Under the pieces are notes generated by a model. The model saw nothing but the letters and a program-made list of their open reading frames with translations. It did no database searches and was not told the origin of the DNA. From a virus (taxonomy: Duplodnaviria; Caudoviricetes), in IMG/VR virus record IMGVR_UViG_3300044822_000131, positions 1 to 54,728 of that record: a stretch of 54,728 nucleotides of DNA; one strand, 5' to 3'. Of this stretch, positions 1-54,728 are shown piece after piece. The position numbers and the translations under genes are program-made. Each line of letters starts with the position of its first letter. Position 1 is the stretch's first letter.

Positions 1-917
1 GCGAGGTCCTGGAGCTTCAGCGGTTGCTCCTCGTCGACACGATGGGCGAGCAGTTGCGTATCGTCCGCCTTCAAGTTGACGCCGTACTTCTCGAGGATGA
101 CCGCTCGGTCGAACGCGCTCGCATTGTGACCGACGAGCAGCCCGCCTCTATCGAGGTGCAGCTTCATGGCAGAAACGCTCTCGGCGATCCGTTCCTTCTC
201 GACGATGTAGATCGTGTGGCCGTTGTCGATCCCGAGGAAGCGCACCTCGAGTTCCGGGTCGCGCAGCGGACGGGCGTTCGTTTCGATGTCGAAGCCCCAC
301 AAACCCGAATGGCCTTCAAGGTCGCATCCGTCCCATATCTTCCAGCGCACGTCGACGCGTGTGAACCCGCCGCTTAAGAGCCGCCGGCCGGTCTGGAAGT
401 CTTGAATGATCTCGCCTTCGTGCGACGGCTCCCGGAGCGCGTAGGCCGGGTGCAGCGTCGGCATGATCTTCACGGGCGCCGTCACGGTGATAGACTTGTG
501 CGGCTCCTGTACCTGCCCCCGGTACTTCGTGATCCCCGAGAGTCCCGTAAGACTCTTGAGCGCTTCGTTCCCGAGCGCGAAGATAATGTCCGGTTTGACC
601 GCTTCGATCTCGCGGACGAGATGCGGCTTGCAGGCGTTGATCTCTTTCGCCGTCGGCTTTCTGTTTGCGGGCGGTCGGCAACGAACGGCGTTCGTGACGC
701 GCACGTCCTCGCGGCGCAGGTTCGCCGCCAAGAGCAGGTGATTCAGCAGCTTGCCCGATTCACCGACGAACGGGACGCCCGAGCGGTCCTCAGAGTCGCC
801 CGGCGCTTCGCCGACGAGCATGATCGTCGCGTCCTCCGGGCCGTTCCCGTTGAGCAGCTGCCGCGTCGCCGTTTTGTAGAGCGGGCAGGCGGTACAGGTC
901 GCCTCGGATTCGTTCAC
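1..917 (-). CDS. polA: UDG(family 4)-fused family A DNA polymerase, second copy; UDG and 3'-5' exonuclease part only, truncated by the window edge
   Basis: Not in the ORF track. Hand translation from GTG 917 (GTGA overlap with helicase stop): MNESEATCTACPLYK...MLVGEAPGDSED...VTNAVRCRP...TLHPAYAL...WGFDIETN...VGHNASAFD...DEEQPLKLQDL; colinear with the 52202-54583 protein. Confidence 0.88.
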   Translation of the reverse strand, partial: MNESEATCTACPLYKTATRQLLNGNGPEDATIMLVGEAPGDSEDRSGVPFVGESGKLLNHLLLAANLRREDVRVTNAVRCRPPANRKPTAKEINACKPHLVREIEAVKPDIIFALGNEALKSLTGLSGITKYRGQVQEPHKSITVTAPVKIMPTLHPAYALREPSHEGEIIQDFQTGRRLLSGGFTRVDVRWKIWDGCDLEGHSGLWGFDIETNARPLRDPELEVRFLGIDNGHTIYIVEKERIAESVSAMKLHLDRGGLLVGHNASAFDRAVILEKYGVNLKADDTQLLAHRVDEEQPLKLQDL

Positions 918-2464
918 AGCGTCAAGAACTCCAAGAAGTTCGTACGGCCGCGCAGCATGACCGAGGCGTCGAGCTTTTCCTTGACGACGCGCTTGGCAAA
1001 ACCGTCCGCGCTGTTCCGCATTTGAAAGTAGGTGATATGCGAGGTTAAGCCGGGGTGCCATATCCGGCGGCGCATTTGTTCGTGCATCGCCGGGTCCATC
1101 GACCAGGAATGAAAGAAGAGGTGCCGCGCGCGGGCAAGCGAGATCCCGACGCCGCCGACTTGCTCTTGGATAACGAGCACGCGCAGCGGTGTTTCGGCCG
1201 TCGAGTTTACGTCGAAGACCGAGAGCGCTGCGAGCGTTTCCGCCTCGGGCGTGTGGCCGTTGACGAGCGCGACGCTTTCAACGCCGTGCGCGTGCCCGAT
1301 CGCTTTGCGAAGCGCTTCGCCGGCAGCCGTGAACGCGTACGAGATGACGACCCGTTGCCCCATCGCGAGCGGTTCGGTTAGGTCCGAGAGCACCGCATCG
1401 GTCTTCGTGTGATGGATCCAGCGCAGGTCGCCCGTCCCCTCGTCGACCAAGAACCCGGCGCACAGTTGCAGGTGACGCAGCAGCTTCGTGAGCCGGTGCG
1501 TGCCGTCGACCGTGAGGTAGTCTTCTGCCAGCACAGACTCTTTGGCGAGTTCGTCGTAGAGCTTGCGCGCCCGTGGCGGGAAGTCGAGGTGCCGGGTCAC
1601 TTCGTTCCACGCTGACGGGCCGAAGTAGTCCTCGGCTTTCACGCGCTGCATGATCGAGAGCACGCGTTCGTAGAACTCCCCCTCGCGTTCGAGCCGCATC
1701 CGTTCGGGTTTGTTTTGGATGAACGGGTTGAGGTGAAAGTAGCGATCCAAGAACGCCTTTTTCGAGGTCCCAAACACGCTCGGATCGAGCACGACGTACT
1801 GCGCGTAAAAACTCGGAGCGCGCTGCGGGTCGGGCGTGCCCGAGAGCAGCCGCCGATACCCGGCACCTCGGGCGAGGCGCCGCAGCGCGCGCGAGCGGTG
1901 CGCGCCGGCCGACGAGATGAGGTGCGCTTCGTCCACGATGATCGCTTCCGGCCCCCACTTGCTTAGGAGGTCCGACAGCTTCTTCGAGGACGATCGCGCG
2001 CGGGCGAGCCGAGCTTCCGCGAGCGTGCCGAACGCCTCTCCCCGGAACAGGTAGGAGTCCTGCACGCGTTCGATCCGCTCGAAGTACACGTCGAGCGTGT
2101 CGAAGTTGAGCAGCAGCACGACGGGGGTGTTGCCCGCCGCGCCCGCAATCAGATCCTCGAGGACCTCCGCGCGCCAGGCCGTGTCGCTCTCGACGAGCGG
2201 AACGTAGTACCCAATCCCGCCCCCCGCGCTCGGGCGCCGGTAGCCTGCACGTTCAAGCTCGTCCGTCCACGTTAGGCGCAGCGGATTCTTCGGTCCGACG
2301 ATGAGCGTGCGCGCCACGCCGCGTTCGTGCTGTCGGCGCACGATTGCCGTAACTTCGGCGCGCGTCTTGCCGAGGCGCGGGTCGTACGCGAGATAAAACG
2401 CAGGCGCGAAGGCCCAATCGGAATACGCGTACTCTGCCTGGTAAGGACGTAACGGTTGAATCAT
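914..2464 (-). CDS. SNF2/DEAH-like superfamily 2 helicase (copy 2)
   Basis: PRLGKT (motif I), IIVDEAH (II), LSGTP (III), GGVGISL (V). Confidence 0.88.
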   Translation of the reverse strand: MIQPLRPYQAEYAYSDWAFAPAFYLAYDPRLGKTRAEVTAIVRRQHERGVARTLIVGPKNPLRLTWTDELERAGYRRPSAGGGIGYYVPLVESDTAWRAEVLEDLIAGAAGNTPVVLLLNFDTLDVYFERIERVQDSYLFRGEAFGTLAEARLARARSSSKKLSDLLSKWGPEAIIVDEAHLISSAGAHRSRALRRLARGAGYRRLLSGTPDPQRAPSFYAQYVVLDPSVFGTSKKAFLDRYFHLNPFIQNKPERMRLEREGEFYERVLSIMQRVKAEDYFGPSAWNEVTRHLDFPPRARKLYDELAKESVLAEDYLTVDGTHRLTKLLRHLQLCAGFLVDEGTGDLRWIHHTKTDAVLSDLTEPLAMGQRVVISYAFTAAGEALRKAIGHAHGVESVALVNGHTPEAETLAALSVFDVNSTAETPLRVLVIQEQVGGVGISLARARHLFFHSWSMDPAMHEQMRRRIWHPGLTSHITYFQMRNSADGFAKRVVKEKLDASVMLRGRTNFLEFLTL

Positions 2465-2468
2465 AGCA

Positions 2469-2626
2469 CCTGGAAGGTCACTTGCAACTCGCGCAGAGTT
2501 CGCCGCGCTTGCCGCTCGATCGGCGTCCCGGTGGCCGGGTTCCCCAAACAGCGTGCTTTCCTTTGGCCTCCACCTCTTCTTCGAGCGCGTGGATCCGGCG
2601 CGCTACGTCAGGGTAGAACGCCTCGA
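2469..2626. repeat. 158-bp direct repeat, copy 1 (copy 2 at 54571-54728)
   Basis: Identical except 2477/54579 and 2499/54601; the last 127 bp are exact. Confidence 0.95.
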
Positions 2627-3230
2627 TGTCCTTGATTTCTTCGGCGTGGGCAAATGCGCCGCACAGACACTCGCCGCTCATATGCAGTAGCGCCGCGACC
2701 TCACTCTCGGGTACGTCGTGCTCCTCGCGGTAGGCGCGCAGGTCGTCCTTCGTCCTGTCTAGGAATGGCGCTACCCAAACCTGCGCGCCTTTGCGCCTCA
2801 CTTCGACAACGTGTCCCATGCGCCGATCGGATTCGGATAGACGTACTCCGGTTATCAGCATGATGCGATCCCGCCGGCTTGTCTTGTGCTCACGCACGAG
2901 AGCCTCGATGCAGCGCTCCTTTAGCCGTGTATACATAAAGAGATGCCCGCCAGGCCCAGGGAACCCGTGTTCTAAGACGATCGCAGCGTAGGAAACCGGC
3001 GGATGGTATTCAAGCAACGGGATGCTGTAGCGAGAGCAAAAATCGTAGACGAACTCGCGTGTCTGCGGAATCCCGATCGTAGTGTTAATGTGGACCGCCG
3101 CGTCGGCGAGGCCGGCATGCCATACTGCGTGGAGTAGCGCCGCCGAATCGTTGCCGCCCGAAAACAGGACGAACCGATGCGAGCAGTCATGCTCGGTGGA
3201 TGCGCGGGCAATTATCTCTTGGAAGCTCAT
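2478..3230 (-). CDS. PAPS reductase-family (PP-loop) protein
   Basis: LFSGGNDS PP-loop, ITGVRLSES, SGECLCGAF. Confidence 0.88.
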   Translation of the reverse strand: MSFQEIIARASTEHDCSHRFVLFSGGNDSAALLHAVWHAGLADAAVHINTTIGIPQTREFVYDFCSRYSIPLLEYHPPVSYAAIVLEHGFPGPGGHLFMYTRLKERCIEALVREHKTSRRDRIMLITGVRLSESDRRMGHVVEVRRKGAQVWVAPFLDRTKDDLRAYREEHDVPESEVAALLHMSGECLCGAFAHAEEIKDIEAFYPDVARRIHALEEEVEAKGKHAVWGTRPPGRRSSGKRGELCASCK

Positions 3231-4654
3231 GCCGCGGCCCGCTTGCGGCGGATGCGGCCGAAGACGAGGCTCTCGCGGTCGGCGTTGCGGAGGGACTCGT
3301 GCAGGTCGCGCTTGTCGGCCAGCAGGTTCGCCACGAACGCATCGACCGTTCCGTCGACGTCGTAGTACGTGATCGTGCGCGGGACCGGGGCGCTGCCGTC
3401 GTGCTTGTAGACGCGATCCCGGCTCTGCTCGTCGTCGGTGAACGAGAACGTCCGCGAGAGGTAGGCGAGGTGCCGGCCCTCGCGCAGCGACACGCCCTCG
3501 GACCCCGACTGCATTTGGACGACGATTGCCGCCGCACCGGGGAAGGCGTTGAACGCTTCGATGTCCTCGGCCCCGGTGCCACGGCCCAAGCGGAACACCG
3601 GCATGTCAGGGAACGCGCGGCCGATCGTGGTTGCGGCCACCTCGCCTTCGTGGACGAAGCGGTGGAACACGACGATCTTCTCGTCCGACGCGACGATCTC
3701 GTCCATGTCGGCGATCAGCGCGTCGATCTTGGCCTGGTGCATCGGCAGCGCGCCCTTGGTCGTGCCGTCGGCGTCGAGGTCGGGCAGGAAGCCCGAGGTG
3801 AGCTGCTGGAGGCGCATCAGCCGCACGGCGGCGTTGGTGGCGGTGATCGTGGCCCAATCGTCGGATTGCAGGACCCACTCCTTGGCGAGCCGGTGGTAGA
3901 GGTTCCACGCTCGCGCGGGCATCTCGACCGTGCGGTGAATCTCTTGGTAGCGGTCCTTGCCGAACCAGTCCTCGCGCCGGTAGATGGCTGCCACCTTCAG
4001 GATCATCGCTTGGAGCTCGTCGACGTTGATGTGCGCCAGCACGCGCGAGGTATACATCGCGTCGCGGACGAGGAAGCGCTGGGCGAACCGCTCGTAGCTG
4101 GAGGGCCAGTTGTCGGGGTCGAGCGGCGCGAGCTGCGACCACAGCGAGCCGTAGTGGCGGGGGGCCGGCGTGCCGGTGAGGCTGCGGACGTAGGGTGTGG
4201 TGCGCGCGAGCTTGCGGTAGGCCCGGCCCCGATCGGTCGAGATCCCGCAGTAGTTGTGGCTCTCGTCGGCTACGAAAACGTCGAGCTTGGGGACGCCTGC
4301 GAAGGCGGCGTTCGCGAGCTTGTCGCGGTTGATGATGGCGACGCCCTCCCAGGCGGGGTCCGACACGAAGCGCTCGGCGGCGAGCCCACTGAGGTCGTAG
4401 AGCTCGTGCGTCGGGATGCCTGCGTCACCGAGCACCGACTTCCAGGTCGGGCCGACTTTGAGCGGCGCGGTCACGAGCGCCCGCCGCCACGCGCCGGCCC
4501 GCCGGCGCAGGGTGAGCGCTATCGCGTTCGTCTTGCCCATCCGGGGCGCGGCGTGAATCGCGCGCTTCGGGAGGTCGCCGTTGGTTTGGTCCTCGAGCCG
4601 CTCCCATTCGTAGGGGCCCTCGGGCTCGGGCAGTTTCCAGGGCCCGAGCTTCAT
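3227..4654 (-). CDS. SNF2/DExH-like superfamily 2 helicase (copy 1)
   Basis: PRMGKT, FVADESH, LTGTP, GSEGVSL, QSRDR. Confidence 0.88.
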   Translation of the reverse strand: MKLGPWKLPEPEGPYEWERLEDQTNGDLPKRAIHAAPRMGKTNAIALTLRRRAGAWRRALVTAPLKVGPTWKSVLGDAGIPTHELYDLSGLAAERFVSDPAWEGVAIINRDKLANAAFAGVPKLDVFVADESHNYCGISTDRGRAYRKLARTTPYVRSLTGTPAPRHYGSLWSQLAPLDPDNWPSSYERFAQRFLVRDAMYTSRVLAHINVDELQAMILKVAAIYRREDWFGKDRYQEIHRTVEMPARAWNLYHRLAKEWVLQSDDWATITATNAAVRLMRLQQLTSGFLPDLDADGTTKGALPMHQAKIDALIADMDEIVASDEKIVVFHRFVHEGEVAATTIGRAFPDMPVFRLGRGTGAEDIEAFNAFPGAAAIVVQMQSGSEGVSLREGRHLAYLSRTFSFTDDEQSRDRVYKHDGSAPVPRTITYYDVDGTVDAFVANLLADKRDLHESLRNADRESLVFGRIRRKRAAA

Positions 4655-4893
4655 GGACTCAGCAGCCCGGCTTCCACGCAGGCCCGAAGCAGGGCGGCGT
4701 GCTCGGCCCGCGCCCGCCGTTCAAGGCGAGAGACCTTCGTCTGCGTGATCCCGAGCTCTTTGGCTATGTCGTACTGGCTCCAACCCTTGGTGGCGCGCAG
4801 CGCTCGGATGCGCTTGAGGAGCAAGGCGTCGCGCTCGGCGCGTTCTGCTTTTGTCATGGTACTCATCATATCCGACTCAGTTAAACGAGTCAA
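4651..4893 (-). CDS. XRE-family helix-turn-helix regulator (start may be a downstream Met)
   Basis: IRALRATKGWSQYDIAKELGITQTKVSRLE. Confidence 0.85.
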   Translation of the reverse strand: MTRLTESDMMSTMTKAERAERDALLLKRIRALRATKGWSQYDIAKELGITQTKVSRLERRARAEHAALLRACVEAGLLSP

Positions 4894-4917
4894 TGAGGAG
4901 TAAGTGTAAACTGCCTA

Positions 4918-4977
4918 TGTATCATGTATCATGTATCACTAATATATAGATTTTTGTGATACATGATACATGATACA
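4918..4977. promoter_or_regulatory. Perfect 22-bp inverted repeat of (TGTATCA)x3 around a 16-bp AT-rich spacer; candidate replication origin or operator
   Basis: tgtatcatgtatcatgtatcac-taatatatagattttt-gtgatacatgatacatgataca, just downstream of the primase-helicase gene. Confidence 0.75.
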
Positions 4978-4991
4978 CGAACAGATGTTCG

Positions 4992-6716
4992 CTATTTTTC
5001 TGCCCGTAGATACCGCATGACCGTGTTGCGCGTTACCCCGAGCGCCGCCTCGATCTCCTTGATCGAAGCGCCGTCCGCTCGCATCTCGCGCGCCTGCTCG
5101 GCCCGGCTTGCGGCGGCTTCGCCCCGGTCGACCGGCTCCTCAATGTCGCCCGCCTGCGCCGAGGAGAGCGACACCCGTTCGGGGTCGCTGGGCAGCACGA
5201 GCTCCAAGGGCACGAGCGAGCCGTCTTCGAGCCGCTCCATTTGGACCGAGCCGTCGCGGGGGTCGACGAGCACCCGCGGCTCGCCCGTGAAGTCCAGGGC
5301 GTAGCCGGGCTCCGGCCAGTTTGTCTTCTCCACGGTGAGCCGCAACGGCCCGCCCGGCTTGCGGGTGGCGCGCAAGAACACCCGCGCCACGTTTCGCATC
5401 TCGGTCGAGCCGAGGTACGCCCCGCCCTTGTTCTCGTGGAAGGTGCCCACGATCGTGCAGCCGGTGCGGGTCGCGATGTCGGCCAGCGCCCCAAGCGCCG
5501 TTCGTGCCCGCTCGGCCGCGTTTTGGCCCTTCTCGTGCTCGAAGTGGGTGTAGATGCTGTCCAAGTACAGGAAACCGCAGCCGGACTCCACCAGGGCAGC
5601 GGAAAGGGCCGTTGCGTCGCGGGGAAGTTGGAGGCTCGAGCCGACCGGGATGTGATACAGCCGCGAGAGGTCCGCGCCGAGCACGGCTGCGGTCAGCGCG
5701 AAGATTTGGAACGGCTCCTCGACCCCGACATGGCCGAACAGGCCGCCCGCCCGCGTCACTCGCGCGGCCATCCACGAGAGGAGGCGCGACTTGCCGATGC
5801 CCCCCTCACCGTAGAGCAGCACCATCTCCCCCTTGGGGAAGAACCGCTCTAGCCACCACTCCTTCGCCTCGACGACGAGGTCCGAGTCTGCTGCCACCTT
5901 CCACCCCTCCGGCCGCAGGCGCACCGCCGGCGCGTCCGGCGACCCCAGCTCCCACTTGGCTGCCGACTTCGCGATGCGGGCCGCGTCGCGGGCCGAGTAC
6001 AGCCCGCGCGCCGGGTCCTGCTCCAGCACCCCCGAGCCGATGATGCCGGTGAGCATGGCGGCGATCGCGCCCTCGGAGAAGCGCCGGGGCCCCCGTAGGA
6101 ACCCCGCGATCTTGGCAAGCTCGTTGTCGTTCTCGCCGATCGGGATCTTGTCGCGCTCCTCGAGCGCGAGCGCCATCTCAATGTCGCCGTGGTCGGTCGC
6201 CCGCTCCAGCAGCCAGTCCGGTGCGGGTGCCGGCGCGCGGTCGTCGATCACATGGTAGCGGAACCCGCCCTCGCGCAGCGAGCCGGGCCCCACGATGTAC
6301 CCCTTGGCCTTGATGTCCCCGATGACGGTCTGCCGGCCGTTCTCGTCGGCCACGACGTATTTGCAGTTGCGCCCCTCCCAGCCCGGCGGCACCGTGAACA
6401 GCGCATGCACGCCGCGCAGCGTCTTCTGCCGCCAGGTCGGCCCGAGCCGCCGCAGCTCCGCCTCGGCTAGTGGCCCCCCAACGTCGAAGTCGGCCAGGAG
6501 GAATTGTCCGTCGAGCGCGATCCCGATGTTGGTATCTTCGCCCCAATCCAAGAACATGTCCTGAGAGACCGCGGAGCGGTGGCCGTGCGCGGCCTTGGGC
6601 TCCTTGCCGGTCGAGATGCGCCCGTTGGGCATAACGTCGCCGGGCTGATAGAGATGCAGCAGCCGCGCGCCGGGCGGGAGTCCCGCACGCACGCTGCGAT
6701 TAGCCTCGGCGCTCAT
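4992..6716 (-). CDS. Bifunctional primase-polymerase / AAA_25-type helicase with C-terminal HTH
   Basis: NIGI..LADFD, TLRGVHALF, GYIVGPGS (Prim-Pol); LYGEGGIGKS Walker A, LYLDSI Walker B; SIKEIEAALGVTRNTVMRYL HTH; start at the ATGA overlap 6716. Confidence 0.88.
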   Translation of the reverse strand: MSAEANRSVRAGLPPGARLLHLYQPGDVMPNGRISTGKEPKAAHGHRSAVSQDMFLDWGEDTNIGIALDGQFLLADFDVGGPLAEAELRRLGPTWRQKTLRGVHALFTVPPGWEGRNCKYVVADENGRQTVIGDIKAKGYIVGPGSLREGGFRYHVIDDRAPAPAPDWLLERATDHGDIEMALALEERDKIPIGENDNELAKIAGFLRGPRRFSEGAIAAMLTGIIGSGVLEQDPARGLYSARDAARIAKSAAKWELGSPDAPAVRLRPEGWKVAADSDLVVEAKEWWLERFFPKGEMVLLYGEGGIGKSRLLSWMAARVTRAGGLFGHVGVEEPFQIFALTAAVLGADLSRLYHIPVGSSLQLPRDATALSAALVESGCGFLYLDSIYTHFEHEKGQNAAERARTALGALADIATRTGCTIVGTFHENKGGAYLGSTEMRNVARVFLRATRKPGGPLRLTVEKTNWPEPGYALDFTGEPRVLVDPRDGSVQMERLEDGSLVPLELVLPSDPERVSLSSAQAGDIEEPVDRGEAAASRAEQAREMRADGASIKEIEAALGVTRNTVMRYLRAEK

Positions 6717-6934
6717 ACGTCGCGCCTTAAGGACGCGATAAACGCCGTTGTCTCCGCTAAGGCTGCCATGTACTCTGCCGAAGGTTGTTTGTCGCGCTCC
6801 TGGCCTGGGCGGTATGCGGCCCAAATCCGATCCCGGAGCGACTTCGGAAGCATGAACCAATGCCTCTTGCACATATGCATCCTCGGCGGGACCGGCACCT
6901 CGCACCCTGGGGCATGGCAGTGGTGTTCGCTCAT
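6713..6934 (-). CDS. Small Cys/His-rich phage protein
   Basis: HCHAPGC...MCKRHWFMLP; ATGA-coupled at both ends. Confidence 0.7.
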   Translation of the reverse strand: MSEHHCHAPGCEVPVPPRMHMCKRHWFMLPKSLRDRIWAAYRPGQERDKQPSAEYMAALAETTAFIASLRRDV

Positions 6935-7230
6935 ACGTCGCTTTGCTTTGTCATCGTACTCTTTTTCTTGCGCCGCTTTGCACGAAGCGCAGTCAGCGTC
7001 TTAGCGTTACGGTAGCGCTGCCGTCGCACGTTGATGTAGTAGCGAGCGTTAGCAGCACGACGCTCGCACAGGTCGGAGCAGTACTTGGGTATGCGACAGA
7101 CGTAGAGCGCGTTCATTTGCCGCTCTAGCGGGATGGTCCCGAAGCAGCGCTCGCATTTCCGCATTTCGTCATACGTCGCATCCCGGCGCTCCCTCTTGGG
7201 GAGCATGACGACGTCGTTCGTTTTCCTCAT
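6931..7230 (-). CDS. Zn-finger-like basic hypothetical protein
   Basis: CERC...KYCSDLC; coupled to neighbours. Confidence 0.6.
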   Translation of the reverse strand: MRKTNDVVMLPKRERRDATYDEMRKCERCFGTIPLERQMNALYVCRIPKYCSDLCERRAANARYYINVRRQRYRNAKTLTALRAKRRKKKSTMTKQSDV

Positions 7231-7565
7231 TCGTCATACACCCCCGAATCGGCGGCGAACCGCCCCGTAGTTTCGTCGTGAACGTGGTTCCAGCAGTTCT
7301 CCGCGTGTGACATGTCGCGAAGGTGCTCGGGATTGAAGCAGAGCGTTTGCTCGCATGCGTGGTCGACCTCACCCGCGGGCCACACGCCGTTGAAATAGGC
7401 GAAGCTCATACGGTGCACGAGAACGGTGCGCCGCTCATACGACATTTTGCCGTAGCGCCGGCCCGATCGGGAAACGCAGTACGCGCCGGTCCACAGCCAG
7501 CAGCCGGCGGGGTCGATGAGCCGCCGCCGAAGCAGCCGCTCACCGACCGTTAGCCGCGCCGTCAC
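7227..7565 (-). CDS. HNH endonuclease
   Basis: GCWLWTGA...YG...VHRMSF...VDHACEQTLCFNPEHL; GTG start at the GTGA overlap. Confidence 0.88.
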   Translation of the reverse strand: MTARLTVGERLLRRRLIDPAGCWLWTGAYCVSRSGRRYGKMSYERRTVLVHRMSFAYFNGVWPAGEVDHACEQTLCFNPEHLRDMSHAENCWNHVHDETTGRFAADSGVYDE

Positions 7566-7768
7566 GGAGTTTGGTTCCCCATGTAGCCCAGCACTCTCCG
7601 CAAAAAGCACTCTCCGCAAACGTGTCGGTCGCGCCCGCGCGGGCGTGTCACACGCACCGTATGCCATCCGCGCGGGATGCCTTTGGAGATTGGGGTTCCT
7701 TGTTTGACGTTCCGTGACTCAGCCGTCTTGCAAAAGTCACAGCCGTAGGTGTAGGTGATTGTTATCAC
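7562..7768 (-). CDS. Small Zn-ribbon hypothetical protein
   Basis: CDFC...PRGW...HVCGEC; GTGA overlaps. Confidence 0.6.
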   Translation of the reverse strand: MITITYTYGCDFCKTAESRNVKQGTPISKGIPRGWHTVRVTRPRGRDRHVCGECFLRRVLGYMGNQTP

Positions 7769-7860
7769 GGAAGCGGCACCCACGCCCACACCACGCGCGC
7801 CGCAGCGTAAGCCGCGATGAGCACGATCCCAATTCCAACTCCGTCGCTATACCATTTCAT
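7765..7860 (-). CDS. Small membrane peptide (31 aa)
   Basis: MKWYSDGVGIGIVLIAAYAAARVVWAWVPLP; fills the gap with TAATG/GTGA coupling. Confidence 0.5.
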   Translation of the reverse strand: MKWYSDGVGIGIVLIAAYAAARVVWAWVPLP

Positions 7861-8051
7861 TAGCGAACCTTCGATCCGGTAAGCCGAAGCAAAAAGTAGG
7901 CTACGTTTACGCCTTGGTCGTAGGCTTCGTTATTGTCTTGGTTGTCGTCCCAGGTGCGGCCGTGCGCGCCGGGCGATTGTATGGCGTCTTTTAATCCAAG
8001 GATAAACGCTTGGACGCGCTCGCCGACCGCGAGCGAACTAAGCGCGCTCAT
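7860..8051 (-). CDS. Hypothetical protein
   Basis: MSALSSLAVGERVQAF...EAYDQGVN; coupled start. Confidence 0.55.
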   Translation of the reverse strand: MSALSSLAVGERVQAFILGLKDAIQSPGAHGRTWDDNQDNNEAYDQGVNVAYFLLRLTGSKVR

Positions 8052-8176
8052 CGGCAGCTCATGTCGAACGCGCACGACGGCGTTGACTGGATGATCTCAT
8101 ACGCGCAGACTCCGATTAGCGCGAATATGACGAGGTACGCTCCTGCTAGGAGCATGTTCTGCGTGCGGCGGTTCAC
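8048..8176 (-). CDS. Small membrane protein (42 aa)
   Basis: MNRRTQNMLLAGAYLVIFALIGVCAY...; GTGA/ATGA coupling on both sides. Confidence 0.5.
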   Translation of the reverse strand: MNRRTQNMLLAGAYLVIFALIGVCAYEIIQSTPSCAFDMSCR

Positions 8177-8451
8177 GGTGCACCGTCGGCCGGAATCGGT
8201 CGAATCTGATGCCATTGGTGTAGCGCGACAATCTCACCTAATCGGGCCACCTCGCCACAATCAATGCAGTACACTAACCTAGTCGCGCTAAAGTCCGCCG
8301 GAATCTTGGCTGCCGCCGATTGAGAATCTACGACGATGACCTTCTCCTCGAACTTGGGGCACGAGCACTCCCGGCCACATTGGCCGCAGTAGTCGTCGCC
8401 TTTGTGCTCGTCTAAGAACGAGCAAATCTCGTCTATTTCATTGGGATCCAT
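8173..8451 (-). CDS. Cys-rich hypothetical protein
   Basis: CGQC, CSC, CIDC; upstream AAGGAAAG RBS. Confidence 0.55.
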   Translation of the reverse strand: MDPNEIDEICSFLDEHKGDDYCGQCGRECSCPKFEEKVIVVDSQSAAAKIPADFSATRLVYCIDCGEVARLGEIVALHQWHQIRPIPADGAP

Positions 8452-8471
8452 CGTTCGTTGCTTTCCTTTCG

Positions 8472-8508
8472 CAAAGAGAACCCTGCGCCGGTGCGAACCG
8501 GCGCAGGG
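8472..8508 (-). terminator. Intrinsic terminator after DUF932
   Basis: 12-bp stem ccctgcgccggt/accggcgcaggg followed on the minus strand by ttctcttt. Confidence 0.75.
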
Positions 8509-8521
8509 GCGTGTAGGTAGG

Positions 8522-9541
8522 TTAGACTTCCGCTAGGAACTTCGCCGCGAGCAACGTGAGCTCGTCACGCTCAAATGAACGCTCGAACATGCGCGCGACC
8601 TTAGTGTTGTCGTCGCACCCGTTGCGCTGCGTCAGCAGGTGTTGCTCGAGGTCCGCGACGGCGTTGTACGCGCCCCATGCGGTCCAACGAACCGCGTCGA
8701 GGTCCGGTGCTTGCGCCGCCTCCGCCAGCAGCGTGCGCTTCTTGTTCACGTTCGTTATCATCCGACTGGTCAACTCACGGCCCGGCAAATCCTCCGGAAC
8801 CGGGAACAGCACCTCGACCAGTTTGCGGTACGTTTCCTTTCCGATCGGCTTCGCCAGCAGTTCCTTGGCGAAGGCCTCGAATTGCTCGCGCTCTTTGGGG
8901 ATTAGGGCCAGCATGCGCCGCCCGGCCTCGATACGCTCGGCGTAGTTTTTCGTGTGCCGAATGGAGAGCGTCTGCCCCTTCTCACCCATCGCACCGGCGA
9001 AGGTGTTGCAGCACACCACGCGCGTGTTCACGACCTTGCACCGCAGCGACGAACTCCCATCGTGAGCCGTGGTCGCGAGAAGAAACGTCCGAATCTCATC
9101 GTCCGCGATGTAGAGCGACTTATCCAGTCGCACCAGTCCCCAACCGACACGCCCGTCGAACAGCAGCCCAGCCGTTTCGTAGTGCGCGTAGCCGGGCCGC
9201 GACGTCAATTCGTCGCACACGCTAAACATCGTCGGAAAGTCGATAACCTCGTAACCTTCGCCGACCGCGACGCCCGGCAACGGTTGGAGCGTGTCCGACC
9301 GGATAATCGCGTACCGTTCGGGCACCTTGATCGGCGGCTCACCCGCATCTTTCGCCGCCTTCGACGCGTAGGTCAGCATCGGCGACTTCCCCAATCGGAA
9401 ATCCATTCCGCACACCTTCATCATCTCGGCTGCCGTCGCGTACCCTTTCAGCTCCGTGGCCTGCCCGCGGTCCTCACCACGCATGCCTATCCACCAGGGT
9501 TGTTCACCGACATACGCCATGCGTTTCACGTTTGCGCTCAT
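8522..9541 (-). CDS. DUF932/DUF945 phage-plasmid protein
   Basis: MAYVGEQPW, YETAGLLFDGR, LLATTAHDGSSS, RVVCCNT, IRHT, TAWGAYNAV; GAGGA RBS before ATG 9541. Confidence 0.88.
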   Translation of the reverse strand: MSANVKRMAYVGEQPWWIGMRGEDRGQATELKGYATAAEMMKVCGMDFRLGKSPMLTYASKAAKDAGEPPIKVPERYAIIRSDTLQPLPGVAVGEGYEVIDFPTMFSVCDELTSRPGYAHYETAGLLFDGRVGWGLVRLDKSLYIADDEIRTFLLATTAHDGSSSLRCKVVNTRVVCCNTFAGAMGEKGQTLSIRHTKNYAERIEAGRRMLALIPKEREQFEAFAKELLAKPIGKETYRKLVEVLFPVPEDLPGRELTSRMITNVNKKRTLLAEAAQAPDLDAVRWTAWGAYNAVADLEQHLLTQRNGCDDNTKVARMFERSFERDELTLLAAKFLAEV

Positions 9542-9623
9542 ACTAGATTCCTCTCGCTCATACACCGTCCGTCTAATCGGCCGGTGGCCCCTGTCTCATC
9601 AGTCTCCGATCGGGGCGGCAACG

Positions 9624-9657
9624 GAGAAACCCGCGGGGGGCGAGCCCGCGGGTTCTC
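9624..9657 (-). terminator. Probable terminator hairpin
   Basis: aacccgcggg...cccgcgggtt stem directly after the 9669 stop. Confidence 0.55.
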
Positions 9658-9668
9658 GACTAGGTTCG

Positions 9669-9998
9669 TTACGTGCCCGCACCTCCTGCGCCGTCGCGCG
9701 CCCAAAACTCTGCGAACGCCTCGCGCGCCTCGCGCGCCGTGGCGAACTTCTTGGGGTAGCCGTCGAAGTAGATGGGCGTTAGCGTGCCGCCCGCCTCGAA
9801 CGAAACGAGGGCGAGACTACAGCCTGGGCCCCACCATTGGACACACAGCGCGGGCGTTTGCGGCAGGACCCATATCAGCCCGCCCGTGAGCGTATACTGC
9901 GCGCGCGGTGCGTTCGACGGTCGCACCCAAGGGGTCGCCGTGCCGTCCGCGTGAACGTGGCGCATCGCGCCGGATACGCGCGCCGCACGCCTAGGCAT
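9669..9998 (-). CDS. Hypothetical protein
   Basis: ORF in the early minus-strand operon; ends with FATAREAREAF. Confidence 0.5.
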   Translation of the reverse strand: MPRRAARVSGAMRHVHADGTATPWVRPSNAPRAQYTLTGGLIWVLPQTPALCVQWWGPGCSLALVSFEAGGTLTPIYFDGYPKKFATAREAREAFAEFWARDGAGGAGT

Positions 9999-10710
9999 CG
10001 TGACCACCTTTTAGCGCCCCGCGCTTGGCGCACGACACCCGCGCGCGGCAGAGACCGTTCCGCAGGTTGCGCGCCTTCGTCGCCCGCCCGCAGTGGAAGC
10101 ACCGCGCCTCGTCGTCGCCTTGCGGGATGCTGGCGAACACCTGCGCGACGAGCGCCGACATAACCGGGTCGACCTGGGCCAGCCGCTCGCGCGACACCTT
10201 GGGCCACGGAGAGCGCTCGTCGTTCGCGCCGACGTAGGCGCGTACCGACTCGGCAAAGTACTCGTCAACGCCGCTCGCGGCGTAGGCGGTCACGAACGCC
10301 CGCGCGTCGCGGAACGCCTCGCGCACGCGCTGATCGACGCCCGTGAAGTAAACGCCGCCGCCCAGCGCACAGTCGAGGCCGTGCGCGAACTCGTGGACCA
10401 GCGCCATGTCCGATGCAACTTCGCGCAGGTAGATGGTGCGTTCCGTGACCACGAACAGCCCGGCCGGCGCGACCGGCCAGGCATCAACGTCCACGCCCAA
10501 ACGCCGGAGCTCGGGCGATGCGGCGCAGTACCCTTCGCCTGCCGCGAGAGGGCGCACGGCGATGCCGTGCGCCTCCGCGTACGCGATGACCGACTCCGGG
10601 TAGTAGCGCACCAAGCGCTCGCGCATGTCGGCCGGAATCCCCGCGCCGCCTAGCATGTCGGGCACCCTGGCCGTTCGCACGCCCCAATATCCGGGTCGCC
10701 GCCGTCGCAC
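9991..10710 (-). CDS. Zincin metallopeptidase resembling the anthrax lethal factor / Pro-Pro endopeptidase-type domain (start 10710 or 10656)
   Basis: LVHEFAHGLD plus downstream AYAASGVDEYFAES and LAQVDP. Confidence 0.8.
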   Translation of the reverse strand: MRRRRPGYWGVRTARVPDMLGGAGIPADMRERLVRYYPESVIAYAEAHGIAVRPLAAGEGYCAASPELRRLGVDVDAWPVAPAGLFVVTERTIYLREVASDMALVHEFAHGLDCALGGGVYFTGVDQRVREAFRDARAFVTAYAASGVDEYFAESVRAYVGANDERSPWPKVSRERLAQVDPVMSALVAQVFASIPQGDDEARCFHCGRATKARNLRNGLCRARVSCAKRGALKGGHDA

Positions 10711-11012
10711 GCCACCTCGCCGCCTTCGTCGTCGAAGGTGAACGTGATCGGTACGAACGGTTGACGGTTGTCGAACGCCACGACCGCTCGCAACGCAACT
10801 TCGGGAAGGGCGAGTGACCAGTTACCGAACCGGCCGAACGTCGTGCCGCCGACGGTAGCCGTCGGGTCCCATTGTTCGCGCAGCGCGACCGCGACCACGC
10901 AGCATGCGCAGTAGTCGTGCGGTAAGCCTGCGCCCGGGTTCTCGCGCCAAGCGGCCACCTGTGCCAGCGCCTGCGCGTTGTGCGCTTCGGTCACGTGAAT
11001 CGTCCGAATCAT
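10650..11012 (-). CDS. Hypothetical protein
   Basis: CCVVAVALREQ...FDNRQPFVPITFTF; coupled start. Confidence 0.6.
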   Translation of the reverse strand: MIRTIHVTEAHNAQALAQVAAWRENPGAGLPHDYCACCVVAVALREQWDPTATVGGTTFGRFGNWSLALPEVALRAVVAFDNRQPFVPITFTFDDEGGEVACDGGDPDIGACERPGCPTC

Positions 11013-11599
11013 AGCGCACCATCCAAGTCCAGGGCGTTGAGCGCGTCCCGGAGCTCGCGCAGCGTCGAAGTCGGAATATGCACCGAACCGTCGGTGTAGA
11101 GACCACCGATGGGCCCAATCGCCATCTCAACAGGCCCCGCCGCCGCGGCGCACGCCGCCGGATAGTCGGCACGCGGCACGCGCGTGGTCAGGAGCACGCC
11201 GTTGTCCATCGCGCCCATAACGACCCGTGACTCGCCGCGCGCCTGGTCCCAGAACTCCTCCGCCATCGCGCGCCCCTTCTGGTACGCCGCCTCGTCCGAC
11301 ACCTTCGCCGCCGCCCCGTCCCCGATCGGCCACGCGAAGTACACCGGCGTCGCACCCGTCGCATCCGGCAGCCCGGCCGCAAGGTGGTGCGTCCCGTTGT
11401 GGTGCGTGCAGCCGAGCACCACTTCGCCCGTCGGAGCCTTGGCGCGGCACCCGCCGTTCGTCGCGCCGCCGATCTCCTCAACGGTCCCGTGGTTCCACTT
11501 CGACACCGACGAGCCCAACGTCGCCGAACCCGCCGCCGTCAGCCGATAGCGCACGCTATCGCCAATGTCCGCCCGCGCCCGTTCACTGAGGTCCTTCAT
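11009..11599 (-). CDS. Hypothetical protein
   Basis: ATGA-coupled ORF in the early operon. Confidence 0.6.
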   Translation of the reverse strand: MKDLSERARADIGDSVRYRLTAAGSATLGSSVSKWNHGTVEEIGGATNGGCRAKAPTGEVVLGCTHHNGTHHLAAGLPDATGATPVYFAWPIGDGAAAKVSDEAAYQKGRAMAEEFWDQARGESRVVMGAMDNGVLLTTRVPRADYPAACAAAAGPVEMAIGPIGGLYTDGSVHIPTSTLRELRDALNALDLDGAL

Positions 11600-11835
11600 A
11601 CCGCCACCCCCGTAACGTCGCGAACGTAGTCTCCCGCGCCCTCGACGATAGCGACCATCTTGGCCACGATGTCAGCCGTGACCACCGATCTGCTACGCCC
11701 AGCCCGGATGAGGACCAGGGCGTTCCCGTGCCCCGCCGCGACGAGCCGCTCAACGTCTTTGTCGGTCAGGCCGCAGAACGCGGCTTCCGCCGTTACCACG
11801 CCTGCCTTCACGGCGGCGTCTAAACTGTTTGCCAT
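11596..11835 (-). CDS. Hypothetical protein, first gene of the leftward arm
   Basis: AAGGGAG RBS before ATG 11835 (MANSLDAAVKAG). Confidence 0.65.
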   Translation of the reverse strand: MANSLDAAVKAGVVTAEAAFCGLTDKDVERLVAAGHGNALVLIRAGRSRSVVTADIVAKMVAIVEGAGDYVRDVTGVAV

Positions 11836-12042
11836 TCGTACTCCCTTTCGCCGGGCCCGGCCATCCGCGGTGGCTGTCGATTCAGTACCGTCGTACACCG
11901 GGCCCCGCAGGGTCCGTTCGGCGCAAGCATGCTGTTCGCCCCCTACTCCCTGCTAAACGAAAAAATCTTTACAATTCCCATTTTCCTGCCGATCTCACCA
12001 AACTTTAATGTAGTCGGTTTGACCTGTAAAACCTTACACCGG

Positions 12043-12051
12043 TGCTAAACT
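12043..12051 (+). promoter_or_regulatory. Candidate extended -10 promoter upstream of the hairpin array
   Basis: TGcTAAACT in the AT-rich intergenic zone; TGTAA-aacc-TTACA inverted repeat at 12025-12038. Confidence 0.4.
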
Positions 12052-12071
12052 ATGGCACTGTAGCAACGCGA

Positions 12072-12254
12072 ACTAGCTATGCTGTCGCATAGCTAGTGCG
12101 TAGTGAGCCGGCGACGCCGGCGTCTAGCTAGCGCGCGCTATGCGCGCGTAGCTATGACTAGCTACACCCGCTCGCGCGGGTGTAGCCACACCTAGCTACC
12201 CTCGGTAGCTAGGTCCCACCACTTGCTAGGACCGCCCTGGGGGGCGGTTCTAGC
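12072..12254. repeat. Tandem array of about six hairpins, five with (C)TAGC(TA)-based stems
   Basis: actagctatgc-tgtc-gcatagctagt; gacgccggcgtc; tagcta-g-cgcgcgc-tat-gcgcgcg-tagcta; gctacacccgc-tcgc-gcgggtgtagc; acctagctacc-ctc-ggtagctaggt; gctaggaccgccc-tggg-gggcggttctagc. Confidence 0.9.
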
Positions 12255-12361
12255 TACGTGGGGGGGTAGGGGGGGTACCTCTCTGACGTATACGTTTATC
12301 TGACTCCGCTTGCTCGGACGCTAGGGACATCGCGCCCAAAGCGTGGTACGCTTCGAGTACC

Positions 12362-12841
12362 GTGGACGACTACGAGCTCCGAACGCTCCTCGCGACGATC
12401 CTTCATAAGCTCACCGAGCTCACCCGAAAGGTGGATGCCGTGGCAACCTCTCAAGCCCAACTCGACGCCTACATAGAAAGCGTGCTCGTGCCGGCGTATG
12501 CCGCGCTCGAGGCGCAGGGGACGCAGATCTTGGCGGCCGTCAACGCCCTGGTCGCGGCCTATCAGGCCAATCCCCAGGAAGATCTGACGCCGCAACTGAG
12601 CGAGTTGCAGACCCTGGCCGGGAAGATGTCGACCGATCAGACGCAGGCCGGCCAGTTTTTGACCCAGCTCCAGTCGGAGACTCCGCCCAATGCGTCGTCC
12701 GGGGCGGGGGGGACGGCCACGCAGTCGGTGGCGGCATCGGCGCGCGTGACGGCGGCGGGGAACCCGGCGGGGGTCTCGGCGACGTCGCCGGGGCAGCCGG
12801 GGGCTGCCGGCTCGGGAGGGACCACGGTCGGCTCGGAGTAA
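12362..12841 (+). CDS. Hypothetical coiled-coil protein with low-complexity tail
   Basis: First rightward ORF, helical heptad pattern. Confidence 0.65.
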   Translation: MDDYELRTLLATILHKLTELTRKVDAVATSQAQLDAYIESVLVPAYAALEAQGTQILAAVNALVAAYQANPQEDLTPQLSELQTLAGKMSTDQTQAGQFLTQLQSETPPNASSGAGGTATQSVAASARVTAAGNPAGVSATSPGQPGAAGSGGTTVGSE

Positions 12842-12933
12842 CACTCGGCGCACGCCGCACGCACGCCTGACCAGGGTGGGCCCCTCTCGATCGCAACCGT
12901 CACGCACAGGCGGGTGGGGCGGTCGAGGGGGGC

Positions 12934-12962
12934 TTGTTCATGTGAACGAGGGGTGCTAGAAT
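12934..12962 (+). promoter_or_regulatory. Sigma70-type promoter, probably giving a leaderless mRNA
   Basis: TTGTTC-17 bp-TAGAAT with TG extension; ATG 6 nt after the -10. Confidence 0.55.
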
Positions 12963-12968
12963 CGGGGC

Positions 12969-13187
12969 ATGCCGATGTACGAGTACGAGTGTCCTAGCCC
13001 AGAGTGCGGGCAGCGCGTGGCGCTGCGCCGCGCCTTTGCCGAGCGCGACCTGCCGGTCTTGTGTCCGAACGCCCTTCACCTCGCGTTCGAGGGCAGGGGG
13101 GACTGCGAGGAGATGAGGCTCGTGGTCTCGGTGCCCGGCGTGGCGCACGTTGAGGGCGGGACCGGCGCGTCGCGATCGGCGCGCTGA
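12969..13187 (+). CDS. FmdB-family zinc-ribbon protein
   Basis: MPMYEYECPSPECG...CP...MRLVVSVP. Confidence 0.8.
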   Translation: MPMYEYECPSPECGQRVALRRAFAERDLPVLCPNALHLAFEGRGDCEEMRLVVSVPGVAHVEGGTGASRSAR

Positions 13188-13570
13188 TGTGCGTCGGGGA
13201 CGAGTTTGACCAGGTGCCGATCGAAGACAAGGCGTTCTGGGAGCAGGTGGCCGGCCGTGACATGCATCAGCGCGCATACGATGCCATGATGGCGAGGATC
13301 GCCGCCGGCGAGACTGTCGAGGTCGAGCATGACCCCCCGTCGCCCATGTGCTACATCGACCGGCTCACGGCGCAGGAGGTTGTACCGTCGGCGGGGACGG
13401 CGCAGGGGGTTGTACTGTCGCCGGAGATCCCGCAGCAGCCGCGCATCCTCGACCGCACCCACGAGACCGATGATCCCGTGCCGCTTGGGAACGGGTGGAC
13501 GCTCGTGTGGCACGCTGACTTTCGGGCGTTCGGGAGGCGGTGGTTCATCTCGGTCGAGCGCAAGCCGTGA
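13187..13570 (+). CDS. Hypothetical protein
   Basis: TGATG-coupled ORF. Confidence 0.55.
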   Translation: MCVGDEFDQVPIEDKAFWEQVAGRDMHQRAYDAMMARIAAGETVEVEHDPPSPMCYIDRLTAQEVVPSAGTAQGVVLSPEIPQQPRILDRTHETDDPVPLGNGWTLVWHADFRAFGRRWFISVERKP

Positions 13571-13758
13571 TCGTGGTGCATATCTCGCTCGCGGCGTTTT
13601 TGGGGTGCATCGTCAACGCCGTGCTGTGCTTCGCGAGAGGGGATGTGTCGGCTGTGGTGTGGTCCGTGGCGGCGCTCGGGTGGCTTGGGTCCGCGTGCAA
13701 CGCCTTTGCGTTCGTCAATGCTTTGAAAGAGGTCGACAAGGGGTGTGGGAAGCCGTGA
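13567..13758 (+). CDS. Small membrane protein
   Basis: Two hydrophobic segments; GTGA coupling. Confidence 0.5.
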   Translation: MIVVHISLAAFLGCIVNAVLCFARGDVSAVVWSVAALGWLGSACNAFAFVNALKEVDKGCGKP

Positions 13759-14060
13759 GCACCGAGGTTGAGGGAGGTCGCCAGGTTGCGCTTATCGTGC
13801 GTAAGGGGCCCGCGGCGAAGGTGTACTTCGATGACGAGAGCGGCCAGTTTCGCGTCAACGTCATCGTGCGTGGGGCGTTCGTTCCGCGGCGCTTCGCGGT
13901 GGCCCCGGTGGAGGGCCGGTGTAACGGCGATGAGGCGTTCGTGTGCTTCCCGCAGGGGGACGCTCTCCCGGCGGAGGTGACGGCGTGTTATCGGTTTCAT
14001 ACGTGGACGATCGACGTTGAGTTGACGCCGGAGGGGTGGAAGGTGGAGAGTGCCGGCTGA
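13755..14060 (+). CDS. Hypothetical protein
   Basis: GTGA-coupled ORF. Confidence 0.5.
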   Translation: MSTEVEGGRQVALIVRKGPAAKVYFDDESGQFRVNVIVRGAFVPRRFAVAPVEGRCNGDEAFVCFPQGDALPAEVTACYRFHTWTIDVELTPEGWKVESAG

Positions 14061-14295
14061 GTTCCGATGCCTGTGCTGCGGGCACGATTGGGTGCAAGGG
14101 GGGACGGATGCGGCGGCTGGGCCGGCCAACGGCCAGTGCGTGCGCTGCGGGTCCCTCGTTGAGCCCGCCACGATGATCGTCGAGACCGCCCCGGATGCGA
14201 CGGTGGTGATGGTTCCGAATCGGCCGGGGCGGGATTGGGAGCATCAGGCCCACGCGCCGCAGGGCCGCAAGCCCTCGAAGGATGCGCTCGAGTGA
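14050..14295 (+). CDS. Small zinc-ribbon protein
   Basis: FRCLCCGHDW...CVRCGS. Confidence 0.6.
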   Translation: MPAEFRCLCCGHDWVQGGTDAAAGPANGQCVRCGSLVEPATMIVETAPDATVVMVPNRPGRDWEHQAHAPQGRKPSKDALE

Positions 14296-14612
14296 CGCGC
14301 CGGTCGGGGCAGGATCATCCGGCTGCGAAGCTGACTGAGGAGCAGGTTGCGGCGATCCGCGGCTCGCACATGGGGCCCTCGGAGTTGGCGCGGCTGTTTG
14401 GGGTGTCGAAGGCGACCATTTCCCTCATTAAGAGGGGTAAGTCGTGGACTGCTCCCCCGCAACCACAACCACAACCGGGTGTGGGGGGTGGAGAGCAGGC
14501 TGCGGTCGGTCGTAGCGCTCCCGAGCCGGTCCAGGGGGGGTCCGACGTAGCACGAACGGCGGACGCGGCAGGCTCGGGAGCGTTCCCGGTGGACCGGCGG
14601 GCCGCGAAGTGA
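14292..14612 (+). CDS. Stand-alone HTH DNA-binding protein of the type found at the C-terminus of HNH homing endonucleases
   Basis: GQDHPAAKLTEEQVAAIR...ELARLFGVSKATISLIKRGKSW. Confidence 0.75.
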   Translation: MTRRSGQDHPAAKLTEEQVAAIRGSHMGPSELARLFGVSKATISLIKRGKSWTAPPQPQPQPGVGGGEQAAVGRSAPEPVQGGSDVARTADAAGSGAFPVDRRAAK

Positions 14613-14703
14613 GGCTCGCCATGACGTTCCTGGTCGGGTCCGTGATCGGCGACGTCTTTGGGACGGTCGTCACCTGGCTGACGCTGCACGGGGGGCACGG
14701 TTT

Positions 14704-15204
14704 GTGAGCAGCACGGTGCCGGTGGTCGAGCGCATTATGACGCCGTTCGGGGACACGGTGGTGCTGGAGATGCTCGAGGATCCCTCGCCGCTCTCGAAGA
14801 TCGTGTTGCCGCAGGGCGCGCGGGTGCGGTATGACCGGGCCAAGCGGGCGCGCATCGTCGACGTCGGGCCGGATTGCAAGGAGCGGCTGCATCCGGGGCA
14901 AGAGGTCCTGGTCGCCCCGCGGTTCGACGGCGTGGCGCTCAACGTGCCGGGTACCTCGAAGGACGCCGGCCACTACACGGTCACGGTCTCGAAGGCGATC
15001 GTCGCCACGCTCACGGAGGGCCCCGACCCCGCGGCGCTGTACGCGGCGCTCGAGCGTATCCTTGCCCAATTCGACGACCTGCGGGGGACCGAGTACGAGT
15101 GGGTGGCCGTTCACCTCGCCGTGCGGCTGACGGGCCACCCGACGGTGGAGAGCCGGACGGCCGAGGCGCTGCTGCGGTTCTACACGCTGGACGTCAAACC
15201 GTGA
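14704..15204 (+). CDS. Divergent GroES-like protein with C-terminal extension
   Basis: MTPFGDTVVLE...SKIVLP...ARIVDVGPD...LHPGQEVLV...AIVATL matches the GroES pattern. Confidence 0.7.
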   Translation: MSSTVPVVERIMTPFGDTVVLEMLEDPSPLSKIVLPQGARVRYDRAKRARIVDVGPDCKERLHPGQEVLVAPRFDGVALNVPGTSKDAGHYTVTVSKAIVATLTEGPDPAALYAALERILAQFDDLRGTEYEWVAVHLAVRLTGHPTVESRTAEALLRFYTLDVKP

Positions 15205-15911
15205 GGGAGGTGACGGCGGCGCTGCAGGCGATCGAGCGCGAGCAGTTCGTCGAGCCCGCGCGGCGGGCCGCGGCCGAGCGGCGCGCGACGACGCCGGAGC
15301 TTCGGCTCTTGCAGAAGCACTACTACAAGATGGGCGAGGACGATGCCGCGCGACTGGCGCGGGTGGACCCGCGCCATCACCAGTATGGGTGCCGGTGCTT
15401 TTCCTGCGACAAGGACGAGAAGCCGTGTCCGATCGAGGGTTGTTCGGCCGTCGTCAAGGGGACGATACGGCTCGCCGGCCATCTCGAGTTGCACCGCAAG
15501 AAGGCCCGCAACGCCGCGAGCGCCGTGCGGGCCGCGACCAAACCGGTCGGGCTGCCGTTTTTGGAGGCGCTGCTCGGAGATCCCGCGCGGGTCGCATCCA
15601 TTGACCTGCGCGAGCTGCGGGCCTTGGAGGCGCGGCTGCGCGTCCCCGGCCGGCGTCGCGTGCGGCGAACCGGCCTGCTGCGCCAAGTGCTGCTGTCGAT
15701 CGACGCGCACCCGAACGACCCGGTTGCGGTCCAGGCCCAACTACCGCCCGACCTCGCGCGTGTCATCTACCGCCTAGCGGTGGTGGCCGGCGTCAGCGCG
15801 CCGTCGGTCGTGGCCGCGATGCTGTCGTGGGGCATCGAACGGTTCGCCGAAGATTTACGGAAGGGCCGCGCTGCGACTGCGCCCCACATTCCGAAGGGAC
15901 TGGCCGAATGA
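15201..15911 (+). CDS. Putative DNA-binding protein (C2H2-like finger plus RHH-like C-terminus)
   Basis: CPIEGCSAVVKGTIRLAGHLELH; VQAQLPPDLARVIYRLAVVAGVSAPSVVAAML. Confidence 0.5.
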   Translation: MREVTAALQAIEREQFVEPARRAAAERRATTPELRLLQKHYYKMGEDDAARLARVDPRHHQYGCRCFSCDKDEKPCPIEGCSAVVKGTIRLAGHLELHRKKARNAASAVRAATKPVGLPFLEALLGDPARVASIDLRELRALEARLRVPGRRRVRRTGLLRQVLLSIDAHPNDPVAVQAQLPPDLARVIYRLAVVAGVSAPSVVAAMLSWGIERFAEDLRKGRAATAPHIPKGLAE

Positions 15912-16171
15912 TGGAGATGCCCGAGAGCCTCTCGCGTGGGATAGAGCTCGCGCAGGCCAAGGACGACCTCAAGGCCGAGATCGACGGGCTCACCGAGCGC
16001 GACTCGGCGGTGCTCATCATCGGCCGGCGGTGGATGAAGGACGGTAGAGAGTGGTCGAGCGTCCACGCTATGCGGAGGCTCGCGCACCACTTTGAGTCAA
16101 TCGGCATGCTCGAGTTGACGCTCGCTCAAATGTATAACGACCACGGCGATCCCAAAGCCGACGATGATTGA
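15908..16171 (+). CDS. Hypothetical protein
   Basis: ATGA-coupled ORF. Confidence 0.55.
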   Translation: MMEMPESLSRGIELAQAKDDLKAEIDGLTERDSAVLIIGRRWMKDGREWSSVHAMRRLAHHFESIGMLELTLAQMYNDHGDPKADDD

Positions 16172-16547
16172 GTCCGGTGCGTTCGTAAAGAGCCGCTGGG
16201 TCTACACCGGGTGCCCGCGGGACTCGGTCGTGCGGCGGCTGCGCTTCCGCAAGGACCACGTTCTGTTCCGGCCGTACTCACCGCGGGGCTTCACCGCCGG
16301 TGGTTTGTGGCTTGAGCGCAACCCGAACCACCCGAAGATCTGGGGCTGGGTGCTCGCCGCCGACGCGAACAGCGATTTGGATCCGGGCGTGCAGCTCGTG
16401 GTGAAGCGCTGCATGGGCGAGCTCGTCGGCACGGAACGACCCACCAAGGAGCTCTACCCCGGCCATCGCTGGGAAGTCATCGCCCTGCCGATCAACGCGA
16501 TCGCGCTCGCCATCAACCCGCCCCTCGTTAGAATGGAGGCTGCCTAG
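16164..16547 (+). CDS. Highly divergent GroES-like protein
   Basis: LRFRKDHVLFRP...TAGGLWL...GWVLAAD...LDPGVQLVV...AIALAI. Confidence 0.55.
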   Translation: MIESGAFVKSRWVYTGCPRDSVVRRLRFRKDHVLFRPYSPRGFTAGGLWLERNPNHPKIWGWVLAADANSDLDPGVQLVVKRCMGELVGTERPTKELYPGHRWEVIALPINAIALAINPPLVRMEAA

Positions 16548-16981
16548 TGCCCAAGATCAACGAAGCCGGTCTCGAGCTCATCGAGAAATACGAAGGCTTC
16601 TCGCTGCGCGCGTACCCCGACCCCGGCACCGGAGCCGAGCCCTATACGATCGGCTGGGGCCATACCGCGAACGTCCACCCCGGTTTTGCGATCAACAAGG
16701 CGCAGGCGGTGACGTTCCTCGAGAACGACCTGCAAAACGCCGAGGCCGAGGTCGAGAAACTGGTCGAGGTCGACCTCTCGCCAAACCAATTCGCGGCCCT
16801 CGTGTCATTCCAGTACAACACCGGAGCGCTCGCGGGCTCGACGCTGCTCAAAATGCTCAACCAAAAGAACTTCATGGGCGCAGCCGGCCAGTTCGGAGCG
16901 TGGGTCTACGCGGACGGCCAGGTGCTGCAAGGACTGGTGGCCCGGCGCGCAGCCGAGAAAGCGCTGTTTCTTACTCCATGA
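16547..16981 (+). CDS. Endolysin, GH24 phage lysozyme
   Basis: GLELIEKYEGFSLRAYPDPGTG..YTIGWGHT; NQFAALVSFQYNTG; GLVARRAAE. Confidence 0.95.
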   Translation: MPKINEAGLELIEKYEGFSLRAYPDPGTGAEPYTIGWGHTANVHPGFAINKAQAVTFLENDLQNAEAEVEKLVEVDLSPNQFAALVSFQYNTGALAGSTLLKMLNQKNFMGAAGQFGAWVYADGQVLQGLVARRAAEKALFLTP

Positions 16982-17055
16982 ACCTGATGATACCGAGTCT
17001 CGGGACGATCCTCGTCATCATTCTCGTGCTTTGGCTCCCGGGGGTACTCCGATGA
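16978..17055 (+). CDS. Small membrane peptide (25 aa) in the lysis cassette
   Basis: MNLMIPSLGTILVIILVLWLPGVLR; ATGA coupling at both ends. Confidence 0.5.
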   Translation: MNLMIPSLGTILVIILVLWLPGVLR

Positions 17056-17306
17056 CTGCATCTCCGACCGATAACACGCCGACCCCGGTCCATCCGAAGG
17101 TCCAGAACGCGACCATTTCGGGTGGTGCGGCGGGCGCGCTCACGATCATCGTGGTGTGGGCGCTCTCGCTCAAGAACGTCATCGTCCCAACCGAGGTCGC
17201 GCTTTCGTTTAGCACCATATTTTCGGCCGCGGCGACGCTCGCAGGCGGCTATTTCACCCCCAATCCACCCGAATTGTCCGGCCCAGGGCCGGTGAAAGCT
17301 CCATAA
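17052..17306 (+). CDS. Probable holin (2 TM)
   Basis: PKV..ATISGGAAGALTIIVVW...PTEVA...LAGGYFTP, next to the lysozyme. Confidence 0.7.
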   Translation: MTASPTDNTPTPVHPKVQNATISGGAAGALTIIVVWALSLKNVIVPTEVALSFSTIFSAAATLAGGYFTPNPPELSGPGPVKAP

Positions 17307-17307
17307 C

Positions 17308-17706
17308 ATGGCAACGACCTCCATCGAGACCTCAATTTTCCAGGACCTCGGCATCGCCGAGCTTATTTTGGGCGACATCGCCGCATTTTCGGCCGGCCAG
17401 CCGGTCACGAGCCCCAAATCCATTCAAATCGGCGGGCAGGCGTGGATTCCGACCGTCCAAGTGCTCCCGAACGGCCCCACTGCACCCTTCGTGACCGTGT
17501 CGGGCGGCATCATGGCCGTCTTTTCGGTCGGCCTCGAGTTGTTCGAGGAGTTTTCGGCCGGCGCTTCGATCGCGCTCGCCTTCAAGTTCGGCAAAACTTG
17601 GTACGGCTTCACGCTTGCGCCCGAGCCGAGCGTGCCGTCCTCCATCGGGCTCGTACAGTCGCACTTGGGGCCCACGGCGACGATCACCATCTCGGGTAAA
17701 GAGTGA
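17308..17706 (+). CDS. Hypothetical protein with internal two-fold repeat
   Basis: FSAGQPV...IGGQAW versus FSAGASI...FGKTW. Confidence 0.55.
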   Translation: MATTSIETSIFQDLGIAELILGDIAAFSAGQPVTSPKSIQIGGQAWIPTVQVLPNGPTAPFVTVSGGIMAVFSVGLELFEEFSAGASIALAFKFGKTWYGFTLAPEPSVPSSIGLVQSHLGPTATITISGKE

Positions 17707-18089
17707 AGATCGTCGTTGAAACCATCCCACACAGCGAGCAGCGCTACGACACGACCGGTGATTGGCAGTACCTTGAGGACGGAACGCTCGTCGTCAAGGT
17801 CTCGCGCCTGCGCCACGAGCGCTCGGAGTGGCTCGTCGCCATCCACGAGATCGTCGAGGCGTTTCTGTGCCGGCAGTACGGACTCGCCGACGCGGCGGTT
17901 ACAGCGTTCGACGAGCAATTCGAGAAGCAGCCGAATCCGCAGAACATCGAGCCGGGCGACCACCCGGATGCGCCCTACCGGGACGAGCACTGCTTCGCAA
18001 CCGCGGTCGAGCGCATGCTGTGCGCCGCCATCTCCTACCCCTACTCGTACTACGAAGCCGACGTCTACGCCGTGAGCAAGCACGGCTGA
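17703..18089 (+). CDS. Putative metal-binding phage protein (HExxE motif)
   Basis: QRYDTTGDW, LVAIHEIVEAFLC, EPGD..APY..EH.FAT. Confidence 0.65.
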   Translation: MKIVVETIPHSEQRYDTTGDWQYLEDGTLVVKVSRLRHERSEWLVAIHEIVEAFLCRQYGLADAAVTAFDEQFEKQPNPQNIEPGDHPDAPYRDEHCFATAVERMLCAAISYPYSYYEADVYAVSKHG

Positions 18090-18103
18090 AAGGACCCCTC
18101 CCT

Positions 18104-18358
18104 ATGGCTCTCGACCCCAACGTGTTCCAGAGCGCGGCGATGTCCGCGATGGAACGCGCGACGCAGGCCCAGCGCCAAGCGCAGGAGACCGCACAGGTCC
18201 TCTCGTTCTGCGTCCAGATCGTGTGCAACCGCGACAAGCTCATCCTCGACCAACACGAGCCCTCGCAGCGCTCCGTGCTCATCCTCGACAACGCCGAACG
18301 GGTCGTGCTCGCGTATCTCAAAGGGGTCAAGACGCAGGAGGCCGAGGCGGACAAGTGA
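18104..18358 (+). CDS. Hypothetical protein
   Basis: AAGGA RBS, ATG 18104. Confidence 0.55.
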   Translation: MALDPNVFQSAAMSAMERATQAQRQAQETAQVLSFCVQIVCNRDKLILDQHEPSQRSVLILDNAERVVLAYLKGVKTQEAEADK

Positions 18359-18636
18359 GGCCGCTCCGCGACTACGTCCTCATCGTGCGCGATCCCGAGG
18401 AGACCACCTCGAGCGGTGGTGTGGTCCTGCCTGACACCTCGGCCACCGCCCAGGCGCTCCAGCGCCCGAGCACAGGTGAGGTCATCGCGAAGGGGCCGAA
18501 GGTGACGGACGAGATCGCGCTCGGCGCGCGCGTGACCATCTCGGCCTATGCCGGCGTCGAGGTGCCGCCCGACAAGCCCGACGATCCGGTGTGGCTCCTG
18601 GCCCGTGAAGGGGAAATAATCGCGATTCGGGATTAG
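18355..18636 (+). CDS. groES: Co-chaperonin GroES
   Basis: MRPLRDYVLI...ETTSSGGVVLPD...TGEVIAKGP...YAGVEV...REGEIIAI. Confidence 0.9.
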   Translation: MRPLRDYVLIVRDPEETTSSGGVVLPDTSATAQALQRPSTGEVIAKGPKVTDEIALGARVTISAYAGVEVPPDKPDDPVWLLAREGEIIAIRD

Positions 18637-18642
18637 GCAGGA

Positions 18643-20313
18643 GTGAACGACGACTTGCGGGGGTTGCTCGACGACCTCGACCGCGCTACAATAATGCCCG
18701 CGACTCCTTTCGCTACGCCGCAGCCGCCCCCCGTGTACTCCGAGGGGTGGCTGTATCGTTTCTGGAGGGATGATTGGGGCAGCCCGGTCTCTCCCCAACC
18801 GCACTGCGAGATGGCCGACTACATTCAATCGGCGCTCGGCGACTGCTCGTTCTCGGGCAGCGAGAAGAAGCTCGTCATGCTCGGCGTCCCGCGCAACACG
18901 TTGAAGACGACCAACGTGTCGGAAGCGACGCCGGTCGCCGTTCTCACCAAGAACCCGAACGCGAAGATACTGCTCGACGGCTTCCGCCATTCGATCAGTA
19001 AACTCCGGCTGCGCGCGATTCGCCGCAAGCTCGAACGCGACGTCGTCTTAGATCAGAAATACGGCACGATGGCTTGGAAGCCGATGTTCCGCGAGGATAT
19101 TTGGAACGCGGCCGAGATCCGCATCACGGCCGCGACCGACCTCGGCGTGCGCGAGTCGTCGATCGCGACGGCCGGCGTCGACTCCTCGGCGACGTCGCAG
19201 CACTTCGACCTCATCATCCCCGACGACTTGGTCAACGAGATCAACTCACGCACGCAGGACTCGCGCGAGCGCGTCTACGAGCATTTGATGGATCACATGG
19301 CGATCCTCAATCCCGGCGGCGTGATCCTCATGGTGTTCACGTTTTGGCATGTCAACGATGCCTACGCGCGCATCATCAAACTCGACGAAGCGCGCGAGCG
19401 CCGCGGCGAGCGGCCACTGTGGCGCAAGATGATCCGCTCGTGCTATGACGGCCCGAACGGCCTCTACTGCCCGACCCGCCTTTCCTACGAGCACCTCGAG
19501 GAACAGCGCGAGCTCATCGGCCCCTACCGCTTCGCCGCGAACTATTTGATGAAGCCGATCGCGGATGAGGACAAGACCTTCAACATGGACGCGCTCAAGA
19601 TGCGCCCGTTCAAGTTCTTCTCCACCGCCGAGCAGAGCTTCGGCGGCGTCATCCGCACCGAGAACGACGCGCAGTACATCGTCGAGACCACGATCGCGTG
19701 GGATCCGATGGGCCGCAAGGTCCGCAGCACCTCCGACTCCCACGGCATCACGGTCGTGGCGACCGACGTCGACGACAGGTGGTGGATACCCGAAGCGCTC
19801 TCAATCAAGACGACGCCCGAGTCCATCATCAACCGGATGTGTCTGCTCATTCAAATCTACCGGCCGTGGACGGTGTCGATTGAGGACGTCGTGGGCCAGG
19901 GGCTGTGGCTCGACATGTTAGCCGACGAGTGCGTGCGGCGCGGTATCGGCGTCGGGTTCACCGAGTTTGCGACGGGCGGCATCCCGAAAGAGCAGCGCAT
20001 CATTCTGCTGCAACCGCGCTGGGCGCGCGGCGGCATGATCCTTCGATCGAAACCGGATGCGCCCGACGAGCCGATGCACAAGGAGTTTTACAACCAACTC
20101 GACACGTTTTCGCCCGGCGGCATCGACCACGAAGACGTCCTCGACTCCCTGGTGCAGCACCTCCGGCTCACCCGCCGGCCCGACATTCGCGCGCTCCCGC
20201 GCGGCGAGAGCAACCCGGTCGACCCCGAGTACGCCGCCTTCCGTAAGCGACAACAGCAGGATGATCCGGGGATGCCGCTCACCGGCCGGTTCGGGACGAC
20301 CTGGACACCGTAG
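18643..20313 (+). CDS. terL: Terminase large subunit
   Basis: VPRNTLKTT Walker A variant, HFDLIIPDDL Walker B, nuclease acidic motifs AWDP, SDS, HEDVLDSL. Confidence 0.9.
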   Translation: MNDDLRGLLDDLDRATIMPATPFATPQPPPVYSEGWLYRFWRDDWGSPVSPQPHCEMADYIQSALGDCSFSGSEKKLVMLGVPRNTLKTTNVSEATPVAVLTKNPNAKILLDGFRHSISKLRLRAIRRKLERDVVLDQKYGTMAWKPMFREDIWNAAEIRITAATDLGVRESSIATAGVDSSATSQHFDLIIPDDLVNEINSRTQDSRERVYEHLMDHMAILNPGGVILMVFTFWHVNDAYARIIKLDEARERRGERPLWRKMIRSCYDGPNGLYCPTRLSYEHLEEQRELIGPYRFAANYLMKPIADEDKTFNMDALKMRPFKFFSTAEQSFGGVIRTENDAQYIVETTIAWDPMGRKVRSTSDSHGITVVATDVDDRWWIPEALSIKTTPESIINRMCLLIQIYRPWTVSIEDVVGQGLWLDMLADECVRRGIGVGFTEFATGGIPKEQRIILLQPRWARGGMILRSKPDAPDEPMHKEFYNQLDTFSPGGIDHEDVLDSLVQHLRLTRRPDIRALPRGESNPVDPEYAAFRKRQQQDDPGMPLTGRFGTTWTP

Positions 20314-20352
20314 GGCCCCAGGCCGTATGATGGACCGCAAAGTGGAGGGACC

Positions 20353-20604
20353 ATGCAAAAAGACGGAATGACCAAGAAGGCGATCGCGAGCCCGAAGCCG
20401 ATGTCGCTCTCCGAGGCGATGGGTCGCGAGAAGCAGCCGGGCCTCGGCACCCCGCATATCGGGCCGAGCAAAGTCAACGACGAACTCAAAGGCGGTCGTG
20501 GGGCCAAGGGCGGCGGCAAGGGCGGGTCGGGCGGCGTGAAGTCGACGGCCGGCTACGACGTCAAGACGCGCGTGAGCTTCGGCTCGGCAGCGAAGAAGAA
20601 GTAG
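20353..20604 (+). CDS. Small Lys/Gly-rich basic protein
   Basis: GGAGG RBS; composition. Confidence 0.65.
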   Translation: MQKDGMTKKAIASPKPMSLSEAMGREKQPGLGTPHIGPSKVNDELKGGRGAKGGGKGGSGGVKSTAGYDVKTRVSFGSAAKKK

Positions 20605-20605
20605 C

Positions 20606-20848
20606 TTGGCCCGCCAAAAGAAGGGCATGCCGCGGGCGATGAAGCTCGAGGCCATGTCAAAAGAGCCTGCGATGCCGAAGGCCCCCAAGGTCGAGAAGCC
20701 GCAGAAAATCTCCGCCAAGCTCCCGGCGCTCCCCAAAGAGAAGATGCAGAAGCCGCCCCGCGAGCCCAAGGCGCGGGTGCCGAGCGCTCGGGCCACGAAG
20801 CCGCCGCACGTTGCGGCTCCAAAACTAAGCCGCCCCAAGAAGGGGTAA
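20606..20848 (+). CDS. Small Lys/Pro-rich basic protein
   Basis: TTG start directly after the previous stop; K/P-rich. Confidence 0.55.
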   Translation: MARQKKGMPRAMKLEAMSKEPAMPKAPKVEKPQKISAKLPALPKEKMQKPPREPKARVPSARATKPPHVAAPKLSRPKKG

Positions 20849-20851
20849 ACC

Positions 20852-22318
20852 GTGAAGCGTCGCGCTCTACTCGCCGTCAGCATCGCCGTGTTGATGGTCT
20901 TGCCGTCGCTTGTCCGCGCTCAACTCGGGCCGAACGTCACGAGCGGCCTGTTCTCCTCAACGAGCGCGAGCGGGTCGTTCCCCCGGCTCAACGTCAAGGG
21001 GGACCAAACCTGCACCTTCTTCGTGAACAGCGGCGGTGGTGCGACCTTCACCGTCACCGGGGCCAGCGACGCCGGCGTGAGCGGCACCCCGACGATGGTC
21101 ACGAACGCGCTGTTTCCCTCGAGCGGCGTCATCGTGGCCCCCGCCGCGAACACCTACTACTCAGGCTCGGTCTCGTCCCTCAACACCTTCTTCCAAGTAA
21201 CGTGGACCGGCAACACCGGCACCGTCCAGGGGACCGAGAGCTGCACCGCCGCTAACTCGGGCGGCACGTTCACCGGCACCGTGACGGCCAACGTCCCAAC
21301 TCCGCTCTCGGTGATCGGGCCCGGCGGCTCTCCAGTCCCGGTAAATATCTCAGGGGGCACCGGGTTTCCGACTCCCGTGCCGTATGCGACGAGCGCGGGC
21401 ACGGTCCTCAAAGTTGACGGCTCCGCCGTTACCCAGCCCGTTAGCGGCTCGGTCACGGTTTCGGGCACCGTCACGGCGACGGGCGTCGCGACCCCGGTTC
21501 CTTATGCGACGAGCGCCGGCACCGTCCTAAAAGTAGACGGCTCTGCCGTAACTCAGCCTGTTTCCGGCACCATCACCTGTTCAAATTGCACAGGCGCTAC
21601 CCCGATTCCCTATGCTACAGCGGCCGGCACGATCCTAGAAACGCAGATCGTGAACTCGCCTGCGCCAACGTACACGCCGCCCGTGGTCGCGACGACGCCG
21701 ACGCCGGGGCTGCCCGTGAACGCGGCCCTGCTCGGGTTCAATGCCTCCGGGCAGACCCAGGGCGTGTCCGTGGACTCGAACGGTTACGTGAACGTGGACT
21801 GCAAAACCAACTGCACGGTGTTTCCGTATGGGACCTCGACCGGGCAGACGGCGCTCTCGAACTCGTTCTTGGGGGCGGCGCTCGTCGGCTCCGGTGGCAC
21901 GGTCGCGCCGTTACAAGGGGACGCGGCCTGGAACCTGTACGTCGCCGAGCGCGCGTCAACAGGCGGCGGGTTCACGCACTACAGCGCCACCTCGATCACG
22001 GCCGGGACGGCAGCCACGATCTCGTCCACGGCCAACACCACGCTCGCGGCGCTCACCGTGTCCTGGTCCGTGCCGTCCACGACGACGAACTGTTACCTGA
22101 CGCTCTACAACTCGGCCTCGCCGACGGTCGGAACGGGCTTCGTTGCGATCTACCCGATCAATACCGCCGCGCCGGGCGAACTCGCGCTTCCGATCCCGCC
22201 GACGATAGGCGGCAAGTTCAGCACAGCTATTTCCTACGCGCTGACGACGACGCCCACGGGCTCGACGGCGTGCAATTCCGCCAGCAATCAGGTTTGGCTC
22301 GACGCCTGGTACATCTAA
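20852..22318 (+). CDS. Signal-peptide-bearing Thr/Ser/Gly-rich beta protein with internal repeats
   Basis: MKRRALLAVSIAVLMVLPSLVRA signal; TPVPYATSAGTVLKVDGSAVTQPVSG twice plus a partial third. Confidence 0.85.
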   Translation: MKRRALLAVSIAVLMVLPSLVRAQLGPNVTSGLFSSTSASGSFPRLNVKGDQTCTFFVNSGGGATFTVTGASDAGVSGTPTMVTNALFPSSGVIVAPAANTYYSGSVSSLNTFFQVTWTGNTGTVQGTESCTAANSGGTFTGTVTANVPTPLSVIGPGGSPVPVNISGGTGFPTPVPYATSAGTVLKVDGSAVTQPVSGSVTVSGTVTATGVATPVPYATSAGTVLKVDGSAVTQPVSGTITCSNCTGATPIPYATAAGTILETQIVNSPAPTYTPPVVATTPTPGLPVNAALLGFNASGQTQGVSVDSNGYVNVDCKTNCTVFPYGTSTGQTALSNSFLGAALVGSGGTVAPLQGDAAWNLYVAERASTGGGFTHYSATSITAGTAATISSTANTTLAALTVSWSVPSTTTNCYLTLYNSASPTVGTGFVAIYPINTAAPGELALPIPPTIGGKFSTAISYALTTTPTGSTACNSASNQVWLDAWYI

Positions 22319-23856
22319 TTAGCGAGCAAGAGAAACCTAGCGACGAGCAAATCGCGGACGGGGCTCGCCGCATCCTCACGGCGATTGACAACGGCACGTT
22401 TCGCCGCGATGATCCCGGCGCGATCCGCATGATCGGCGAATGGGCGTTCGATAACCTCGCGGCCCTGGTTCGTTTCTGTGCGTTCTTCGTGCTGTTCGTG
22501 ACGGCGATCTTTCCGTGCGCGGCGAGTGCGGCACCGGCGGTTGTACAGAGCGTTCAGTGTTCTACCGTCGGCTCAGCGTGTAGCACAATCACGCTTTCAG
22601 CGACTCCGACGGCCGGGGACGCCGTAGCCGTTATGGCTGTGGGTGCGGGCGTGGGTAACGCACCAGGCAACATTTACGCCGATGCATCCTCCCATAATCT
22701 AACTATTCAGGCGAACCCTTATTATACTTCAACGTGTGCTGGAGGAGGCAACTGCGCTTCCGCCGTTCAAGCGTATTTAGCGCCATCGGGACTTTCGAGC
22801 GGAGCCTACTCAAGTTTCGGTTCTGGAGGTTGTAACTGTGCTGGCGTTGGGGCCGTAGAGATGAGCGGCGTAAATGCAGCGGTTTCAACAAGCACCGTCG
22901 GCACGTCTACTACCGCCACGCTTTCCGGGTTCCCCTCGGGCTCGATTATCGCGTTTGCCGTATCGCAATCGGGTTCGACAAGCAACCCGACGATCTCCAA
23001 TGCAGGCACCGTCACCTATCTCAATCCTTACTCGTCTGGGTCCAACCTCGACGTTTCAGGGTTTGCCATCGCAAGCGGTACGTCTACAACACTTACTTTA
23101 GGGGCTAGTGCGACTTCTAATTCGGTTATTGCTCTAACCGCGTTCTACTACATCGCCCCGACCGTCACCGTATCGCAAACCTGCGTGCAGTCAGGCACGA
23201 CCTGCGTGTTCGGTTCCGCGCCATCGAACGGGAGCGAGGTGGTTGGCGCGGTCGTCGGGGACGGCACCTGCACTCCTACAGTCACGGATTCTAACTCCGT
23301 TGCGTTGACGAGCCGCTACTGTTTTGGCATTGACGCTAGCTCGGGCCTGAGCGGCCAGGACTACAAGGTATCGGGGTCGCCGACCTCGACCTACGCCTGC
23401 CTGAGTGGCCCAACGTGCGCGCTATTAAACGTAACAGGCACGACGCTGCCCGGCACCTACAGTTCCACGACGGGACCCGATAGCGGCGTTGTTTCAACGA
23501 GCGTTGCAACGACCCCGGGCGACCTTGTTGTGTGCGCGGCTAGCGGTGGCGTGTCGGCGTTTTCGGGAATGAGTTTCGTGTCGGGCGTAAACTTCAACGT
23601 TCAAAACCTCTACTATAGCTACGGCGGGGGAGGTTCGAGTAGGGCCGTTATCTATGCGACCGCTACGGGAAGTTCTGCGACCTGCCAAACCAGTAGCTCC
23701 AACGCCGGATTTACGCTCGGGATCGGCCTTGCGGACTACACCCCCGGCTCATCGTCATCGACGAGCAAGGCGTGCAGCGCGTTCCCCTGGCCGTGTGCTT
23801 TCCAATCCGGCTACGCCCCGCGCCGCAAGGCAACGCTCGCGGACCTGCTGCGCTAG
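22318..23856 (+). CDS. Secreted or membrane-tethered Cys/Ser-rich protein (start either ATT 22318 or ATG 22429)
   Basis: RFCAFFVLFVTAIFPCAASA hydrophobic segment ending in A-x-A; many paired Cys. Confidence 0.75.
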   Translation: MSEQEKPSDEQIADGARRILTAIDNGTFRRDDPGAIRMIGEWAFDNLAALVRFCAFFVLFVTAIFPCAASAAPAVVQSVQCSTVGSACSTITLSATPTAGDAVAVMAVGAGVGNAPGNIYADASSHNLTIQANPYYTSTCAGGGNCASAVQAYLAPSGLSSGAYSSFGSGGCNCAGVGAVEMSGVNAAVSTSTVGTSTTATLSGFPSGSIIAFAVSQSGSTSNPTISNAGTVTYLNPYSSGSNLDVSGFAIASGTSTTLTLGASATSNSVIALTAFYYIAPTVTVSQTCVQSGTTCVFGSAPSNGSEVVGAVVGDGTCTPTVTDSNSVALTSRYCFGIDASSGLSGQDYKVSGSPTSTYACLSGPTCALLNVTGTTLPGTYSSTTGPDSGVVSTSVATTPGDLVVCAASGGVSAFSGMSFVSGVNFNVQNLYYSYGGGGSSRAVIYATATGSSATCQTSSSNAGFTLGIGLADYTPGSSSSTSKACSAFPWPCAFQSGYAPRRKATLADLLR

Positions 23857-25904
23857 TGTTCCGCATCGCGCTCCTGGTCGCCGTCCTGGTCCTGTGGCTC
23901 ACCGCAGGCGCGCAAGCGCAACCGACCGCCACCCCCACGCCGCTCTACACGTTCCCGCCGAGCGTGCCGTCCGCCACGCCGATCCCCTTCGGCACCAACC
24001 CGGCCGAAACCGACACCGCCGCACCGTGCGTACTCCCGAGCGGCAACGCCGTTTCTACCTGCGTTGACGACGCCGATGCGGTCGCCTCCTCAATCGCGAA
24101 CATCAACTCGCAGTTCTGCACCTCCACCACCGCGTTCTCGGGCTCGCCGACGACTGCCGACACGCTCGCAATCGACGGCACGCGCTTCATCATGCGGCGC
24201 GTCCGCGACGGCCTCGGCATCAACGGCGGCTGCCACAACACGACCGCCCTGCAGGCGTTCTTCACCCTCGAATACGGTGCGAAGTCGATGCGCGTCCTCG
24301 ACGGCGTTGACGGCATTTGGTTCGCTCCGGCGGAGTTGGCCGCGATCCAAGCGATCTGTGGCTGCTTGCAGAGCATCGCGTATTGGAACGAGAGCGATCA
24401 GTTGTTCGATCCGCCCGTGCAACTGTACGCTGCCGGCGGCACCATCGCCGCCGGGTCAACGACCGTTGCGATCCAGTACAGCGGCAGCGGTGCTCAGACC
24501 AACCAGGCCGGGAAGTGGATCGTCCCCGGCCAACTGTACCAGATCACGGACGGTGCAAGCAGCGAACTGGTGACGGTGCTCTCGGCCGCGCAGCAGACCG
24601 ACGGCACGGGGTCAAGCGTCGTCCTGCAGCACCCGACGGCGTTCTCGCACGCGAGCGGCACTGCGCTCAACTGCTGGAGCACGACCGGCGCGTGCCCCGA
24701 CTTCACCTACCCTGCCCTGAATTGGTACCACTACACCGCGCCGTACCTGCGCGCAAACGCCCCGAGCCTGGAAGTGCTGTGCCCGTCGATTGCGCTGCCG
24801 ATCACCAAGAGCTACCTGTTCCAGAGCAACGCGAACGGCTATCCGGGGTGGTCCTGCGACACAACCGAGATTCACAATTACACGATCTATAACCCCGAGA
24901 GCGCGAGCGGCGACGGCTATGTTGGGGTCGGCCCGCAGCATCTCCCGTGCGCGAGCGGCGGTCACAGTTACGGCTGGGTCGCCAATACTTGGTGCGTCAA
25001 GAATCAAGAGGTCGGCCCCGGCTACGAGAACCGCCCGACCGTCACCACGGAAAATAGTTGGCAGCAGTACCCCTACGGACAGACGCCATCGACCGGAGCG
25101 ACCGGAGCGATCCCCGACAACGTGGCGCTGCACTACTACGTTCGGGCTGCCTTCGAGAACCTCGATGACGGCAACATCGAAACGTACTACTTCCCGTGGC
25201 AGCAGGGGCAGGACGGCGCGACCTCGCCCTTCTGTGAGTACGGTTGGATTATCACGAACAACTGCGGACAGACGTATCCGGGAGCACCGTACTACTCGGC
25301 GGCGGCAACCGCGCTCATGTCTACCGTGCGCTGGCTTACGGACGCCGCCTGTCCATACTCGAACTTCCCCGGCGACATCACCTGTTCGTTCACGCCGAAC
25401 GTCACGATCGGAACGTGGTCCTCGAGTGCGCTGCCGTTCAACGCGCGCACGATCGAGAACAGCGCCGGGTATGTCTGGGTGTTCTTCGGTCAGGGGTGCG
25501 ACGAGTGGGATACGGTCGGCCAAGCGCCGATAACGTGTGCAACGCAGAGCGAAACCTACACCTCAACCGACCTTGCGACGGCAACAGGCGTCGGTGTGAC
25601 GAGCCTTGACGACACGACCACCGACCCGACCCCTCCGCCCCGCAGCGTGACCTACGCGGACGGGACGAGCGCCACCCACAACGTCTGCCCCGACGGCCCC
25701 GCCACGACGAACTACTACGGCTGCTGGAAGCCGGTCACGGCGCTCACGCCCTCGAGTAACGCCGTGACCGTAACGAGCCAGGGCGACCCGCAGGTGCTCG
25801 TGTATCAGCTTGCGACCGCGCCGGCCAAAACAACCGCGACCGCTCCGCCCCGCAGGGCGCTTGCAACCTACACCGTACCGACGACTTGGGGGATGTTCCC
25901 GTGA
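23856..25904 (+). CDS. Signal-peptide-bearing putative clan GH-A glycoside hydrolase
   Basis: MFRIALLVAVLVLWLTAGAQA signal, PT linker, PFGTN, YWNESD (acid/base), EIHNY, VTTENSW (nucleophile). Confidence 0.65.
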   Translation: MFRIALLVAVLVLWLTAGAQAQPTATPTPLYTFPPSVPSATPIPFGTNPAETDTAAPCVLPSGNAVSTCVDDADAVASSIANINSQFCTSTTAFSGSPTTADTLAIDGTRFIMRRVRDGLGINGGCHNTTALQAFFTLEYGAKSMRVLDGVDGIWFAPAELAAIQAICGCLQSIAYWNESDQLFDPPVQLYAAGGTIAAGSTTVAIQYSGSGAQTNQAGKWIVPGQLYQITDGASSELVTVLSAAQQTDGTGSSVVLQHPTAFSHASGTALNCWSTTGACPDFTYPALNWYHYTAPYLRANAPSLEVLCPSIALPITKSYLFQSNANGYPGWSCDTTEIHNYTIYNPESASGDGYVGVGPQHLPCASGGHSYGWVANTWCVKNQEVGPGYENRPTVTTENSWQQYPYGQTPSTGATGAIPDNVALHYYVRAAFENLDDGNIETYYFPWQQGQDGATSPFCEYGWIITNNCGQTYPGAPYYSAAATALMSTVRWLTDAACPYSNFPGDITCSFTPNVTIGTWSSSALPFNARTIENSAGYVWVFFGQGCDEWDTVGQAPITCATQSETYTSTDLATATGVGVTSLDDTTTDPTPPPRSVTYADGTSATHNVCPDGPATTNYYGCWKPVTALTPSSNAVTVTSQGDPQVLVYQLATAPAKTTATAPPRRALATYTVPTTWGMFP

Positions 25905-26221
25905 CCTGGCTGCTCGCGCCCCTGCTCGCCATCGTCGCCGCCTCCCCCGCGCCGTCCCCGACCCCGGTCCCAACGTGGACGCCCTGGCCCGAAGTCACGG
26001 CCCCGCCCCTCACCGCCGACGAGATCGACGCGGCCCACCGCCGCGAGCGCAGACAGGACGCCGTCATCCTCTACGGCCTCATGCGCCCGTACTGCGGCCC
26101 CGACAGCGGCGGCTTTAGCGGCGTCCCGTCCTTCTCTGCCGAAGGCTACCCCGTGACCGTTCAGTGCGTGCGCTACAAGATTCGGGTGGACGCCCCCGGT
26201 AAAGCCACGCGCATCCCTTGA
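25901..26221 (+). CDS. Small secreted protein with Pro/Thr linker
   Basis: [25 protein letters not shown]. Confidence 0.6.
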
Positions 26222-27861
26222 ACTTGCGCGCAGGGCTGCTCGGCGTCATCCTGGTCGCGGTTATCGCAGGCCGGGGCGCAGCATCTCCGCAGCACCTCGC
26301 CGTCTTTGCCGCAACCGATGCGCGCACGACCGTCACGCCGTCACCGTCGCCGACGATCGGCGGCCAGTCGACGAACACCTACAAGTTCGCCGGCGGCATC
26401 CTCACGATCATCAACCGCTTCTTCTTCCAGCCCGCGTCGCCAGGACCGAGCCCGACGCCGACCCCCACGCCCTCTCCTACCCCAACCCCCACTCCGACCC
26501 CGACTCCCACCCCCACTCCAACTCCGACCCCGACACCTACGCCAACGCCTACACCCACGCCCACTCCAACACCGACGCCGACGCCCACACCTACCCCAAC
26601 GCCGACCCCAACACCGACTCCCACGCCAACGCCGACTCCGACGCCAACGCCTACCCCGACGCCGAGCCCCGGCCCGACGCTCGCGGCCACGCTCTGCATC
26701 GGCGGGCAGACGTACACCCTCGGCGACTTCGATAATTTCCAGGCCGACTCGTCCATCGACGTTGCCGACGCCTGGCCCCCGAGCGGGCACGAATGGAGCA
26801 ACCAGTACAGTTTCGGACGAGTAAATAACGCGGGAGCGGACGCTGCGTACTATCCATCGCTCTCACAGATAGCAACGTGGTCCTCGGAATACGGCTCGCA
26901 CTACGGCCCCGTTCTTCAACTCGACCCCGGTGCCGGCGTGCAGATTAACACCTACCCGGCCAGCCTTGCGAATACGTCGCTCGCCTCGAACTACACGGCC
27001 GGCACTACGACAGTCGTCGTCGCATCAAACAGCGGTATTGCCGTTGGTGATACCGCAAAGATCGGCATGGGGAACGGCACGGGTACTTACATGGGAGACT
27101 ACGGCTCAGGGACGAATTGCGGCACCGGCTCGGGACAGAGTTACGCGAACTGCGTTGTGCCGAAAGTGACGGCGATCTCCGGTACGACGATTACGCTCGA
27201 CCGGACCTTCGCGTTCAACCATTCGAGCGGGACGCACATCACCTTCACCCCCTCAGACGTCGAAACGGCGCTTGAGTCCGGCGGCTCCTACGCCTGGACG
27301 ATCGGCTTCCTCTCGGGGCTGCTGGCGAACAACAACAACGACACGACGGGGTATTGGGTCTACGACTCGGCGCTCGACGCGAATAACACCTCGGGCGATG
27401 AATGGTGGCCGTCGGATTGGCTGCTGAACATGACCGGGTCAACGCCCTACAACGAGTTTGACAACTACGAGAACTACTCGAACAACATCTTCTACGCCAA
27501 CTTTCTCCAGCAGACGCAACAGTGCAATAACGTTAGTGGACACAACGGGGCAGCGTGTCCTAGCCCGAACTACGTTCGCCCGACCGGCATCACCGTCACG
27601 AACTTCCACACTTATGCTACCCTCATCACGAACGGCTACGGCTACGCCGCGATGTTTATCGACGGCACCGCAGAAACGCCGCAGTGGACGATCTACAACC
27701 AGGCTCCGCTCGACCCGATCCTGCAGACCCAGGTGAGCGGGAACTACGTCGCCCCCGACCCCGAAACGTCAACCTCTGCTCATATCGTGAAGTACTACGC
27801 CCACTACACGGCCTCGCCGCTCACGGCGTGCAGCGGCGGTATCGCCACGCCGTCGCCGTGA
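26218..27861 (+). CDS. Signal-peptide-bearing GH16-like glycoside hydrolase with long (PT)n linker
   Basis: Signal peptide; WWPSDWLL...NEFDNYE matches the GH16 WPAxW...ExDxxE motif; NFHTYA; MFIDG. Confidence 0.75.
26446..26670 (+). repeat. Pro-Thr dipeptide repeat, about 75 codons
   Basis: CCN-ACN hexamers with mixed synonymous third positions. Confidence 0.95.
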
Positions 27862-28043
27862 AGCGCCCGTTCGGCGCGCTCGTCCTCCTGCTGAGGACGA
27901 CGGAGTTCGCCTCGGAAACGACGCTGGGCGACATTGGCAAACTGCTCGGAGAGCCCGCGGAGCGGGTCGCCGATGCACTGGTCGCGATTCGGATGCTCGA
28001 AGGCCAGCCGACCTACCTCGACCTCAACGGTAACGTCCGATGA
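27858..28043 (+). CDS. Small hypothetical protein (possible HTH)
   Basis: GTGA-coupled; [20 protein letters not shown]. Confidence 0.5.
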
Positions 28044-28321
28044 CCGCAGGCGACCTTCAGGGGCTCTTGACCGCAGCCGGGATCTTCCTCACCGGGGCTG
28101 CGGCCTTCGTGTCGGCCGCACGCAACGCCGTCACGTTAAAGCGCGTGGAGCGTAATACGAATGGCATCAACGTCGACTTCGAGGCCCGCGTCAAAGCGGC
28201 GATCGACGAGCTTGCCGCCGAGAAGATACGCACCGCCGTGCTCGAAGCGACCAAGGAGGCCCAGCAAAGCCGCATCAACCGGCTCGAAGCCGAGCACCCG
28301 CACTCCACGGAGGGGCAGTAA
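28040..28321 (+). CDS. Protein with N-terminal TM and coiled coil (possible lysis accessory)
   Basis: LLTAAGIFLTGAAAFVSA followed by heptads. Confidence 0.6.
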   Translation: MTAGDLQGLLTAAGIFLTGAAAFVSAARNAVTLKRVERNTNGINVDFEARVKAAIDELAAEKIRTAVLEATKEAQQSRINRLEAEHPHSTEGQ

Positions 28322-28445
28322 ACTGTGCGAATGGACGCCGACGCCGTGACCGAGCCGTGGGAACATCCTAGCGGTGGATACCAAGCCGCCGGACGACCTC
28401 TCCTCGCGACGCTGCAGGCGCAACGCCCCCCGTCATGGTGCTAGT

Positions 28446-28778
28446 ATGGCCTTCTGGGGCAGTACTGCAGAGGATAGTGGCAACCTCGGCCGGCGGCTGG
28501 ACACGGCGCTCCTAGCGGTTGCGACGCGCGCGGACCTCGAGCGGCTTGAAGCCAAGATGGTCCTACGGGAAACGCTGGAGGAGCGCCTCAAAGTCGAGAA
28601 GCACGATCGCGAATCCCTCGACGGCAAGATCGCCGCGCTCACGGCCGACCTCGAAAAACTCGCCGACAAGTTGGAGGGCCTCCCCAAGACGATCATCGGC
28701 TGGCTGTCGGGGGTGATGGTCATCCTGGCCGCGGTGGTGACGGTGACGCTGCACCTATCGGTCGGGGTTCACCCCTAG
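28446..28778 (+). CDS. Coiled-coil protein with C-terminal TM
   Basis: ATRADLERLEAK heptads; IIGWLSGVMVILAAVVTV. Confidence 0.6.
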   Translation: MAFWGSTAEDSGNLGRRLDTALLAVATRADLERLEAKMVLRETLEERLKVEKHDRESLDGKIAALTADLEKLADKLEGLPKTIIGWLSGVMVILAAVVTVTLHLSVGVHP

Positions 28779-28844
28779 CGACGGGTACGGCATCGGCCCC
28801 CCTGGAACATCTCACCTTTCCGGCGTCCTTGAAGTGAGGCGACT

Positions 28845-29012
28845 ATGAACGGCATCGGTCTGTGGTACTGGCTTTTCCTCGTGTTCGGGGTCATTCTGCA
28901 GGGCGGGCTCGGCTACCAGGGCCGCGCGGCGAACCAGTGGTGGTGGGGGCCGTCGCTCTTGCAAACGATCCTGTTCGTATTGATCGGCTTGAAGTTGTTC
29001 GGTCTACCGTAA
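28845..29012 (+). CDS. Small 2-TM membrane protein (55 aa)
   Basis: GAGG RBS; MNGIGLWYWLFLVFGVILQ...ILFVLIGLKLFGLP. Confidence 0.65.
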   Translation: MNGIGLWYWLFLVFGVILQGGLGYQGRAANQWWWGPSLLQTILFVLIGLKLFGLP

Positions 29013-29019
29013 GTCGTAG

Positions 29020-31032
29020 ATGCCTCGGAAGCTATTCGCGACCCAAACACAGAACCCGAAGGTCCCTCTCTCACGGCCGATCCCGAAGATTGACGACACC
29101 GAGCGGGCCGCGATCGGCAACGTCCTCACGAACCTCATTCAAATCAACCTCGGCAACCGCTCTCGACTCGACCAAAACCTCGACATTTGGAACGCGATCC
29201 TCGAGATGCGCGGCAAGCCGCTCAACATCCCGTGGGAGGGCGCGTCGCACATCGTCGGGCCGACCGTCTACACGGCCTACTACGAGTTTTGCTCGCGCAC
29301 GATCGGTTCGTGCTTGCAGCCGCGCCCCTACACGCTGCGCGGCACGGACCCGATCAGCGCGCAGTACGCGCACACCGTCGAGCAGTTTTACAACTCGGAA
29401 TGGGACAACTGCGATAGCTTCGACGCACACGAGCTCTGCATCCGCTACGGCGCACGCGACGGAGTCGCCATCATGGAAGTGCTCTACGACCTCTCGACGC
29501 ACGAAGAAATGTTCGACGTCGAGGAGGGCGTCTTCGACGACAACGCGCAGGCGGTGCTCGGGCCGGACGGCAACCCGCTCACCAAAACGACGCAGAAGGT
29601 CGTCAAGTTCGTCGACTACGACGCACCCCGCGAAGAAGCGGTCGACCTCAAGAGCTTCCTGTTGCTCCCCAACTTCGCGCGCACGATCAACAGCGCTCCC
29701 GGCGTCGCGCGCAAGGTATGGCTGACCGAGCAGGACATGCAGGCCAAGGTCAAGGCCGGCTATTGGGACCAGGACACGGTCGACGCGATTATTCAGTACT
29801 GTAGCGAGGGCGAGGGGGAGCAGGCGCGCGACCCGCAGGGCAACTCCCAATACACCATCTCCGGCATGATTAGCGTGGTGGACACCGCCATCTCCGGCGC
29901 GACCGACATTCCGATCGCGCGCGGGCCCTACGAGTTTTGGCGCATCCACACCAACCTGTTCGACCTCAACAAAGACGGCTTGTTCGAGGAGAACATCTTT
30001 TGGCTGCACGATTCGAGCCGCAAGAACCCCGGCGTCGTACCCTACGACTACTTCGGTGGCCGGCCGTTCTTTGACTTGGCTATGATCCCGCGGCCGGGCG
30101 TCTTCTACGGTTTCAGCATCCCGGAAATAGGCCGCGCGCAACAAGAGGAAAACGACACCCAAACCAACTCGCGGCTCAACCTGCTCGACCTCTCAACGCG
30201 GCCGAACCGCTACCGCACGCAAGGCGTGCGCTACCGCAACGACAACGGCACCTCGGATAAGTGGGACCTCGACGTCGAGATCGAAGTCACCAAGCCCGAC
30301 GACTTCGGGTTTGTGAAGCCGCCGCAGATCCCGCCCGAGTCGATGATCGAACAGGAGAAGATCACCGCCATTCTCGACCGCGCGCTCGGCTCGCCGCAAG
30401 CGCCGGCCGCAGCCCCGCCGGTCGGTGGTGTCCAGCAGCGCTCGGCGCGCGCCGCCGCCTTCCAAGCGCAGTTGATCGCGATGAACCTCAACCTGGTCAA
30501 CGAGCGCGTGCGGCGTTGGATGCTGAAAATCTACCGCTTCAAGGCCGGGCTCTACCAGCGCTACGGCCCCGACCAACTCGAAACGTCGTCGGAGGCCGCG
30601 ACCGGCCCCGCGCGCATGGTCGTGCCCAAAGAGATTCTCGCGCTCGACTACAAGTACGGCATCTCAGGGCTCGGTGGTGCGCTCGACAAAGAGCAGCGCC
30701 GCCAAGACGTTCTGATGCTCACGCAGGGGTTGCTCGACACCCCGCTCCAAGCGCTGTTCGTCGGCAACTTGCCGCGGCTGTGGAACCTCGCGCGGCTCCT
30801 GGTCGAGACCTACGACGTCCCCGACATCACGACGTACATCGGCACGCTCGACGAGGCGCAGCAGCTCCAGGTCGCCCAGCAGAAGGCCGCGGCCGATCAG
30901 GCCCAGCTCGACGCGATGATGCAGATCCTCTCGCACGGCGCGACCCCCGCCGGCGGGCCGTCGAAGCCTGCCGCGCCGCCGCAGCCCGCGCCGCAGCCGG
31001 CGCTCCAAGCGCTGCAGGGCGGTAGGCGCTGA
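29020..31032 (+). CDS. Portal protein (P22-like)
   Basis: 670 aa before scaffold/capsid; IPWEGASHI, RPFF..MIPRPGVFYGFSI, Gln-rich helical C-terminus. Confidence 0.85.
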   Translation: MPRKLFATQTQNPKVPLSRPIPKIDDTERAAIGNVLTNLIQINLGNRSRLDQNLDIWNAILEMRGKPLNIPWEGASHIVGPTVYTAYYEFCSRTIGSCLQPRPYTLRGTDPISAQYAHTVEQFYNSEWDNCDSFDAHELCIRYGARDGVAIMEVLYDLSTHEEMFDVEEGVFDDNAQAVLGPDGNPLTKTTQKVVKFVDYDAPREEAVDLKSFLLLPNFARTINSAPGVARKVWLTEQDMQAKVKAGYWDQDTVDAIIQYCSEGEGEQARDPQGNSQYTISGMISVVDTAISGATDIPIARGPYEFWRIHTNLFDLNKDGLFEENIFWLHDSSRKNPGVVPYDYFGGRPFFDLAMIPRPGVFYGFSIPEIGRAQQEENDTQTNSRLNLLDLSTRPNRYRTQGVRYRNDNGTSDKWDLDVEIEVTKPDDFGFVKPPQIPPESMIEQEKITAILDRALGSPQAPAAAPPVGGVQQRSARAAAFQAQLIAMNLNLVNERVRRWMLKIYRFKAGLYQRYGPDQLETSSEAATGPARMVVPKEILALDYKYGISGLGGALDKEQRRQDVLMLTQGLLDTPLQALFVGNLPRLWNLARLLVETYDVPDITTYIGTLDEAQQLQVAQQKAAADQAQLDAMMQILSHGATPAGGPSKPAAPPQPAPQPALQALQGGRR

Positions 31033-31286
31033 GTCGCGAGCGGGAGCTCCTTGCCGAAGCGCTCGACACGCGCGCGTGGTCGATCGTCGAGCAGGAGTTG
31101 GTCCGGCAGATTCGCTCCGTGACCACCCCGCTACTTGAAAATGCCGACTTGACGGAGGGTGAGCGCCGCGGCTACGTCTACACCCGCCAGGCCCTCAAAA
31201 GAGGACTGATGGCCGTTTATGAGAAGGCCGGGCGGTCAATGCCTCGCGACCTGCAGAATGAATTGGAAGGATACAAGGGCGAATGA
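31029..31286 (+). CDS. Small portal-adjacent helical protein (apparent CTG start)
   Basis: CTGA overlap with the portal stop gives MSRERELLAEALDTRAWSIVEQELV..., in frame with the tracked 31098 ORF. Confidence 0.6.
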   Translation: MSRERELLAEALDTRAWSIVEQELVRQIRSVTTPLLENADLTEGERRGYVYTRQALKRGLMAVYEKAGRSMPRDLQNELEGYKGE

Positions 31287-32116
31287 ACGGAGCTGACCTA
31301 GACCTCGACGGCGGTCCCGACCCGCTCGACCTCGACACACTGCTCAACGAAGAAGAAAAGTCTCAGCTCGAGCTCGAGCAACAGGACGCTGCCAAGAAGA
31401 ACGGCAAGGCCGGCGACTTCCCGGCCGACGACGCGCTCAAGCGCGCAAACGAGCTCCTGGCGAAGCAAGTCGCCGAGTCCTCGAAGCGCATCGCGGAGCT
31501 TGAGGAGAGCCGCTCCAAGTTCGACCAAACGACGCGTGACTACACCCCGCCCCCCACACCCGCCCCGCAGCCCCCGCCGCAGGTCGACCGCGGCAAGGTC
31601 AAAGAGGAGCTCGACAAACTGTGGACCGAGGCGGGTCCCGGTGAATGGGGCATCCGGCTGTTCGAGGCCGCGCGGCAAGCCGCGATCAGCGAGATGGAAA
31701 CGCGGCTCGGCCCGGTTGCGAGCGGTGCGGCCGGCACCGACATCCAGCAGTACATCGCCACTAGGTCCGACGCCGGGCCCGAGGCCATCGCCGAGTTTCA
31801 GGCGATGGTGCGCGATCCGAACACGATCAAGGCGCTGGCAAGCCAAGCCCCCGAGGTCCGCCGCAACTCGCTCGACTTCATGTTCGACGCCGCGGTCGGC
31901 CGCGCGTCCCGCAAAGCGCCGCCGAAGCAGAACAACCGCGACCGCCAGCCACCCCAAATCGCCGGAGGACAGACAATCTCAATGGGCACCGAGACCCCCA
32001 ACTCCTACAAGGGCAAGGCGCTCAACGAGGTCCAGAAAGAGATCGTGCGCTCCGCTCGCGAGGCCGGAATCACCGACCCCAAACGCATCCGCGCGATGAT
32101 TGAGGACGCAGAATGA
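31283..32116 (+). CDS. Capsid scaffolding protein
   Basis: Acidic N-terminus, coiled coil, position between portal and capsid. Confidence 0.65.
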   Translation: MNGADLDLDGGPDPLDLDTLLNEEEKSQLELEQQDAAKKNGKAGDFPADDALKRANELLAKQVAESSKRIAELEESRSKFDQTTRDYTPPPTPAPQPPPQVDRGKVKEELDKLWTEAGPGEWGIRLFEAARQAAISEMETRLGPVASGAAGTDIQQYIATRSDAGPEAIAEFQAMVRDPNTIKALASQAPEVRRNSLDFMFDAAVGRASRKAPPKQNNRDRQPPQIAGGQTISMGTETPNSYKGKALNEVQKEIVRSAREAGITDPKRIRAMIEDAE

Positions 32117-32760
32117 ACAACGTCGACGACGAGGAGCTTGAGGCCGGGCTCATCCCGAAGCCGCCGACGCGCACGCTCGGTGAGGACTACAGCATCCAGG
32201 GAGCGCGCAGCGCCGGCTCAATGGAGGCCCAGCACCGCGCGGCGCTCGAAGCGGCCAAGAACAGTGGCCGGGCGCTCATCCCGCTCCCGAACGGTGAGAT
32301 GGGATTCCTCGACGAGCACGACGAGTTTCTCGGCGATCACGCCTACATGGCCGGCGTCCACCGCTCCCTGTTCACCGACGCCGCCAAGCTCTTGAAGGAC
32401 CCGCAGCCGGGGTGGATCTACGTGTGGGCTGCCAAGTACGCGCCCAAGGGTGAGAAGGCGAACGCGATGACGCTCGCCATGATCCGCTCAGGCCGCTACT
32501 TCCCGGTCTCCATCGACGAGATCGACGACACGACCGACCTGCCGATCGAAAGTCACACGATCGGCAAGTACAACTGCGCCGGGATCGTCGACGTCCTGCT
32601 GATGGCGGTTCCTCCCCAAGCGCAGAAAATGATGTACCGGTGGCGGGCGTTCGAGGCCAAGCGCCGCACCAACCGCTACGCCGGCTTCACCGACTTCCAG
32701 AAGAAGGTCGACGAGGCCACGAAGGGCCTGGCCTACGCGGAGCACGAAGTAAAGGGCTAG
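32113..32760 (+). CDS. Hypothetical head-module protein
   Basis: PQPGWIYVW...GRYFPV...DVLLMAVP; position after the scaffold. Confidence 0.6.
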   Translation: MNNVDDEELEAGLIPKPPTRTLGEDYSIQGARSAGSMEAQHRAALEAAKNSGRALIPLPNGEMGFLDEHDEFLGDHAYMAGVHRSLFTDAAKLLKDPQPGWIYVWAAKYAPKGEKANAMTLAMIRSGRYFPVSIDEIDDTTDLPIESHTIGKYNCAGIVDVLLMAVPPQAQKMMYRWRAFEAKRRTNRYAGFTDFQKKVDEATKGLAYAEHEVKG

Positions 32761-32785
32761 GCACGCCGGGTTCACAGCCAAAGGA

Positions 32786-32821
32786 GCGCGGGAGAGTGAG
32801 CCCCTCCCGCGTTTTCCTTTT
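32786..32821 (+). terminator. Intrinsic terminator
   Basis: cgcgggag/ctcccgcg stem followed by ttttcctttt. Confidence 0.75.
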
Positions 32822-32896
32822 GCCTCAACTCCTCTCGAATGTCACTAACCCTCGTGGTAGCCTGGGTCAATGGCATCGAAGTCGTTGAGGTAGCGC

Positions 32897-33514
32897 ATGG
32901 CCGGCCTCGTCATTCCACCGCAGATACCGATCGTCGAGGTGCAGCCGGGGAACGTATCTCCGAACACCCCGAGCTACACCGCCGACTCCCACTGTAACGA
33001 GGGCGACATCGTCACCCTCGGGGGCGTCACCGCCGGCCAAATCGACCCCGCCGTTAACAACGACGGGTCGAACCTGTTGCTCGGCATCGTCCAAATGGAC
33101 TCGCTCGCGGTCTACACGCAGCTCGACGCCGGCTACCAGGGGGTGTTCGGTGCGACCAACGTCAACACGGGCCTGCTCCCCGCGGCTCCCGGTCAGACGA
33201 TGGTGGCGCTGTTCTTGGGCAACCCGGTTGCGATCAATCTCACCTCAACGACCGGCTGGGTGACGGGCGGTACGCAACAGGCGAACATCGGCACCCAGGT
33301 GGGTCTCGCGCTCGTCGGCGGCATCTACCTCGCCGACCCGACCGCCTCGAACAAAGTCGCCTACATCGTCCAGAAGTACATCGGCGCGACCACCCAAATC
33401 GTCAACTCGGCGAGCGCCCAGCCCTACGGACCCGGCGGCGTCGGCGACCTGGGAGCGAGGGTTTACATCAAGTTCCTCACATCGGCGCTCGCGCCAGGCG
33501 GGGGAGGCATCTAA
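32897..33514 (+). CDS. Probable capsid decoration/cement protein
   Basis: Beta-rich, EGDIVTL motif, immediately upstream of the capsid gene. Confidence 0.6.
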   Translation: MAGLVIPPQIPIVEVQPGNVSPNTPSYTADSHCNEGDIVTLGGVTAGQIDPAVNNDGSNLLLGIVQMDSLAVYTQLDAGYQGVFGATNVNTGLLPAAPGQTMVALFLGNPVAINLTSTTGWVTGGTQQANIGTQVGLALVGGIYLADPTASNKVAYIVQKYIGATTQIVNSASAQPYGPGGVGDLGARVYIKFLTSALAPGGGGI

Positions 33515-33517
33515 CCC

Positions 33518-34465
33518 GTGGCGACCGTCATCAATACCGGTACCTACTTCCGCGCTCAAACGCGCATCGTCAAGGACATCTACAGCAACTCGGTGCCGAC
33601 GAAGCCGCGCCGCTTCCCCGAGTTCTTCAACGAGTTCGACATCGACATGGACCGCTCGTTTTGGCAAGCGCTCTCCATCGTCGGATTCGGCACGCTGGCG
33701 CTGAAGACGCAGGGTCAAGTCGCCACCCTGGACTCCTCGAAAGAGGGGTTCATGACGATGTACCCGTTCTTCACCTACGCCCTGCGCTACATCGTCACCA
33801 AAGAAATGGTGCGCGAGGACGCAAAGAAGATCATCCCGCAGCTCCCCGGCCTGCTGCGCTACTCCAAAGATCAGACGATCGAGTTCCTCGTCTGGAACGT
33901 CCTCAACCTCGGGTTCCTCAACACGGCCGGCGGCGGCTACCAACTCGCGGACGGCCAACCGTTGTTCTCGACGGTCCACCCCTGCGCGGGCCAGGCGGGC
34001 CTCACCTACACCAACGACGTCGGCGCTGCCGCCTTCACGGTCGAGGTGCTCAACCAGGTCTACACGATCATGGGCAACATGCCCGACGACCGTGGACTCA
34101 CGACCTCACGCATGCCCGAGGACCTGTGGTACTGCATCGGGATGCACCAACAGGTCGTCGAGGTGCTGGGTTCGTTCTACTACCCCGACTCGAACGAGAA
34201 CCGCGTCAACTCGGTGGTGGGATCGCTCACCCCGCACGCGGTCGAGTATCTCGTGTCCGCGCCGCAGGGGCCGTTCCCGTGGTTCGTCGGCTCCGGTAAG
34301 GGCAAGCTCGGCACCGACTCGCACACCGCCTTCACGAACATCAAGTGGGATGAGCAGCGCTCTTACTACGAGGAACAGACCCAATCCATGTACCACGAGG
34401 TCGAGGTCCGGTTGCAGTGGGGCGCGGTCGAAGGCAGAGGGCTCGTCGGCTCGCAGGGAGCTTAG
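33518..34465 (+). CDS. Major capsid protein
   Basis: GFGTLALKTQG, YALRYIVTKEMVRED, ADGQPLFSTVHP, DDRG, C-terminal RGLVGSQGA. Confidence 0.88.
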   Translation: MATVINTGTYFRAQTRIVKDIYSNSVPTKPRRFPEFFNEFDIDMDRSFWQALSIVGFGTLALKTQGQVATLDSSKEGFMTMYPFFTYALRYIVTKEMVREDAKKIIPQLPGLLRYSKDQTIEFLVWNVLNLGFLNTAGGGYQLADGQPLFSTVHPCAGQAGLTYTNDVGAAAFTVEVLNQVYTIMGNMPDDRGLTTSRMPEDLWYCIGMHQQVVEVLGSFYYPDSNENRVNSVVGSLTPHAVEYLVSAPQGPFPWFVGSGKGKLGTDSHTAFTNIKWDEQRSYYEEQTQSMYHEVEVRLQWGAVEGRGLVGSQGA

Positions 34466-34468
34466 TCT

Positions 34469-34948
34469 GTGGCAATCCGGGGCAAGAACCGTTCGCCGCT
34501 CTCGGTCACGTTCAACGGCATCTACACCGAGAAGTTCGCGACGGCGTCCATCGCGCAGAACGAAGTTATCGCGACTATCGTCGACTATATCGCGCTCACC
34601 ACGCAGTGTAAGATCGTGCGCTGCATGGCGGTCGCTTCGGCCTACGCCGGCGCACCGACGCTGCAAATCGTGGTCGGCGTCGGCGCGGTGCCGGGCTCTC
34701 CCGGCTCAACCGACACCGTAGCGGTGGCCGGCACCACGCTGTTTGCCGCGCCGGTTGCGCTGACGGGCCTCTCGAGCGCGTCGGGCCAAATCATTCCGCC
34801 CGCCAATTACGACGTCATCTACCCGGCCGGCACGGTGCTGTCGATGCGCGCGGTCTCGGGTGCGGGCGTGACCGCCACGGGGCTGAAGGTGTCGCTCAAC
34901 CTCGTCCCGTTCGATCAGTACCCGCAATCAGCCTGGCCGACGTTCTAA
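34469..34948 (+). CDS. Probable virion structural protein
   Basis: Beta-rich, follows the capsid gene. Confidence 0.6.
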   Translation: MAIRGKNRSPLSVTFNGIYTEKFATASIAQNEVIATIVDYIALTTQCKIVRCMAVASAYAGAPTLQIVVGVGAVPGSPGSTDTVAVAGTTLFAAPVALTGLSSASGQIIPPANYDVIYPAGTVLSMRAVSGAGVTATGLKVSLNLVPFDQYPQSAWPTF

Positions 34949-34960
34949 GGGCGAGCCGCC

Positions 34961-35401
34961 GTGGGTAGCGCGATCACGACGGTTGGCAATAAGGGCGGCA
35001 AACCGCTCTTTTTGTTCACGGCCGCAAATCAGGACTCGTTGTGCATCTTCTCGACCGCTCCGAACGCCGTATACCCCCCGGTAACGGGCAACAGCGTGGC
35101 GGTCGGCGACCTGCCGATGGGCTACAAGTCGCTCATCTTCCAACTCACCGGCACCAACACCGCCGGCTCCGTGCTCGTCTACGGCACGATCGACCTCGCG
35201 ACGGCGCGCGGGCTCGGTACGGAATGGACGCCGGTCCCAAGCCCGTCGACCGAAGCCGCCTACGGGTGGTCGAACCCGCTCACGAAGGCAGCGCCCGGCC
35301 AGGCAGCGCTCAAGGTTGACGCGCCGTTCATAGCGTACCGGGCGGTAGCAAGCGGCGACTTCGTCGGCAGCGCAACGCTCCTCGTATTGGCGGCACCATG
35401 A
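34961..35401 (+). CDS. Probable virion structural protein
   Basis: Beta-sandwich-like composition in the head operon. Confidence 0.6.
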   Translation: MGSAITTVGNKGGKPLFLFTAANQDSLCIFSTAPNAVYPPVTGNSVAVGDLPMGYKSLIFQLTGTNTAGSVLVYGTIDLATARGLGTEWTPVPSPSTEAAYGWSNPLTKAAPGQAALKVDAPFIAYRAVASGDFVGSATLLVLAAP

Positions 35402-36195
35402 GTCAGAACCCGAACGACCCGAAGATCAAAGCCTACTACACGAACCAACGTAAGCAGGCCGAGACCAAGGCGCTGGGGGGCGATGCGGCCGCGCAGGCCG
35501 AGGTCGGCAAGATCGGCGCGAAGCTCGCCAAGGGCGGCAACAAGAGCGTCGCCAACCGAGACAAGCTCATCGCGAGCGGCGGCAAGAACGACCAGGCCGT
35601 CGCGGCCAACGTCGAAGACGATCCGGTCTCTTACATCGGCCCCGACGCCGTGATCGGTGGCGCACGGCTGGGCATGGCAGGCGCGAAGATGGCGGGCAAG
35701 CTCGCCGGGAAGTTCCTCGGCCGCAAAGCCGCCGACGCCGCGGGCGAGGCCGGCACGAAGCTCGCCACCCGCCGCGGATTCCCCGAGGATACGTCCTCGA
35801 GCCGCCCCCCGTCGACGCAGTTCGCCAACAAGAACCGCGGCCGTGGTCCCAAAGTTACCGCCACGATCGACCGCTCGCAGAAGGCGCTCAACCCCGGCCG
35901 TCGCGCGCTCTCGGGCGGAAAGGAAAAGAGCGGTCCCGGCGTGCCGGTCGGCAAAGTCACCCCGACGACGCGCGGCGCGTCGGCAGCGCGCAGCACGGGC
36001 CCGAAGGCGCTCGCCGGTGGTAAGGCCGCGACGAAGGCGGAGAAGGCCCCGCGGGTCAACCCGCGCTCGGGCGGGACTAACCCGCGGGCGGTCGGCAAGA
36101 ACCCGCGCGCCAACGCCAAGAAGGCCGAGCCGAAGCAGACGGAGATGAAGCTCACCGCTAAAGGGCCGAAAAAGACCGCTAAGAAGGCCGAATGA
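35398..36195 (+). CDS. Highly basic Lys/Ala/Gly-rich protein
   Basis: ATGA-coupled; histone-H1-like basic tail. Confidence 0.65.
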   Translation: MSQNPNDPKIKAYYTNQRKQAETKALGGDAAAQAEVGKIGAKLAKGGNKSVANRDKLIASGGKNDQAVAANVEDDPVSYIGPDAVIGGARLGMAGAKMAGKLAGKFLGRKAADAAGEAGTKLATRRGFPEDTSSSRPPSTQFANKNRGRGPKVTATIDRSQKALNPGRRALSGGKEKSGPGVPVGKVTPTTRGASAARSTGPKALAGGKAATKAEKAPRVNPRSGGTNPRAVGKNPRANAKKAEPKQTEMKLTAKGPKKTAKKAE

Positions 36196-37310
36196 ACCTC
36201 GGGCAAATCGCCGCGCGTGCTCGCCGATTGAAGGGCTCGCCGACGACGACGCGGTGGTCCGCCTCGGACCTGGCAGCGTTCGCCAACGACGCCCAAATCG
36301 CGACGGCCTTGAAGGTCGACATCCTCTCGGCGACGCTCCTGATCCCGACGCTTACGCAGCCGGCGGTGCCGGTGCTCACGGTCGAAGGGACTCCCGGCAG
36401 CACGACGATCAACTACGCCCTGGTCATCATCGCGACCACAGGCGCGGGCGACTCCATCCCCTCAACGACCGCCCAGGTGCAGAACGCGCCGGCCGTCCTC
36501 TCGAACGCGAACTACGTCCAGCTCGCCCTAGCAACCATTCCCGGCCGCGTGTACCGGGTGCTGCGCCAAATCGTCGGGACCGACTTCTTCCCGCAGCTCC
36601 TCACCCAATTCGTAGCGGCCGGCACGACGACGACCTTCAACGACCAGGGGCAATTCACGCCGATTCCCTACAAGATCAGCCGCGGCAACGAGTACGGCCT
36701 CCCCGACCTCGTCAAAGTTAAGCGCGTCTACATGCTCGACGTCGCGGGCGACCAACAGGAGCTCTACCCGACCGAGATCGCGTGGCTCGGCGGCGACACG
36801 AACGAGACCTTCGACCACAGCTCGGGCACGGTCCAGGGGCTGCCGCAGTTCACCCCGCAGTGGATCGCGCAGGGCCCCGTTCCCTACCCGGTGCAGGTGG
36901 CCGGCAACGGCCGCGTGCCGGTCACGACCCCGTGGCGGAACGTACCCCTTATGGGGAATAACCAGGGTCCGGCGTACTACCTGAATTACGGGATGCTCGG
37001 CGTCTTGCCGCCGACGATCGCGGGCGCGGGCAATCAGATTCAGGTCGACCTCATTCCGAAGCCGCCGATCATGCAGCAGTTCACCGACCTCTCGGCGTTC
37101 CCGGACGGCTTCTGCGACTGCCTGGCCTGGAAGATGCTCTCGTACATGGAGATCGGCGACGACACCACCCGCGACGTCGACTTCGAGGCGCGCTGGGAGC
37201 GCGCGTGCGCCGAGCTCCGCATCGAATACGTCGACAACATCCAGGGCAATAAGCCGCACGGGCTGATTCCAATGCCGCTTCGCGCGCAAATGCGGGAGTG
37301 GACCTGCTGA
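36192..37310 (+). CDS. Head-tail adaptor-like protein with an inserted domain
   Basis: MNLGQIAARARRL...RWSASDLAAFANDAQ; FPDGFCDCLAW near the C-terminus. Confidence 0.7.
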   Translation: MNLGQIAARARRLKGSPTTTRWSASDLAAFANDAQIATALKVDILSATLLIPTLTQPAVPVLTVEGTPGSTTINYALVIIATTGAGDSIPSTTAQVQNAPAVLSNANYVQLALATIPGRVYRVLRQIVGTDFFPQLLTQFVAAGTTTTFNDQGQFTPIPYKISRGNEYGLPDLVKVKRVYMLDVAGDQQELYPTEIAWLGGDTNETFDHSSGTVQGLPQFTPQWIAQGPVPYPVQVAGNGRVPVTTPWRNVPLMGNNQGPAYYLNYGMLGVLPPTIAGAGNQIQVDLIPKPPIMQQFTDLSAFPDGFCDCLAWKMLSYMEIGDDTTRDVDFEARWERACAELRIEYVDNIQGNKPHGLIPMPLRAQMREWTC

Positions 37311-38737
37311 TGTATTTTTGGCCCTTCCAGCAGAACCCGCTTGGACTCATCCCGCAGACGATCAACTACGACCTCGTCGTCGAGGAACCGTACCCCGGAG
37401 TCTGCTTCTACCCGCAGGTGGCGGGCGCGGTCTACTCCGAGCTGCGCGTCGTCAACGCCGCGTGTTGGTGGGTCATCAACGCGATGTGGGATCCAAACAC
37501 GCTGCAGTGGGAGCAGAACCCGCCCTGCAACTCGGCGCTGCCCGCCTACGCGCTGATCCAGGACCTGTCGTCGGGCGCGTTCCGGCGGGCCGTCGCGCCG
37601 GCCACCGACGCGATCAACACGGCGGTGGTGTGGACCTACGTCTTGTCGTCCGACCAGTACGGCGACGTCAACATCTCGCCGCTCACGCTCACCGGCTCGA
37701 GCGAGGTTGCCGAGAACCTCGCGCCGACTTGGAACGCGGGCGGGGCGATCATGGTCGCGCGGCAAGAGCTCGTCACCGACACGGCCTCGAACGCGGCCTC
37801 GGCGCTCGACAAGCTCACCGTCAACGGGACCACGGTATGGGAAGTCCGCAAGGACGGCACGCTCGTCATCGGCATCGTCCCGACCTCGGCTATCTCCGGC
37901 GGCATCGTGAGCTCGATCGTCGCGGGGACCGGGATCCTCGTCACCAACGTGGGCTCGGTCTACACCGTCGGCCTCGCGCACGGCGACTACGTCGACCTCG
38001 GCAACGCGCAGACGATCACGGGCTCAAAGACGTTCACGCAGCCGCTGCTCTACAGCGACGGTTCGTTCAGTGGCAATATCGGCGGCGCGGTCTACATGGC
38101 CTACGGGGCCTACCACACGGGCACAACCTGGGTGGCGCTCGAGACCTCGGCTTCGATTGTCTATGCGACGCCGACCGGCTTCTCGTTCTACGTGAACATG
38201 GGCCTCACGATCGGCAACACGTTCATCCCGACGGGCGTGCTCACCATCAACTCGTCGGGGAGCATCTCGACCAACGGCAACCTTCAGGCCGCGGGCGGCG
38301 TCTTCACCGCCAACGTGGTCGTCGACGGGAACCTCACCGTTGACGGGACGCTCACCGCTTCCGCCGGCATCGTCAATTCGATCGACGGGCTCTCGGGGGT
38401 GGTGGGGCTCACCTCACCCGACAGCTCCATCGGCATCACGACGGCGGGCAACACCATCCAGCTTTCGTGGTCCCCGACCCTGCGCGCCTACGGCGGGCAC
38501 GGCACGACCAACTCCGGGGGGATGTTCGCGGTGACGGTTCCGTATGTGGTTCTCGGTGCGTCGGCGAACGTCGGGCAGACCTACCCCGGCACGGCGTCGT
38601 ACCAGGTCGACATCGACCAGGCGAGCTCCAACTTCGCGCTCGGTTACGTGTCGTTCTACGGCATCTCGGGCTCGTCGCTCGCTGGAAGCGGCCTTGGCAT
38701 CTACTACACGATCGTAACCTCCAACACGCTTGCATAG
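37310..38737 (+). CDS. Tail fibre/spike-like protein
   Basis: IVAGTGI, AQTITGSKTF, GNLTVDGTL, VNSIDGLSGVVGL fibre motifs. Confidence 0.75.
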   Translation: MYFWPFQQNPLGLIPQTINYDLVVEEPYPGVCFYPQVAGAVYSELRVVNAACWWVINAMWDPNTLQWEQNPPCNSALPAYALIQDLSSGAFRRAVAPATDAINTAVVWTYVLSSDQYGDVNISPLTLTGSSEVAENLAPTWNAGGAIMVARQELVTDTASNAASALDKLTVNGTTVWEVRKDGTLVIGIVPTSAISGGIVSSIVAGTGILVTNVGSVYTVGLAHGDYVDLGNAQTITGSKTFTQPLLYSDGSFSGNIGGAVYMAYGAYHTGTTWVALETSASIVYATPTGFSFYVNMGLTIGNTFIPTGVLTINSSGSISTNGNLQAAGGVFTANVVVDGNLTVDGTLTASAGIVNSIDGLSGVVGLTSPDSSIGITTAGNTIQLSWSPTLRAYGGHGTTNSGGMFAVTVPYVVLGASANVGQTYPGTASYQVDIDQASSNFALGYVSFYGISGSSLAGSGLGIYYTIVTSNTLA

Positions 38738-38745
38738 GGAGAACT

Positions 38746-38952
38746 ATGACCGACGGAACGCTTACGCTCGCATGCACGATCCCCGCATCAAGCCCGCTTG
38801 GGAAAGCGCTTGCCGCGGGGGGCGAGGCCGGCACCCTCGAGCTCGAGCAAGTGACGCTTGCGGGCGTCATCAAACGGCCGGGCAATAACGTCCACTTCGC
38901 GTTGCCGGTGGTGGCGAAGATCGCGGGCTTGGTGCTGCCGAAAGGCGACTGA
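38746..38952 (+). CDS. Small hypothetical protein
   Basis: GGGAG RBS, ATG 38746. Confidence 0.55.
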   Translation: MTDGTLTLACTIPASSPLGKALAAGGEAGTLELEQVTLAGVIKRPGNNVHFALPVVAKIAGLVLPKGD

Positions 38953-40880
38953 TGCCGCGTCGCTCGCAGCTTGCTAACGACTTTTACACCGAGATGCTCG
39001 CGGTCGGCCCGTTCGGCGGCGTCGACCCCACCACGAGCCCGTTTCAAGTTGCACCGCAGAACCTCGTCGCCATCCACAACCTCATCCCGAACGTCCAATA
39101 CGGCGGCTACGCGACGGTACCCGGCCGCATCGCCGCCCTCGCTACGAATCTCCCAAGCACCCCGACCGGCATCGGCAAGATGCAGCGCGCGGGGCAGCCC
39201 GACGTCTACTTCTTCGCCGTCACCTCGGGCGGCGTCGGAGCGATCTACTACGCTCCGATCGGTGGCACGCCCGTTCAACTAGCGCTCCCGCATGCGCTCA
39301 CGCCCGGCCTCTTGACGTACTTCGTCCCGAACCGTTCGTGGCTGTTCGTATCGAACGGGACCGACACGCCGATCAAAATCGACACCACCCTCAAGGCGAC
39401 GCTGTGGGGCATCGTCGCGCCGACGCCGGCCCCGACCCTGGCGCTCTCGGGCCCAGGCCCCTTGCTCGGGGTCTACTACTACTGCGAGACCTTTAGCAAC
39501 AGTGTGCAGGAGTCGGGTCAAGGCGCGATCTCGCAGCCGATCACCGCGAACGGCAACTCTATCACGGTGAGCTTGACCGCGACGACCACCGACCCCCAGG
39601 TCACGACGCGCAACCTCTACCGGCTCGGCGGGGCGAACGGCGAGTTCCAGCTCATCAACTCGCAGCCGGTCGGCGACCTCGCGCCGTTCCTGGACGTTAT
39701 CGCGGACACCGCCGTCACCGGGCAGTCGCTCACGATCTTCCGCGACCCGCCGCCGGCCTGGACCGCCATCGCCGAGTACCAGGACCGCGTCTTCGGGTTC
39801 GGCACCACCGCGGACCCGACGCTCGTCGGGTGGTCGAACTACAACGAGCCCTGGGGGTTCAACCTCGACACCAACACCCTCGAAGCCGGCCCCAACAGCT
39901 TCAATGACGTCGCGGTCTCGTGCGGGTCGATCGGCTCCATGCTCGTGCTCAACAAGACGCGCCGCACCTACGCCGTAGTCGGCTACTCCGACGACACCTT
40001 CACCGTCATCGAATTGTTCCCGGTCGGCTGCCTCGCGGCGCAGGGTGCGATCTACGTCGACGGCATCGCCGCCTGGCCGTCCAAGCGCGGCATCCAACTC
40101 TGGAATGGCTCGAGCCGGCTCAACATCAGCCGCGGTGCGTTCCAGCAGAGCAACGTCAAGGCGATCCTCGACGGGTACTCGCTCGCCGACCAGTCCGTAT
40201 GCGTCGGCTTCTACTACGACACGCTCCTGTGCTGGAGCTTCCCGACGCAGAACACCACCCTCGTGTTCGACCCCGGCTCGTCGCAGTGGTTCGTGCTCGA
40301 CTTCGCGCTCGGCAGCGTGGTGTACGACCCCGAAAGCTCGGTGCCGGTGGTGGGCTCGAACCTGTCGGTAGCGGGCGACGTCGATCAGTGGTTCGCTTCG
40401 ACGACGGCGGGCGACCTCGGACAGCCGATCGTGGCGTCCGTGACGTCGCGCATCACCGACAACGGGCAGATTCACGCCGACAAGGCGTTCGTCTACTGCT
40501 ACGTCGAGGCTCCGGTCCAAGAGGGCGCGTTCGTCAACGTCTACATCTACGCGAACCCCGGTCCCGGCCAAATCCGGGAGGCGAACTACATCGACCTGGG
40601 TAACGGAGCGCTGCGGCACCGCTGGGAGCTCCGGCTCGGTTTCGAGGGCCAAGAGTTGCAGCTCGTCGCGCAGACGATCTCGCTTGAGCAAGTGAGCATC
40701 CACAAAATCTCGGTGTGGGGCAAGACCGTGCGAGTCCACAAACCCAACACGCTCGACGAGATTCTCCCCTACGCGCTCCGCGCGCCGGTCGTCGTCGTGC
40801 CGTTGCAGACGGTTCCGCCGCTGCCGGAGTCGCCCTACCCCTATGACGGGCCCGCACCGGGCCCGCAGCCGCCGCTCTGA
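38952..40880 (+). CDS. Tail nozzle / packaged DNA stabilisation protein (P22 gp10-like)
   Basis: PFGGVD N-terminus, beta-propeller-type motifs (YQDRVFGF, WSNYNEP, VGCLA). Confidence 0.75.
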   Translation: MPRRSQLANDFYTEMLAVGPFGGVDPTTSPFQVAPQNLVAIHNLIPNVQYGGYATVPGRIAALATNLPSTPTGIGKMQRAGQPDVYFFAVTSGGVGAIYYAPIGGTPVQLALPHALTPGLLTYFVPNRSWLFVSNGTDTPIKIDTTLKATLWGIVAPTPAPTLALSGPGPLLGVYYYCETFSNSVQESGQGAISQPITANGNSITVSLTATTTDPQVTTRNLYRLGGANGEFQLINSQPVGDLAPFLDVIADTAVTGQSLTIFRDPPPAWTAIAEYQDRVFGFGTTADPTLVGWSNYNEPWGFNLDTNTLEAGPNSFNDVAVSCGSIGSMLVLNKTRRTYAVVGYSDDTFTVIELFPVGCLAAQGAIYVDGIAAWPSKRGIQLWNGSSRLNISRGAFQQSNVKAILDGYSLADQSVCVGFYYDTLLCWSFPTQNTTLVFDPGSSQWFVLDFALGSVVYDPESSVPVVGSNLSVAGDVDQWFASTTAGDLGQPIVASVTSRITDNGQIHADKAFVYCYVEAPVQEGAFVNVYIYANPGPGQIREANYIDLGNGALRHRWELRLGFEGQELQLVAQTISLEQVSIHKISVWGKTVRVHKPNTLDEILPYALRAPVVVVPLQTVPPLPESPYPYDGPAPGPQPPL

Positions 40881-41389
40881 TGGCAGTCCCACCAACCCGG
40901 CAACCGCCGCTCACGGGGGCTCCCATCTCACCACTCGCGGGCCAAGGGCTGCGCCGGCTCGTGGTGCTGCCGACGTCGCCCGCCCCCGCGCCGTCGACGA
41001 GCGGCTCGCGGGGGGCAGTCAGCTTCTCCGCATCATGGACGGTCGGGGCCGACGCGCAGCCGTTCACGGTGGCCGCGAATCAGGTCCTCATCGTGCCGTT
41101 CCCGAATCTCCCGTCGCGCTCGACCTTCGCCGGCACGCTGCAGGCGCAGGGCTCGACGCTCTCGCTTACCAACCGCGACACCCTGCACTTCCTCGTCACG
41201 CTGCAGAGCGTGGTGGGCGCAACCCCGCAGGTCGGCCCGCGCGTCCGCACCACCGGCAACGTCATCATCACCTCCGCGATCTTGCCGGGGAGCACGCCCT
41301 ACCGCGGGTTCGCGGGGATCATCACCGGATCTCCCCTCGGTGGCGCGTCGGGGGTGATCTCCGGGACCATCACTGTCATCCGCTCGTGA
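40880..41389 (+). CDS. Probable tail-associated protein
   Basis: TGATG-coupled to the nozzle gene. Confidence 0.55.
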   Translation: MAVPPTRQPPLTGAPISPLAGQGLRRLVVLPTSPAPAPSTSGSRGAVSFSASWTVGADAQPFTVAANQVLIVPFPNLPSRSTFAGTLQAQGSTLSLTNRDTLHFLVTLQSVVGATPQVGPRVRTTGNVIITSAILPGSTPYRGFAGIITGSPLGGASGVISGTITVIRS

Positions 41390-41401
41390 TAGGATAGCCC
41401 C

Positions 41402-41539
41402 ATGAAAGCCTCGCGACTTCCGCCGATGGTGAAGATGCCGGCCCTCCCGAAGCTACTGCCGAAGATGCCGATGCTGCCGTTCATGGGCATGGCGAGCAAG
41501 ATGCAGGGCCCGCAAGGCGCGCTGCGGAGGGGTAAGTAG
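41402..41539 (+). CDS. Small Met/Pro/Lys-rich basic peptide (45 aa)
   Basis: MKASRLPPMVKMPALPKLLPKMPMLPFMGMASKMQGPQGALRRGK; TGaTAGGAT 6 nt upstream; stop overlaps the next GTG. Confidence 0.55.
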   Translation: MKASRLPPMVKMPALPKLLPKMPMLPFMGMASKMQGPQGALRRGK

Positions 41540-42177
41540 TGGCGAACCTGCCCGCTCTTTTGCAAATGATCGCACAGCAGCCCGCACCATCGCCTACGCC
41601 GTCGCCTCAAATGACCGGCGTACCTCAGTTACTATCCACGCCCGCCCCAAAGGCGACTCCCGACATATTTACTCAGGCGAAGACGAAGTGGCCGATTCTC
41701 AACAACCCCGAGCTCGTCTACAAGTACTCACCGAAGGCGGGGTCGGAGAACTACCTTGAGACCTTCCCGCCGGGCGAGCAGGGCGACCCCTCAGAACCGC
41801 GTCCCAAAGACTTTCCGATGGACAAGTACGGCATCCAGGTCTACAAGTCGAACACCGACCCGATTAACGTGCTTGGGGATGCGGTGGTTCATGCGCTGCG
41901 CTTCACCGACCCTACGGTCAAGTCGACCTACAGCCAATTCGAGAAGTCGATCACCCCGCAACAAGAGGCCATACTTCGCAACCAGTACCAGTACTACGTC
42001 GCGCGGGGTGAGAAGCGATCGTATCAGCAGTGGCGCGACACCTCGGGAGTAACGCAACTATTCGGCGGGCGCATCTTCGCCGGCAAGCAAGAAGAACCGT
42101 GGCCGGCGGATTGGTATACCCCGGAGCAGAACAAAATGCTCGAGGGCCTTATGAAGTATCTAAGCAGGGCGAAGTAG
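41539..42177 (+). CDS. Hypothetical protein
   Basis: Pro/Gln-rich leader then a globular domain. Confidence 0.65.
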   Translation: MANLPALLQMIAQQPAPSPTPSPQMTGVPQLLSTPAPKATPDIFTQAKTKWPILNNPELVYKYSPKAGSENYLETFPPGEQGDPSEPRPKDFPMDKYGIQVYKSNTDPINVLGDAVVHALRFTDPTVKSTYSQFEKSITPQQEAILRNQYQYYVARGEKRSYQQWRDTSGVTQLFGGRIFAGKQEEPWPADWYTPEQNKMLEGLMKYLSRAK

Positions 42178-42546
42178 ATGGCCGGGATGCCGCCCCAAAT
42201 GAGCCCTCCGCAGGGCGGCGGCGGGATGCCCCAGCAGGTGCCGACGCCTTCGTCGCTGCCGGTGATCCTCGCGCTCTTACAGCGCGGGATGCCGCAGGGG
42301 CAGGGCAACGGCGCGGCGGCGGGCGCGGGGTCCATGTCGGCGATCTTGCCGCTTCTGATGCAAATGCTGCAACAGCAGGCCGGCGGTGGGGGAGCGCCCG
42401 GCGGTCCCCCCGGCCCGCAGGGGCCACCGCAGCAGGGCCCGCCGCAAGGGCAGCCCCAGGGTCAAATCTCGCCGCAGGTTGCGAGCATCATGCAACTTTT
42501 GATGGCCTTGAAAGGCGGAGCCCCCGGTGGCGCGGCACCCCGGTAA
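42178..42546 (+). CDS. Gly/Pro/Gln/Met-rich low-complexity protein
   Basis: Three short LxxLL helices separated by GPQ-rich linkers. Confidence 0.6.
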   Translation: MAGMPPQMSPPQGGGGMPQQVPTPSSLPVILALLQRGMPQGQGNGAAAGAGSMSAILPLLMQMLQQQAGGGGAPGGPPGPQGPPQQGPPQGQPQGQISPQVASIMQLLMALKGGAPGGAAPR

Positions 42547-42898
42547 GTTCGTCGCGCAAATTGGTCCCGAGCTTGCGCTGCCGCTCGCGCACGCCTATTG
42601 CCGCCACTTCGGCCTCGAGTTCGACCCCGAGGCCGGGGAGCGCATGTTCTTCGTCGGCGCGTTCGTGCGGTCGGGGCTGCGCGCCGTCTGCGGCCTCGCG
42701 TCGCTCGAGGGAGCGTTCCTGGTCTCGGGCATCTTCACGGACGGCTCGCCGTATGCGCCGCTTGGCGCGCGCATGATCGGCCTGCAGCTCGCGAGCATCC
42801 CGTGCGCGCTCGTCGGCACGCTGCACCTCCCGGCCTACGAGATGCGCCGGCTGTTCCGCAAGGACGGCTGGCAACTTACGCAGGGGGTGGTCGCATGA
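42527..42898 (+). CDS. GNAT-fold-like virion assembly protein (P22 gp14/T7 gp13 position)
   Basis: Size, position before the first ejection protein, C-terminal MRRLFRKDGW. Confidence 0.5.
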   Translation: MARHPGKFVAQIGPELALPLAHAYCRHFGLEFDPEAGERMFFVGAFVRSGLRAVCGLASLEGAFLVSGIFTDGSPYAPLGARMIGLQLASIPCALVGTLHLPAYEMRRLFRKDGWQLTQGVVA

Positions 42899-44103
42899 GC
42901 TTCCTCATCCCAGGAATCGGGGCCGGTCTATCCCTCATTAGCGGCCTCATCGGCTCGAACGCGGCCAACCACGAAGATCAGCAGATCCAGCAGCTCCTCA
43001 ATCAGATCTCGAAGCAGCAGCAGGGCGTCCAGGGCAACCTCGAATCCTCGATCGGCGGCATACAGGGCACGGCTGCCGGGTACCTCGGCCTCCTCCCCGG
43101 CCTGCTCAGTTCGTTGCAAAGCGAGAACAAAGGCGTCGGCGCGCAAGCGCCGGGCGCAGCGCTGCAGTTCTTGCAGAACGCCCTCAGCCCAAGCGCGCTC
43201 GCTGGCACCACCGGCATCAACGCGGGCGGCTTGGCGGGCCTCGCCACCAATTACCTCTCCAACCCCGGTGCGACGAACCTCTCCCAAGTCACGCCGGGGC
43301 TCGAATCGTTTTACAAGCAGGAGGAGGCGACCGGGCTCAACCCCCAGGTCCAGCAGAACGCGCAGAACCAGCTCCTGCAGCAGTTCGACTCGTCCCTCGA
43401 CACGCTCGAAGGGCAGGCCGCGCCGGGGCAAAACCTAGCCGGCGCGCAGCAGGCGCTCCAAAACAACCTCCTCACCGCCAGCACGAACCTGGGCGGGCAG
43501 CTCGCGGGCGAATCACAGCAGTACAAGAACATCGGCGCGCAGGGTGTCGCATCGACCGCCGGCGCGCTCGATCAGCAGACGATGTCCATGCTGATGAACG
43601 CCTTTGGCCTGGGCAACCAGTACAACCAAACGGTGCTCGGCAACCAACAGTCGGGGGCCGGGTTCGGTCAGAACATCCTCGATCAGCTCGGCCAAACCGC
43701 CAACGTGGGCAACTCGCTCAACGAGTACGCTTCATCGTCGCTCGGCTCGCTCAACTCGTCGCTCATGAGCCAAGCCGACTACCTCACGGGACTCGGCCAA
43801 AACGCTGCGTCTGCGGCTGGGGCCAACAACCCGTTCTCGGCGCTCGCCAACTCGCTCTCGTTCTTGCCCACAGGCGGAGGGGCGGGCAGCGGCACGGCCA
43901 CGGTCGGAACCGATACGGACGCCGACCTTCCGGCACCCGAGAGCTACGCGCCTGCGGGTTTCTCGTTCAACCCGTCGCTCGCCCAAGTTCCCAGCGCGTC
44001 GCCGGGCAACTACTCCTACACCGGCCCGTACCCGAGCCTCCTAAACAACACGATGAGCGGCATGCCGACCGGACTCTACGGCCTGGGCCAGTACGCGGCG
44101 TGA
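42895..44103 (+). CDS. DNA ejection / internal virion protein (P22 gp7-like)
   Basis: MSFLIPGIGAGLSLISGLIGSNAA N-terminus; Gln/Gly/Ala-rich. Confidence 0.75.
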   Translation: MSFLIPGIGAGLSLISGLIGSNAANHEDQQIQQLLNQISKQQQGVQGNLESSIGGIQGTAAGYLGLLPGLLSSLQSENKGVGAQAPGAALQFLQNALSPSALAGTTGINAGGLAGLATNYLSNPGATNLSQVTPGLESFYKQEEATGLNPQVQQNAQNQLLQQFDSSLDTLEGQAAPGQNLAGAQQALQNNLLTASTNLGGQLAGESQQYKNIGAQGVASTAGALDQQTMSMLMNAFGLGNQYNQTVLGNQQSGAGFGQNILDQLGQTANVGNSLNEYASSSLGSLNSSLMSQADYLTGLGQNAASAAGANNPFSALANSLSFLPTGGGAGSGTATVGTDTDADLPAPESYAPAGFSFNPSLAQVPSASPGNYSYTGPYPSLLNNTMSGMPTGLYGLGQYAA

Positions 44104-45449
44104 CGCGGGTCGCGTATTGGACCGAGGAAGGCGTCACGCTCTCATGGGCGCGGCGCTTACTCGACGAGGGCACCGACGTCCTGGTCTACACCCGCAAGCC
44201 GCACGCGAAGGGCAACGGCGAGGGCATTGTCCCGCGGGCTACGTCGGTTGGGCAGTGGGAGGCGTGGGGCGCGCAGGATCCCAACACGATTTGGTTCTGC
44301 GACTGCACGGACTCGGGCGACTACTTCGACGGGCTCCGTAAGCAGGGCCGGCTCGTGGTCGGCGGCGGCAGCTTCATGGACCGGCTTGAGAACGACCGCG
44401 ACTACGGCCTGCGCTTCTCGGCGCAGAACGGCATCGACGTACCTCCGACCAAGCAATTCGGCTCGGTGCGCGCCGCGGTCGACCACATGCGCTCTACGAC
44501 CGAACAGGCCGTGGGTGACGGCGGCTGGGCGTGGAAGCCGAACCGGAACCTCGGCACGGCCTACTCGCTGTGCGGCGAGCCGGATGAAGTGACCCGAGAC
44601 TGCGAGCGCATGGTCATCCCCAAGTTCGGCGACCGCGTCGCGGCGGTGGTGCAAGAGCGCGTGCCGGGCGTGGCGCTCTCAACGGCGCGGTGGTGGAACG
44701 GCAAGGCGTGGACCGGCCCCTACGAAGGAACGATCGAAGACAAGGCGTTCATGGACGGCGGCATCGGCCCTTCGACGGGCTGCTCGCTCAACACGCTGTG
44801 GTTCTACGAGGACGAATCGCCGAAGATCGCGCAGGCGCTCCGGTTCGAGGAGATGGCGCTCGAGTTTCGAGCGAAGCAGGCCCCGCCCGGCATCTACGAC
44901 ATCAACGCGATCGTCAACGAGCGTGGTGCGTTCGCGCTCGAGTTCACCCCCCGGCTCGGCATCGACGCGGAGCTCGTCAGCCACCGCGCCTTCACCTCGC
45001 TCACCGAGGTCCTCGAACGGCTCGCCACCGGCGGCGACATCGACGACCTGGTGCGGATCGGCACCGCCTACCACGCGGTGCGGGTGTCGGTCATGCCGTA
45101 CCCGTGCGAGGACAAGAAGCTCGCGGACCTCAACATCCCGGTCGGCCTGCCGGTCGGTGGCCTCACCTCGCTGTGGGCCGGCGACTTCGCGTTTGCCGGG
45201 CTGCGCTTCAAAGACAGCCAGTTTGAGATAGCCGACCCCTACGGGTTCGTCGGCACCACCCTCGCGCTCGGGCGCGACGTCCACGCCGCCTACCGCGCTC
45301 TGAAGCGCTCCTGCGAAGCAATCGACGTCCCAGGACTCCAATACCGCACGGACGGGGCCGACGTCGTCGCGGAAAAAGTTGAGGAAATGGCGAAGGCGGG
45401 GTGGCCGACGACGCCGATCCTGCGCCGTGGCCGGAAGGAGGCATCCTGA
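44100..45449 (+). CDS. PurD-like ATP-grasp ligase
   Basis: VVGGG..DRLENDRDYG, GIDVP, WKP, VVQERVPG, EDKAFMDGGIGPSTG, YDINAIV...ALEFTPRLG, LQYRTD. Confidence 0.85.
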   Translation: MTRVAYWTEEGVTLSWARRLLDEGTDVLVYTRKPHAKGNGEGIVPRATSVGQWEAWGAQDPNTIWFCDCTDSGDYFDGLRKQGRLVVGGGSFMDRLENDRDYGLRFSAQNGIDVPPTKQFGSVRAAVDHMRSTTEQAVGDGGWAWKPNRNLGTAYSLCGEPDEVTRDCERMVIPKFGDRVAAVVQERVPGVALSTARWWNGKAWTGPYEGTIEDKAFMDGGIGPSTGCSLNTLWFYEDESPKIAQALRFEEMALEFRAKQAPPGIYDINAIVNERGAFALEFTPRLGIDAELVSHRAFTSLTEVLERLATGGDIDDLVRIGTAYHAVRVSVMPYPCEDKKLADLNIPVGLPVGGLTSLWAGDFAFAGLRFKDSQFEIADPYGFVGTTLALGRDVHAAYRALKRSCEAIDVPGLQYRTDGADVVAEKVEEMAKAGWPTTPILRRGRKEAS

Positions 45450-46717
45450 TGCCCGGTCTCAATCTAGGCGCGCTCATCGCGCCCTACGGGCAGAGCCCGC
45501 TCACCGAATTGACGCAAGCCTTCTCGCAGTTCCCGCAAATGCAGGAGCAGGCGCAGCTCGACAAGCTCGCCGTCCAGGGCCAACAAGATCAGAACAAGAT
45601 CAACAAACAGATCATGGCCCAAAACGACATCGCGGTGAAGCAGCAGCAGTTCCAACTCGACCAGTCGCAGCAGCAGGCCGCGCAGACGAATTGGAACCAA
45701 ATGGGCCAGCAGTTCCTCAACAACCCGCAGTGGGCGATCAACCCGACGCCGGCCATGCGCGCGCGCTTGCAGCAGCTCGGCGACGCGATCGGCGTGTCCC
45801 CGTTCGACGAGAACGGCTCGGTCAACATCAACCTGTGGAAGCAGTCCTGGAACGCGCTCTCGCCCGACGACCAAATGAAGTTTTGGTCGATGCAGCCCGA
45901 TGTGCGCGCGGAGGCGGCGAAGAACCTCAAGGACCTGCCGCCCGACTTCGCCACGCGCCCGCGCGAGCTCGACCCGAAAGTGCAGGCCCAAATCTCCGCC
46001 TACGACGCGGAGGTGACGGAGCGGCTCGCTGCGGCCCGCAAGGACCTCGACCAAGGTGCCGAGTCCAAAGCGCGCATCAACCTCATCGGCAAGCAGACGA
46101 AGAAGGCCGACGCCGACGCGCAGGTGGCGAAGGTGAAGGCGGCGTGGGAGAACCGCTACATGCAGTCGGAGGTCCAGAAGAACATCGCCTCGGCCTCGGC
46201 GTCGTTCTCGAACGCTGCCGCTCGAGCCAAGGAGGCCGACGCTGCGATGCTGCGCGCGTCGCACACGAGCAACGCCGCGACCGGCCAGTCCTATGCCGCG
46301 GCGATCTACCGGAAAGCGCTCGACGACACGACCAAGGCGAAGGCGAGCATGGCAGCCGCCGCGCAGAGCCTCTCGGAACTTGGGCTGAAGCCGCCCTACA
46401 CTTCGGAGCAAATCTCCGCGCTACCCGACCCGACGCAGGAGGCGAAGGCGGTCGCTCTGATCGCCTCCTACAACCAGGCCGCGGCGACCGAGAAGCTCGT
46501 CGATCGGCAGCTCTCGAAGCTCTCCAGCGCCTTGCAGAGCAACTTCACGATCCAGTCCGCGGTGAAGGCGCTCTCGGACAAAGAGAACACCGTCACAAAC
46601 ACCGGCAAGCAGGCCGAGGGCGGCTACGAGATCGGCTCGACCTACGTCAAGGACGGCAAGAATTACAAGTACCTGGGAGGTCCGCTCAACAAAGCGTCGA
46701 GCTGGCAGCAGCAGTAA
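45449..46717 (+). CDS. DNA ejection / internal virion protein
   Basis: Gln/Ala-rich helical protein; GGAGG RBS. Confidence 0.7.
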   Translation: MPGLNLGALIAPYGQSPLTELTQAFSQFPQMQEQAQLDKLAVQGQQDQNKINKQIMAQNDIAVKQQQFQLDQSQQQAAQTNWNQMGQQFLNNPQWAINPTPAMRARLQQLGDAIGVSPFDENGSVNINLWKQSWNALSPDDQMKFWSMQPDVRAEAAKNLKDLPPDFATRPRELDPKVQAQISAYDAEVTERLAAARKDLDQGAESKARINLIGKQTKKADADAQVAKVKAAWENRYMQSEVQKNIASASASFSNAAARAKEADAAMLRASHTSNAATGQSYAAAIYRKALDDTTKAKASMAAAAQSLSELGLKPPYTSEQISALPDPTQEAKAVALIASYNQAAATEKLVDRQLSKLSSALQSNFTIQSAVKALSDKENTVTNTGKQAEGGYEIGSTYVKDGKNYKYLGGPLNKASSWQQQ

Positions 46718-48973
46718 GTGGGATTCACGCCGCCTGCCCTAACGTCGAAGGTGCCGCAACCGCCGCCGGCGGCACCGAGCGGCGACTTCGAGCCGCCCCC
46801 ACCCACCGCCAAGGTCGATGGGGGCGACTTCGTGCCGCCCCCGCTCACCCCGCCGCCACCGCAGGGCACGTTCGCCGCCGCCAAGGCGAAGCTCGCAAAA
46901 ATCTCGGCGGCGACGAAGCCTGCCGAGGAGGCGCTGCGGCGCAACTGGTCCTACGCGGTCGGGCACCCGATGGAAGACGTCTTCGACGTTCTGGGCGGCT
47001 TCCAACGTACCGCGGGCGGCATCGCGGCGGCGGTCGAGCACCACGACACCCTCAAAGAAGCGCTCGACCGGGTAGCGCACGACGTCTTCCACCCCGGCGA
47101 CCTCTCGGAGCGGGAGCGGCAAGAGCCGGTCGAGGGCCGCGGGAGCACGCCCGACGATGCGACGTTCCGGGACACCGAGAGCATCCGCGCCCTGTTCCAT
47201 GCTCCGACCCACGAGGCGATCGACCACTTCGTCGCGACGCACGTTCCCGAGCAGCTCCGTGGCGCGGCCGGCACGTTCCTCAAGGGCGGTGAGGACATCG
47301 CGCTGCAGACGATCTCGGATCCCACCACCTACGTCGGCGGGTTTGCCCTCAAAGGCGTCTTGGGAGCGGCCAAGATCGGCGTGAAGGGTCTGCAAGCCGT
47401 CCACACGATGACGCAGGCCGCACAGGCCGCGGGAGCGCTCAAATACATGCCGTGGCTGCCGACGCTCACCGGCATGTACGGCAACCTCGCCGGGGCCGCG
47501 GTTAAGGCGATGCGGAACCCGCTGTTCCGGCCGCGCGCCGAGCTCGACCAGGTGCTCAACGAGGACGGCCGGGCCGTCCGCATGCAAATCGAAAGCAAGT
47601 GGGACCTCATCTCATCGAAGCGGCACGCCTTCGACCGGACGGCGGTCGACAGCACGATCGACACGGTGACGCGCGGTCGCGCCTACGCTCAGGCGCTCGG
47701 CATATCCCCCAAGCGGGTGACGAACATCGTCCGCAAGCTCGTCAACGGCACGCCCGAGGAGCGGCTCGCGGATCTCAACAAGATGCGCCAACACCTCTAC
47801 GACCGCGACGTCGCCAAAGAGACCTCAACGCACCTCGCGCAGTACGGCGGCTACAAGCCGGGCACGCTGCCGATGACGGCAGACGAATGGCGGAAATGGG
47901 CCAAGGCGAACCCCGACAAGCCGATCAACATGGGTGCGTTCGAGCAGGTCGCGCGGGTGCCGAGGGCGCTGATGCAGGCGAAGCTCTTTCTCAACCCGCT
48001 CCCTCACGGCCTTAAAAACGTCGGCGAGCTTTCGTTTTTAGCCGGCGGGCCGCGGGTCGTCTTCGACGGCATCCGAGCGATGCTCCCCGGCGGCGTCGAT
48101 GCGGCGATGAAGGACCGCATGGCGCGGATCGGCCTTGAGCCCGCCTACACCCACCAAGTCTCGAACGTGCTGTGGTCGAAGGTGATCCCCGGCTACGAAG
48201 CGCTGGCTGGCGGGCTTCAAGATGCGATGGGCCGGATGGAGCAGTCCTGGCGCGCGTCGCTCTTGAAGCGCCTCGACCGCAAGCTCGGTAAGTCGAACAA
48301 CGACCACGACGAGTATCTCAAAGCGTACATGGTCAACAAGCAAGTCGGCGACTACAAGAACGTCAACGGGTTCGTCAAGTTCTTTCAGGCGATCGGCGGG
48401 CCGTGGGTCGCGTTCCGCTTGGGCATCGTGCCGCAGGCGCTCATCCGCGCGGTGGCCGAGCATCCCGACCGGGTCGAAGCGCTCGCGCGGCTGCAAGAGG
48501 ATCCGCAGCGCAACCGCTCGGCCTACGGCCAGCGCGAGAATACGCTCGAGGAGGGCGGGCCGATCGACGACGCAACGAAGCTCGCGGTGGACCCGGTTAA
48601 GTTCATGAAGTCACCGGCCTCGGCCGGTATCGCAGGCCAAGTCGACGAGTCGCACGACGCGCTCGGCTACCAACCGCTCGGGGAGGTCGCCGGCGAGTTT
48701 GCGGGCGCTTTCAACCCGCTCGGCGGCGTCGGCGACGTCGCGGAGGCGATCGCCGGCCGCGGCATGCCGGGACCGCTCAAAGGCGGCGAGCCGACCTACC
48801 AGAAGCAAACCCTGGCCGACCGGCTCGTCACCGCCACCCTCGCAACGCTTGCGATCTACTTCCACGCGAACCCGAGCAGCGCATCACAGACCTACGAGCG
48901 CCGCGAGCAGCAGAGCGTGTCCCGCAAGTCGCATGGCTTCGTCGAGGATTTTCTCCAGGGCGCTACGCGCTAG
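46718..48973 (+). CDS. Large DNA ejection / internal virion protein
   Basis: Last gene of the late arm; Pro-rich N-terminus, ISDPTTYVG, helical. Confidence 0.7.
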   Translation: MGFTPPALTSKVPQPPPAAPSGDFEPPPPTAKVDGGDFVPPPLTPPPPQGTFAAAKAKLAKISAATKPAEEALRRNWSYAVGHPMEDVFDVLGGFQRTAGGIAAAVEHHDTLKEALDRVAHDVFHPGDLSERERQEPVEGRGSTPDDATFRDTESIRALFHAPTHEAIDHFVATHVPEQLRGAAGTFLKGGEDIALQTISDPTTYVGGFALKGVLGAAKIGVKGLQAVHTMTQAAQAAGALKYMPWLPTLTGMYGNLAGAAVKAMRNPLFRPRAELDQVLNEDGRAVRMQIESKWDLISSKRHAFDRTAVDSTIDTVTRGRAYAQALGISPKRVTNIVRKLVNGTPEERLADLNKMRQHLYDRDVAKETSTHLAQYGGYKPGTLPMTADEWRKWAKANPDKPINMGAFEQVARVPRALMQAKLFLNPLPHGLKNVGELSFLAGGPRVVFDGIRAMLPGGVDAAMKDRMARIGLEPAYTHQVSNVLWSKVIPGYEALAGGLQDAMGRMEQSWRASLLKRLDRKLGKSNNDHDEYLKAYMVNKQVGDYKNVNGFVKFFQAIGGPWVAFRLGIVPQALIRAVAEHPDRVEALARLQEDPQRNRSAYGQRENTLEEGGPIDDATKLAVDPVKFMKSPASAGIAGQVDESHDALGYQPLGEVAGEFAGAFNPLGGVGDVAEAIAGRGMPGPLKGGEPTYQKQTLADRLVTATLATLAIYFHANPSSASQTYERREQQSVSRKSHGFVEDFLQGATR

Positions 48974-49140
48974 GGCGTATCACCGCGTATCCACGGGACG
49001 CGCGTCGCTAGTGCGTAGAGTCTACGAGCGTCCGCTATCGTGTACTCGACCGCGCTCGGGCCTGCGCCGTACCATCCCGCCGCCGCACGGATGCAGGCTG
49101 CTCGGATGCAGGCGTCGATGACTTCGGTGTCAGTTGGCAT
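48970..49140 (-). CDS. Small hypothetical protein (56 aa)
   Basis: GGAGGGAG RBS; MPTDTEVIDACIRAAC...; stop overlaps the convergent stop. Confidence 0.45.
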   Translation of the reverse strand: MPTDTEVIDACIRAACIRAAAGWYGAGPSAVEYTIADARRLYALATRVPWIRGDTP

Positions 49141-49346
49141 AGGCTCTCCCTCCGCTCTATCTCTCGGTTGACGTACCAGGCGGCTTTTTTGAGGTCCTCA
49201 ATGCCGCCCTTGGAGTCGGCCCGCCACAGGTACTTGACGGCGTTGCCGACGCAGAAGTTTAGGTGCTCGGTGATTTGGATGCACTCGACGCCCGAGGGGT
49301 GCTCGGTGTAGTGCTTCGGGTGGTTGATGGGATCGTTGTCGATGAC
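49035..49346 (-). CDS. DUF3310 family protein (start codon unclear)
   Basis: DPINHPKHY...GVECI...FCVGNAVKYLWRA..KGGIEDLKKAAWY. Confidence 0.85.
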   Translation of the reverse strand, partial: VIDNDPINHPKHYTEHPSGVECIQITEHLNFCVGNAVKYLWRADSKGGIEDLKKAAWYVNREIERRESLCQLTPKSSTPASEQPASVRRRDGTAQARARSSTR

Positions 49347-49666
49347 AGAGCCCTTTCTACGTCGTCGACGTTGTAGGCGACGACGATGATCGCACCGCAC
49401 AATCGCATCTCGGCGATTGTGCGGGCCTGAATAGGGGTGACGAACTCGCCCGGCATCTTGGCCTCGACGCCGAGCAGCGTACCGCAGGGCTCGAGTATGG
49501 CGAGGATGTCGGGGAGGCCGGCGCGCTGATAGGGTCCCGCACCTGCGCGCCAGCAGAAGATGCCGCGGGCGCGCAGGTAGCGGACTATCCGAGCTTTGAG
49601 GGCCGATTCGTTAGAGGAGCGCGGCCTTTTCCTCGTCCGAGAGGTCCTCGTCGGGGGTGTCGTCAT
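49259..49666 (-). CDS. VRR-NUC domain nuclease
   Basis: ESALKARIVRYL, GLPDILA, VEAK, TPIQ. Confidence 0.88.
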   Translation of the reverse strand: MTTPPTRTSRTRKRPRSSNESALKARIVRYLRARGIFCWRAGAGPYQRAGLPDILAILEPCGTLLGVEAKMPGEFVTPIQARTIAEMRLCGAIIVVAYNVDDVERALSSTTIPSTTRSTTPSTPRASSASKSPST

Positions 49667-50228
49667 TCGTCGCCGCCTTCGCAGGTTTCGCGGCTGCCGC
49701 CGGCTTCGCCGCCGCGCCGATCATGCGGTACTTGGTACGGATTTTCTTGTTGCCTTCCTCATCGAAGGCGTCGACGTACTGCCCCTCGGCGTTCTTTTCT
49801 TGCACGACCTCGCCGATGGTTTTGAACTTGATGCGGGGGGTGGTCGCGCGCTTGATTTTGGGCCCGACCATGCGCGCGACGGCGTTGATGTCCTTCTCGG
49901 TCGGGTTGCGCTCCCAATGGTAGTCCTTGGAGATGGGCTGTCCGATCGCGTTCATGTCGGCGATCAGCTCCATGACGCCCTGCGCGTAGAGCTTGCCGTT
50001 TTTTCCGGTGACGACTTTGAGGAAGTAGACCTTGGTGAACGGCGTCCCTTCGTACTCGCCTTCGAGCACCTCGAACCCGATCGACAGGTACGGCGTCTTG
50101 TTCGCGTTGTTGGAGGTCTTGCACTCGATGCTCTTGGCGACGCCCCAAAACTCTTTGCCGGGCGGGATGATGTCGCCGAAGGACGAGATTTGGTCTACGG
50201 TTACGGCTGATGTATCGTCTAAACTCAC
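49611..50228 (-). CDS. Single-stranded DNA-binding protein (DUF669-like)
   Basis: IIPPG...KTS...YLSIGFEVLEGEYEG; acidic tail; follows the Sak4-like gene. Confidence 0.7.
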   Translation of the reverse strand: MSLDDTSAVTVDQISSFGDIIPPGKEFWGVAKSIECKTSNNANKTPYLSIGFEVLEGEYEGTPFTKVYFLKVVTGKNGKLYAQGVMELIADMNAIGQPISKDYHWERNPTEKDINAVARMVGPKIKRATTPRIKFKTIGEVVQEKNAEGQYVDAFDEEGNKKIRTKYRMIGAAAKPAAAAKPAKAATNDDTPDEDLSDEEKAALL

Positions 50229-51016
50229 TTTGCTATTGCTTTCTTCGTAGTATTGTTTGTGGTGATAAGTTGGTCACTGGCTGTCGCCCCGAGCGACGTC
50301 TTACCGGCACCGGGGTGCCCGTAGATCGTGAGCACGGAGCTCTGTTTGCCGAGCACCTTCCAGAGCTTCGGCAGGGTCGGGTCCGGCAGCGCCTTCGGAA
50401 TCTTTTCCGAGAGCTCCCGCGAAACGTGGAACTTGGCAGTGGCCGATTCGGTGCGGCGCAGGTAGAGCACGCGGGTCTCGCGCGCGAAGATCGTGTTGCC
50501 TTTCTCATCGACCACGGGGTCGGTGAGCGACACCAAGCGGAAGACGTCCGAGGACGATGCGATCAGCGCCTCGACGAAGGCGGGGTTCCCTTGCGGTCCC
50601 GCCATCTTGAGGCCGGCCATCGCGTCGCGGACCTCGTCCTCGTGGGTGAGCACGATGACATGCGCGCCGCGCGCGCGGAAGTTGTTGATGCCGCGCATGA
50701 CGAGCGACGTCGCCATGTTGTAGACCGCCAAGTATTCTTTGTCGCCGAAGAACTTGTTGATCTTGCTGGGGTCCCACAGCGCGTCCTCGTTGCGGTTGCC
50801 GAGCATGCGGTCGATGCGGGTGGTGGTGAGCAACGCCGAGGCCGTGTCGAGCATGACGTTGTCGCCGGGCTCGAGCGTTCGCATGAGGTCCTGGCGGTGC
50901 CGATCGAAGTCGGCGAAGGTGGCGCACGGCAGGTTGATGATCCTGCCGTCGTCGATGTAGTCCTGGATAGAGTCGGTGCCGTTCATGTCGGCGTCGAGGC
51001 GATAGAACTTACTCAC
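50225..51016 (-). CDS. Sak4/AAA_24-like ATPase with the Walker A at the C-terminus
   Basis: RLDADMNG, VMLDTAS (Walker B), VIVLTHE, TAK, then IYGHPGAGKTS near the C-terminus. Confidence 0.85.
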   Translation of the reverse strand: MSKFYRLDADMNGTDSIQDYIDDGRIINLPCATFADFDRHRQDLMRTLEPGDNVMLDTASALLTTTRIDRMLGNRNEDALWDPSKINKFFGDKEYLAVYNMATSLVMRGINNFRARGAHVIVLTHEDEVRDAMAGLKMAGPQGNPAFVEALIASSSDVFRLVSLTDPVVDEKGNTIFARETRVLYLRRTESATAKFHVSRELSEKIPKALPDPTLPKLWKVLGKQSSVLTIYGHPGAGKTSLGATASDQLITTNNTTKKAIAK

Positions 51017-52020
51017 AGTTGAACCATCTTTCTGTCTTTCCAGAACGCCTCGACGGCGGCACGGCCGGGCACGCCGTAGACGGCTTGAACCGCGTCGATT
51101 ATTTTGAACCGGCGCTCCTCGATGAGCCAGTCGACGCGCGGATCGTCGAGCATCGTGCGGGGGTCGACCCGATCGGCCGGGTTGTAGGGGTCGGTGAGCC
51201 GGTCGAGCTCATCGTCCGAGAGCGTGCCGAACCAGTCGGCTTTGCAGATCGGTTTGAAGAAGCACCCGCCGCAGACGCCGTTGCCGTACTCGCGGTAGTT
51301 GGGCACGCGGTAGGTGCGCCGATGGCGGAGCGTTTCCTGAATGTCGAGCGCCACGTTGTAGAGCTCGCGGCGCGTGGTCTCACGCTCGAACTCCGACATC
51401 TCGAGCTCTTGCGGTTGGGGGTAGAGGTCCTCCTCATCCCAGGGCACCCAGGTGGCGACGGACTCGCCGCGGACCTTCTTGGTGAGGAACCGCCCGAGCT
51501 CTTGGCGAGCGTAGACCCAGCGGAACTTGGCCGGCATCTTGAAGTTGTCTTCGGCGATCGTGAGGTAGACGCGCGCTTGGAAGTCCATGTCGACGTCGGG
51601 CGTCGGCGCTTTCAGGAACGTCTTGTAGTCCTGGACGACGGCCTTTTTGTAGTCGGGGTCGTAGTCGTCTTGGTCGTCGTAGTAGACCAGGTCAAAGCTC
51701 CCGCGAACGTGGAAGCCCGGCGCGATCTCGGTGAAGTAGCCGCGCTCGATGGAGAGGATGCGGTTGGGTTCGGGGAGCGGGTGCGCGGCGAGGTAGGCCG
51801 CGGCCACCTCGTAGGCGGGCTCGCCGTCTGGTTGCGGAAGCTCGCCGTACTCGGCCGCGTGCGCCATGTAGGCGTGAAACTGAGAGCCGAAGTTGACGAT
51901 GCCGGGGACGTCGTCGCGTTTGGGTTGGTAGTGAAGCATCGTGTCGAACTCGAACATCTTTTTGCAGCGCATGAAGTTCTGCACCGCGGTCATCGACAGG
52001 ACGAGAGGCATCTCGCTCAT
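51013..52020 (-). CDS. PD-(D/E)XK RecB/Cas4-like exonuclease
   Basis: LSMTAVQNFMRC, FGSQFH, RGSFDLV, VQDYKT, QARVY, CGGCFFKPIC. Confidence 0.88.
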   Translation of the reverse strand: MSEMPLVLSMTAVQNFMRCKKMFEFDTMLHYQPKRDDVPGIVNFGSQFHAYMAHAAEYGELPQPDGEPAYEVAAAYLAAHPLPEPNRILSIERGYFTEIAPGFHVRGSFDLVYYDDQDDYDPDYKKAVVQDYKTFLKAPTPDVDMDFQARVYLTIAEDNFKMPAKFRWVYARQELGRFLTKKVRGESVATWVPWDEEDLYPQPQELEMSEFERETTRRELYNVALDIQETLRHRRTYRVPNYREYGNGVCGGCFFKPICKADWFGTLSDDELDRLTDPYNPADRVDPRTMLDDPRVDWLIEERRFKIIDAVQAVYGVPGRAAVEAFWKDRKMVQL

Positions 52021-52295
52021 TCGCCCCATCCCTCGGCGTAGATCAGCTCGCCGTCTTTGTTGAAGTGCAGGATGACGGTTGAGGCGTAGGAGCCAGGCTG
52101 TCCGTAGACGAGCTCGGCAGCGCATCCTTTAATGGAGGTCGCGAAGCGGCGGTCCCAAGGCTGCGACGACCGCTCCCCGGTCGCTTGACGATCCTCAAAT
52201 GTTATGAACTCGAGCTGACGGGAGCTATCTTTCTGCTCGCAGCGTTGTAAGGCGTGTTTGAATTGTTCGTATTCGGAGTTGATTGAGAATTGCAC
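52017..52295 (-). CDS. Hypothetical protein
   Basis: AAGGA RBS before GTG 52295; overlaps the polA tail. Confidence 0.55.
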   Translation of the reverse strand: MQFSINSEYEQFKHALQRCEQKDSSRQLEFITFEDRQATGERSSQPWDRRFATSIKGCAAELVYGQPGSYASTVILHFNKDGELIYAEGWGE

Positions 52296-54583
52296 AATAT
52301 TCCTTTCGCTTCTTGGTATGTTATCTCGACGTCGAGCGGCACGGTTGGGATGACGTTGAAGTGCTCCCGCAGTACTCGGAGCGGCTCGTCGATCATGCAC
52401 CGCCGAATCGTAGGCTCGGCCGCACGGGCCTCGTCCATCGAATCGAACTCGAACTTGATGTCATCGTGGACGAAGTCCACCATCGGCAGGTTTTCCCGGT
52501 TGCACGCACCGAGCGCGATCTCCGCGATGTCTGCACAAAAACCTTGCACCTGCATGTTACACGCTTCGCGCAGCGCTTCCCTCTTTTGATTCGCGTTTAG
52601 CAGGGCAAAATCGCCGAAGTTGCGTCGCCGTCCGGTGACGCTCTCGACGTAGCCGTGCTCGATGAGTTGACGACGCGTGCGAACGAACCAACGCTTCCAA
52701 TCCGGCATCGCACGGTGCCACGATCGGTGAACGTGTTCTCCCTCGGCGTCGGTGAGAAAGATTCCCATCTCGCGCGCGGCGTAGGACACCACCGTTGCGC
52801 CGACGCCGAGGAACTCTTGCGAGAAGTTGCCCGACTTCGCAACCTGCCGCTGCTGCTTCGTGACGTCGGCTTCGGTGATCCCCTCGTAGAGATGCGGTGC
52901 GAACCAGGTGTGCGGGTCCCAATTGGGATCGCGCGCGAAGTTTGCGATGACGGTGCGCTCGTTTGCCACGAAGGCTCCCATGCGAAACTCGATGGCCCGG
53001 TAGTCGGCGTGGACGAGCACCTTGCCGGGGGCCGGCGCTTTGATTTCCTTGAGCTCGCGGTCGAGGTTCTGCGTGCTCGGGTCGGTCGCCGAGGTGCGGC
53101 CGGTGAGCGTGCGCCACACGGTGTAGTGCGGGTGCGCCCGGCCGTCGCCCTCGTTCGTGATACGTTCGTAGGGCAGGATGTAGGTCGACATGCGCTTCTG
53201 TACCTCGCGGTACGCGAGCATCGCGCGCGCGAAGGGATGGTTGATGTAGACGAGCGCCTCCTTGTCGACGCAGTCCTTGCCCGTCTTGGTGAGCCCGAGG
53301 TCGAACCCGCAGTGCCGCAGCACCGCCGCAACGTGGTCGTTGCTGTTCGGATTGAACGCGATCGTCTTCACCTTCGTCTTGAGCTGCTTGTCGAAGACGC
53401 GCGAGTCGAACCCGGCCCGGTCGAGCTGCCAATAGACCTCGTTGAGCCGAAAGTCGAGCAGCTCCTCAGTCTTGGCTTTGTGCTTGGCGACGGCCACGGG
53501 GTCGATGTAGATGCCGCGCGCAGAGATAGCGTCGAGGGCGAGCCGCGCCGGCCGCATCATGTGGTCGACGATCTTGATGCGGTCGCCTAGCAGTTCGCGC
53601 GCCTTGTGGTAGAGCTTGATTGTCATCTCGGCATCGCGCGCGTTGTAGGCCGCGAGCTCGGGCGAGCCGAGCTTCGCGCCGTCGCGCTCCTCCTTCCAGC
53701 CCCGCACGCCGAGGTATTTGGTACAGAGCGGCTCGAGCCCAAGCGGCTGCGTTTCGTCCAAGAGGTAGCACAGCGCGGCGGTATCGTAGTCGGAACGCAG
53801 GCCCGTCATACGGTCGTCAAAGTCCCAGCCGAAGTGCGACACGATCGTGAGCGGCGGCATCGCTTGCAGCATCTCCTTCGCGAACCGCGACGACACGAAG
53901 GTGACGGTCCCGTTGGAGATGGCGGCTTGCGTCATACGGTCGGTGATAGCGCCGGTCTCGTCGTAGGTCTCGATGTCGTAGGCGACAACATCGCCCTCAA
54001 ACGGCTTTCCAGTCCAGGGCAGCCAGTTCGCCTTGACGGGCGGGATGCTGCGGTCGCGGATCTTGCGGAGGTCGCCGGTCACGACACCACGCGCGCTCGG
54101 GCCCTTAGAATACAGCACCCAAGCCGGGTGGTAGGTGGCCCACACGCCACAGTCGTGGTTGAAGGCGGCTTTGAGCTTCCACTCCTTGCCGCGTGCGTTC
54201 CCGATCGACACCGGGCCGATCAGCGTCTTGACCGCCACCTCGCCGAGCGCGATGATGACCTGCGGGCGCACGCGCCGAATCTCGGTCGCGAGGTGCGTCG
54301 CGCAGGCCGCGGCCTCGGCCGGCAACGGCGCGCGGTCCTTGGGCGTCGCGCACTTGACGGCGTTGGTGATGTAGACCTCATCCGGGTCGAAGCCTGCATC
54401 GCGGAGCATGACGTCGAGGAGCTTCCCCGACTTGCCGATGAACGGCAGCCCCTCGAGGTCCTCGGTGCGGCCGGGGTTCTGCCCGACGAGCATGACGGTG
54501 GCGCTCTGCGGCCCCTTGCCGCCGATGCCGACCGAGAGCGCGCTTCGGTGGAGCGGGCAGGCGGTGCAGTCCTGGAAGCTCAC
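52202..54583 (-). CDS. polA: UDG(family 4)-fused family A DNA polymerase (SPO1-like architecture)
   Basis: CTACPL, VGQNPGRTED, TNAVKC, YHPA; exonuclease YDIET, DFD, YNARD; polymerase TGRTS, ADYRAIE, AKSGNF, VHDD; start at the GTGA overlap 54583. Confidence 0.93.
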   Translation of the reverse strand: MSFQDCTACPLHRSALSVGIGGKGPQSATVMLVGQNPGRTEDLEGLPFIGKSGKLLDVMLRDAGFDPDEVYITNAVKCATPKDRAPLPAEAAACATHLATEIRRVRPQVIIALGEVAVKTLIGPVSIGNARGKEWKLKAAFNHDCGVWATYHPAWVLYSKGPSARGVVTGDLRKIRDRSIPPVKANWLPWTGKPFEGDVVAYDIETYDETGAITDRMTQAAISNGTVTFVSSRFAKEMLQAMPPLTIVSHFGWDFDDRMTGLRSDYDTAALCYLLDETQPLGLEPLCTKYLGVRGWKEERDGAKLGSPELAAYNARDAEMTIKLYHKARELLGDRIKIVDHMMRPARLALDAISARGIYIDPVAVAKHKAKTEELLDFRLNEVYWQLDRAGFDSRVFDKQLKTKVKTIAFNPNSNDHVAAVLRHCGFDLGLTKTGKDCVDKEALVYINHPFARAMLAYREVQKRMSTYILPYERITNEGDGRAHPHYTVWRTLTGRTSATDPSTQNLDRELKEIKAPAPGKVLVHADYRAIEFRMGAFVANERTVIANFARDPNWDPHTWFAPHLYEGITEADVTKQQRQVAKSGNFSQEFLGVGATVVSYAAREMGIFLTDAEGEHVHRSWHRAMPDWKRWFVRTRRQLIEHGYVESVTGRRRNFGDFALLNANQKREALREACNMQVQGFCADIAEIALGACNRENLPMVDFVHDDIKFEFDSMDEARAAEPTIRRCMIDEPLRVLREHFNVIPTVPLDVEITYQEAKGILCNSQSTPNTNNSNTPYNAASRKIAPVSSSS

Positions 54584-54728
54584 TTGCAACTCGCGCAGAG
54601 CTCGCCGCGCTTGCCGCTCGATCGGCGTCCCGGTGGCCGGGTTCCCCAAACAGCGTGCTTTCCTTTGGCCTCCACCTCTTCTTCGAGCGCGTGGATCCGG
54701 CGCGCTACGTCAGGGTAGAACGCCTCGA
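54571..54728. repeat. 158-bp direct repeat, copy 2, containing the 3' end of the PAPS-reductase-like gene
   Basis: Matches 2469-2626 with two mismatches. Confidence 0.95.

Follow-up and report, generated by a model that had tools for sequence, protein, structure and literature searches.

UDG-PolA phage polymerases, in which a family-4 UDG domain is N-terminal on a family A polymerase, occur in N4-like cluster 17 and in unclassified phages such as SPO1 and have UDG catalytic residues that are retained in some members and lost in others (PMC10201439). Two polymerases with a predicted N-terminal UDG domain, alike in this respect to those just described, are encoded in the sequence analysed here, IMGVR_UViG_3300044822_000131, a record of 54,728 bp that is filed as linear with a CheckV completeness of 100 and was analysed over its entire length (the window); unlike in sequence, both copies are only 24–27% identical to the polymerases of cultured phages. 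In de Bruijn assemblies, a circular contig finishes on a repeat whose length equals k (at most 127 in SPAdes), and phage genomes are mosaics in which morons are inserted at gene boundaries. The structure of the present contig is an assembly effect, yet it probably also documents that two rather dissimilar phages, referred to below as A and the rarer B, have recently exchanged a gene. The features concerned are as follows.

1–2468: lasso tail, sequence of the rarer population B (Logan depth 13.6–14.4 against 42.5–44.9 elsewhere)
3–917, minus strand: B-type UDG-PolA (PolA'), first 305 codons, truncated by the contig start; UDG domain E 8e-36
914–2464, minus strand: B-type SNF2 helicase (SNF2'), 516 aa; PF00176 31 bits (cut-off 24.9), phrog_62 E 3.5e-63
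2461–2481, minus strand: mini-ORF of six codons (V T F Q V L) and a stop, read directly from the sequence
2469–2626: left repeat copy, comprising the 3' end of the PAPS gene and 9 nt past its stop; exact from 2500
2478–3230, minus strand: PAPS-reductase-like gene, 250 aa; PF01507 45.7 bits (cut-off 22.5), phrog_424 E 3.6e-29
2627–54728: genome A, one full turn of a 52,102-bp circle (from repeat spacing, CheckV 100 and the terminase inside)
3227–4654, minus strand: core SNF2 helicase of A, 475 aa; phrog_62 E 1.7e-63
4992–6905, minus strand: primase-polymerase/AAA helicase of A; Prim-Pol and AAA_25 domains
18643–20313: large terminase, inside the loop
50225–51016, minus strand: AAA_24 ATPase, downstream of polA in A
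51013–52125, minus strand: PD-(D/E)XK nuclease, downstream of polA in A
52202–54583, minus strand: UDG-PolA of A, 793 aa; UDG E 1.2e-32, DNA_pol_A E 1.1e-47; GTG start overlaps the PAPS stop
54571–54728: right repeat copy, closing the circle onto 2469–2626; last bases of the contig

A repeat search detected a single long direct repeat in the window, 2469–2626 with 54571–54728 (158 nt, 99%, spacing 52,102). On alignment the copies agree at 156 of 158 nt, differing at 2477 (G in the left copy, C in the right) and 2499 (T and C, respectively), and the exact portion, 2500–2626 with 54602–54728, is 127 nt long and stops on the last base of the contig. Because this exact match reaches the contig end and its spacing corresponds to a complete genome, the contig is an assembly lasso consisting of a complete 52,102-bp phage circle (A) and a 2,468-nt tail (B). 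It resembles an ordinary circular de Bruijn contig in both these properties but differs in that the other copy of the match lies 2,499 nt inside, so that a variant-specific tail precedes the circle. The terminase and the replication genes are all within the loop, and genome A is a complete phage genome, circular or circularly permuted; the tail has no counterpart in the loop apart from distant coding similarity. The original prediction, which had proposed a 52,102-bp circle plus a branch from the 127-bp exact match, is borne out by the repeat alignment and by the meeting of three contigs at 2500–2529 in another assembly.

That second assembly comprised the Logan contigs (k presumably 31) of run X1, the one run in which the stretch is present and probably the source sample of the record; it supplies contigs with one mean depth value each and represents a second assembler, not independent data. 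The three contigs that meet at 2500–2529 are the branch, the polymerase side of A and the path onward into the core. The branch contig covers 703–2529 at a depth of 13.6 and crosses the 2468/2469 junction with 61 nt on the far side; the A-side contig (25,881 nt, depth 42.5) enters 2469–2529 with two other letters, including T>C at 2499; and the core contig (6,768 nt, depth 44.9) begins at 2500 and is unbroken. Branch contigs overall have depths of 13.6–14.4, and one of them reaches 1,599 nt past base 1, so that the branch measures at least 4,067 nt without visible rejoining; nor was rejoining of branch and circle seen on the A-side contig, which is continuous over its 25,881 nt. Comparison of the arms and core on these contig means gives a threefold gap, and the predicted coexistence of two genotypes is thereby upheld, B being about threefold rarer than A. 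Within the branch (492–702), 17 of the 18 listed variant sites occupy the third position of a codon in the PolA' frame, which marks B as a genuine population subject to selection. No exact match to the window's initial 60 nt was present in metagenome_contigs or viral_contigs, collections that may omit records close to the window, and blastn of the branch against cultured phages gave no match.

The branch encodes a second SNF2 helicase and a second, divergent UDG-PolA, both as originally predicted. SNF2' is 31% identical over 344 aa to the core helicase (ORF 3227–4654), which has no Pfam match at E≤0.001, and 42–61% identical to 17 other proteins; an IMG/VR search with the branch helicase alone returned no match, and a homologue alignment was required. 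PolA' is 35% identical to the right-end polymerase over 303 aa, with LVGEAPG in place of LVGQNPG, and 51–60% identical to 14 full-length UDG-exo-PolA proteins of 778–835 aa, these close homologues carrying both the UDG and the family A polymerase domains. Its start is most likely the GTG at 917, which overlaps the helicase stop, rather than the ATG at 1061, and the resulting predicted N-terminus, VNESEATC, resembles MNEADAAC of the nearest relative described below. The polymerase of A has PF03167 and PF00476 in one ORF; PF01612 (3'-5' exonuclease), which is listed for most B-clade relatives, is not reported at E≤0.001 for A's polymerase or its three nearest relatives (P0019, P0021 and P0035), and a DIET motif is present in both window polymerases.

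The phylogeny of both polymerases and both helicases places the copies in distinct clades. In trees built by quick searches with SH-aLRT support only, PolA', which fills only 37% of the kept columns, belongs to a clade of 15 rows (support 100) distinct from the one of 4 rows (100) that contains A's polymerase; SNF2' lies within a clade of 18 rows (100) that does not include A's helicase, and sister pairs agree between the two trees. Seven contigs (15851, 49617, 46493, 6181, 15757, 19323 and 30388 in size) recur in the match lists of PolA' and SNF2', being equated by identical size, with adjacency of the two genes seen directly only in L099 and L091. An IMG/VR scan with the polymerase alignment was used for synteny counts; among the matches listed, the relatives are all distant (≤46%), the helicase lies ≤301 nt upstream of polA in 6 of the 20 loci that have both genes, and none of the 25 loci with a helicase match has two helicase genes. 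In L109, which belongs to the clade of A and whose helicase is 39% identical to A's core copy, helicase and polA are adjacent, the junction reading TAAGTG. Gene order and phylogeny together indicate that in both clades the SNF2 helicase normally stands immediately before UDG-PolA and that the two are inherited together.

The nearest relative of the branch is IMGVR_UViG_3300049216_000331 (L099, as a genome G001; 46,492 bp, 85% complete), whose helicase is 60–61% and polymerase 58% identical and whose gene order is primase, helicase, polymerase, PD-(D/E)XK nuclease and AAA_24 ATPase. It differs from the branch in that an ORF of 93 aa separates its helicase from its polymerase and in that no PAPS match was found in it, the search having been run without a positive control. 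When 47 ORFs picked from the loop of A were compared with this genome, only four, all replication genes, had matches, at 23–31%. Relatives of A's polymerase were found in L109 (45%), L110 (55%) and L111 (42%), which resemble A in their order of polymerase, nuclease and ATPase; L109 and L111 also have the upstream helicase, and in L109 and L110, as in A, there is either an overlap or no gap between the stop of the gene upstream and the start of the polymerase. The order of nuclease and then ATPase after polA is seen in L094, L099 and L101 as well as in these three loci. The suggestion that helicase and polymerase form a swappable cassette was not borne out, the pair being adjacent in relatives of both clades and the two trees matching. 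The upstream flank, the 3' end of the PAPS gene, is indeed common to both pairs (156/158 nt), but because of the conserved adjacency and the matching trees the branch is better read as the other clade's normal pair than as an alternative insert at a common site, and inheritance of the module looks like vertical co-inheritance.

In this setting the PAPS gene is the unusual element. In A it lies between helicase and polA and is translationally coupled on both sides by overlapping stop and start codons, unlike L109, in which the slot before polA is empty, L111, in which it holds two small ORFs, and L110, in which it holds unknown ORFs and a pentapeptide-repeat/DUF5758 protein. The genes upstream of polA differ among L099, L110 and L111, and among these phages the site immediately before polA seems to be a variable slot. 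The gene has a GC3 of 0.70 against 0.81–0.93 in all its neighbours, and phrog_424 is categorized as moron or auxiliary metabolic gene. Because of its atypical GC3, its moron-category family and its variable slot, the PAPS gene, a putative reductase, is probably a mobile accessory element of the replication module. Its homologues number 1,516, the best non-self matches being 68–72% identical. A PAPS search of G001 and G002, run without a positive control, yielded nothing, and neither did that of the retrieved parts of L109–L111. None of the seven IMG/VR loci with a PAPS relative shares the window's SNF2, PrimPol, PD-(D/E)XK or AAA_24 genes, and L009 is the sole one of the seven with a nearby PolA match, a distant one (27%).

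The two junctions at the end of this gene can be read letter by letter on the minus strand. At the right, GTG AGC TTC CAG GAC TGC leads into the ORF with the UDG and DNA_pol_A domains; at the left, the sequence is GTG ACC TTC CAG GTG CTA TGA, with the next ORF starting at an ATG that overlaps this TGA. Alignment confirmed the original observation that the 3' end of the PAPS gene occurs twice with these two continuations. At the left the result is the six-codon mini-ORF, whose GTG overlaps the PAPS stop, whose TGA overlaps the helicase ATG and whose first four codons read as a relic of the start of an A-type polA. The 13-nt polA relic noted previously stands in that 12 of its 13 nt are identical to the polA start at 54571–54583, but its first four nt (GTGA) overlap the PAPS stop, so that the homology beyond the gene is 9 nt, of which eight match. 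We estimate the chance of eight matches in nine at a fixed offset at about 1e-4 to 1e-3. The encoded VTFQ resembles A's VSFQD and not VNESEA or MNEADA of the B clade, and on these comparisons the relic is to be taken as an A-type polA start.

We judge it likelier that the branch continues into a separate phage with only the PAPS gene in common with A, the case that the original prediction had named as counting against it, than that B is a recombinant of A, and our favoured explanation, that B belongs to the other clade and captured the PAPS gene from an A-type context, is given a probability of about 0.5. The path of the assembler began on a 2,468-nt fragment of B, the population about threefold rarer, entered A at the first shared 127-mer (2500–2626), circled A once and halted on the same 127-mer. 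The fragment holds the standard SNF2 helicase and UDG-PolA pair of a different phage clade, and in B a nearly identical PAPS copy sits just upstream of the helicase with 9 nt of an A-type polA start. Since the copy keeps these 9 nt past its stop, we infer that it came from an A-type context, the transfer running from A-type to B, probably through an illegitimate recombination event only a few codons past the polA start; what remains of these codons now forms the mini-ORF, which bridges the stop of PAPS and the start of the helicase through two overlapping stop/start pairs. A B with one helicase fits the norm, in that none of the 25 listed loci has two. The explanation assumes that the exit of B from the shared path was removed by graph cleaning, the core contig being unbroken for 6,768 nt from 2500. 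Loose ends at 2942 and 3694 were considered as this exit and rejected, their 30-nt tails being, by eye, unlike the adjoining window sequence; we interpret them as short stretches belonging to homologues in other organisms. A joint of 3114 to 5894 was disregarded, its shorter side being merely 20 nt.

Two further explanations were weighed. According to one, also put forward in the original prediction, both polymerases sit in a single genome along with both helicases, the assembler having collapsed a repeat of 127 nt or more; the topology permits this, the repeat being bounded by the contig end, but equal arms and a doubled repeat would then be expected, and the depths of 13.6–14.4 in the branch, 42.5 on the A side and 44.9 in the core contradict it. 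With the circle by itself rated 100% complete and no relative having two such pairs, this is the least probable of the explanations considered. According to the other, computation alone produced the left junction, as a false join to which no molecule corresponds. Both assemblies are de Bruijn assemblies, probably of the same reads, which speaks for this, yet the Logan contig that crosses 2468/2469 and continues for 61 nt does so at the depth of the rest of the branch (13.6), the branch-side copy has its own two variant letters, and gene starts and stops stay overlapped in frame, which is unexpected for a random join; a false join is accordingly rated as highly improbable.

More serious is the possibility that B is a recombinant of A with an identical core, in which the right arm from five codons into polA, perhaps with the nuclease and ATPase too, has been replaced by the other clade's helicase–polymerase pair, giving a phage with two SNF2 helicases; this corresponds to the swapped replication modules of the original prediction. 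Lasso-shaped contigs often come from strain variants, and the branch here merges into a core contig that then runs for 6,768 nt without a break. Were B to share the whole core, A alone would account for a depth of about 31 and B for 14 of the 45 in the core, and the A-side mean of 42.5 would imply about 4.6 kb present in A only, near the 4.4 kb of polA, nuclease and ATPase (54583–50225). The branch contig, moreover, stops about 60–150 nt past the expected end of PolA', as judged from homologues of 788–819 aa. The same depths are reproduced, however, whether B leaves the shared path about 1.2 kb to the right of 2500 (42.5 + 13.6 × 1.2/6.8 = about 44.9) or shares the whole core and meets A again some 4.6 kb along the A arm, and the contig depths fit a separate phage and a recombinant alike. 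What speaks against a recombinant is that the A-side contig is continuous, with no rejoining visible within 25.9 kb, that an odd clustering would be required, with both mismatches lying within 31 nt of the junction and none in the next 6.8 kb, that two helicases of this family occur in none of the 25 listed comparison loci, and that the nearest branch-clade genome, G001, shares with A only four replication genes among the ORFs compared. A recombinant of A is therefore regarded as possible but less likely, and a separate phage is inferred.

As a separate phage with a captured PAPS gene, B would resemble known moron insertion and mosaicism in that an accessory gene of atypical composition lies at different boundaries in two phages, next to a short scar of its former neighbour; it would be unlike them in that the scar is retained as a tiny coupling ORF and in that the event is recent enough for 127 identical bases to remain. 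Whether B is a separate phage or a recombinant of A, the exchange is ordinary mosaicism, and current ideas of phage mosaicism are unchallenged. For the record, the consequence is that the first 2,468 nt lie outside the 52.1-kb genome and are best trimmed off; left in place, they make it look as if the phage had two polymerases as well as two helicases, and they inflate its size. For the biology of these phages, the favoured explanation would provide a clear, dated example of the recent passage of an accessory gene between two co-occurring peat phages that share almost nothing else, with the breakpoint mapped to within a few bases and the scar turned into a putative translational coupling device. 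If B should instead be a recombinant of A, a replisome swap would have been caught in the act, with a co-adapted incoming pair only 31–35% identical to A's own, with the stump of the old polA put to new use as a coupling mini-ORF and with parent and recombinant present at 3:1 in one peat sample, and the two phages could then serve to test which of the replication proteins have to move jointly.

The 158 nt at 2469–2626 recur at 54571–54728 with 99 % identity and a spacing of 52,102, forming the sole long direct repeat found by a repeat search of the window. Pairwise alignment showed that the copies differ at 2477 (G versus C) and 2499 (T versus C), so that the exact part is 2500–2626, 127 nt that reach the window's last base. 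The original prediction that the 3' end of the PAPS-reductase-like gene (PAPS; 2478–3230, minus strand) occurs twice, with an exact match of this length, was thus confirmed by both methods. Such a match, lying between a mismatch and a contig end and equal in length to the largest SPAdes k (127), is the expected mark of a de Bruijn path re-entering a used k-mer; it is not mere family conservation, since the best non-self match among 1,516 PAPS homologues is 68 % identical (72 % over 86 % of the query). The 54,728 bp record, which is the entire window, is entered as a linear sequence, and CheckV rates its completeness at 100.

Every gene at the two window ends is encoded by the minus strand. The right end belongs to the 52,102-bp phage circle A (2627–54728), and there a GTG overlapping the PAPS stop starts a 793-aa ORF with UDG and DNA_pol_A domains. 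At the left end, the PAPS stop overlaps GTG ACC TTC CAG GTG CTA TGA, the TGA of which is overlapped by the ATG of a 516-aa SNF2-related ORF (SNF2'), whose own stop overlaps a GTG at 917 that starts a second UDG-bearing ORF (PolA'), exiting at the contig start. This branch (1–2468), behind which lies phage population B, does carry a second helicase and a divergent polymerase, as had been claimed: PolA' is 35 % identical to the A polymerase over 303 aa (LVGEAPG versus LVGQNPG motifs) and SNF2' is 31 % identical to the A helicase over 344 aa. The proposed 13-nt relic of the polA start is present, with 12 of 13 positions matching, but because four bases are part of the overlap with the PAPS stop, homology beyond PAPS amounts to 8 of 9 nt. 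This tract is small, yet a match by chance is unlikely (1e-4 to 1e-3 by our own estimate).

Among 222 proteins found at E<=0.001 in 5,947 candidates, the PolA' fragment has 14 close homologues (51–60 % identity), all of them full-length UDG-exonuclease-PolA proteins of 778–835 aa; SNF2' has 17 at 42–61 % identity, out of 27 proteins at E<=0.001. Seven longest-contig sizes (15851, 49617, 46493, 6181, 15757, 19323 and 30388) occur in both lists, and the two genes therefore ride on the same contigs. In quick maximum-likelihood trees (LG+G4, with SH-aLRT alone as support), PolA' fell within a 15-row clade and the A polymerase within a separate 4-row clade with homologues P0019, P0021 and P0035, each with a support of 100 (45 rows), while SNF2' fell within an 18-row clade with a support of 100 and the A helicase outside it, beside P0140 (29 rows). 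Sister pairs also matched between the polymerase and helicase trees (P0003 + P0005 with P0125 + P0124; P0014 + P0015 with P0139 + P0138). The 3'-5' exonuclease domain PF01612 is listed by Pfam for most B-clade polymerase relatives; it is reported neither for the A polymerase (52202–54583), although a DIET motif is present there, nor for P0019, P0021 and P0035. UDG-PolA fusions are known from N4-like phages, SPO1 and others, and the catalytic UDG residues are described as retained in some and lost in others (PMC10201439). Both polymerases studied here differ from those of cultured phages, with identities of 24–27 % (best 27.1 %) in a comparison where 30 of 2,805 matching records cover >=80 % of the query. 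Phage A is far from described phages: among 13 large plus-strand ORFs tested from its structural region (20852–48973), 10 had no PHROG match at E<=1e-5, the other three matching a large terminase, a head-tail adaptor-like protein and an internal virion protein. A 488-aa ORF (20852–22318), for which no PHROG match was found, contains two 88-nt copies (21369–21576), 81 % identical and 120 nt apart, that are probably a repeated domain of a structural protein.

Gene order was compared in IMG/VR loci. L099, a 46,492-bp contig whose helicase and polymerase are 60 % and 58 % identical to the branch pair, has the order primase-helicase, SNF2, 93-aa ORF, UDG-PolA, PD-(D/E)XK nuclease and AAA_24, and in L091, L093, L094, L100 and L101 the helicase lies 39–73 nt upstream of the polymerase. 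Of the relatives of the A polymerase, L109 (45 % identity) has abutting helicase and polymerase genes (TAAGTG) and in L111 (42 %) two small ORFs separate the pair; in L109–L111 the nuclease and ATPase come next, as in A. A helicase match was present in 25 of 92 loci and both genes in 20, six with a gap of <=301 nt; in the other 14, which are more distant UDG-PolA phages found via polymerase alignment, the helicase is 0.66–5.5 kb from polA, on either side. Homologue lists, trees and gene order therefore show that helicase then UDG-PolA is ancestral and co-inherited in both clades. What the branch carries is no more than this gene order as it exists in the other clade, and the suggestion of a swappable helicase-polymerase cassette finds no support.

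The misplaced element is PAPS. In A the gene occupies exactly the gap between helicase and polymerase, overlapping both neighbours, a position where it was absent from every relative examined; the retrieved parts of L109–L111 gave no PAPS match, and neither did G001 (the whole record of L099) and G002 in a search run without a positive control. PAPS matches phrog_424, in the category of morons and auxiliary metabolic genes, and has a GC of 0.604 and a GC3 of 0.70, the GC3 of its flanks being 0.93 and 0.85 in A and 0.81–0.83 in B, a composition that points to its recent acquisition by both phages. Seven IMG/VR loci have a PAPS relative (41–57 %); the window's SNF2, PrimPol, PD-(D/E)XK and AAA_24 were absent from all seven, and L009 alone has a PolA match, distant (27 %) and ~4.6 kb off. 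The slot upstream of polA is empty in L109, holds small ORFs in L111 (5370–5995) and L099 (11520–11801), and in L110 (2–2351) holds ORFs without assigned function and a pentapeptide-repeat/DUF5758 protein, and so resembles an accessory-gene hot spot. In B, PAPS is trailed by four codons, V T F Q, which match the start of the A polymerase (V S F Q D) and differ from B-clade starts (branch, V N E S E A; L099, M N E A D A). The PAPS copy of B therefore comes from an A-type PAPS-polA junction, the break in which would lie five codons inside polA.

In a single public run, the peat metagenome X1, which is a possible source of this DNA, 99 % of the sampled words of 1–2626 were present. Its Logan contigs (presumably k=31) were placed on 1–6000; they represent a second assembler, probably on the same reads, and are not independent data.

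Logan contigs of X1 at the junction
703–2529: contig of 1,827 nt, depth 13.6, spanning the branch junction
2469–2529: contig of 25,881 nt, depth 42.5, with two differing letters, including T>C at 2499
from 2500: contig of 6,768 nt, depth 44.9, continuing into the core
1–491: contig of 2,090 nt, depth 14.4, extending 1,599 nt past base 1

These contigs converge as a lasso predicts and, with the 127-nt match at the contig end, uphold the proposed circle of 52,102 bp plus branch; bases 1–2468 should accordingly be trimmed from the phage A genome. Both junctions exist as sequence, and the branch is about threefold rarer than the circle; given the placement on 1–6000, we infer that the 25.9-kb contig continues into the A polymerase. 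In bin 3601–3800 contig depth rises by 13 units and contigs end loosely at 3694 and 3787, another abundant organism in X1 sharing a ~94-nt patch with the core helicase gene.

The depths favour two coexisting genotypes, as one alternative of the original prediction held. The other, a single genome with both polymerases and a collapsed repeat, requires equal arm depths and a doubled repeat; with 14 found against 43–45 it is rejected as highly improbable. A false join at the left junction is very unlikely. The branch is a real, evolving population: of 18 variant sites listed in 492–702, 17 are third codon positions of PolA' (frame counted from 917), and they stem from two pairs of alternative contigs within 462–732 (depths 3.5 and 7.8; 4.8 and 7.2), so that the rarer phage comprises at least two sub-strains. 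These are 5–7 % divergent in that patch and otherwise identical across the branch.

Our preferred reading, to which we give a probability of about 0.5, is that B is a phage in its own right, a member of the B clade, and acquired PAPS with 9 nt in addition before its helicase; the possibility that B is an A genome with its right arm replaced by a B-clade helicase-polymerase pair is less likely. Contig depths are compatible with both: capture gives 42.5 + 13.6 × (~1.2 kb of 6.8 kb) = ~44.9, and arm replacement gives equal means if the core is 31 + 14 and ~4.6 kb of the 25.9-kb contig is A-only. Each needs an event hidden by graph cleaning, namely the exit of B in the 6.8-kb contig for capture and its rejoining in the 25.9-kb contig for replacement. 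We favour capture because it results in a normal one-helicase genome (a second helicase gene was found in none of the 25 helicase-bearing loci), because PAPS shows the hallmarks of a moron, and because the nearest B-clade genome shows no further relationship to A: of 47 loop ORFs selected on GC3, G001 matches just four (primase, helicase, polymerase and AAA_24; 23–31 %, E<=1e-6), so that in all other respects phages of the B clade differ from A. The one-helicase norm also speaks against arm replacement, as do the two mismatches within the 31 nt adjoining the junction, which ill suit a core identical over kilobases. The rest of the probability falls to mixed or unforeseen cases and, in very small part, to the single genome and the false join.

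In the textbook view of phage evolution, modules and morons are exchanged at gene boundaries. In biological terms, the outcome here is an accessory gene that was transferred recently and whose scar has been mapped precisely, and the transfer of PAPS is a neat but ordinary example.

Follow-up and report, generated by a model that had tools for sequence, protein, structure and literature searches.

Six adjacent inverted repeats at the point where the two gene arms of an uncultured phage diverge form an array of genuine hairpins, which exceed chance expectation by a wide margin and fold symmetrically on both DNA strands. The stretch of DNA analysed, referred to here as the window, is a whole viral contig of 54.7 kb (54,728 bases) with a G+C content of 65%. 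We tentatively interpret the array as a cis-acting element that operates at the DNA level in origin function or control, most likely as part of a replication-initiation site, in which ssi-like hairpins would serve the Prim-Pol/helicase of the phage.

Phages place their origins, early promoters and signals for end processing in non-coding hubs that are structured and rich in repeats, and such hubs are almost never defined in uncultured phages. The hub described here belongs to a clade without a cultured relative (the best identity of its TerL to any GenBank phage is 24%) and can be resolved element by element into diverging promoters, a block of repeats or hairpins particular to the lineage, a G-run motif that is conserved, and the first gene. 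Should the hairpins serve in loading or priming, they would provide a defined substrate for a Prim-Pol/helicase class about whose origin recognition in phages little is known; if the array is an RNA gate for the 36-kb late arm, it would represent a new form of timing control. Under either reading it is a compact element of 190 bp that is amenable to testing.

The hairpin array

The six hairpins occupy 186 bp (12069–12254) with hardly any unpaired spacer between them, and their individual folds revealed stems of 6–13 bp and loops of 3–4 nt (Table 1). Tandem hairpins at the divergence point had been noticed in a first-pass annotation of the sequence, and the coordinates found here agree with it to within a few bases. 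Five of the stems do share the TAGC-type foot that it described, which is TAGCTA in H1, H3, H4 and H5 (with TAGCCA as the 3′ foot of H4) and GCTAG/CTAGC in H6, and GTAGC closes three of the stems. The 67 pairs include just one G–T pair per strand, namely that already reported, which lies in H6 on the + strand, and an additional one formed by the TAGCTA/TAGCCA foot of H4 on the − strand only. The folding energies of the individual hairpins range from −12 to −26 kcal/mol and are near equal on both strands. Since selection acting on RNA only would tolerate G–U pairs, which correspond to A–C mismatches on the opposite strand, the scarcity of G–T pairs speaks against such selection, and the near-pure Watson–Crick stems on both strands favour DNA-level palindromes over an RNA-only element.

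When folded as RNA, the segment 12043–12290 reached −152.1 kcal/mol on the + strand (z = −7.99) and −146.8 kcal/mol on the − strand (z = −10.41), energies that none of 200 shuffles equalled on either strand. The array is the most structured stretch of the genome, and of the five 120-nt segments with the greatest excess of structure genome-wide, four were located at 12041–12280; the sole other comparable hairpin region, at 4881–5000, has a different sequence. Six perfect-stem hairpins with 54 paired bp were counted between 12060 and 12260, compared with shuffle means of 0.47 hairpins and 3.2 paired bp; none of 500 shuffles matched these values, and none contained more than 21 paired bp. Counting the foot motif throughout the genome, as had been proposed in the first-pass annotation, confirmed its concentration at this place: TAGCTA occurs nine times in 54,728 bases, with eight of these copies within 12074–12256, and shuffles contained 1.9 copies on average and seven at most (none of 100 reached nine). 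The tetranucleotide CTAG is avoided genome-wide (46 copies observed versus 95 expected), and nine of the 46 lie inside the array.

Table 1. Positions of the hairpins and of the neighbouring features in the window; energies are for folding as RNA.
Feature	Coordinates	Strand	Description	Energy or evidence
Prim-Pol + AAA_25 helicase + C-terminal HTH protein	4992–6905	−		PF09250, E 8.4e-11; PF13481, E 2.4e-17; HTH_7, E 2.5e-4
Leftward arm, first gene	11596–11835	−	80-codon ORF	ATG at 11835, GGGAG-like sequence before it
A/T-rich promoter zone	11945–12060			Promoter scan, G+C windows, repeat and motif counts
TG-extended −10-like motif	12042–12050	+	TGcTAAACT, ~20 nt ahead of H1	Seen by eye
H1	12069–12100		13 pairs, CTAGCTATGC / GCATAGCTAG, loop TGTC	−18.1 kcal/mol (+), −19.0 kcal/mol (−)
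H2	12107–12121		6 pairs, GCCGGC / GCCGGC, loop GAC, without TAGCTA foot	−11.8 kcal/mol on both strands
H3	12125–12154		13 pairs, one bulged G, TAGCTAGCGCGCGC / GCGCGCGTAGCTA, loop TAT	−20.9 kcal/mol on both strands
H4	12161–12186		11 pairs (12 on −), GCTACACCCGC / GCGGGTGTAGC, loop TCGC	−22.5 kcal/mol (+), −24.7 kcal/mol (−)
H5	12190–12214		11 perfect pairs (100% complementary), ACCTAGCTACC / GGTAGCTAGGT, loop CTC	−18.0 and −18.6 kcal/mol
H6	12225–12254		13 pairs including one G–T (+ strand), GCTAGGACCGCCC / GGGCGGTTCTAGC, loop TGGG	−26.2 and −22.5 kcal/mol
G7-TA-G7 tract	12260–12275	+	Downstream of H6	Invariant columns in alignment with L137
Conserved block	12290–12306	+	ATACGTTTATcTGACTC, 14 nt past the G tract	Block and spacing shared with L137
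Rightward arm, first ORF	12362–12841	+	159 aa, low-complexity C-terminus	No family match

Comparison with known classes of element was largely negative. A CRISPR array would need at least three near-identical direct repeats of about 23–47 nt, with unique spacers of similar length between them. The direct-repeat families found here had two copies at most and units of up to 34 nt (the two longest being 71–72% identical and the others 8–14 nt long), ARAGORN detected no tRNA or tmRNA genes in the whole window, and no U-tract terminator was found on either strand of 11500–13000, with no T run following any of the six stems; the earlier statement that the array is not a CRISPR, a tRNA or a terminator therefore stands. 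A search of Rfam 15 returned no family, the only match being BTH_s39 (19.6 bits, gathering score 77, E = 0.12). The idea of a multi-hairpin non-coding RNA acting as a sponge, an antitoxin or a crRNA mimic found no support, given the lack of an Rfam match and of CRISPR-like repeats, the near absence of G–U pairs and the equal pairing of the two strands. On the other hand, the eight TAGCTA copies in 183 bp and the adjacent stretch of lower G+C correspond to the sequence pattern of an iteron origin, and the stable folds on both strands, together with the encoded Prim-Pol and AAA_25 domains, correspond to the parts of an ssi system. No perfect DnaA box (TTATCCACA or TTGTCCACA) occurs in the window, and the nearest approach to one within the spacer differs at two positions.

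Genomic setting

The array sits in a 526-bp spacer that separates a leftward replication arm from a rightward arm ordered from small early genes to structural genes. The diverging flanking ORFs were confirmed, with starts at 11835 on the − strand and 12362 on the + strand. A longer form of the left ORF (11596–11898) has no Pfam or PHROG match, and the genes of the rightward arm all lie on one strand, in a long block that runs from 12362 to 48973 and includes lysozyme, terminase and portal genes.

The array is placed between a leftward promoter-like site (12030–12002) and the first rightward gene. This site, the only one reported by the promoter scan, is σ70-like and on the − strand, with a −35 element TTTACA at 12030–12025 and a −10 element TAAAGT at 12007–12002. 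The 120-nt segment at 12001 contains 51% G+C, compared with ~65% for the genome, making it the lowest-G+C part of the region, and it adjoins the array. Within the promoter zone TGCTAAAC is found twice (at 11951 and 12043), and CTTTAC at 11967 is the sole copy in the genome. The TG-extended −10 that had been noted about 20 nt upstream of the hairpins is indeed visible by eye as TGcTAAACT (12042–12050), but it was not reported by the promoter scan; it is a possible rightward promoter, in which case the array would be transcribed. The G7-TA-G7 tract beyond H6 fits the pattern G3-N1-G3-N2-G3-N1-G3 and could form a quadruplex. An HTH protein gene (14235–14612) that is conserved in relatives lies 2 kb downstream of the array.

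In the probable source run, a contig of 4,076 bases covers 10000–13338 across the array with zero differences from the window; the contigs of a second run (X2) do not cover the array. Both runs consist of assembled contigs, and neither is recorded as RNA.

The protein with Prim-Pol, AAA_25 helicase and C-terminal HTH domains, in which the HTH_7 match (E 2.5e-4) is below the family cut-off, is a candidate for the enzyme that acts on the hairpins. The genome also codes for a family A polymerase, a PD-(D/E)XK exonuclease and a Sak4-like protein, and podovirus-type genes are present (an SU10-like portal and an internal virion protein). Neither of two left-arm proteins looked up in a protein atlas pointed to DNA binding. 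For one left-arm protein the nearest clusters come mostly from Vulcanimicrobiota, which, like the peat origin, is a weak lead to the host. Directly 3′ of the Prim-Pol/helicase gene there is a second repeat site (4917–4980), consisting of three TGTATCA and three TGATACA copies, inverted, around an A/T-rich spacer (32% G+C), which looks like a classical origin or operator at least as well as the array does. The cumulative GC skew has merely a local minimum near 12,000 and its global minimum near 49,000.

Homologous spacers in relatives

The sole close relative with a contig covering this place is L137 (59% TerL identity); L213 (64% TerL identity) and L134 end before the spacer. Just upstream of G7TAG7 and the ATACGTTTATNTGACTC block, at 2104–2206, L137 carries five short perfect hairpins and three copies of TGTAGGCG. 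These hairpins comprise 31 pairs with no G–T pair and contain neither TAGCTA nor CTAG, and three of the five are devoid of any repeated motif. Under a stricter criterion, three hairpins with 23 paired bp were counted, compared with shuffle means of 0.10 and 0.7, and none of 500 shuffles matched. The cluster is nevertheless much weaker than that of the window, with fold z values of −2.9 and −4.1, and its + strand fold was equalled by three of 200 shuffles. G7TAG7 and the ATACGTTTATNTGACTC block occupy an identical place after the hairpins in both genomes, and in the MAFFT alignment the 3′ half of H6 falls in the block conserved with L137. The hairpin sequences themselves do not align, so that the structure recurs without conservation of sequence. 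Ahead of its repeats L137 has TGcTAGATT (2021–2029), which MAFFT did not align with TGcTAAACT of the window; its rightward arm starts with a zinc-ribbon gene, and the 159-aa ORF is absent from this place.

The four distant relatives displayed no hairpin excess at this place in the same shuffle test, which indicates that hairpins are not required in the spacer of the clade. The comparison with relatives, set beforehand as a check, was thus divided, with hairpins of unrelated sequence in the sole close relative and none in the distant ones. The distant spacers contain short repeats and G-runs, with pairs of G-runs in the position of the G tract. An array of a short motif is present in the spacer of every relative, CTTTAC/CTTAAC in L139, L141, L129 and G001, TGTAGGCG in L137 and TAGCTA in the window, and these arrays look like iteron-like sites. 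In L139, all three perfect copies of the DnaA box TTATCCACA in its 21.5-kb locus lie in the spacer, in a stretch of 54 bp, and are followed by ~60 bp of nearly pure A/T. The best rightward promoter-like site in L141 and L139 comes after the G-runs, immediately before the first gene.

These counts leave out L126, L128 and L138, in which the homologous spacer was not located; in L122, L127, L130, L131 and L132 the sequence upstream of TerL is shorter than 3.7 kb and cannot include it. A DNA search of 11000–14000 against GenBank phages, near and distant, gave no match, and querying IMG/VR protein by protein, with both flanking ORFs and with TerL, yielded nothing usable, as the single locus found, L005, lacks synteny with the window. 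Of the 12 IMG/VR TerL relatives, 11 were scanned upstream of TerL; none of these had a segment structured beyond −3.6 sd, and the strongest segments were mostly at the TerL start.

A putative replication-initiation site

As a DNA-level element of an origin, the array would act within a spacer that runs from the A/T-rich promoter zone through six extrudable inverted repeats to G7TAG7. Opening of the A/T-rich zone, assisted by negative supercoiling from leftward, and any diverging rightward, transcription, could unwind the spacer, and either strand, once separated or extruded, would fold into an identical series of hairpins. The hairpins may then provide single-strand loading or priming signals for the phage Prim-Pol/helicase, by analogy with the ssi sites of RSF1010 oriV; the TAGCTA duplex at the hairpin foot would be the part recognised by a protein, and the adjoining G tract may help to hold the strands apart. 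Single-stranded DNA or cruciform signals had been among the functions first suggested, and this part of the suggestion provides the best fit to the symmetry of the hairpins, the spacer next to the A/T-rich zone, the Prim-Pol/AAA_25 protein and the DnaA boxes and A/T run of L139; the more specific roles named with it, priming, packaging and injection, are at present predictions from sequence.

Several observations weaken the origin reading. The G+C-rich hairpin centres disfavour spontaneous cruciform extrusion, and the TG-extended −10-like motif means that the array may be transcribed. The 4917–4980 site is a competing candidate, the window has no DnaA box, the GC-skew minimum is elsewhere, the distant relatives are free of hairpins and the L137 cluster is weaker.

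A more specific version, which we consider quite improbable, would make the array and G7TAG7 a structural switch that works without protein at an origin activated by transcription. Driven by transcription from the flanking promoters, cruciform and quadruplex would form, hold the spacer open and create a primer or loading site for a replisome of the Prim-Pol/helicase and the family A polymerase, as a counterpart of mitochondrial G-run/stem-loop origins, with G-runs shared by the clade and hairpins added by its high-G+C members. The complement of the G7TAG7 string appears in papers on vertebrate mitochondrial control regions, the one observation behind the mitochondrial comparison.

Comparison with known systems

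In RSF1010/R1162, the ssi hairpins of oriV are recognised by the RepB′ primase, with two ssi sites, one per strand. Both a primase of the AEP type and a RepA-like helicase (AAA_25-type) are encoded by RSF1010 itself, and its origin contains short repeats and an A/T-rich part. Hairpins on separated strands, short repeats and an A/T-rich part would be common to both systems, and the phage has primase and helicase domains in one protein. The proposed likeness is one of organisation. The window has six abutting palindromes with a common foot, and priming is proposed by analogy.

REP/BIME elements are clustered, intergenic, imperfect palindromes of ~30 nt with a GTAG/CTAC-type foot, in which one unit is copied around a bacterial genome. 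The array resembles them in its clustered palindromes and in three stems that end in GTAGC, but its upper stems all differ and a single TAGCTA is found elsewhere in the genome. The pLS20 'zipper' attenuator, considered as an analogue, was rejected, being a single long stem and not an array. A word search of the literature for comparable arrays found nothing close.

Alternative explanations

An element that acts as RNA is possible but rather unlikely. Rightward transcription from the 12042–12050 motif would yield either a short non-coding RNA or a structured leader at the 5′ end, and such a leader might be a transcript stabiliser, a polymerase pause or an attenuator block that is overridden by an early phage factor before the 36-kb arm. 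The location of TGcTAAACT ~20 nt before H1, the similar TGcTAGATT in L137 and the high stability of the hairpins as RNA are consistent with this explanation, and the long same-strand rightward arm could need gated read-through. Against it stand the missing U tract (no sites in the terminator scan), the lack of an Rfam family, the single G–U among 67 pairs with equal folding of both strands, and the silence of the promoter scan on the upstream motif. Moreover, no antiterminator gene was recognised, and the promoter-like site after the G-runs in L141 and L139 would leave the equivalent spacer untranscribed.

It is unlikely that the array is an operator, in which TAGCTA (in its longer form CTAGCTAG) would be the duplex site of a phage regulator of both diverging promoters and the hairpins a by-product of paired palindromic sites. 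The clustering of eight of the nine TAGCTA copies, the repeated short motif particular to each relative's spacer and the conserved HTH protein downstream would all suit such a regulator. However, pairing runs 2–9 bp past TAGCTA in every hairpin that has it, with differing inner sequences, and the spacing of the paired sites varies from 7 to ~19 bp, for which a fixed dimer geometry offers no explanation; H2 and three of the five L137 hairpins lack a repeated motif altogether.

A terminal, packaging or injection signal appears quite unlikely. The spacer would be a concatemer junction or lie beside a genome end, and the hairpins would help to process or protect the ends or to pause injection, as at the T7 left end or the T5 injection stop. 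T7 (NC_001604) is a podovirus, and the window carries podovirus-type genes. The left end of T7 is likewise non-coding and ahead of early genes, and combines many copies of a short motif (CCTAAAG), C5-ATA-G5, a small hairpin and early promoters, in the way that the spacers of the clade mix xTAAAG-type repeats (on the complementary strand) with G-runs. The T7 repeats are, however, direct and do not form stems, T7 transcription is one-directional from a true genome end, and the TerL of the window is distant from those of cultured podoviruses (24% identity at most). In T5 and its relatives, the injection-stop (iss) region is described as a large untranslated region in which repeats, inverted repeats and palindromes are crowded together and eight DnaA boxes are present (10.1101/866236). 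The DnaA boxes recall the L139 spacer, but the T5 region lies in the long terminal repeat of a siphovirus-type genome, whereas the window has no DnaA box or terminal repeat, and the phages are unrelated. Contigs of L123, L124 and L125 do begin within the spacer, yet the break in L123 and L124 falls in an A/T run of low complexity. The record of the window is classed as linear, without an end repeat, and the source-run contig spans the array without differences. The end repeats of the complete relatives G001 and G003 (99 and 97 nt) look like assembler overlaps, since they differ in place and the second is within coding sequence.

A spacer with no specific function, fast-evolving and with tolerated palindromes that arise or spread by template switching or slippage, is very unlikely. 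This would account for the hairpin parts of the window and L137 being unalignable next to a flanking block that aligns and for the hairpin-free distant relatives, and self-complementary units such as TAGCTA, GCGCGC and GCCGGC can grow by local duplication. It is difficult to reconcile with 186 bp filled by strong hairpins (54 paired bp, against 21 at most in shuffles), with an independent second cluster in the same place in L137, or with the concentration of nine of 46 CTAG copies in the array of a genome that avoids this motif, which is hard to call neutral.

In N4, early genes are preceded by promoters in the form of short hairpins with loops of 3 nt, which a giant virion RNA polymerase reads once they are extruded. 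It is extremely improbable that the array consists of such promoters or of decoys for host defence or a CTAG-binding protein, despite its tandem short-loop hairpins ahead of early genes and its concentration of CTAG, as no RNA polymerase family was found among the 62 ORFs scanned (the largest of 815 aa), the hairpins abut and do not precede one gene each, and those of L137, without TAGCTA and CTAG, disfavour a host-protein decoy.

Occurrence of the motifs elsewhere

A pattern of three TAGCTA copies matched at least 116 stretches of IMG/VR; among the matches listed, no analogue of the array was found, and the densest (L037 and L027) are plain tandem repeats. One relative's contig belongs to a MAG, and among 374 genomes from the same class as this MAG two have a triple-TAGCTA cluster, which in both is likewise a tandem repeat. 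G7TAG7 was rejected as a general phage signal, its excess over a control being merely two-fold or greater (at least 121 IMG/VR stretches versus 59 for G7ATG7). Both strings are often at contig ends, so that the end association, which might otherwise have favoured a terminal signal, is probably an assembly artefact. A narrower G7TAG7 pattern with CGTTTAT matched one locus, which is unrelated, and the motif of the zinc-ribbon gene follows G7TAG7 in one of the 121 matches listed.

Genome organization

The record comprises 54,728 bases, is classed as linear with a CheckV completeness of 100, and has a G+C content of about 65%. Genes were called from open reading frames (ORFs) and third-position G+C, and 62 ORFs were scanned against Pfam and PHROGs. 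The leftward block encodes two SNF2-type helicases, a PAPS-reductase-like protein, an HNH endonuclease, a DUF932 protein, a family A polymerase fused to a UDG domain, a PD-(D/E)XK exonuclease and a Sak4-like protein, as well as a Prim-Pol/helicase, while a lysozyme, a GroES-like protein and an internal-virion-protein-like gene are found in the rightward block. The hairpin array is located in the 526-bp spacer from which the two blocks diverge. No close cultured phage was found: the top TerL identity among GenBank phages is 24%, and a DNA search of GenBank phages with positions 11000-14000 returned no match.

The N-terminal region of the UDG-domain/family A polymerase is present at both contig ends (3-1061 and 52202-54649, both on the minus strand), the two copies sharing 47% amino-acid identity over 128 residues, and two polymerase paralogues may exist in this phage. 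The one at the window start extends past the contig end, so the record is cut within a gene despite its completeness rating. The terminase-portal interval of ~8.7 kb contains five ORFs (20852-27861; about 488, 500, 710, 111 and 547 residues), none with a Pfam match and only that at 26218-27861 with a weak PHROG match, to a family of unknown function; at ~22400-23600 the G+C content is reduced and the codon-position signal is weak. Structure prediction places the left-arm protein at 9991-10710 (minus strand) nearest (TM 0.75) to Atlas clusters of hypothetical proteins that come mostly from Vulcanimicrobiota, a weak host lead that would be consistent with the peat source; its feature-based look-alikes are named for zinc metallopeptidase families at 0.86, under the family-naming level.

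Coordinates of features in the window and in relatives
Feature	Position	Strand	Remarks
Leftward block	11835 to window start; 54649 to 49035	-	ORF calls, Pfam/PHROGs
Competing site	4917-4980 (context 4860-4991)		three TGTATCA, then 18 nt on three TGATACA, both in tandem
Prim-Pol + AAA_25 + HTH protein	4992-6905	-	leftward block
A/T-rich zone	11945-12060		left of array
TG-extended -10-like TGcTAAACT	12042-12050		would point into array; by eye
G7-TA-G7	12260-12275		right of array
ATACGTTTATcTGACTC	12290-12306		after G7-TA-G7
Second TG-extended -10-like TGgTACGCT	12344-12352		just ahead of GTG 12362; by eye only
First rightward ORF	GTG start 12362	+	after ATACGTTTATcTGACTC
Rightward block	12362-48973	+	small ORFs first
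Weak zinc-ribbon match	12969-13187	+	early rightward block
HTH protein	14235-14612	+	early rightward block
Large terminase (TerL)	18643-20313	+	rightward block
SU10-like portal	29020-31032	+	rightward block
G-run motif	window 12260-12306; L137 2250-2296; L141 1279-1320; L129 5870-5910; L139 4868-4913; L414 107-155		
Over-structured TerL-start windows	L122 ~3600-3780; L125 ~5940-6120; L128 ~5370-5550		also in others

The hairpin array

Sequence and individual folds reveal six abutting stem-loops (H1-H6) at 12069-12254, with stems of 6-13 pairs, loops of 3-4 nt and RNA energies per hairpin of -11.8 to -26.2 kcal/mol. A TAGCTA foot is present on H1, H3, H4 and H5 (the 3' foot of H4 being TAGCCA), the foot of H6 is GCTAG/CTAGC and H2 has no TAGCTA-type foot. 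Upper stems and loops vary among the hairpins with pairing retained, as the first-pass annotation had noted, and its description of adjacent TAGCTA-anchored stem-loops at the divergence of the arms was borne out in all its parts by sequence, folds and shuffles. Eight of the nine genome copies of TAGCTA lie within 12074-12256, a genome count reached by none of 100 shuffles (mean 1.9), and nine of the 46 copies of CTAG, which is under-represented in the genome (95 expected), fall inside the array. The 248-nt array stretch folds with z-scores of -8.0 (plus strand) and -10.4 (minus strand), and four of the top five over-structured 120-nt windows genome-wide are at the array. Its perfect-stem hairpins (six, with 54 paired bp) were equalled by none of 500 shuffles, for which the means were 0.47 and 3.2. 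The array is genuine and stands out as extraordinary within this genome. That it is not a CRISPR, tRNA or terminator also held: no CRISPR-like repeat was found at the array, no U-tract terminator was detected by scan at the array region and the window contains no tRNA. The array matches no Rfam family; it falls in no curated family.

In an unrelated genome of the bacterial class searched, L481/L483 (G124:C4:410262-410372) display tandem repeats of ~36 nt, each beginning with TAGCTA, which do not form a hairpin array and were set aside as incidental.

Spacer flanks

The promoter scan reports only one sigma70-like site, which is leftward (12030 to 12002) and within the A/T-rich zone. On the other side, the window and its close relative L137 share exactly the same G7TAG7. 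Throughout a clade whose TerL identities are 35-59%, G-run pairs occupy the same place, just ahead of the first rightward gene, distant relatives having paired G5-G7 runs. In the two high-G+C members (the window and L137) the motif is followed by a conserved ATACGTTTATNTGACTC. The exact 16-mer was found in at least 121 IMG/VR stretches versus 59 for a swapped control, a modest enrichment of at least two-fold; among the matches listed, one of 121 has a strict zinc-ribbon motif downstream, and L375 and L297 also match, by eye, the downstream sequence of that locus up to the ORF start. The pattern of the G tract fits a three-tetrad quadruplex, which it could form.

The spacer in relatives

A TerL search yielded 25 homologues besides that of the window, 17 of which were aligned with the query; this alignment served to retrieve loci from IMG/VR, metagenomes and genomes. 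Among close relatives, only L137 covers the spacer; its TerL is 59% identical to that of the window, and synteny between the two extends onward from window position 14292. Equal TerL identity and a matching tblastx pattern at constant offset suggest that L122 is this same phage or nearly identical to it; the L122 contig ends 3.6 kb before TerL, and L213 and L134 likewise stop short of the spacer. At its end, the L137 spacer (about 1600-2328) carries the G7TAG7, 14-nt gap and ATACGTTTATNTGACTC block of the window. Shortly before this block lie five short perfect hairpins at 2104-2206, with 31 pairs, and three copies of TGTAGGCG. This hairpin cluster is weaker than that of the window (z-scores of -2.9 and -4.1), yet its hairpin count still exceeds the shuffles (0 of 500).

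The homologous spacer was also examined in four distant relatives, L139 (the same phage as L124), L141, L129 and G001, while L126, L128 and L138, in which it could not be placed, were left out. None of the four displays a hairpin excess: they have 1, 0, 1 and 0 hairpins, respectively, values matched by 72, 500, 19 and 500 of 500 shuffles. The check on syntenic relatives suggested by the first-pass annotation was answered in part: L137 has hairpins at this place, and the four distant relatives show no excess of them. The L137 hairpins cannot be aligned to their window counterparts, conservation beginning only from the 3' half of H6. The distant spacers contain many CTTTAC/CTTAAC motifs and their complements, after which come two clusters of G-runs, such as GGGGGGTAGGGGGG in L141. 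In L139, this spacer contains all three perfect TTATCCACA (DnaA-box 9-mers) of the 21.5-kb locus in a span of 54 bp (4482-4535); variants resembling TTATGAACA alternate with them, and a stretch of ~60 bp that is almost entirely A/T follows (4600-4660).

Two further observations concern neighbouring regions. At 12343-12370 of the window, TTCGAGTAC-CGTGGACGA resembles TTACGAGTACACGTGCACGA, the 5' end of the L137 zinc-ribbon gene (2329-2352); the likeness is weak, and it may be a remnant from insertion of the 159-aa ORF (12362-12841) ahead of the zinc-ribbon gene. When the DNA upstream of and at TerL is considered, the most over-structured 120 nt of most TerL relatives fall right at the start of this gene (z of about -2.4 to -3.5, on the window's scale), a position that does not stand out structurally in the window itself.

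Possible function of the array

The preferred, though tentative, view is that the array acts in cis at the DNA level within a conserved control hub, most likely in replication initiation, where ssi-like hairpins would be recognised at their TAGCTA foot. Enzymes of the Prim-Pol/AAA_25 helicase kind, such as RepB' and RepA of RSF1010, are known to start at hairpins in single-stranded DNA (ssi), and phage control and origin regions rich in structure and repeats are a known kind of element. An origin in this spacer is favoured by the DnaA boxes and A/T stretch of L139, by the arrays of short motifs that all relatives have, by the A/T-rich flank and by the encoded Prim-Pol/AAA_25 helicase; the lack of any DnaA box in the window and a GC skew whose minimum near 12,000 is only local count against it.

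An RNA leader or gate, for which TGcTAAACT could drive a transcript through the array, is unlikely, albeit the foremost of the alternatives. Stems under selection as transcripts usually accumulate G-U pairs, each of which gives a mismatch on the opposite strand. The window stems contain one G-T per strand in 67 pairs, at different hairpins, so that neither strand is favoured, and those of L137 contain none. Such near-perfect symmetry fits palindromes acting at the DNA level, whether as cruciforms or through hairpins on each of the two strands once separated. Moreover, in the low-G+C L141 and L139 the promoter scan places a good sigma70-like promoter, the best rightward candidate, directly before the first gene and after the G-runs, so that the equivalent block would lie between diverging promoters and not inside the main transcript.

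A plain operator array is somewhat less probable still. An end, packaging or injection signal is improbable, even though the left end of T7 and the T5 injection-stop region (bioRxiv 10.1101/866236) show that the end regions of phages can resemble this spacer, and the contigs of three relatives begin inside the homologous spacer. The end repeats of two complete relatives (99 and 97 nt) are in different places, one in coding sequence; L123 and L124 break within a low-complexity A/T run; a contig from the probable source run covers 10000-13338, array included, and is identical to the window there; and a control motif is found near contig ends just as the G-run motifs are. A terminal role was accordingly given low weight. 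Tolerated expansion of palindromes is more doubtful again, and N4-type promoters or decoys are very improbable.

The proposed link to replication initiation has a competitor elsewhere in the genome. The site at 4917-4980 forms a 28-nt inverted repeat, 93% complementary and with an A/T-rich centre (32% G+C versus 65% for the genome), and is the second most over-structured spot in the genome. It adjoins the 3' end of the Prim-Pol/helicase gene, lies 60-120 nt upstream of a 66-aa HTH ORF (4657-4857) and is a candidate origin or operator.
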